Assembly: GCA_030167865.1 (NCBI GenBank)
Contig: JALAGF010003870.1
Location: 1 to 32,029 of the forward strand
Reading direction: 5' to 3'
DNA length: 32,029 nucleotides
Source: Craspedostauros australis
Taxonomy: Eukaryota
A model generated the notes under the pieces. The model searched no databases and was not told the origin of the DNA. It was given only the letters and a program-made list of their open reading frames with translations. Made by a program: the position numbers and the translations under genes. Positions 1 to 32,029 of the stretch are shown here, piece after piece. Position 1 is the first letter of the stretch; each line of letters starts with the position of its first letter.

Positions 1-234
1 CTCGATGAAAGACCGTTGACAAAGACAGAACTAAGAGACTTTGCCGCGCTCCTTTTCGGCGAAGAGTCCTTCGATGGTGTGCCAGATCCATCCACGGATT
101 GGAAGGGATTCGTTGCGGACATCGATCGGCTGGTCAAGCAGGAGAAGAAGACATTCAATCCATCGAAGAACAGACCGTCTCCCTGGATCAGCAAACGCAA
201 GCTGAACCTTGCGCATTCCTGCAACATCTTGTGA
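1..234 (+). CDS. 3' end of a vWA-domain protein (paralog of 2362..3831), ending in a CaaX motif; truncated by the window edge
   Basis: Frame 1 from base 1 reads LDERPLTKTELRDFAALLFG..GVPDPSTDWKGF..FNP..PWI..KLN..CNIL*, colinear with LDERPLTKSEIRDYCSLLF..GMPDPSLEWKRF..WNP..PWI..KLN at the end of the 2362..3831 protein. Confidence 0.88.
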   Translation, partial: LDERPLTKTELRDFAALLFGEESFDGVPDPSTDWKGFVADIDRLVKQEKKTFNPSKNRPSPWISKRKLNLAHSCNIL

Positions 235-412
235 GTAGACAATAAAGAGGAGGCAGACCAACAACACATGAAGCATCAGTACGATTTTGAGACAAAGACA
301 AGAGGTACTTGCAGCAGCAGCAGCATTCACCCATGGAGTGCTCTCTTCTATCTCTAATTGCCCCAAGTAACATACATTCAAAACACATTTGTTAATTTTA
401 ACCACTATTGCT

Positions 413-1687
413 CTATTCGCATTGGATGATATCATTCGGCGTCCTGACGCATGCTCTGTATGCAGTCGATCCGTCCGTCAAGGTGAATGCCTCCTTGATA
501 CGTTTCGTCTTCATCTCGTAATCATAGAAAGCCACAGCCTTCCCACCGGCCTGCTGCCAGAGGACGCCTTCTCTCGAATTTGGATTCGGGCTGAGGTAAA
601 TGGCGAGCCGTTGAGTAGCAGACACTATGTCGCCGTTTGCATCACTAACGTCTTTGTGATATTCGGTGATACTCTCGACATCGAGCGTGCTGACCGTCCC
701 CTGACCCAGCGCAACGTGCCGACTGCGTTCCGAAGAAGCAAAGATTGCCGGAATCCCGTCAACCTCGACAGTTTCGGAAGTGCGCGCGGACAGGTAGACC
801 TCCTGTCGCTTCTTTCCCATGGGTCGCATGTCATTTGCAATGCTGCTGTAAAACAAGGTGTACCTGGTTGGATCGTCCCGGTAATTCCATTCGATGTTCT
901 CAAGCCTTGCCAGGGGTTCGTAGGCTCCAGTCAATGACTCGACATTGAACGATCGATCGGTGATCACCTTGGTCTTCGGCACCCCCAATCCCAGATTGAC
1001 AGTCAACTGGTTCGCGGCGGTGTTCGCCAGCGTCGTGAAGTAGTGGAGCTCGTATCTGGACGTGTCACCGATGCTTTCGCTGATGCATCCAGGATACACC
1101 TCGTTGATGGACCGGAACGGAACGTAACCCTTTCCGAACGGAAATAGCTTGCGCTTCAAGGTGGTCTCGACCTCCCACGAACCGAATAGAAATGGCGCAT
1201 TGTACAGTTCCTGACTGCCGAAAGGTGGTTGCTGCAACGGATTTAGTTGCGTCGCGGTCAAGCGCCTTGATCCGAGGTCGGTCTTGATCTGCTGTTCGCC
1301 TTGCTGTCGCCTTTGCCACTCTTCGTCAGCTTCTGCGTACAAAACCTTTGGCGGCATCATCGGGCCACCTCCCATCGGAGGGGTGGGCAGATTCGGCGGT
1401 TCCGCATTCGCCGGTTGTGGATGCTGCAAAGGATTGGCGACCGCGCTGGAGGTCAACACACCGCCAGTGATGCTTGACACAACCCGCAGTGCCTGGCGTC
1501 TGCTTGTGGCAGATCCTTCGCAGCGGTTCTGATGTCTCCCGTCGCCGTTGCTGCAGCGACTGCGGATACTTCGGCTGTCTATTGATAGGCAGTGGCAAGG
1601 CGTGACGACGAGCACCGGCACGAGCACGAGCACGTGCACTAGGACAGGCAGCAAGAGTGAGGTCCCCACGTCTCTTTTGACCGTCAT
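413..1687 (-). CDS. Putative plastid (thylakoid-lumen) targeted protein, DUF6816-like
   Basis: 424-aa intronless ORF. N-terminus: hydrophobic signal peptide ending PCHC-LS, S/R-rich transit region, twin-Arg SRRQAL, hydrophobic stretch, then PANA. Motifs LYNAPFLFGSWEVETTL and VITDRSFN recall the cyanobacterial/algal DUF6816 family (from memory). Confidence 0.7.
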   Translation of the reverse strand: MTVKRDVGTSLLLPVLVHVLVLVPVLVVTPCHCLSIDSRSIRSRCSNGDGRHQNRCEGSATSRRQALRVVSSITGGVLTSSAVANPLQHPQPANAEPPNLPTPPMGGGPMMPPKVLYAEADEEWQRRQQGEQQIKTDLGSRRLTATQLNPLQQPPFGSQELYNAPFLFGSWEVETTLKRKLFPFGKGYVPFRSINEVYPGCISESIGDTSRYELHYFTTLANTAANQLTVNLGLGVPKTKVITDRSFNVESLTGAYEPLARLENIEWNYRDDPTRYTLFYSSIANDMRPMGKKRQEVYLSARTSETVEVDGIPAIFASSERSRHVALGQGTVSTLDVESITEYHKDVSDANGDIVSATQRLAIYLSPNPNSREGVLWQQAGGKAVAFYDYEMKTKRIKEAFTLTDGSTAYRACVRTPNDIIQCE

Positions 1688-2361
1688 GATTCACTCAGTG
1701 TGGGCCACAGGGAAAGCTTCACAAGATGGAATCGATGAAGTGGTGGGAGGGTATGGCAACAAAGTCGAAGATGGAGAATGTGGAGTGGGGAGACTTGGCA
1801 CGGACTGGAGCCATGAGGAGTGGCTCGTATTGTGGATAGTACGATCTTCCATCGGCACAGAGAACGTGACGATGATGTGTGGCACAGCGTCACGATCTTT
1901 CATTTTTTCGGTTGGATTTGATGCTCAACGGGACTGACAACAACATGAATCGCGAGTTCTCAATTCGTGACATCTCGTGACTATTGATTCACGATCATCC
2001 AATTGCCCACGACTCCGCTCGTGATAATTTGCACGTCTGGCCGATTTGTGAATCGTGATGTGCAACCCAAAAGAAGACCTCCACAAAGTCAGCCACAACC
2101 AACAACCAACAACCACCATGGCCGCACATCACCCTCATCAACATCCAAGACTTGAGCTCCACATCACATGACACGACACAACACGACACAAAGATGGAAC
2201 AGCGATGCTTCTTGTTACGAATGTGACGACAAACACCGACTCGAGAACATGAGGTCTCTTCTTCTCATAAAACACGAAACACGAAACACATCAAGCATCA
2301 CACATCGATTCCAAACACCCAACAGCCACAAACACACATCAACGCCAGCATCATCATCAAC

Positions 2362-3831
2362 ATGACCTCCACCTTGCTTCCCACAGTCATGCCCATGAGC
2401 AACGATCCCCAAGGCACCAATCCAGAATCTGCCCCCGTCGTCGTATGCGACCAGATCGCTCCGATGAACGTCTCTGAACGAATAGCCATGAAGAATCGCA
2501 AACGCGAAGCAAACAACGGACGATCTCCGCTGGATGGCAAGCAGATTGAGAAGCTCATCGATCAAGGCTTCACACGCGGTCTCGCACAGTCGCTGAACGA
2601 CATGAAGCGAGGCTTTCCTTTGCGCTACTGGGTTATTGACAACTCCGGTTCCATGGATAGCAAGGATGGACATCTCATCGTTTCCCCAACGTCGTCGTTG
2701 ACGAAGGCTGACAATCAAACACGCATCGTCACGAAGTCATGCAGCCGATGGGAGGAATTGGCCGAATGCGTCAAGTATCACATCGAGCTCGCCGGTCTGT
2801 TGGAGGCACCCACAATCTTCCGCGTAAGTGCTGACTGATTTGTGTGTATCTCGTGAATATTGCCAAGGTTGTGTTTTGTCGTGCGTTGCCTTGTTTTTCG
2901 ATTGAGCAGGACGGGTATGTCTTGCATGCGACCACGCCCCCACTCACCTCGTCCATTCGCCTTCTCATCATGATCGCATCTCATTTCCGCGTCATCGCCA
3001 ACACGCAAACACACGCACGCACTGCTGACACCCGCCCTCCATTCCGAACAGTTTCTGAACAAACCAAGCGCGGCATCCAGCATGTCCGCGGAATTCTCCG
3101 TAGCACGCGACCAAAGCACGATCGCCAAAGACGTAGCGAACGGCCTGCGCATCATGGGCCGCATGGGCCCTGGCGGAGGAACGCCGCTGAAGAGCCACAT
3201 TCTCCAGATCCGATCGGACATTATGTCCATGCTGGATCAGCTGCTGCAAGATGGACAGCGCGTCGTGATCACCATCGCGACGGATGGCAAGCCCACCGAC
3301 ACGACGCAGCAGGGATTCGTGGAATGCCTGCGACAGCTGGAAGGCCTGCCCGTGTGGGTCGTGATTCGGCTGTGCACGGACAATGATGACGTCGTGCAAT
3401 TCTACAACGACCTGGACGAGCAGCTCGAGCTGTCCATCGAGGTGCTGGACGACTTTCAGGGCGAGGCTTTGGAAGTGACGACTGAAAATCCGTGGGTGAA
3501 CTACACCCTGCCGCTGCATCGGTTGCGCGAGTTCGGATACCACGATCGCGTGTTCGATCTGCTCGATGAGCGGCCGCTGACGAAGTCGGAGATCCGCGAT
3601 TACTGCTCGCTGCTGTTCCACGACACGGACGGCATGCCCGATCCTTCGTTGGAATGGAAGCGCTTCCTGGAGCACGTCGCCATGATTCTGGGCAACGAAT
3701 CCACGCGATGGAATCCAGTGGTGAAGAAGGCGACGCCGTGGATTCTGACGAACAAGCTGAATCGCATCCACAGGAAGGGCGGTGCGCTCTCGTCCTTACG
3801 CAAGAAGATGACGCGATTAATGAAGAAGTGA
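2362..3831 (+). CDS. von Willebrand factor A (vWA) domain protein, 2 exons (2362..2823, 3052..3831)
   Basis: MIDAS elements WVIDNSGSM (DxSxS), GGTPL and ITIATDGKPTD. Removing a phase-0 intron joins two ORFs in frame as IFR|FLNKP. The exact start Met is uncertain. Confidence 0.88.
2824..3051 (+). other. Spliceosomal intron (228 nt)
   Basis: Donor GTAAGT at 2824, branch-like GCTGAC at 3024-3029, acceptor ACAG ending 3051. Contains an in-frame stop; splicing restores the frame. Confidence 0.88.
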
Positions 3832-4216
3832 TGTGGTTGGACCGATGATGGTCGATGGGCGATGAGGCTTGGCTCGATTTTGAAGCATAGTCCACGATGT
3901 CCACATTTTCGCTGAACTCTCGCACACACACACTGTGGTATATTTTCCAGATGATTCTCAAGTTGGCTCCCAATCAGTCCATAGTAATCTACTCCATGTA
4001 AATGACCAAATACATGCAAGTACATGGTTCGTTGCTCCACTCCACACCACACTGCCATCCCCCTTAGTCCCACCCTGTCGCGCTGCCATCAATCGGACAT
4101 CAGCATTGTAGAACCACAACACAAGAGAACAGCTTCATTTTGTGTGGCCGGTTTTGTGGATCGATGTTTGGAGATGCGCACGAATCGGCACGGGCCACGA
4201 TTGACGGCTGAAATTC

Positions 4217-4247
4217 AAACGTGACGTCACGTGCCCATGTCACGTTT
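4217..4247. promoter_or_regulatory. Palindromic bZIP-type element cluster (TGACGTCA overlapping CACGTG)
   Basis: Perfect 14-bp palindrome ACGTGACGTCACGT at 4219-4232, plus a 9-bp inverted repeat AAACGTGAC (4217-4225)/GTCACGTTT (4239-4247), about 520 bp upstream of the diflavin reductase ATG. Confidence 0.4.
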
Positions 4248-4661
4248 ACGAGTTGATTCATCGGACTACTGTAGAACGTTCCCCTTCGCCACGCCACGTT
4301 CTTCGTTGACACGATTTTGTCACTCGAGTGAAGGCAACTCCAAACACAAACATCACCGGTGGGAACAACGGAGAACGTTTTTGCCTTCGCCATCGTTCCT
4401 CAACTTGTGACTTTGTTGTGTGGCTCTCCATGCGCGTCTCTGTGTTTGTGTTTGGTGCTGTAGTACGTGATAGTACGTAATGGCGTGGGATGGAGACCAA
4501 GGAACGGAAAGCGACACGGACATCTTGGTTGGGGCTTGCACCACACAACAACACTTCGCCGCTGCAATGTCTTCGCGGGTCGTCTCTTTGCGACCCTCTC
4601 TTGTCCAACATTCAACCCATTATTTCTCAAGGTCCGTCCTGAAACACCCTCCGCCAACGTG

Positions 4662-4752
4662 ATAGCACAATATAGCAACATTACAATACAACAACAGCAA
4701 TACAACAACAGCAATACAACAATAATAATACAACAATACAACGATAGCAACA
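4662..4752 (+). repeat. CAA/CAATA-rich low-complexity tract immediately 5' of the ATG
   Basis: Repeated caatacaacaacag / aatacaacaat units directly before the ATG at 4755. Confidence 0.6.
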
Positions 4753-4754
4753 TC

Positions 4755-7670
4755 ATGGCGACACTCTATATTCTGTACGGCAGCGCGACCGGCAACGCGG
4801 AAGGAATCGCGAAGGACCTGGCAGAGAGACGACCGCTGCCCGCGGGCTTCGACTCCGTGGTCTGCGAGGCCATGGAGAAGTTCAAGAAGCTGTCCGTTGC
4901 ATGGGCGTCGCCCCCCGCAGGCCTGGCCAAGCACGGCGTCATCCTGGTGACGTCCACCACGGGCAACGCGGAGGCGCCGGAGAACGCGTCGCGCTTCGTG
5001 CGCTTCATCAAGAGGAGGAACAACGTGGAGGCCAGGCCGTACACCAACGTGGCGTTCAGCGTGCTGGCGCTGGGAGACAGCAACTACGACGTCTTCTGCG
5101 CCACCGGCATCACGGTGGACAAGCAGATGGGCCTGTTGGGCGGTGTGCGCGCCAAGAAGCTGGCGTGCGCCGATGAGGGCACCGGTTTGGAGGAGGTGGT
5201 GGAGCCATGGACGGCCAGCGTCTTTGATGACATCGCCAAGGCTTGTGCTGCTGATGGAGCTGTGTCAGGTTCAGCGTCGGCGTTGGCGTTGGTGGAAGGG
5301 GAAGTGCAGAAGACAGAGGAGGCCACTGCAGTTGCACCTGCTGCAGTCACACCAACACCAGCAGCTGTTGCACCAACACCAGTAGCCATCAAACCAGTGG
5401 ACAAGGCCAACACGCCGCTGTTCATCCTGTACGGCAGCGCCACGGGCAACGCGGAGCACATCGCCAAGGATCTGGCATCCACCTACGAGCTCATCCTCAA
5501 AAACCCGGACGCCAAATGCTTCTTCCCCTCCGTCATCTGCTGCGAGGCCGATCAGTTCAAAAAGAAGTGCCAGCCCCACTGGGAGACGGAGCCGCAGCCA
5601 GGCACGAAGCACGGCGTGCTGCTCATCACCAGCACCACGGGCAACGGCGACGCACCCGAGAACGTCAACCGATTCACGCGATACCTCAAGCGCAAGACCA
5701 CGGTCGAGGCGCAGCCATTCCGGCACTGCGCCTTTTCCGTCCTCGCGTTGGGTGACACCAACTACGATCAGTTCTGTGAGACGGGCAGGGTCGCGGATAA
5801 GCAGATCAAGCTGCTCGGTGGAACGCGTGCCAAGCCGTTGGCCTGCGCTGATGAGGCCACCGGTCTCGAGGATGTCGTGGATCCGTGGTGCCACACAGTC
5901 TTTCTCGATATTACCAATGCTTGCAAGGTCGACGCCAATGAAACTGCCATCACCACAACTGCTGCAAAGCCAACTGTCGTCGCCAAAACGCCCGTGCCAC
6001 CGGCGTCATCGATCGCCGAGGAAAAGAAGACGGAGATGCCAGGCGAGGTTGCCGAGGAATCCTTCGGTGTCCGTGCGCTGCGATCCCTGCTCCAATTGGA
6101 GTCATCCGCGTCCATTCCCACCGTGCCCAATTCTTCCCTCCCATCTTTGCTGAAGAGCAGATCTTCCTGCGAGCTCATCGGCGATGACATGGACATCAAG
6201 AGGGATCGCGCTGACTCATTCTCCAGCGTCGGTTCCGGCGAACCAATCTACACCTACAGAAATCCATACTTCTCCAGCATCGCCAGCGCAAGGTACCTCA
6301 CCAACACCTCGACCGACGGTGCGGCCAAGATCGTCGACGCCTTCAAATCCACTGGCATCCAATCCGACGACGACATGCTCAGGTGCCATTCCATCCTCGA
6401 CGGCGAATTCCTTCTGGGCGCCGCATCCGACGCAACCGTCAAGGAGCAGCCGGAGATCGAGCGCAACGGCAAGCGCGTCATCGAGTTGAAATTGAAGCTG
6501 CCGGAGGATTCCACGCTGGAGTACCAACCCGGTGACTCCTTGGGTCTCATCGTTCCCAATTCCGCCGAATCCGTCGCCTTCGTGCTGGCCATGATCCAGA
6601 GGCGTCACGGCATCGCGCCAACCCAAAAGATCCTCATCGACGCGGAGAAGCACACCACGGTGGATGAGGCATGCCGCGAGCAGTTTGATCTCTGCACCGC
6701 CATCCGGCACAAGCGCACCCTGCTCAATCTCAGCCAGCTCGCCACCAGCGCGGAGGAAGCCGCGGCGCTGCGGTACCTGTCGTCCAAGGACGGCGACGCC
6801 ATCTACCAAACTTACATCGTCGACCAGCGCAAGACCATCGTGGGTCTGCTGCAGGACTTTCCATCCTGCCAGAAAATGTCCCTGGAGAGCCTCTTTGCCT
6901 TGCTGCCGGTCCTGCCACCACGTTACTACTCTGTCGCATCCAGCCCGCTGCACCAATCGCCATCCGAACAGGAAACCGACAACACGCTGACCATCGCATT
7001 CTCGGTGGTGGATTACGTCACGCCATCTCTCATGATCGCCGGCAAGGAGGAAGGCAAGCGCCGCGTGCACGGAGTTGCCACCAAGTACCTTGAGGCATTC
7101 TGCGCGTCGCACCTTGCAGGCGCGCCGGCAGAATCTTTCGAGATGACCGCCTCATTGCCTATCTTCCCCAAGGCCACGGCCGATTTCCGTTTGCCCCTCG
7201 ACACGTCGGTGCCAATCATCCTCATCGGTCCGGGAACGGGCATCGCGCCGTTCATGGGATTCCTGGCAGACCGCAAGGGTACCGCCGGTTCCGTCGACGT
7301 GTACTTCGGCTGCCGCCATGAGGACCACGACTGGATCTACGCCGATGAGATGAAGCAGTATCAGCAGGACGGCACCATCAGCAAGCTCTTTACCGTCTTT
7401 TCGCGTGACAACAGGTCACTCGATAACAAGGTCAAGTACGTGCAGGACATCATGCGCCACAATGAAGAAGCCTCTCAACGCTTGCGAGATATTCTGCTGA
7501 ACCAAAAGGGAATGGTGTACATCTGCGGTGACGGCACGCACATGGGCCGCGATGTCCAGGTTGCCATCGCGGAAGTGCTTGGAAAGGATCTCGGTGGTGC
7601 CCACGAAGGCATGAAGGCGATTGTGGAGATGAAGGCGTCGGGACGCTTCCTTTTGGATCTTTGGGGTTAG
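4755..7670 (+). CDS. MTRR: Diflavin oxidoreductase, methionine synthase reductase-like, with two N-terminal flavodoxin domains (971 aa)
   Basis: Two FMN domains, each with ILYGSATGNAE..TSTTGN..PEN..FSVLALGD(S/T)NYD.FC..ADE.TGLE. FAD/NADPH module with YQPGD, PRYYSVASS, IILIGPGTGIAPFMGFL, YFGCR, KYVQD, YICGDG and C-terminal DLWG. No N-terminal membrane anchor, which argues against a CPR. Diflavin reductase is secure; MTRR orthology is less certain. Confidence 0.8.
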   Translation: MATLYILYGSATGNAEGIAKDLAERRPLPAGFDSVVCEAMEKFKKLSVAWASPPAGLAKHGVILVTSTTGNAEAPENASRFVRFIKRRNNVEARPYTNVAFSVLALGDSNYDVFCATGITVDKQMGLLGGVRAKKLACADEGTGLEEVVEPWTASVFDDIAKACAADGAVSGSASALALVEGEVQKTEEATAVAPAAVTPTPAAVAPTPVAIKPVDKANTPLFILYGSATGNAEHIAKDLASTYELILKNPDAKCFFPSVICCEADQFKKKCQPHWETEPQPGTKHGVLLITSTTGNGDAPENVNRFTRYLKRKTTVEAQPFRHCAFSVLALGDTNYDQFCETGRVADKQIKLLGGTRAKPLACADEATGLEDVVDPWCHTVFLDITNACKVDANETAITTTAAKPTVVAKTPVPPASSIAEEKKTEMPGEVAEESFGVRALRSLLQLESSASIPTVPNSSLPSLLKSRSSCELIGDDMDIKRDRADSFSSVGSGEPIYTYRNPYFSSIASARYLTNTSTDGAAKIVDAFKSTGIQSDDDMLRCHSILDGEFLLGAASDATVKEQPEIERNGKRVIELKLKLPEDSTLEYQPGDSLGLIVPNSAESVAFVLAMIQRRHGIAPTQKILIDAEKHTTVDEACREQFDLCTAIRHKRTLLNLSQLATSAEEAAALRYLSSKDGDAIYQTYIVDQRKTIVGLLQDFPSCQKMSLESLFALLPVLPPRYYSVASSPLHQSPSEQETDNTLTIAFSVVDYVTPSLMIAGKEEGKRRVHGVATKYLEAFCASHLAGAPAESFEMTASLPIFPKATADFRLPLDTSVPIILIGPGTGIAPFMGFLADRKGTAGSVDVYFGCRHEDHDWIYADEMKQYQQDGTISKLFTVFSRDNRSLDNKVKYVQDIMRHNEEASQRLRDILLNQKGMVYICGDGTHMGRDVQVAIAEVLGKDLGGAHEGMKAIVEMKASGRFLLDLWG

Positions 7671-7934
7671 ACACTGCGCCTCTCGCAACGGAGTCACCCT
7701 GCTCCAAAGTATAATACTTTACCTACTCTACACACATAATACTTGATTCTTATCTTCTTTTTTCAAGTGCTATTTTAGCCGTTTAGCAGAACACAATGCT
7801 CTGCTTCCTATGACTCCTGCACTTTTCCTGTTCCCTTGTATTGAATTGACTTGACTTGGCTCTTCCCGCTCCAACAATACTCCTCCTCCCTCTTTCTGTC
7901 TGCCAACTCTCGTACCATCTTCAGAGCAAACTCC

Positions 7935-10208
7935 TCAAAAGATGGCTTCACATTCCTTGTCTGCTGGCTTGCACTGTGAATCCAGCGTACTCGTATCGGT
8001 GCCACCCACGAGATCGATGGTGCGGAAGAATGATCGCGTGGTGGTTTCCGTTGTTGCGGTGAACCGGATTCGGAATCCCAAAAAGTCGGCGGCAAGGATG
8101 CAAATGCTGTTGCCCACGCGAGCGCATGGCGTGGTGCAATCGACAGGTTCGGAGTCGTTGCTGGGCGCTGGTTCCCCCAATGCGCGGTTGCGATCATCGC
8201 TGCTGGTTGCAGTGGAAGCTTCTTGCAAGGCGCGGTCGTTGGATGGATTATCTTCGAGGATCGGAGTGCAGCTGTTGAGCTGAAGCTCCACACGCACTGG
8301 TTCCTTCAATGGACAATCTGGATACGCGTTCATGATGCTGGCAAGGGTGAAGCATGCGTACATTCCAGGCTGCTCCGTGCGGACCGTGCACATGCGATCG
8401 CTGTCCGCAATCTGCTTCAATTCGCACTTGGATTCATCACTCGTGGGTGTCTGTGTCGGTGTTGCGGATGGCAGCTCAGTGGGCAACTGTGTTGGCGTGA
8501 CTGTCGGTGATGGTGTAACGACGACGGTACCGCCCCCGCTATCGATCGTGTCGCACGTCACATCAGCTCGATCCAAATGGTCCAAGATGGTGTCCACGGA
8601 CTGCTGACTCCAGCCATCGTGAGGAACGTTGAGCCGAGCCTGCATGATGTATCGCAGCCCATTCGAGTCGTTGGTGGAGATGTGGCGCGCGGCGAGGTTG
8701 TGGCCAATCTCATGCGCCAGGACGGTGGCTTGGGGAGCAACATTTCTGTACGTGCCAAGGTAGTCCACGCCGTAGGCGCCGGGCTTGTTGTTGCAGACCA
8801 CGCCGACGTACGCGCAGCCGACGATGCGGTTGGGACGAAGTCCGGTGAATGCGTGGACGGTGGCATCCGGATCAAGGCCGATCGAATCGCGGTTATCGTT
8901 CGTCCATTCCTGGATGCTCTTCAGGAAGGTATCGGATCTGCCATTCTGGCATGCCAAGTTCCGATGGAACGTGCTGAACAGGCTTGTAGAGGTGAAGCAG
9001 CTGTCCGGCGTGTAGATGTCCGTCAGCTGCAGCTTGACGCACATGTCGATCTCGTACAGCACAGACGCAGAGGCGACGATGAGCTCGATGCGGTCGATGG
9101 CTGCCTGGGTGGAACCCAGCTCCTGGCAGAACTCGGCATCGTACATGATGGCGATCTTGACGACCTTGAAGAAGGCGCAGTCCTCGGACGTTCCATCCCC
9201 GCGAACGTAACGGAAGCCATCGCCGGCTCTGTCTGGATCCGTGGCGTTGTCAGGGTCCACCGGAATCCACTCAAAGTCGCCACCATCCGTCAGGTTTTCT
9301 TTGCCGGCGGGAGGAATCCATTCGAGATCGGGGGTTGAACTGTTGGTTGGCGGCACGGTGGGAAGACCTGGGATGGAAAAGTTGTCCGTCTGAGCTGCCG
9401 AAAGCTGCTGATTGTCCGCAGGTTCCACGCTGCCCGCTTTCGACTTGCGGAGGGGCTGATCCAGATTCCTCTTTTGACGCCGACGCATGAAGAGGCCGTC
9501 ATTGAGTTCGTCCTCATGGTTGCCGTCGTTGTTGGTTTTGCTGTTGCGACCGTTGCGAATGGTCTTGCCACTCACGGCGTTGGCAATTGCCGAGCGTGCA
9601 GGCTCGCTGTTTTCCAAATTGCGGCGATCGCCTTGGCCGTCATCGTCATTGATTTCAATGTCCTCCAGATCCACCAACATGCCGTCCAGGTGGGTTGGAT
9701 CCAAATCATCTGCTGTGAAGACCAAGAGCTCATCTGCTTCGCATTCATCAGCCTGCATACCGAAGGTGTCCGTTCTGTTCCACCCATGACGGACTTCGAC
9801 GTAAACGATGTTGCCCTGTGCATCGTTCTGTGCCTGGACAAGAGCCATGTCCTGAAAGATGGCCCTGGAAATGTGAGTAGCGACGTTCTCGTGTGATTGC
9901 GCGCCATTGTTGTCCGTGTCCAGGTCAGGGATGTGGAGACGGAAGTTGGGAGACAACATGCCATGGTAAGGCTGCAAGAGCGAGAGATCGTAGTGAGTCC
10001 CATCCGGTTCAATAAAGTGGTTGTTCTGGTCGATGATGCTCTGGCAACCATGCGAGTTGATCAGGCTCAATACTTCCAGCGCTGTGATGTTGGCAGCATT
10101 CGCAGATGCTGCCGTGGATGATGCGAGCAGCGAGAGCACGATGGCAATCGAACTGGACAGTCCTGCCAAGGTATTCGTCTTCTTCATCGTATTCACATTC
10201 GCTGTCAT
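7935..10208 (-). CDS. Secreted metzincin metalloprotease (M12B/reprolysin-like) with prodomain, Pro/Thr linker and Cys-rich C-terminus
   Basis: Signal peptide (..SSIAIVLSLLASSTAASA), KIAIMYDAEFC, IVGCAYVGVVC, zinc motif HEIGHNLAARH (8714..8682), Met-turn YIMQA, TPSPTVTPT stalk. Start ATG at 10208 or 10187. Confidence 0.85.
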   Translation of the reverse strand: MTANVNTMKKTNTLAGLSSSIAIVLSLLASSTAASANAANITALEVLSLINSHGCQSIIDQNNHFIEPDGTHYDLSLLQPYHGMLSPNFRLHIPDLDTDNNGAQSHENVATHISRAIFQDMALVQAQNDAQGNIVYVEVRHGWNRTDTFGMQADECEADELLVFTADDLDPTHLDGMLVDLEDIEINDDDGQGDRRNLENSEPARSAIANAVSGKTIRNGRNSKTNNDGNHEDELNDGLFMRRRQKRNLDQPLRKSKAGSVEPADNQQLSAAQTDNFSIPGLPTVPPTNSSTPDLEWIPPAGKENLTDGGDFEWIPVDPDNATDPDRAGDGFRYVRGDGTSEDCAFFKVVKIAIMYDAEFCQELGSTQAAIDRIELIVASASVLYEIDMCVKLQLTDIYTPDSCFTSTSLFSTFHRNLACQNGRSDTFLKSIQEWTNDNRDSIGLDPDATVHAFTGLRPNRIVGCAYVGVVCNNKPGAYGVDYLGTYRNVAPQATVLAHEIGHNLAARHISTNDSNGLRYIMQARLNVPHDGWSQQSVDTILDHLDRADVTCDTIDSGGGTVVVTPSPTVTPTQLPTELPSATPTQTPTSDESKCELKQIADSDRMCTVRTEQPGMYACFTLASIMNAYPDCPLKEPVRVELQLNSCTPILEDNPSNDRALQEASTATSSDDRNRALGEPAPSNDSEPVDCTTPCARVGNSICILAADFLGFRIRFTATTETTTRSFFRTIDLVGGTDTSTLDSQCKPADKECEAIF

Positions 10209-11697
10209 GGCTGTTGAGCGTCCGTCGCAGTTGGGAAAGCGCAACATCTTGGCCCACACTGTTGGTTGGTGCTCGTTGCGTCAATGCCACGCTGCGCAGA
10301 CCGCTACTGTTGCGTTACCGACGTGTTGTCGACGTGTTGTGTTGTACCGGTCGCCTCTCTCTGTCTCGCTCTTGCTTCATTTTGTGAGGAAGAACAAAAT
10401 TGGAGAGGAGAGTTGCTGCAGAGGAAAGCACCTCTGATAGATGCATCATTTCATTGCTTTTGTGAGCGATGCAATCGTTCCAAATGAAATGCACTGGTAA
10501 CGGCCAGCTGCAACAAAGTATGGTGGTGAAGGAAGGGTTGACTGGCTTCCACATGCAAAGTGGATCTGCTTGAGAGTGCCGTCACATGATGATGAGCTGG
10601 ATTATCGTTGGCCGTATTTGAGCGACCATCAGCAATAGTCCTGTTGCAGATGTTCTCGTGGGCGCTGTGCGGTGCGTCCTTGTGTATGGCATATTGTGTG
10701 CGATGAATGGCAGGGCATTGCATGTTTGTTGTGTGTTTGCATGTTTGCTCTTTGTATGTTGGTGAGAGTGAGAAGCAATCCTGTGTGGAGTATAGTAATG
10801 CACTATGAAGTTGTCTGAACCACCCACTCAGGTCGAGGAAGAGTGTTATCCGTGGTCGTTTCATTTCGTAATCCTGCAATGGTCCTGGAATGGTCCTGGA
10901 ACGGGCATTGTAGACACCACAGCATAGATCGTACTCGTGCTACCAGCAGATATTGATTTGGAGACATGTCATTTTGCATGTGATATGATGTGCTTGTTTG
11001 GTGTCTGGTCAAACCATCGATCGGAGTGCCACTCATGACACTGCGTTCCTTCCGCATGGACAAGTGGTAAACATAGTCTTCATTCCATCGCCACTGTGAT
11101 CATCGTCAACATGTTCATCTCCATCTTCGCCGTGATTCCGGTGATGATCCATCAGAACAAATGGCCGTGGCCACTCCTTCCCACCACCAAACAAAAATGA
11201 ACCAAGTTTCCACATTTTTGGCGGCAATTCGAATGTCAAATTTGATTGCGTGTCGTATATAACCGCCAACTAACGTCAGAACCTGTTTGAGAAATCGAAT
11301 CCCGTTTGATCAAGGACGTGTTTTGACGCGTGACTCGTGAATGAAAAAGCCGTGGCTTTGTTTCTCTGCGTCTGCGCGCCAGCCTCGCGACACCAACACC
11401 ACAAAGACGACAACGACAGAAGGGGAGATTTTTGTTGGGTGTTGCTTCTGCCATCAGACAGAGCACAAGGAGAGTTGGAGCCAAGGGGACAAAGGCACAG
11501 AGGCATCTTGTGGGTATAGTCGCAGTCCCAATCGCAGTCGGAACCTCACAGTGAAGGCAGCAATCGCATTGGCCTTGTGGGTGACAGACATTCATCCGCA
11601 AGAGCAGCAGCGCATCAGTCTCTGTATCCAAACGGGGGAAAGCAAGAAAGGCCGCTCATCTTGCTCATCGTCATAGCACTCCTGCAGAGCATTACAG

Positions 11698-11731
11698 AGC
11701 ATTGCATAGTATACTATAGCATTGCATAGTA
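11698..11731. repeat. Short direct repeat AGCATTGCATAGTA x2 upstream of CDC16
   Basis: Exact 14-mers at 11698-11711 and 11718-11731 in an AT-rich tract about 70-100 bp before the ATG. Confidence 0.55.
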
Positions 11732-11799
11732 GTATAGTGTAATACAATACCAACACCAAACAAAGGGAAACAACCAAGGACGAACAGAGAACGGGGACG

Positions 11800-14724
11800 A
11801 TGGCGACAGGAAGATCGCCGTACCTGACGCGCAGCCGTCGGAGGCAGCAACCACCGCCACCTTCCGCGGCAACCGGCGTCGCATCGCTGCCAACATCGGC
11901 CAACGGGATCCCTGGCATCGACACCTCCAGCATGGACGAGTCGCACGGCTCTTCGTCGCTGTCGCTGTCGTCGTCCTTCGCGAGCCCCACCTTCCGCATG
12001 GGGCAGTCGCTGGTGCAGGCGCGCATCTCTCCTGCGGCTGCCATGGGCACCGTCAGCAGCCACCGTCCCAGACGCTTCTTCGCCACCTCGCCGCGTTCCT
12101 CCACCGCCAAATCGGCGCTGTCCGTCAAGCCCACTACCAATCGCCTCAGCCTCAACGGATCCATCCGACGGACCTTGCCCACCACCACGCCTGGTGCTTC
12201 GTCGGACGGCACCAAGTCATCCCATTCGCATCAGCAGCAGCAACAACATCCGCCCAAATCCATCCTGAGGCCGTTCCCGGAGGGTGCGGACTCGATCATT
12301 GCTGATGAAAATGGCGCCGACCACAACAGTCACAGTCACAACCTCAATGACAACCTCAATGACAATGACAACAACAACGTACATGCTCACATTGATGACG
12401 ATGAGATTGGCAATGAAGAGGTGGTCATCGTGGATGGCATGAATTTGACGCAGCTGCGGCGGTTGGCACGGACATCATTGCAGGGTGGACACTCCACCAC
12501 TGCAGCTCCCTCGATAGCCGTCTTCTACGCCTCGCTTATCTACGCCAAGACCATGGACGCATCCGATGCGTTTCTGTACGCTCAGGCACTGTTTCAGGAC
12601 GGACAGGCCAAGCGTTGCGTGCGTCTGTTGGAGCAATCGGGATTGTTGTTCCCCAACATGCATGAATCCATGGACTTGGCGAGCGGTGTCGCCCTCGACC
12701 AAGGCGGCACCTGCCTCCAGGTTCATCTACTTTCGCTCGAGTCGGTCTTGCTGGCGGCGCAGGCGCTCAAGCTCACGGAAGAATGGACCGTCCTGCTCAC
12801 GTTGCTGGAGGATGCTACTCAGCCATACAGCGGTGCCTACGATACCAGCCATGCAAACGCAAAGGGGAATGCTAATGGATACGCGAACGGGCGTGGCAAC
12901 AGCGTCTCCTTCGCGGCGATGCATAACGCCAACGCCAACGCTAACACCACCATGATCAACAACCGGCTGGAGGACGATGACGACTTGGCATGGAATACAT
13001 GGGCGGCGCTCATACGTGATGCCATGCCCAAAGGCACCATCCACCCGTTGGCGCGTCTCTGCAGCGAACGCGGATTGGCGTATTCCGAGACGGGACATCC
13101 TCTCAGGGCGGCGTCGTACTGGAAGCGCTCCCTCCACATCGATCCCAAGTGCGTGCAGGCGCTCGACCATCTCCTGGACCGCAGCATCATCACCGCGAAT
13201 CAGACCTACCAGATCATCACGGACCTGCACTTCGCGCCGCAGGAACAGTGGTTGAGACGCATGTACCTGGCCAGGATCGATCTGTCGCCGCAGGAACATC
13301 TCGGCAAGCAACTATCCACCACCCTCCCTGACGCCTCTTCCATCCACCTCACGACTCCATCCTTCCAGCAGAGCACGCAGAGGCTCTCCTTCGGCACCGT
13401 CAGCTCCAAATCATTCTTCGGGGATGTTCCTGTCGAGCCGGCAACAGCGCAAGTTGGTGACGACGACAACGACCAGCAGAAGCAACAATCTAACGACGTG
13501 GAATCAGATGCCGTTGCAGCAGTGCCACCAATCCAACGCGACGTGGAAGATGCATTCGAAAAGCTGTGGGATGAGCACAAGTTGCAGAAATCATCTCACG
13601 TACTGGCCATGGCCGCCAGGCGGTCGTACAAGTGCTACGACCTGCAGGACGCCCTGCGTTACTGTCAGGAGCTCTCCGCCGTCGATCCACTGTGCCAAAC
13701 AGCTGGATTCGTCTACGTTTGCGTCTGCATCGCGCTGAAGCGCAAGCGTCTGCTCTTCAAGCTAGCTCACGAATGGGTGGACGCATCGCCCAAGTCAGCC
13801 AGGGCATGGTTCGCTGTGGGTGCCTACTACTACGTCTGCGAACGGTACCATGCGGCGCAGCGGCATTTCTGCCGTGCCACGCGCCTCGACCCGCAATGCA
13901 CAGCGGCGTGGATCGCATTCGGTTGCGCCTTTGCGGCCGTCGATGAGAGCGACCAAGCGCTCGCCAGTTTTCGTGCCGCGCAACGTCTCTCGCCTGGCGA
14001 GCACACCTCCATGCTGTACATCGGAATGGAGTACCTGCGCACCAACCACCTCGTCCTGGCGGATCACTTCCTGTCTGCAGCGCGCACCTACAGCGGCGGC
14101 GATCCTTCCTGCCTCAACGAACTCGGTGTTCTGGCCTACCATCAGCGCGACTACGCCACCGCCATTCGTTGGTTCTGCAAGGCCCTTGCCGCCGTCAATG
14201 CGGCCACCGACTCTGGCAGTCGCGACGAGCCATGCGATATCATCACAGATGCAATTCTTTTGCAGGAGCTCGTCGAGAACAGCAACGACGTGTACTGGGA
14301 ACCAACGCTCTTCAACTTGGCTCAATCCTACAGGAAGCTGGGATACATCGATCTGTCGCTCGTCTGTCTCGATCAATGCCTCGCATTGAATGCGGAATCT
14401 GCTTCCACGTACAGCGCGATTGGATTCAGCAAGCATCTCCAATACGATCTCGACGGTGCCATCGATTACTACCATCAAGCCTTGAGCCGCAAACCCGATG
14501 ACCCATTCTGCACCGAAATGCTGCACCGCGCTTTGCAGGATGCCTTGCACGCCAACCCGGTCGTCGAACAGCAGCAGCAGCAGCAAACCTTTGTCAAAAC
14601 GAACGGATTGCAGCACAAGATCGCGTCGTTGGAGCTGAACAGCGCAGCGACGCCGAAGCAAGAACAGAGCATGATGAGCGAAGGGAATTCGTTGGATACG
14701 GATATGGACATGAGTATGACGTAG
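11800..14724 (+). CDS. CDC16: Anaphase-promoting complex subunit 6 (Cdc16/Cut9), TPR protein
   Basis: Characteristic APC6 TPR segments: LFKLAHEWVDASPKSARAWFAVGAYYY, AWIAFGCAFAAVDESDQALASFRAAQRL, LYIGMEY, LNELGV, WEPTLFNLAQSYRKL, YHQALSRKPDDPFCTEML. Confidence 0.93.
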   Translation: MATGRSPYLTRSRRRQQPPPPSAATGVASLPTSANGIPGIDTSSMDESHGSSSLSLSSSFASPTFRMGQSLVQARISPAAAMGTVSSHRPRRFFATSPRSSTAKSALSVKPTTNRLSLNGSIRRTLPTTTPGASSDGTKSSHSHQQQQQHPPKSILRPFPEGADSIIADENGADHNSHSHNLNDNLNDNDNNNVHAHIDDDEIGNEEVVIVDGMNLTQLRRLARTSLQGGHSTTAAPSIAVFYASLIYAKTMDASDAFLYAQALFQDGQAKRCVRLLEQSGLLFPNMHESMDLASGVALDQGGTCLQVHLLSLESVLLAAQALKLTEEWTVLLTLLEDATQPYSGAYDTSHANAKGNANGYANGRGNSVSFAAMHNANANANTTMINNRLEDDDDLAWNTWAALIRDAMPKGTIHPLARLCSERGLAYSETGHPLRAASYWKRSLHIDPKCVQALDHLLDRSIITANQTYQIITDLHFAPQEQWLRRMYLARIDLSPQEHLGKQLSTTLPDASSIHLTTPSFQQSTQRLSFGTVSSKSFFGDVPVEPATAQVGDDDNDQQKQQSNDVESDAVAAVPPIQRDVEDAFEKLWDEHKLQKSSHVLAMAARRSYKCYDLQDALRYCQELSAVDPLCQTAGFVYVCVCIALKRKRLLFKLAHEWVDASPKSARAWFAVGAYYYVCERYHAAQRHFCRATRLDPQCTAAWIAFGCAFAAVDESDQALASFRAAQRLSPGEHTSMLYIGMEYLRTNHLVLADHFLSAARTYSGGDPSCLNELGVLAYHQRDYATAIRWFCKALAAVNAATDSGSRDEPCDIITDAILLQELVENSNDVYWEPTLFNLAQSYRKLGYIDLSLVCLDQCLALNAESASTYSAIGFSKHLQYDLDGAIDYYHQALSRKPDDPFCTEMLHRALQDALHANPVVEQQQQQQTFVKTNGLQHKIASLELNSAATPKQEQSMMSEGNSLDTDMDMSMT

Positions 14725-14867
14725 ATGAGCGTAACTCGCGAGGGAACCCTACTATAAAAACAACGGAAAAGAAAGGCAAGGCATGGTTCGTGCGATTCGA
14801 CGCCTTCTTCCTATATGATGGATGCGCTCAATTCGCTAGTTGGATCGATGGATGGATGAGCCGCAGA

Positions 14868-16460
14868 TCAGTCTGCTACGGACGTGATGACTCCGAAGCC
14901 ACGCGCATGTCCATCACGCAAGATGATGCGCATGCCTTGGCGAACTGGATTGGCATGATGGGAGAACTCGAATGTGACCGTCGCCCTGCCACCCTGATGG
15001 ATCTCATCGGTCGCATCGCCATCATCGTGCTTGACGATGTCGATTACGCGCGCTGCAAGCTTCATGTGCAGGATGTGGACTGTCGCCTCGTAGCAACCCT
15101 TCACGATGGTAACTGTGCGCCCACGCAGCAGGTACACCTCCGCAGTGAACCGTCGATGCGTCAGCACCGGTCCGTCCTTGACGGCGATCATGCCACGACG
15201 CACCGGCACATTCTTCTTGGCGCGCTTCTTATCCGGAAACGACAACGCAAGGCAGGCCGAATGTCCAGCCCAGGCTTCTTTCACATCATTGCGTGCCACG
15301 TGAATCGATCGCACCGTGGCGCGGGTGCTGCCAACCGAGATAGTATCGCCTACGTGAACGCGACCGCGATTCACGAATCCGGAAATGATGTTGCCGTGAA
15401 ATGTGTCTTCCACCAAATATTCGAACGGCTTGTGGATCTTTTTTCCATGCTTGCGACGTTGGGGCAAGGCTCGCAAGAACTTGTGGAGCAGCTCCAGACC
15501 TTCCCCGCTGACTGTGGAGACCGTGAGGATTGGGACGACGGACGATAAAGCAGGAATAGCAACATCGATGTCGGATTCCTTCTTGATACGGTAAGGTCGA
15601 AATCCAATGTCGGGCGATCGCAGCATGCATTGCATGGCTTGGAGGGTAGCTTTGAACACATGCGGGGGGCAGTGGTCGATCTAAAGATATAAAGATGGTG
15701 GAAGCGACAACGGAAATAACGAACGACAAGGGGAGAGCGGGTGATGAAAATGAGACATGGAAAGAGAGACAACGACAAGAGGGAGAGAGAGAGAGAGAGA
15801 GAGAAGGTGCCAACGGTTCGAAACGAGTCAAGCACGTGTGAGACAAAGTATAATCGTCGTGGAAAGACGCTCCAGTACATGCAACTGAATGATGGTCACC
15901 TCAGTGTGCATGGTACAATGCTGCAGCAGAGCAATTGCCGAATAGATTTGGTGTACTCGTACCTTGGTCAATACCACGATGACTGGGATCCCATTGTAGA
16001 TGCACAGATTCAAGTGGTGGAAGGTCATGTGCGTTGGTGGTTGCATGGAGTTGACTAGGACTATGGCATAATCCGCCATTCCACCAGAGATACCGGAGAT
16101 GGTGGTCTTCAGATACTTCTCGTGCCCTGCCATATCCATGAAGGTCACGCAGCATCCTGGTCCTCCGATGACATCGGGTGCTTGCGGTGCCTTGGGACCC
16201 TTCTTCGTCCTTCTTTTCGGCTTGGTTTTGATGTTCACAACAGCACCATCTCCATCGTACTCCACTGTGTGGCTAGTGATACAGGAGGTACGCCCGCTTT
16301 GAAGCTCGTGTGGATGCTTGATGACGAAGGATCGTCCGGATCCCCGTCCATCATCCAATGTTCCCGACGCGATGGTTCCGATCAGGGTTGATTTGCCCGC
16401 ATCGACGTTACCGACTACCGCCACACGGACGTGGCGATTGGACAGCTTCTCCAATGCCAT
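14868..16460 (-). CDS. GTPBP1/GTPBP2-like translational GTPase, 2 coding exons (16460..15963, 15680..14868; 436 aa)
   Basis: G1 VAVVGNVDAGKSTL, LDDGRG..R...KHPHELQSGRTS, G3 DMAGHEKYLKTT, G4 TK|ID formed across the splice junction, G5 VSTVSGEG, followed by EF-Tu-like beta-barrel domains II and III. Confidence 0.88.
15681..15962 (-). other. Spliceosomal intron (282 nt) splitting the TKID motif
   Basis: Minus strand AAG|GTACGA at 15962 and TTTAG|ATCGAC at 15681; phase 0; pyrimidine-rich interior. Confidence 0.88.
15783..15804. repeat. (GA)11 microsatellite within the intron
   Basis: Read directly from the sequence. Confidence 0.9.
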
Positions 16461-16640
16461 CTGAGTAGGAGCATTTGTAGATAAGTAAATAGTCGTGAGA
16501 AAGGAAATCGATGAAAAGGAGCATACAACCAAGCAAGTAAAGTGCAGCTTCGTGAATATGGTGTGTGTAACACATAGTCGTACAGGATTCCGAGAAAAAG
16601 AAGAGCACGCACGACTGACGAAACAAGCAAGATCACGTAC
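16461..16640 (-). other. Probable 5'-UTR intron ending directly before the GTPase ATG
   Basis: Minus strand GCG|GTACGT at 16640 and pyrimidine-rich ..TCCTACTCAG|ATG at 16461. The in-frame upstream sequence has a TAG 11 codons before the junction and no ATG in between. Confidence 0.55.
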
Positions 16641-17280
16641 CGCTGTCTGATCTTTCTGGCAGAGACGATGCTATCCTGCCCCCGTCGCTGCTGTTGCTGC
16701 CTGTGTCTAAATTGTTGCTGTTGCTGCTATTGCTATTGCTATTGTTATCGCTATCGTCAAGGTGATGGTCATGGATGGTCTCTGAGGGGTTGGAGTTGGG
16801 ACTTTCATTGCGGTTTGGCTGCGTGATTTGGCACTATTGGGGGTGTTTTCAACGTACTCTTTGAACTCTTCATTCTCTGACGTTTATGAGAAGAAGAGTA
16901 GTGATTGAAGAGGTTTGAGGAGGTAATGTTAGCCAAAGGCGTGCATGGCGCGTGTGCCTGCGATGAAGTCGTTGTGGCCAACATCACAGTGCGAGCACAA
17001 CAACGAGATAGATGAAGGACGACGACATCCGTGTTGGTCGCATTTTGTTCCAAATCGCGATCGCCAATCGTGATCGCAAACACGCGCCATTTGAGACGTG
17101 TTTTCACTTGCATCGGGTCGTGGATAAAACGGCACGTTTGGAAGCCACCTGATGACGATTGCGACCAAGACGACCGTGTGCAGCTTATGTGGGCACTTCG
17201 AATGGTTGAGTTTGGACAACATGCAGATGGCAGATGACCGATGACAGATGGAGGACGCAAAGTCGAGCAGGTGCTGTACT

Positions 17281-18060
17281 TGACCTAAGTGCAAGTAGAT
17301 GACATGCATGAAGTGCTGCACCTTGATGTTTGTGTTTGATGGTGCTGGTGGTGTCAGTGTGTCTGTCTTGGCATTCATCTTGGCGTCTGGTGGAACTGAC
17401 TGGGATGTATTGGTGCTGGAGTCCAGCAATCTGGACCATTCATTCAGTGTTGCTGCATTGACGATTATTGGTGTTGTTGGCAGATGAGAGTCTGCAGGTT
17501 GGTAGGCGTTCGAGTATGGATCAGTGATTGACAGCAATTGGCAGCAATTGATAGTGACTGACAGCCTGCAGCAATATTGACCTTGGCCATGATCATTCTG
17601 GTGGTGGTTGCTGGCAAGGGTGGCCATGGTTGTTGCTTGTGTCACAGCAGTGACAATCACTGGGAAGGCAAGGGCATGCCTCCCAAGATCCATGCTCTTC
17701 AGTTTTGGATAGCACCTGCTTCGATCCTGTTTCCTTCTCCTGTTCGATGCATCATCCATGCTTGTGCTCATGTCCGCACAAGTCCTTGTTCGACCTATTC
17801 ATGACCATTGTATGTATCTGTGCATGCATCATGTAGAGTGAAGTAAGATCAGGACAATGTGTGCACTCTCATACCATCAATGCATGGAGTAATGGAGTAG
17901 CGGTAGGTGAGTATGAGCATCTGAATGAGCATCTGCATGAGCATCTGCATGATTTGAAGGTCCTTGCCATTCGTCTCTCAATCCACACCTTTGCCCACAA
18001 CCTCAACAACCAACATGAGAGATGAAGATGAAGAGGTTTGTGCTTGGGATGTTCTTCGTT
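17281..18060. other. CpG-depleted, TpG/CpA-rich tract (probable methylation-eroded repeat or pseudogene remnant)
   Basis: Manual count of 11 CpG in 780 nt, versus several per 60 nt in genes and in the adjacent 16980-17270. Confidence 0.55.
17913..17952. repeat. 12-bp tandem repeat ATGAGCATCTG(A/C) x3.3
   Basis: Read directly from the sequence. Confidence 0.85.
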
Positions 18061-18311
18061 CATGTAGCATGTCCTTTTAGAAACACGTCACTCGAATTCA
18101 TGGAAGGTTTGATTGCCGAGCGTGTTGGCCAATGCACTTGTCAAGTGTGTGGGTATTATTGAAAACATTCCAGCACGTGTACGAAAATTCACACATGCTC
18201 TACAGAATGTACGGAGGCACGCATGACCTTTTAGGCCAATGGCAACACTCAACGACCATTTCGGACCACTTGTGTGTCGCGATCAATGATCTCTCGCAGT
18301 CGTTGTGCTTC

Positions 18312-18389
18312 GACAGTGTTACGACATAAGGTGCTGCGGAATCGAACCGCTCTGCCTACCAGGCCACCTTAGTCGAAACTGCTACTGTC
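18312..18389 (-). ncRNA. Candidate tRNA-like structured element lacking an anticodon arm
   Basis: Minus strand has an A-box-like TGGCCTGGTAGG and a perfect B-box GGTTCGATTCC. Pairings: T-like hairpin GCGG-TTCGATT-CCGC, GCCT/AGGC hairpin, 7-bp TAAGGTG/CACCTTA stem, extended by CGAC/GTCG, GTT/AAC and GACAGT/ACTGTC. Confidence 0.35.
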
Positions 18390-19171
18390 TAGATACAAAT
18401 ACCTGTTCTAACATGACAGATGTCCACACACACATTGATCTTTGTTGAAATGTTCGGGTGCTGTAGACTTGTTGGTAAAAGTAGACTGTTTCTGTTGAGG
18501 GTTGGTAACCTTTTCTCTGTCAGTATTATGAGCTATTCTATTTCCGATTCTGCTCTCTCTCTCTGCTGCTCTGCTTATCATGGTCTCATGTTGTACATCA
18601 GCCACTGTGCTGATCTTATCTTGTGTATCCATGTTGCTTCCGTATATAGAGCAATCCCATTCGTATTGGGACCCATGGCGCATTCATCTGTGATTCTATC
18701 TTGCTCACAGATTGCAATGTTGATGTTCCGAATCTGAACACATAAGGACACATATGGGGAGTCCTCCAATGTCAAGGTGTATGCAAGTGTCATGTTCAAT
18801 CTTGCATTCTGCACACCGGGGTAAAGTATTGAGACCACTACATTCGGTCACAGTTTCGGTTGTGGTACAGACACACGGTTCATCTGACCTCCGCTAGTTT
18901 TCAGTCTCGATTCGAGTCCCGCCTTCGTCTGGTGGGTGATGTCACAGATCCTGTTCAATGGTTTTACTCGTACCAGTCGGGGCTTCTCGCTTTCAACGAT
19001 GCCACACAACGGAACTCTGTTGTTGTGGGAACGTGTCTCCATTCTTCTTTCCTTCTTTCTTCTTGTTGTCCACGCGCATTTTCGTGATGGATGGGAACAG
19101 AAGGATCCAAACCACACGAATCAGAAGGGTGCGATCAAGAGAAGGAAACAACACAGGTAACCACAAAGAGC

Positions 19172-19187
19172 GAGAGAGAGAGAGAGA
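19172..19187. repeat. (GA)8 microsatellite upstream of the ankyrin gene
   Basis: Read directly from the sequence. Confidence 0.85.
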
Positions 19188-19424
19188 ACATCATGCGAAC
19201 AAGACAACAACACACACCACTCAACCACAGACTCGAGCACATCAACAACAGACACCGAATTGCCACGCATACTAATATTCATCACACAGTGCATGGTACT
19301 CATCCAAATACAAGCTATTGAAGACACACAATCGATATCTCTGCCATAGGTAGCTCGGACTGCACACTTCCTCGACAGCCAATCCAACGCCAATCGTCCA
19401 GCGACCGTCGACCGTCCTCTCAAA

Positions 19425-22400
19425 ATGCCGAATGTTACGAACGAACAACTCCTTGATGCTGCCAAGGCAGGTAACTTGTCAGTGTTGAAGGAATGGAAGA
19501 AGCAGAACAAGATGCAGAATGAAGGAGTTGATGCCAACTGCAACGACAGCGACGGTTCCACTCCCCTTCATGTGGCATGCCGCAACGGCCACCTGGAGAG
19601 TGTGAAGTACCTCATCGAATCATGTGAGGGCAACATCAACTGCAAAGACAACAATGGAAACACTCCCCTTCATCAAGCATGCCGCAACGGCCACCTGGAG
19701 TGTGTGAAGTGCCTCATTGAATCATTTGAGGCAGACATCAACTGCAAAAACAAAGATGGCGACACTCCCCTTCATTGGGCATGCATGAATGGCCACCTGG
19801 AGTGTGTGAAGTACCTCATCCAATCATGTGAGGCGGACATCAACTGCAAAAACAACCATGGTTGGACTCCCCTTCATCACGCATTCCGCGACGGCCAGCT
19901 GGAGTGTGCCAAGTACCTCATCGAATCATGTGAGGCGAACATCAACTGCCAAAACAACCTTGGTTCCACTCTCCTTCATGTGGCTTGCTTCAACGGCCAG
20001 CTGGAGTGTGTGAAGTACCTCATTGAATCATGTGAGGCAAACATCAACCGGAAAGACAACCATGGTTCCACTCCCCTTCATCAAGCATGCCACAATGGCC
20101 ACCTGGAGTGTGTGGAGTACCTCATTGAATCATTTGAGGCGAACATCAACTGCAAAGACAACCATGGTTCCACTCCCCTTCATCGGGCATGCCACGAAGG
20201 CCAGCTGGAGTGTGTGAAGTACCTCATCGAATCATGTGGAGCGCAGATCGACTGCAAAGCCAACGATGGAAGCACTTCCCTTCATCAGGCATGCATGGAC
20301 GGCCACATGGAGTGTGTGAAGTACTTCATCGAATCATGCAAGGCGAACATCAACTGCAAAGACAACAATGGAAACACTCCCCTTCATGTGGCATGCATAA
20401 ACGGCCAGCTCAAGTGTGTGGAGTACCTCATTGAATCATGTGAGGCAAACATCAACAGCAAAATCTACGATGGTTTCACTCCCCTTCACTGGGCATGCCG
20501 CAACGACGACCTGAAGTGTGTGAAGCACCTCATCATATCATGTGGGGCGACCATCGACGGCAAAGACACAATTGGAAACACTCCCCTTCATATTGCATGC
20601 GGCACCCGCCAGCTGGAGTGTGTGAAGTACCTCATCGAATCATGTGAGGCGAACATCAACTGCCAAAACAACAATGGTTGGACTCCCCTTCATCAAGCAT
20701 GCCGCAACGGCCACCTGGAGTGTGTCAAGTATCTCATTGAATCATGTGAGGCAGACATCAACTGCAAAAACAAAGATGGCGACACTCCTCTTCATTGGGC
20801 ATGCATGAATGGCCACCTGGAGTGTGTGAAGTACCTCATCCAATCATGTGAGGCGGACATCAACTGGAAAGACGACCTTGGTTGGACTCCCCTTCATATG
20901 GCATGCTTCAACGGCCAGCTGGAGTGTGCCAAGTACCTCATCGAATCATGTGAGGCGAACATCAACTGCGAAGACAACCATGGTTGGACTCCCCTTCATG
21001 TGGCATGTCACACCGGCCAGCTGGATTGTGTGAAGTACCTCATCGAATCATGTGAGGTGAACATCAACTGCCAAAACACCCTTGGTTCCACTCCCCTTCA
21101 TCACGCATTCCGCTACGGCCACCTGGAGTGTGTGAAGCACCTCATCCAATCATGTGAGGCGGACATCAACTGCAAAGACCACCTTGGTTGGACTCCCCTT
21201 CATGAAGCATGCCGCACCGGCCACCTGGAGTGTGTCAAGTATCTCATTGAATCATGTGAGGTGAACATCAACTGCGAAGACAACAATGGTTGGACTCCCC
21301 TTCATCATCCATGCTTGTGTGGCCAGCTGGAGTGTGTGAAGTACCTCATCGAATCATGTGATGCGAACATCAACTGGAAAGACAAAGATGGCGACACTCC
21401 CCTTCATATTGCATGCCGCGCCAGCCAGCTGGAGTGTGTGAAGTACCTCGTCGAATCATGTGAGGCGGACATCAACTGCAAAAACAACCATGGTTGGACT
21501 CCCCTTCATATTGCATGCAGTAACGGCCACCTGGAGTGTGTGAAGTACCTCATCCAATCATGTGAGGGGAACATCAACTGCGAAGGCAACGATGGTTCCA
21601 CTCCCCTTCATGGGGCATGCTTCAACGGCCAGCTCAAGTGTGTGAAGTACCTCATCGAATCATGTGAGGTGAACATCAACTGCCAAAACAACCATGGTTG
21701 GACTCCCCTTCATCACGCATTCCGCGACGGCCAGCTGGAGTGTGCCAAGTACCTCATCGAATCATGTGAGGCGAACATCAACTGCCAAAACAACCTTGGT
21801 TCCACTCTCCTTCATGTGGCTTGCTTCAACGGCCAGCTGGAGTGTGTGAAGTACCTCATTGAATCATGTGGGGCGACCATCAACGGCAAAGACACAATTG
21901 GAAACACTGCCGTTCATGTGGCATGCATAAACGGCCACCTGGTGTGTGTGAAGTACCTCATTGAATCATGTGAGGCGAACATCAACTGCAAAGACAACCA
22001 TGGTTCCACTCCCCCTCATGGGGCATGCTTCAACGGCCACCTGGAGTGTGTGAAGTACCTCATCCAATCATGTCAGGCGAACATCAACTGGAAAGACAAC
22101 AATGGAAACACTCCCCTTCATGTGGCATGCTTCAACGGCCACCTGGAGTGTGCCAAGTACCTCGTTGAATCATGTGAGGCGGACATCAACTGCGAGGACA
22201 CAATTGGAAACACTCCCCTTCATATTGCATGCCGCGCCAACCACCTGGAGTGTGTGAAGTACCTCGTCGAATCATGTGAGGCGAACATCAACTGCAAAAA
22301 CAACCATGGTTGGACTCCCCTTCATTACACATACCACGAAGGCCACCTGGAGTGTGCCAAGTACCTCGTCGAATCATGTGATGCGAACATCAACTGCAAA

Positions 22401-25400
22401 AACAAAGATGGCGACACTCCCCTTCATCGGGCATGCGGTAACGGCCAGCTGGAGTGTGCCAAGTACCTCGTCGAATCATGTGATGCGAACATCAACTGCA
22501 AAGACAACAATGGAAACACTCCCCTTCATCACGCATGCAGTAACGGCCAGCTGGAGTGTGTGAAGTACCTCATCGAATCATGTGAGGCGGCCATCAACCG
22601 GAAAGACAACAATGGTTCCACTCTCCTTCATGGGGCATGCTTCAACGGCCAGCTGGAGTGTGTGGAGTACCTCATCCAATCATGTGAGGCGGACATCAAC
22701 TTGAAAGACGAGCTTGGTTGGACTCCCCTTCATCAAGCATGCCGCAACGGCCACCTGGAGTGTGTGAAGTGCCTCATTGAATCATTTGAGGCGGACATCA
22801 ACTGCAAAAACAAAGATGGCGACACTCCCCTTCATTGGGCATGCATGAATGGCCACCTGGAGTGTGTGAAGTACCTCATCCAATCATGTGAGGCGGACAC
22901 CAACTGCGAAGACGACCTTGGTTGGACTCCCCTTCATTACGCATGCCACGAAGGCCACCTGGAGTGTGTCAAGTACCTCGTCGAATCATGTGAGGCGAAC
23001 ATTAACTGCGAAGGCAACGATGGTTGGACTCCCCTTCATGTGGCATGCCACACCGACCAGCTGGATTGTGCCAAGTACCTCGTTGAATCATGTGAGGTGA
23101 ACATCAACTGCCAAAACAACCTTGGTTCCACTCTCCTTCATCACGCATTCCGGGACGGCCACCTGGAGTGTGCCAAGCACCTCATCCAATCATGTGAGGC
23201 GGACATCAACTGGAAAGACCACTTTGGTTGGACTCCCCTTCATTACGCATGCCACGACGGCCAGCTGGAGTGTGTGAAGTACCTCATCCAATCATGTGAG
23301 GCGAACATCAGCTGCCAAGATGAGCTTGGTTGGACTCCCCTTCATTTGGCATGCGACAACGGCCACCTGGAGTGTGTGAAGTACCTCATTGAATCATTTG
23401 AGGCAGACATCAACTGCAAAAACAAAGATGGCGACACTCCCCTTCATTGGGCATGCATGAATGGCCAGCTGGAGTGTGCCAAGTACCTCATTGAATCATG
23501 TGAGGCGGACATCAACTGCAAAAACAACGATGGTTGGACTCCCCTTCATTTGGCATGCAACAACGGCCGCCTGGAGTGTGTGAAGTACCTCATCGAATCA
23601 TGTAAGGCGGACATCAACTGCAAAAACAACTATGGTCACACTCCCCTTCATAAAGCATGGCACAACGGCCAGCTGGAGTGTGTGAAGTACCTCATAGAAT
23701 CATGTGAGACGAACATCAACTGCAAAGACAAAGATGGCGACACGCCCCTTCACTACGCATGCTGCCATGGCCACCTGGGGTGTGTGAAGTACCTCATCGA
23801 ATCATGTGAGGCAAACATTAACTGCGAAGACGACAATGGAAACACTCCCCTTCATGTGGCATGCCACAATGGCAAGCTGGAGTGTGTGAAGTACCTCATC
23901 GAATCATGTGAGGCGAACATCAACTGCCAAAACAACCATGGTTCCACTCCCCATCATGCGGCATGCCGCAATGGCCAGCTGGAGTGTGCCAAGTACCTCA
24001 TCGAATCATGTGATGCGAACATCAACTGCAAAGACAAAAATGGTTGGACTCCCCTTCATCACGCATGCCACAACGGCCACCTGGAGTGTGTGAAGTGCCT
24101 CATTGAATCATGTAAGGCGGACATCAACTGCAAAAACAACTATGGTCACACTCCCCTTCATAAGGCATGCCACAACGGCCGCCTGGAGTGTGCCAAGTAC
24201 CTCGTCGAATCATGTGAGGCGAACATCAACTGCAAAGACAAAAATGGTTGGACTCCCCTTCATCACGCATGCCACAACGGCCGCCTGGAGTGTGTGGAGT
24301 ACCTCATCGAATCATGTGAGGCGAACATCAACTGCAAAGACAACCATGGTTGGACTCCCCTTCATCACGCATTCCGCGACGGCCAGCTGGAGTGTGCCAA
24401 GTACCTCATCGAATCATGTGAGGCGAACATCAACTGCAAAGACAAATATGGTTGGACTCCCCTTCATCACGCATGCCGCAATGGCCACCTGGAGTGTGTG
24501 AAGTACCTCATTGAATCAGGTGAAGCGGACATCAACTGCAAAGACAACGATGGTTCCACTCCCCTTCATGTGGCATGCGGCAACGGCCACCTGGAGTGTG
24601 TGAAGTACCTCATTGAATCATGTGAGGCGAACATCAATTGCAAAAATGACGATGGTGACACTCCCCTTCATTGGGCATGCCACGAAGGCCACCTGGAGTG
24701 TGTGAAGTACTTCATCGAATCATGTGAGGCGGACATCAACTGGAAAGACGACCTTGGTTGGACTCCCCTTCATCAAGCATGCCACGAAGGCCACCTGGAG
24801 TGTGTGAAATACCTCATTGAATCATGTGAGGCGAACATCAACTGGAAAGACGAAGATGGAAACACTCCCCTTCATCACGCATGCTGCAAAGGCAAGCTGG
24901 AGTGTGTGAAGTACCTCGTCGAATCACGTGAGGCGGACATCAACTGGAAAGACAAAGATGGTTGGACTCCCCTTCATATTGCATGCCACGAAGGCCACCT
25001 GGAGTGTGTGAAGCACCTCGTCGAATCACGTGAGGCGGACATCAACTGGAAAGACAAAGATGGTTGGACTCCCCTTCATATTGCATGCCACGAAGGCCAC
25101 CTGGAGTGTGTGAAGCACCTCATCGAATCATGTGAGGCGACTATCAACTGCAAACACAACCGTGGTTCTGTTCCCCTTCATTGGGCATGCAACAATGGCC
25201 AGCTGGAGTGTGTGAAGTACCTCATTGAATCATGTGAAGCGAACATCAACTGGAAAGACAAAGATGGTTGGACTCCCCTTCATCACGCATGCCACGAAGG
25301 CCAGCTGGAGTGTGTCAAGTACCTAATTGAATCATGTGGGGCGAACATCTACTGCAAAGACAATGCTGGTTGGACCCCCCTTCATGTGGCATGCCGCAAT

Positions 25401-26759
25401 GGCCAGCTGGAGTGTGTGAAGTACCTCATCGAATCATGTAAGGCGGACATCAACTGCAAAGACAACCATGATTGGACTCCCCTTCATTGGGCATGCATGA
25501 ACGGCAAGCTGGAGTGTGTGAAGTACCTCATCCAATCATGTGGGGCGAACATCAACTGCAAAGACAACAATGGAAACACTCCCCTTCATTTGGCATGCCG
25601 CAACGGCAAGCTGGAGTGTATCGAGTACCTCATCAAATCAGCCGATGCCGATATCGACATCCAAAACAACTACAACAAAACCCCCCTCGATTTGATCGAT
25701 GCAGACCTTGACGCCAAATTCAAGAGATTGATCATTAACCGTCACAGGCACCACAACCCACAACCGCAACAACACTTACAACAAAACAAGCAAAAGAATA
25801 AACAACCACAACAACAGTTGAGACAGCAGTTGAAGCGGAAGAAGCAAGAGAATGAACACAAACACAGCAGCCACAAGAGGACCAACATCAGCATCGGAAA
25901 AGACCGGCTCAGATCCTTCCAAACCGAGAACAGGGCAGACACCATCTTCTTGTGTGGACAGGGCGACGACAAACAACCAATCAAGGCAAACGCTGAAGTC
26001 CTCATGGTCACCGTCCCATCCATTGAGACACTGATCAGCTCTGGAATCCAACATCAGCACGCGAATGATGGCACCGAAGACGGCGCGCCCCCCATGCAAG
26101 CAACTGTCCCTCTTCCCAACCTTCAACCAAAACATGTCCGATACGTCCTTCAATGCATCTACACAGGCGAGATATCCTTCAATGACAGTGCTCGTGATGA
26201 CGCTGCTGCGCACGTCGGTGCTCACACTGACGCTCAACACGATGTAGATGCTTCTCACCAGTCAACTCCCATCCTCACTGGACAGGATGATCTGCAACAG
26301 CTGATCCTTGTGACCGACCTGTTCGGCTTCTGGCGACTCAAGCTTGTTCTTGAAGCAGAGTTGGCCCGCAAGCATCTCACAGAGGACACCATGATAGATG
26401 CGTTGATATTCGCCCATCAACACAACTGCGTGGTGTTGAGGGATGCAGCAATGAGAGTGGCAGCTGAAAGTGAGAAAGATTTGTTCATTCATCCAGATTT
26501 CAAGAAGCTGATTCTACAACCCCAACTGATGGGAGACATTCATGTCCTCCGCAGTGGGGAAGCGGAGAGTGATGGTATTGATGATGAGTACAGCCACATG
26601 TCCATGGTGAAGCTGTACAAGGTTATAGATGAGGATGAGGGTACAGCACAAGTGGATTCATACATGGATCGGGCAACATTGGTGGACTTCGTCCGCTCTA
26701 TGAGTACCAAATCATCCAAAGTGAATGAGACGGACGGCGCTGCTGAAGAAGCGGAGTGA
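19425..26759 (+). CDS. Giant ankyrin-repeat protein (60 repeats) with C-terminal BTB/POZ-BACK-like domain (2444 aa)
   Basis: N-cap LLDAAKAGNL; 60 x 34-aa GxTPLHxACxxG(H/Q)LECVKYLIESCEA(N/D)INCKDxx; C-cap NKTPLDLI; Q/K-rich linker; then ADTIFLCG..IKANAEVL..PLPNLQPKHVRYVLQCIYTG..LILVTDLFGFWRLKLVLEAEL..DALIFAHQHNCVVLRDAAM (BTB + BACK-like). Confidence 0.93.
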   Translation: MPNVTNEQLLDAAKAGNLSVLKEWKKQNKMQNEGVDANCNDSDGSTPLHVACRNGHLESVKYLIESCEGNINCKDNNGNTPLHQACRNGHLECVKCLIESFEADINCKNKDGDTPLHWACMNGHLECVKYLIQSCEADINCKNNHGWTPLHHAFRDGQLECAKYLIESCEANINCQNNLGSTLLHVACFNGQLECVKYLIESCEANINRKDNHGSTPLHQACHNGHLECVEYLIESFEANINCKDNHGSTPLHRACHEGQLECVKYLIESCGAQIDCKANDGSTSLHQACMDGHMECVKYFIESCKANINCKDNNGNTPLHVACINGQLKCVEYLIESCEANINSKIYDGFTPLHWACRNDDLKCVKHLIISCGATIDGKDTIGNTPLHIACGTRQLECVKYLIESCEANINCQNNNGWTPLHQACRNGHLECVKYLIESCEADINCKNKDGDTPLHWACMNGHLECVKYLIQSCEADINWKDDLGWTPLHMACFNGQLECAKYLIESCEANINCEDNHGWTPLHVACHTGQLDCVKYLIESCEVNINCQNTLGSTPLHHAFRYGHLECVKHLIQSCEADINCKDHLGWTPLHEACRTGHLECVKYLIESCEVNINCEDNNGWTPLHHPCLCGQLECVKYLIESCDANINWKDKDGDTPLHIACRASQLECVKYLVESCEADINCKNNHGWTPLHIACSNGHLECVKYLIQSCEGNINCEGNDGSTPLHGACFNGQLKCVKYLIESCEVNINCQNNHGWTPLHHAFRDGQLECAKYLIESCEANINCQNNLGSTLLHVACFNGQLECVKYLIESCGATINGKDTIGNTAVHVACINGHLVCVKYLIESCEANINCKDNHGSTPPHGACFNGHLECVKYLIQSCQANINWKDNNGNTPLHVACFNGHLECAKYLVESCEADINCEDTIGNTPLHIACRANHLECVKYLVESCEANINCKNNHGWTPLHYTYHEGHLECAKYLVESCDANINCKNKDGDTPLHRACGNGQLECAKYLVESCDANINCKDNNGNTPLHHACSNGQLECVKYLIESCEAAINRKDNNGSTLLHGACFNGQLECVEYLIQSCEADINLKDELGWTPLHQACRNGHLECVKCLIESFEADINCKNKDGDTPLHWACMNGHLECVKYLIQSCEADTNCEDDLGWTPLHYACHEGHLECVKYLVESCEANINCEGNDGWTPLHVACHTDQLDCAKYLVESCEVNINCQNNLGSTLLHHAFRDGHLECAKHLIQSCEADINWKDHFGWTPLHYACHDGQLECVKYLIQSCEANISCQDELGWTPLHLACDNGHLECVKYLIESFEADINCKNKDGDTPLHWACMNGQLECAKYLIESCEADINCKNNDGWTPLHLACNNGRLECVKYLIESCKADINCKNNYGHTPLHKAWHNGQLECVKYLIESCETNINCKDKDGDTPLHYACCHGHLGCVKYLIESCEANINCEDDNGNTPLHVACHNGKLECVKYLIESCEANINCQNNHGSTPHHAACRNGQLECAKYLIESCDANINCKDKNGWTPLHHACHNGHLECVKCLIESCKADINCKNNYGHTPLHKACHNGRLECAKYLVESCEANINCKDKNGWTPLHHACHNGRLECVEYLIESCEANINCKDNHGWTPLHHAFRDGQLECAKYLIESCEANINCKDKYGWTPLHHACRNGHLECVKYLIESGEADINCKDNDGSTPLHVACGNGHLECVKYLIESCEANINCKNDDGDTPLHWACHEGHLECVKYFIESCEADINWKDDLGWTPLHQACHEGHLECVKYLIESCEANINWKDEDGNTPLHHACCKGKLECVKYLVESREADINWKDKDGWTPLHIACHEGHLECVKHLVESREADINWKDKDGWTPLHIACHEGHLECVKHLIESCEATINCKHNRGSVPLHWACNNGQLECVKYLIESCEANINWKDKDGWTPLHHACHEGQLECVKYLIESCGANIYCKDNAGWTPLHVACRNGQLECVKYLIESCKADINCKDNHDWTPLHWACMNGKLECVKYLIQSCGANINCKDNNGNTPLHLACRNGKLECIEYLIKSADADIDIQNNYNKTPLDLIDADLDAKFKRLIINRHRHHNPQPQQHLQQNKQKNKQPQQQLRQQLKRKKQENEHKHSSHKRTNISIGKDRLRSFQTENRADTIFLCGQGDDKQPIKANAEVLMVTVPSIETLISSGIQHQHANDGTEDGAPPMQATVPLPNLQPKHVRYVLQCIYTGEISFNDSARDDAAAHVGAHTDAQHDVDASHQSTPILTGQDDLQQLILVTDLFGFWRLKLVLEAELARKHLTEDTMIDALIFAHQHNCVVLRDAAMRVAAESEKDLFIHPDFKKLILQPQLMGDIHVLRSGEAESDGIDDEYSHMSMVKLYKVIDEDEGTAQVDSYMDRATLVDFVRSMSTKSSKVNETDGAAEEAE
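19554..25673 (+). repeat. Coding tandem array of 60 x 102-bp units
   Basis: The conserved CTT(CAT) lies at 19566 in unit 1 and at 25584 in unit 60; the difference 6018 = 59 x 102, so there are no net indels. Confidence 0.95.
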
Positions 26760-27062
26760 AGTACCATGCCATATTATGCCATAACAGAAGTCTTCGAGAA
26801 GTAAACGCATGACAGAATTGAGATGATGAAAAGAGGACTCGAGTCAGTTGTTGGAGGGAGAGTATTCACAATCAGACTGCGAATGGCAATTACATATTCT
26901 ATTGAGTAGCGTTATGTATTCTACACCACAAAAAGAAACGGCCACAGCGGGCAATTGTGACCTGCACAACCAGACAAGATCGCTTCGCTCCCATCATGCG
27001 AGTTGGTGATCACATGCTTGCTGAGCGACTCATTCAACTTCAATCCGTTGCACCATCCACCT

Positions 27063-28316
27063 TCACATGGGTGGATGTCCACGTGCCTCTTCCAGTCGTT
27101 GCTTCGCCTTCACCAATTGCGTCTTGAGATCTAGTTGCCGAACGCGGATATCCTGGCAGATCCGCTCGAGCTTCGCCACCCGGAGCTTGTGCTCAAGCAT
27201 TTTAATCTTCTTTGTCTTCCGCTTGTGCTGAGACGATGACCTGTCGTGTTGTGGATTGGTGTTGGTGCTGTCGGTGCTGTTGATGCTGTTGGAACCACGA
27301 GAATGAAGATTCGGACGATGATCTGGAAGAGAAGGAGCGCGGCGAGTTTCAGCAGTACTGACATCATTGGACGATGCGACTTCATCCGCAACAACAATAT
27401 CGTCAGCGATATCATCATTGGTAGCACTGTGGATGTAAGCGGATCCTGTTTCATTGCTGGTTGACCGGGTTCTCCGCTTCCGCTTCTTTGATCGGATGCG
27501 GATCCTCATACAGTGATACCCGAGATGTTTCTGTTCCTTTTCATCGTCTCCGTGGTCACGAGCGATAGCGCCATCGTTCCTGTCGCTACCGTTGTTGCCG
27601 TCACTTTCGCATAAGGACTCGTTGCCGTCATCATTTGGGGGAATGGGAGTGCTCCCGTCATCTTGTTTTTTGTCATCGTCGCTCCCGTCGCCGCTCTCAT
27701 CTTCGGTTTCGTCTTCTCTCTCCTCGTCACTGTCGTCGGAGCATTGGTCGTCGTGACAGCGGGGCGCACTTGTGGGGAACTCCGTGCCCGTCTTTGCGGA
27801 GATGGGTGAAGGCCTCGGCGATGGTCGCAGGCTGGATTCGGGAGAGATAGGGGCTTGTGACGATCTCTCAGCAAGCTGGGGAGCGTCCTTCAGCACCTTC
27901 CAACAAGCCGTGAGTATCTCGACGCTGAGAGAACGGTTTTCGCGCTCCGTCTTGTGTGCTTGGCACCAATCTGCAATCCATCGCACTTCGGCTTCTTCCG
28001 ACATGTGCGGAGTCGATGAGTGATGTTCTCGAAGTTGGAGGACAGGGCGCCAGATTCTGTTGAAGAAGGCTCCGGGACTGTATTGGTTTGAATGGGGGGA
28101 TATGTGGACATTAGATGCTGCTTCATCATTGTTGGTGTCGCCTTTGCTTGCGAGCTTTCCATCCAATTCTTGGTTGTATTGGTCGATGCTCTGGTTGAAC
28201 ATCTTCAAGATGAGGGGCCAACGTCGATACCCACGCTTGAGTGGTTCCTTATTTACTTCCAACAAGGTGAGGCAAAGAAACCGCGCTTTCGTTGGAGTCC
28301 AGCCAAGAGGCAGCAT
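27063..28316 (-). CDS. Myb/SANT-like + NAM-associated-like protein, paralog 1 of 3 (417 aa)
   Basis: MLPLGWTPTKARFLCLTLLEV..WPLI..ACWKVLKDAPQLA, acidic D/E tract, NLS-like KKRKRR, C-terminal coiled coil KLRVAKLER. Start chosen by alignment to the other paralogs. Confidence 0.75.
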   Translation of the reverse strand: MLPLGWTPTKARFLCLTLLEVNKEPLKRGYRRWPLILKMFNQSIDQYNQELDGKLASKGDTNNDEAASNVHISPHSNQYSPGAFFNRIWRPVLQLREHHSSTPHMSEEAEVRWIADWCQAHKTERENRSLSVEILTACWKVLKDAPQLAERSSQAPISPESSLRPSPRPSPISAKTGTEFPTSAPRCHDDQCSDDSDEEREDETEDESGDGSDDDKKQDDGSTPIPPNDDGNESLCESDGNNGSDRNDGAIARDHGDDEKEQKHLGYHCMRIRIRSKKRKRRTRSTSNETGSAYIHSATNDDIADDIVVADEVASSNDVSTAETRRAPSLPDHRPNLHSRGSNSINSTDSTNTNPQHDRSSSQHKRKTKKIKMLEHKLRVAKLERICQDIRVRQLDLKTQLVKAKQRLEEARGHPPM

Positions 28317-28918
28317 CGTGAAGGAGTGGTTTTGTACTGTTTGAGTGTCTCCTTTGATGCTATGCGTTGTTCTATGATCGACGATGGCGCTGGCTCTTGT
28401 TTCGTGGGTGCAGTTGCGAGCGATGAAGACGAAGCAGAAGAGAGGAAGTTTGAACGCCAGTCTTCTGAAAAGGTCAAGTTGGAAGATCAACGCAGCGATT
28501 GGTGTGCGATGCCTCTCTGTTGCTTCTTCTGCTTCTGTTGCTGTGTCCGTTATGATCGACGATGGAAGTCAAGTATCGATCCTGATGTGACTTTCTGCCG
28601 ATGTGCGTGGTACGTCTCATCGATGGAAATTTGCATTTGTGGAGAGGGAGGTATCTGCGCCGACTTCCGCAAACTCGACAAGCATTCACGAAACATCATG
28701 CGCTAGCTAGTGCACGATGATATCCAGAGGTCTCAACAGGAAAGAGATGGTCGCATGTCCATGCAAACTGTGATCTGTTCCATTATTCCCTTCGGAATGT
28801 CCACCCACCTGAAATTGGCACCACCAATCGGATCCTGCATACACATGCATTCTCCAATTTCCCCATTGCTCCATCTCTCGATCCATCCACGCATGTGAAA
28901 GTTCGACACCTAATGACT

Positions 28919-30190
28919 TCAAGCCGAGCGATTGCGATGTGCCTCCTCCATTTCTTTCTTCGCCTCAGCAACCTGAAGCTTCAGATTGAGTTCCTGCAGG
29001 CGCAGATCGTGATAGTTGCGCTTAAGCTTGGTAAGCCGGAGTTCCTCGCGAATCGTGTCCATCTCCTCGCTGCCTTGGAGCGCCTTGGGTGGTGTGCTTC
29101 TTGCGGAGTCTCGGTCTTCTGTTCGCGTGGCTTGCGCTGTTTCTGAACGCACCTGCGGCGTGCCGTCTGTGTTGTCACGACGGTGTCCGCGATGCTGGCG
29201 ACGACGACGATACCTGACTGTTTTGGCAACGCCATTGCCGTCTCCGGCTGCGTCGCCGTTTTCCACATGGGCGCTATCATCCGTGTTGCCGTCCTCCGCA
29301 TCGTTATTGAGGACGACAAGCGTGCTCCTGTCAGCATCTACGGATACGCCACGATGCTTGCGTTTGCGCGATGGGGTATACCCAGTCGCAGTCGCAGGCT
29401 GTTGGTCATTGGATCCTCGCATCTGGATGGCGCTGTCGTTGTCGTTGTCGCTGCTGCTCTCCGTGTTCTCGTAGCTGGTGACAGTAGCAGGCGCGTACTC
29501 GTTGTCGTCGTCGTCGTCATCCGGATTGTATTGATCGTCCCCGCTCGTTCTGACGGAATTGTCTCCGTCTTCGCTTGCATGATCGCCGTCAGTCTCACCA
29601 TGAGGGGATGAGCCTTGATGGTCGCAACGGTTTCGAGCGCGGACTGATGCCGCGACTGATTTGCGTGCGAGGAGGCGAAAAGGTCGAAGTGTGAGTTGTG
29701 GATAGGACTGAGCAAAGGCAGGTGAGGAAGCATCTGCAATTTGCGGCGCGTCCTTCAGGAGTCTCCAGCACTCCACGAAGGCGTGGATGTTGAGGCGAGA
29801 GTGTCTGGATCTTTTGTGCCACGATTCGCGCCAATCTGCGATCCATTGGAATTCAGCTTCCTGCGAAGTGTGAGGTGTTGGCGGAAGATGCTTTCGAAGT
29901 TGCAGAGTGGAATGCCGGACGGTGCCGAAGATGCGTCTGAGACTATCTGCAGAAACCGTGCATGCGAGGTCATCGCAATCATCGCCGAAGTCGCTGTTGT
30001 TTCTGTCGGCGTTTCCTCTGTTCGCTCTCTCTATTGCCATCCGTTCGTTGTACTGCGCGATGCGGCGCTTGAAATTCTCAAAAATGAGAGACCAAGTTCC
30101 GCTTTTGCATATGCCTGGTCCCTTCTTGATTTCCAGGTAGGCGAGGCAAAGCATCCTCGCTTTCGCCGGAGTCCAGGAAGGTTGCGTCAT
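28919..30190 (-). CDS. Myb/SANT-like + NAM-associated-like protein, paralog 2 of 3 (423 aa)
   Basis: MTQPSWTPAKARMLCLAYLEIKKGPG..GTWSLIFENF..SADSLRRIFGTV..FVECWRLLKDAPQIA, acidic tract, PSRKRKHR, ELRLTKLKRNYHDLRLQELNLKLQV. Confidence 0.78.
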   Translation of the reverse strand: MTQPSWTPAKARMLCLAYLEIKKGPGICKSGTWSLIFENFKRRIAQYNERMAIERANRGNADRNNSDFGDDCDDLACTVSADSLRRIFGTVRHSTLQLRKHLPPTPHTSQEAEFQWIADWRESWHKRSRHSRLNIHAFVECWRLLKDAPQIADASSPAFAQSYPQLTLRPFRLLARKSVAASVRARNRCDHQGSSPHGETDGDHASEDGDNSVRTSGDDQYNPDDDDDDNEYAPATVTSYENTESSSDNDNDSAIQMRGSNDQQPATATGYTPSRKRKHRGVSVDADRSTLVVLNNDAEDGNTDDSAHVENGDAAGDGNGVAKTVRYRRRRQHRGHRRDNTDGTPQVRSETAQATRTEDRDSARSTPPKALQGSEEMDTIREELRLTKLKRNYHDLRLQELNLKLQVAEAKKEMEEAHRNRSA

Positions 30191-30767
30191 TTTAGAGAAG
30201 AAGTGAGAATGTGCTGTGTGAGTATTGGCGGTGACGATATTCCATGGACTGCCCTTGGACTCTTCGCTCAAGCTTTGGTGCAGTGTCTGCTGTTGTGTTG
30301 GATTTGGTGACGCTGGATGGTGTTGTTGTGTGCCTGGCCTCCTGGTTGGAGTTGATGGGCGACTTTGTGGGGAGGGGATGCGTGGATCTTCTGGTGATGC
30401 CAAAAGATACGGTTGCACTCGATTGAGTCAATCGCAGTGATTTGGATGGAGGTGGCTTTCTCGATGAGAACCTCTCTCTGGTCAGAGAGGGCTGGTGTGG
30501 CGGAACCACAAACGAGACCGACAATACCATTCATCTGTGCAACAGATGCTCTCTCATTCCATCAACGAACCCAAACGTTGCATGCATCTCATCGCTTGGC
30601 TCGGCACAGCGAGTGATAACTTCATTCATCTAATATTTGCAAGAGAGGTCAGGGGCTTTATCTGAACGCTGTGCGAGTTGAGGATAGCGTGTGGCGCTGG
30701 TCTGTATACGCCGTGACTTCATTCCTTCATTTGTTCATGCATATGCAACGATCGACATCTATATCCT

Positions 30768-32021
30768 TCAAATCGTTCGATCACCACGAGCTTCTTCCAC
30801 TTCTTTCTTCGCCCTCTCGACCTGGAGCTTGAGGATGAGTTCTTGAATGCGCAGTTCGTGGTAGTTGCGCTCAAGTTTAGCTACCCGGAGCTGTTCGCGG
30901 AGCAACTTGGTATGCTTGCGGTCATGCAACGCTTGAGGCAACGTGATCGTTGCAGTTTCCATTGGCGTTGTCCTTTTTGTTGGCTTTAGGCGCCTGAGTG
31001 GATAGGCGTTGCCATTCATGTCGTTGTGGAGGTGTTGATACCGACGACGTGTGCGCTTTGGTCTTGGATCGTCCCTGATTTCGTCGGCGCTCTCCACGTT
31101 GATATCATCGTCTGTGTTGCTGTCCATGTCATCGCTGTCGACGACGGCGCGCGTGTTGGAATGACATGTGCCGGGATCTGCAGATACGCGACGACGCTTG
31201 CGCTTCCGCGATGGGGCGCGAACAGTCGCACGCCGTCGGTCTATGAATTGCCGAGTGGGATTTCCGCTGCTGTATACGGTGGGCCTCGCGTTGCCGCCGT
31301 CGTCGTCGCGACTCGTGATTTTGTTGGGTCTGTTGGGGGCTATAGACGCATCCTCCTCCTCCTCTTCTTCATCTTCGTCATCGTCACCGGTATTACCTGC
31401 GTCGTCATCTTCGTTGCTATCATCGCTATCAAGTTCATGATCTGCGTGTTGACTGTCGCGACGGCCGATGGCACAGGCAGATGTTTTGGTACATTTGCGC
31501 GCGATGAGGCGAACTACCCGATGCGTTGGCTGTGGATTGCATCTGGAGGCAGCTGAAGAATCATCTGCAATTTGCGGAGCGTCTTTCAAGATCCTCCAGC
31601 ACTCCAACAGTAAGTTGCTGTGCAAACCCACGCTCGCGCCTCTGGCTGCGTATGATTGGTGCCAACGGTCGACCCACTGAGCTTCTTGCTTTCTGGATTT
31701 GTGAGGGTTCGGCGGACGCACTTTTCGGAGATCGAGGATGGTGCACCGGATCTTGCTGAATATCCTTCGATACCGCGCGGTGTCGTGAACGCATGAGATC
31801 TTCTTGATATCGCCTGCTGATGCCGCAGAGTTTTTGCGTGCGCGTGCACCCTTTGCATGCTTCCTTGCGACTCTCCTGTTGTGTGCCTGGATGGCTTTCT
31901 TCATGTTCCGTGAAATGAGGGGCCAGGTTCCTTTTTCGCACCTCCCTGGTCCTTTGACCACCTTCAAGAATTCAAGGCACAGCATCCGCGCTTCCTCGGC
32001 AGTCCAGAAAGTACGCCGCAT
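30768..32021 (-). CDS. Myb/SANT-like + NAM-associated-like protein, paralog 3 of 3 (417 aa)
   Basis: MRRTFWTAEEARMLCLEFLKVVKGPG..GTWPLI..LLECWRILKDAPQIA, acidic tract, PSRKRKRRR, QLRVAKLERNYHELRIQELILKLQV. Confidence 0.78.
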   Translation of the reverse strand: MRRTFWTAEEARMLCLEFLKVVKGPGRCEKGTWPLISRNMKKAIQAHNRRVARKHAKGARARKNSAASAGDIKKISCVHDTARYRRIFSKIRCTILDLRKVRPPNPHKSRKQEAQWVDRWHQSYAARGASVGLHSNLLLECWRILKDAPQIADDSSAASRCNPQPTHRVVRLIARKCTKTSACAIGRRDSQHADHELDSDDSNEDDDAGNTGDDDEDEEEEEEDASIAPNRPNKITSRDDDGGNARPTVYSSGNPTRQFIDRRRATVRAPSRKRKRRRVSADPGTCHSNTRAVVDSDDMDSNTDDDINVESADEIRDDPRPKRTRRRYQHLHNDMNGNAYPLRRLKPTKRTTPMETATITLPQALHDRKHTKLLREQLRVAKLERNYHELRIQELILKLQVERAKKEVEEARGDRTI

Positions 32022-32029
32022 TGTGTACG

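What the first reader, a model, noticed from the sequence alone, without database searches (positions are those of the whole stretch)
19425..26759. Natural DARPin-like array: 60 ankyrin repeats hypervariable mainly at the binding face, fused to a BTB (Cullin-3 adaptor) domain
Seen: framework codons are nearly invariant even at silent sites (ACT CCC CTT CAT; CTG GAG TGT GTG AAG TAC CTC ATy GAA TCA TGT GAG). Multi-nucleotide, non-synonymous variation concentrates in the hairpin (xDxxGx: KDNNGN, KNKDGD, KNNHGW, QNNLGS, KDDLGW, KDTIGN) and in helix 1 (HxACxx, with x after His = V,Q,W,H,R,I,M,E,G,Y,L,K). Established: these are largely the concave-surface positions randomised in designed ankyrin repeat proteins, and BTB-BACK domains typically recruit Cullin-3. 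Inference: a rapidly diversifying, multi-specificity substrate receptor for ubiquitination, possibly for non-self (viral or parasite) recognition, analogous to the variable LRR/TPR receptors described in brown algae.
Basis: partly seen in the sequence, partly recalled or inferred. Interest (0 to 1): 0.82.

Follow-up and report, generated by a model that had tools for sequence, protein, structure and literature searches.

The report
Giant 60-repeat ankyrin–BTB diatom protein
A diatom gene encodes 60 near-identical ankyrin repeats that differ mainly on their partner-binding face, joined to a SPOP-like BTB domain, so it looks like a greatly expanded and diversifying adaptor that may hand many different proteins to a ubiquitin ligase.

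Summary
One intact ORF (19425-26759, +, 2444 aa) holds 60 tandem 34-aa ankyrin units (102-bp period, 59.9 copies, no indels). All 60 units differ. Framework codons are nearly fixed even at silent sites. The five most variable positions are canonical ANK positions 10, 13, 3, 2 and 5, the ones randomised in a published binder library.

Non-synonymous divergence at the six most variable codons is 3 to 5 times the framework's synonymous divergence. Overall dN/dS is about 1, and per-codon tests are not significant.

The tail passes Pfam BTB narrowly (23.0 bits against 20.5). Its AlphaFold model matches SPOP BTB structures best. Relatives are a small family of 434-607 aa ANK(3-9)-BTB proteins, and every taxon-named one is from the diatom Craspedostauros australis. 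More distant relatives are MATH-BTB proteins.

This gene is therefore a giant member of a lineage-specific ANK-BTB family. A role as a Cullin-3 adaptor, or in recognising non-self, is plausible but untested. The closest evolutionary analogue, internally conserved ANK repeats in fungal NLRs, is already described. I call it a new variant of a known kind.

The parts
19425..26759 (+). Single-exon ORF of 2444 aa (ANK x60 - linker - BTB - helical tail). The start and the end match those of family relatives.
   Evidence: N-terminus MPNV..EQLL..AA matches P0163; C-terminus matches P0002 and P0003
19425..19541 (+). N-terminal cap (39 aa, two helices), conserved in the family.
   Evidence: AF2 helices 6-15 and 18-28; homologous N-termini in P0003, P0008, P0018 and P0163
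19542..25661 (+). 60 tandem ankyrin units of 102 bp / 34 aa. Hypervariable unit positions are 3, 4, 6 (beta-turn), 11, 14 (helix 1) and 15. Helix 2 is nearly constant.
   Evidence: Pfam Ank_2 E 2e-106 on the first 272 aa
25662..25730 (+). C-terminal capping half-repeat (QNNYNKTPLDL...), shared with family members.
   Evidence: alignment A2; helix 8-31 of the tail model
25731..25886 (+). Low-complexity Gln/Lys/His-rich linker with a basic KRKK cluster. A nuclear-localisation signal is possible, but this is inference from recalled consensus.
   Evidence: pLDDT 47-59 in the model
25887..26381 (+). BTB/POZ domain (tail residues about 76-240) with two low-confidence insertions (tail residues about 131-140 and 171-200).
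   Evidence: Pfam BTB 23.0 bits, cut-off 20.5, E 9.2e-5, on nt 25917-26192; AF2 pLDDT 81-96 in the core; Foldseek best matches SPOP, 8dwv_B E 5.7e-7 and 4j8z_B TMt 0.79
26391..26552 (+). Helical extension after the BTB (3-box/BACK-like, tail helices 244-297).
   Evidence: AF2 pLDDT 85-96; alignment to full-length SPOP over 223 columns; BACK_BPM_SPOP below threshold at 14.7 bits; relatives P0013, P0020 and P0021 score BACK
26605..26723 (+). Family-specific conserved C-terminal helices (DDEYSxMSM..LY...SYMDR..L..FVRS). Function unknown.
   Evidence: alignment A2, invariant D308, M313, Y319, R337 and R345; helices 315-324 and 337-354

Best explanation
This is a hugely expanded member of a small, lineage-specific diatom family of ANK-BTB proteins. 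Ordinary members have 3-9 ankyrin repeats of the same unusual 34-residue period, the same N- and C-caps, the same linker and the same tail.

Shown: an internal ankyrin unit was amplified in frame to 60 copies. The copies kept the fold-determining framework, down to silent sites. They diverged quickly at the beta-turn and helix-1 positions that line the concave groove.

Inferred: the 60 units form a long superhelical solenoid whose groove offers many different binding patches. The SPOP-like BTB/3-box tail dimerises and recruits a Cullin-3 ligase, so that proteins captured by the array are ubiquitinated. Diversity at the groove is kept by selection for many or changing targets. It is renewed by unequal crossing-over and by duplication of short blocks of units.

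Confidence is about 0.9 for what the gene is. It is about 0.45 for the Cullin-3 adaptor mechanism with diversifying selection.
For: Architecture.

Family: with the tail as query, 39 proteins of 1.84 billion representatives scored E <= 0.001. The best full-length ones are 434-607 aa. 8 of the 17 I scanned carry ANK plus BTB, and 5 carry MATH plus BTB. Alignment A2 is conserved from the C-cap to the C-terminus. The 34-aa period and the LHxACxxGxLxxVKYLVESCxAxVN framework are shared. All 7 relatives that carry a taxon name are from Craspedostauros australis.

BTB: Pfam score above the cut-off. The AF2 model has pLDDT 76 overall and 81-96 in the core. Foldseek gave 51 PDB matches at E <= 0.001, led by SPOP and followed by KEAP1, NPR1, KLHL11 and KBTBD2-CUL3.

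Selection: pairwise NG86 gives dN 0.82 at the six variable codons, against dS 0.156 and dN 0.111 at the other 28. Counting on a tree gives 10.07 N changes per N site at the variable codons, 3.34 S changes per S site in the framework, and 1.66 in the conserved codons interleaved with the variable ones. Mean unit identity is 82% in nucleotides but only 68% in amino acids.

The open frame is maintained. 15 of 306 single changes to the consensus unit create a stop. The 140 distinct variants would give 6.9 expected stops, yet none is seen (P about 0.001), and there are no indels.

The variable positions are those of the ANK binding surface. Outer-helix positions 22, 25 and 26 are tolerant in natural repeats, but here they are quiet, with pN 0.094, 0.139 and 0.0.

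MATH-BTB proteins are Cullin-3 adaptors (PMC3519589, start of the abstract as shown in the listing).
Against: Cullin-3 binding could not be tested because no cullin sequence was available. The BTB score is only 2.5 bits above the cut-off, and phmmer of the tail alone found no solved BTB. BACK is below threshold.

Overall dN/dS of the array is 1.01 and 1.03 on the tree. No single codon reaches p < 0.05 in a within-codon binomial test; the best are 0.057, 0.066 and 0.075. Recombination among units violates the tree and inflates counts at variable sites. Framework omega is only 0.58-0.84, which is weak constraint.

I have no population data, no evidence of expression and no genome in which to count paralogs. 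The closest relative, P0163 (77% identity in the tail), has only about one ANK unit. The expansion may therefore be recent and its functional importance unproven.
Confidence: 0.5

Rival explanations
1. It is a non-degradative scaffold or spring. The 60-repeat solenoid would be a structural or multi-partner docking platform, like the ankyrin membrane-binding domain or NOMPC. The BTB would serve only for oligomerisation, as in ANK-BTB scaffold proteins such as BTBD11, with no Cullin-3 involved.
For: The best solved sequence matches of the repeats are ankyrin-1 (E 1.4e-115) and NOMPC (E 4.9e-105). Long ANK arrays of 1344-4277 aa are common: 7515 of 8000 scored candidates had E <= 1e-20. BTBD11 is described as an ANK-BTB synaptic scaffold (abstracts listed). 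Nothing here shows ligase recruitment.
Against: A purely structural role does not explain why groove positions diverge 3-5 times faster than silent sites while the rest is held. The tail's nearest sequence and fold relatives beyond its own family are MATH-BTB/SPOP adaptors.
Confidence: 0.25
2. It is a recent, largely neutral tandem amplification by slippage or unequal crossing-over inside an ordinary small ANK-BTB gene. The variable positions would simply be those the ANK fold tolerates, and the extra repeats would add no function.
For: Overall dN/dS is 1.01. Framework constraint is weak, and no per-codon test is significant. The variable positions coincide with those most variable in unrelated natural ANK repeats. 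The nearest relative has about one unit.
Against: Neutral sites cannot diverge faster than silent sites, yet dN at the variable codons is 3-5 times framework dS. Tolerant outer-helix positions are not variable. There are no stops (P about 0.001) and no indels across 6.1 kb. An 'old cassette, homogenised framework' version fails, because conserved codons interleaved with the variable ones have the lowest silent divergence (1.66 against 4.44 S changes per S site).
Confidence: 0.15
3. It is an assembly artefact: a mis-assembled or inflated repeat array.
For: Tandem repeats of 6 kb are hard to assemble. No second assembly was available.
Against: All 60 units are unique, with a mean of 18 differences per 102 nt, so each has its own address. 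The frame is perfect. The caps, the linker and the tail are collinear with relatives.
Confidence: 0.03

Closest known systems
Small ANK-BTB proteins of Craspedostauros australis and unnamed marine records (P0003-P0011, P0018, P0163)
   Same: They share the N-cap motif, the 34-residue ANK period and framework, the C-cap, the linker, the BTB and the conserved C-terminal helices. Tail identity is 34-77%.
   Different: They have about 1-9 repeats that differ from one another in framework as well. This gene has 60 repeats with a near-identical framework. None of the 39 tail hits is longer than 1004 aa, and no family member is longer than 607 aa. The search for longer proteins found none.
SPOP / BPM MATH-BTB Cullin-3 substrate adaptors
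   Same: They are the best fold match of the tail. MATH-BTB(-BACK) proteins are the next sequence relatives after the ANK-BTB family. MATH-BTB and F-box families of C. elegans are reported to be under positive selection in the substrate-binding domain but not in the cullin-binding domain, and were proposed to be immune (passage in PMC4334554).
   Different: The substrate-binding module here is an ANK array, not MATH. Diversity lies between repeats of one gene as well as between paralogs. Sequence identity to SPOP is 14-17%.
Highly internally conserved ANK/TPR/WD repeats of fungal NLRs (Dyrka et al. 2014, PMC4986451)
   Same: These are tandem repeats with a conserved framework, hypervariable or positively selected positions on the concave face (inner helices and beta-hairpin), repeat-number polymorphism and concerted evolution (passages read).
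   Different: This gene has no NACHT or NB-ARC domain; the partner domain is a BTB. Unit identity is 68% aa, below that paper's 85% criterion. It has 60 units, against 7 to more than 16, and 21 in the largest case cited. It is a diatom gene, not a fungal one. Polymorphism was not tested here.
Designed ankyrin binder libraries (ANK-N5C, PMC4308713; DARPins)
   Same: The array's five most variable positions equal the five randomised high-entropy positions 2, 3, 5, 10 and 13 of ANK-N5C. The sixth, position 14, is a DARPin randomised position. The DARPin set 2, 3, 5, 13, 14, 33 is recalled from Binz et al. 2003 and was not seen in any call.
   Different: This is a natural protein with 34-aa units and 60 repeats instead of 2-5. 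The residue mix is biased (N, H, D, W, R) rather than uniform.
Ankyrin-R/B 24-repeat domain and NOMPC 29-repeat spring
   Same: They are long uninterrupted ANK solenoids and the best solved sequence matches.
   Different: Their repeats are old and individually conserved, and they have no BTB.

Membership tests
Ankyrin repeat (Pfam PF00023 / PF12796) | Scores above the gathering threshold and shows the helix-turn-helix plus beta-turn periodicity. | tested here: met
   Ank_2 349 bits and Ank 253 bits on the first 272 aa. AF2 gives helix pairs every 34 residues. HMMER alignments to ankyrin-1 place a one-residue insertion after helix 2.
BTB/POZ (PF00651) | Scores above the gathering threshold. | tested here: met
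   23.0 bits against a cut-off of 20.5, E 9.2e-5, so only narrowly. 14 of the 17 relatives scanned reach or exceed the 20.5-bit cut-off, at 22.3-66.2 bits; P0002 (19.5) and P0020 (17.9) fall below, while P0014 and P0015 pass at 23.4 and 22.3.
BTB/POZ (PF00651) | Has the BTB fold. | tested here: met
   Foldseek of the AF2 model: 8dwv_B SPOP E 5.7e-7, 4j8z_B TMt 0.79, and 51 matches at E <= 0.001. This rests on a predicted model of pLDDT 76, not on a solved structure.
BACK / 3-box (PF07707, PF24570) | Scores above the gathering threshold. | tested here: inconclusive
   BACK_BPM_SPOP 14.7 bits against 27.4. Confident helices follow the BTB and align with full-length SPOP. Only one relative, P0013, passes a BACK cut-off (PF07707, 26.2 bits against 20.9). 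P0020 reaches 21.3 on PF07707. P0021 has 26.1 on BACK_BPM_SPOP, below its 27.4 cut-off.
Cullin-3 substrate adaptor | The BTB/3-box binds the CUL3 N-terminal domain. | not testable with these tools
   No cullin of this organism was available: no genome is held. No complex prediction was run.
   Tail E-values run from 1.9e-92 to 5.3e-31 for the ten best hits.
Highly internally conserved repeats (criterion of PMC4986451) | At least 85% amino-acid identity between repeats over at least 100 aa. | tested here: not met
   Mean pairwise unit identity is 68% aa (range 41-97%) and 82% nt. The pattern is the same, but the array is more diverged than that cut-off.
Highly internally conserved repeats (criterion of PMC4986451) | Repeat-number polymorphism between isolates. 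| not testable with these tools
   No second assembly. The contigs of run X1 map ambiguously: 466 of 1235 fit two places.
NLR / STAND receptors | Has a NACHT or NB-ARC NTPase domain. | tested here: not met
   Pfam was scanned only over the first 272 aa and the last 404 aa, and neither part has an NTPase domain. The roughly 1770 aa between them were not scanned, but they resolve into regular 34-aa ANK units, which leaves no room for one.

The most novel reading that the evidence does not exclude
The gene is a germline-encoded 'binder library on one polypeptide'. In this reading it is an intracellular surveillance receptor of a diatom, in which 60 shuffling ankyrin units each present a different groove patch. 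Any captured foreign protein (from a virus, a parasite or a bacterial effector) or mating-type protein would be routed to Cullin-3 ubiquitination by the SPOP-like tail. That would be a repeat-based hypervariable recognition system built on an E3 adaptor instead of an NLR, in a lineage with no described intracellular immune receptors.
Probability: 0.2. Interest if true: 0.85.

Novelty: new variant of a known kind. Interest (0 to 1): 0.6.

Why it matters
Diatoms are major primary producers that are attacked by viruses, oomycetes, chytrids and algicidal bacteria. My searches turned up no description of a diatom ANK-BTB recognition system. This gene couples the evolutionary signature of a recognition module (constant scaffold, hypervariable groove) to a ubiquitin-ligase adaptor fold. 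That makes a concrete, testable candidate for target-directed degradation in diatom defence, or in mating: BTB families respond to reproduction in Seminavis (PMC7335047). It is also a natural experiment on how far an ankyrin solenoid can be extended, and a source of naturally selected groove sequences for protein engineering.

Tried and rejected
- **Whole genome.** No genome is held, so paralogs sharing the 102-bp framework could not be counted.
- **Earlier findings.** None bear on this gene. The one note returned concerns a giant-virus RCC1 family and is unrelated.
- **Full-length protein search.** It timed out. I repeated it on residues 1-280. No listed hit carries PF00651, and the best identity is 50%.
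- **Related DNA in metagenome contigs.** Nothing was found with the tail. Alignment A1 was too diverged to search with. Nothing was found with A2. No relative's DNA was obtained, so no orthologous codon analysis was possible.
- **Tail against longer proteins (640-2000 aa).** None found, which the tool itself calls weak evidence.
- **Solved structures.** phmmer of the tail against solved structures gave no BTB. Profile A1 against solved structures was swamped by its ANK columns.
- **Sequencing runs.** No RNA holder is listed. The one run, X1, has a kind that is only guessed. Laid on 19000-27500, it gave 1235 contigs: 246 at >= 99%, 409 at 95-99% and 580 at 90-95% likeness. The flanks carry 3-15 other letters per contig, so it is a relative or another strain. 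466 contigs fit two places, and the 12 listed joints cannot be told from mis-mapping within repeats. I draw no conclusion from it on expression, copy number or array polymorphism.
- **Codon bias as the cause of silent-site invariance.** Rejected, because the same amino acid uses different fixed codons at different positions.
- **'Old variable cassettes plus homogenised framework'.** Rejected.
- **Local duplication gradient.** Absent: identity is 82-84% at every lag from 1 to 40 units. Only six runs of 2-3 units are duplicated.
- **The Cys/His-rich framework (3.6 Cys and 2.3 His per unit) as a metal site.** Considered but not tested. The Cys residues sit at positions that are small hydrophobics in canonical ANK.
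- **Complex prediction.** Not used. No cullin was available, and a BTB homodimer would pass by likeness to solved structures.
- **Literature.** My searches found no description of such a diatom protein.
Full report
**The observation.** The window holds one very long ORF, 19425-26759 on the + strand, of 2444 aa. Tandem Repeats Finder reports a single array at 19535-25640 with period 102, 59.9 copies, 82% matches and no indels. Translated and cut in register from nt 19542, it gives 60 consecutive 34-residue units. A 39-residue cap precedes them and a half-repeat follows. Pfam scores the first 272 residues as ankyrin, with Ank_2 at 349 bits. The best solved sequence relatives are ankyrin-1 and NOMPC, and the HMMER alignments show one extra residue after helix 2 compared with the canonical 33.

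**The pattern of variation.** All 60 units differ, by a mean of 18 of 102 nucleotides. Amino-acid entropy is highest at unit positions 11, 14, 4, 3, 6 and 15 (3.28 to 1.98 bits). Helix-2 positions 18-27 stay at 0-0.89 bits.

- A single-sequence AlphaFold model (pLDDT 72) puts helix 1 at unit positions 8-14 and helix 2 at 18-27. Positions 3, 4 and 6 therefore lie in the preceding turn, 11 and 14 in helix 1, and 15 just after it.
- In canonical numbering (Asp = 1), the five most variable positions are 10, 13, 3, 2 and 5.
- PMC4308713 (passages and its design section read) names exactly 2, 3, 5, 10 and 13 as the high-entropy positions of natural ANK repeats. It randomised them to form a continuous binding surface in the beta-turn and helix 1.
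- The sixth position, 14, belongs to the DARPin set. I recall that set from Binz et al. 2003 and did not see it in any call.
- Positions 22, 25 and 26 are listed in the same paper as rather variable in natural repeats but unlikely to bind. Here they are quiet, with pN 0.094, 0.139 and 0.0.

**Silent sites.** Framework codons are almost fixed, and the fixed codon depends on the position rather than on the amino acid. Glu19 is GAG in 53/53 units but Glu26 is GAA in 48/48. Cys13 and Cys34 are TGC, whereas Cys20 and Cys28 are TGT. That indicates common descent or homogenisation, not codon bias.

**Rates.**
- Pairwise Nei-Gojobori estimates give dN/dS of 1.01 for the whole unit. dN is 0.82 at the six variable codons, against dS 0.156 and dN 0.111 at the other 28.
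- Parsimony counting on a FastTree tree gives 341 non-synonymous and 82 synonymous changes. That is 10.07 N changes per N site at the variable codons, against 3.34 S changes per S site in the framework.
- The conserved codons that sit between the variable ones (5, 7-10, 12, 13, 16) have the lowest silent rate, at 1.66. The variable half of the unit is therefore not simply older.
- Within-codon binomial tests are not significant; the best p values are 0.057-0.075. Recombination among units makes any tree approximate.
- Unit identity is 82% in DNA but 68% in protein, and it does not fall with distance along the array.
- Only six runs of 2-3 units are duplicated as blocks. Neighbouring variable positions co-vary, so some unit 'types' are inherited together.
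- With 140 distinct variants, and 15 of 306 possible single changes creating stops, 6.9 stops are expected and none is present. There are no indels either.

Taken together, the array is held open and folded, while its groove positions change faster than silent sites.

**The tail.**
- Pfam BTB scores 23.0 bits against a cut-off of 20.5. BACK_BPM_SPOP is below threshold at 14.7 against 27.4.
- A search of 1.84 billion representative proteins with the last 365 residues found only 39 hits at E <= 0.001.
- Of the 17 I scanned, 8 are ANK plus BTB proteins of 434-607 aa. Five are MATH plus BTB, some with BACK. The other four show BTB without ANK or MATH.
- An alignment of the closest nine is conserved from the C-cap to the C-terminus.
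- An AlphaFold model built on 18 sequences has pLDDT 76 overall and 81-96 in the core. Foldseek ranks SPOP first (8dwv_B E 5.7e-7; 4j8z_B TMt 0.79), then KEAP1, NPR1, KLHL11 and KBTBD2-CUL3.
- The tail alone finds no solved BTB by sequence.

**Family and origin.**
- The closest relative is P0163, with 77% identity and the same MPNV..EQLL N-terminus, but only about one ANK unit.
- All seven relatives that carry a taxon name are from the raphid pennate diatom Craspedostauros australis. Others are unnamed marine records.
- The family shares the 34-residue period and the framework.
- No family member longer than 607 aa was found. Repeat-rich genes assemble poorly, so this is weak evidence.
- The neighbouring genes are ordinary nuclear genes.
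- Very long ANK arrays as such are common: 7515 of 8000 scored candidates of 1344-4277 aa had E <= 1e-20. Many carry Roc GTPase domains, and some named entries are described as STAND NTPase-containing, but no listed hit has a BTB.

**Mechanism.**
- Shown: an in-frame amplification of one ANK unit inside a small ANK-BTB gene, a maintained fold, and accelerated change on the concave face.
- Inferred: a long solenoid with many distinct groove patches, and BTB-mediated dimerisation and Cullin-3 recruitment by analogy with SPOP/BPM, so that bound proteins are ubiquitinated.
- Rivals: a non-degradative scaffold, a mostly neutral recent expansion, and an assembly artefact.

**Comparison with what is known.**
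[quoted passage not shown] These show positive selection on the concave face and repeat-number polymorphism (PMC4986451, passages read). This array falls below that paper's 85% identity criterion and has no NOD domain.
- The idea of adaptors for ubiquitin ligases diversifying in their substrate-binding part has been put forward for the F-box and MATH-BTB families of C. elegans (passage in PMC4334554).
- My searches found no description of a diatom ANK-BTB array. The Seminavis genome paper mentions BTB families that respond to sexual reproduction.

**Verdict.** The function remains inferred. It is a new variant of known kinds, namely ANK-BTB adaptors and internally conserved hypervariable repeats. 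I rate its interest as moderate to high.

Noticed in passing
window 4755-7667 (+): A 971-aa reductase with two tandem flavodoxin domains (Flavodoxin_1, two stretches), followed by FAD_binding_1 and NAD_binding_1. The doubled flavodoxin module is unusual for a diflavin reductase.
   Followed up: partly
window 7935-10247 (-): A 770-aa protein with an M12 reprolysin-like metalloprotease domain and Thr/Pro-rich stretches. The Seminavis genome paper lists M12B-domain families among those that respond to reproduction.
   Followed up: no
window 11800-14721 (+): A 974-aa TPR protein with an ANAPC3 match, probably a subunit of the anaphase-promoting complex. It has long low-complexity N-terminal insertions.
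   Followed up: no
window 27063-28490, 28919-30418, 30768-32021 (all -): Three long ORFs (475, 499 and 417 aa) downstream of the gene have no Pfam match at E <= 0.001.
   Followed up: partly
window 14868-15635 (-): This ORF matches only EF-Tu domains 2 and 3. It is probably one exon of a split GTPase gene, which shows that the genome does have introns although the ANK-BTB gene has none.
   Followed up: no
window 19473 and 26415-26610, run X1: In the one public run that holds part of the stretch, 22 contigs cover the same N-terminal site and up to 24 contigs cover single sites in the tail. This hints at many close variants of this gene family in a related organism. The run's kind (RNA or DNA) is not on record.
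   Followed up: partly
P0163 (Craspedostauros australis, 366 aa): The closest relative has the same N-cap and tail but only about one ankyrin unit, and it lacks the C-cap. It is either a truly short paralog or a repeat array collapsed in a short-read transcript assembly.
   Followed up: partly
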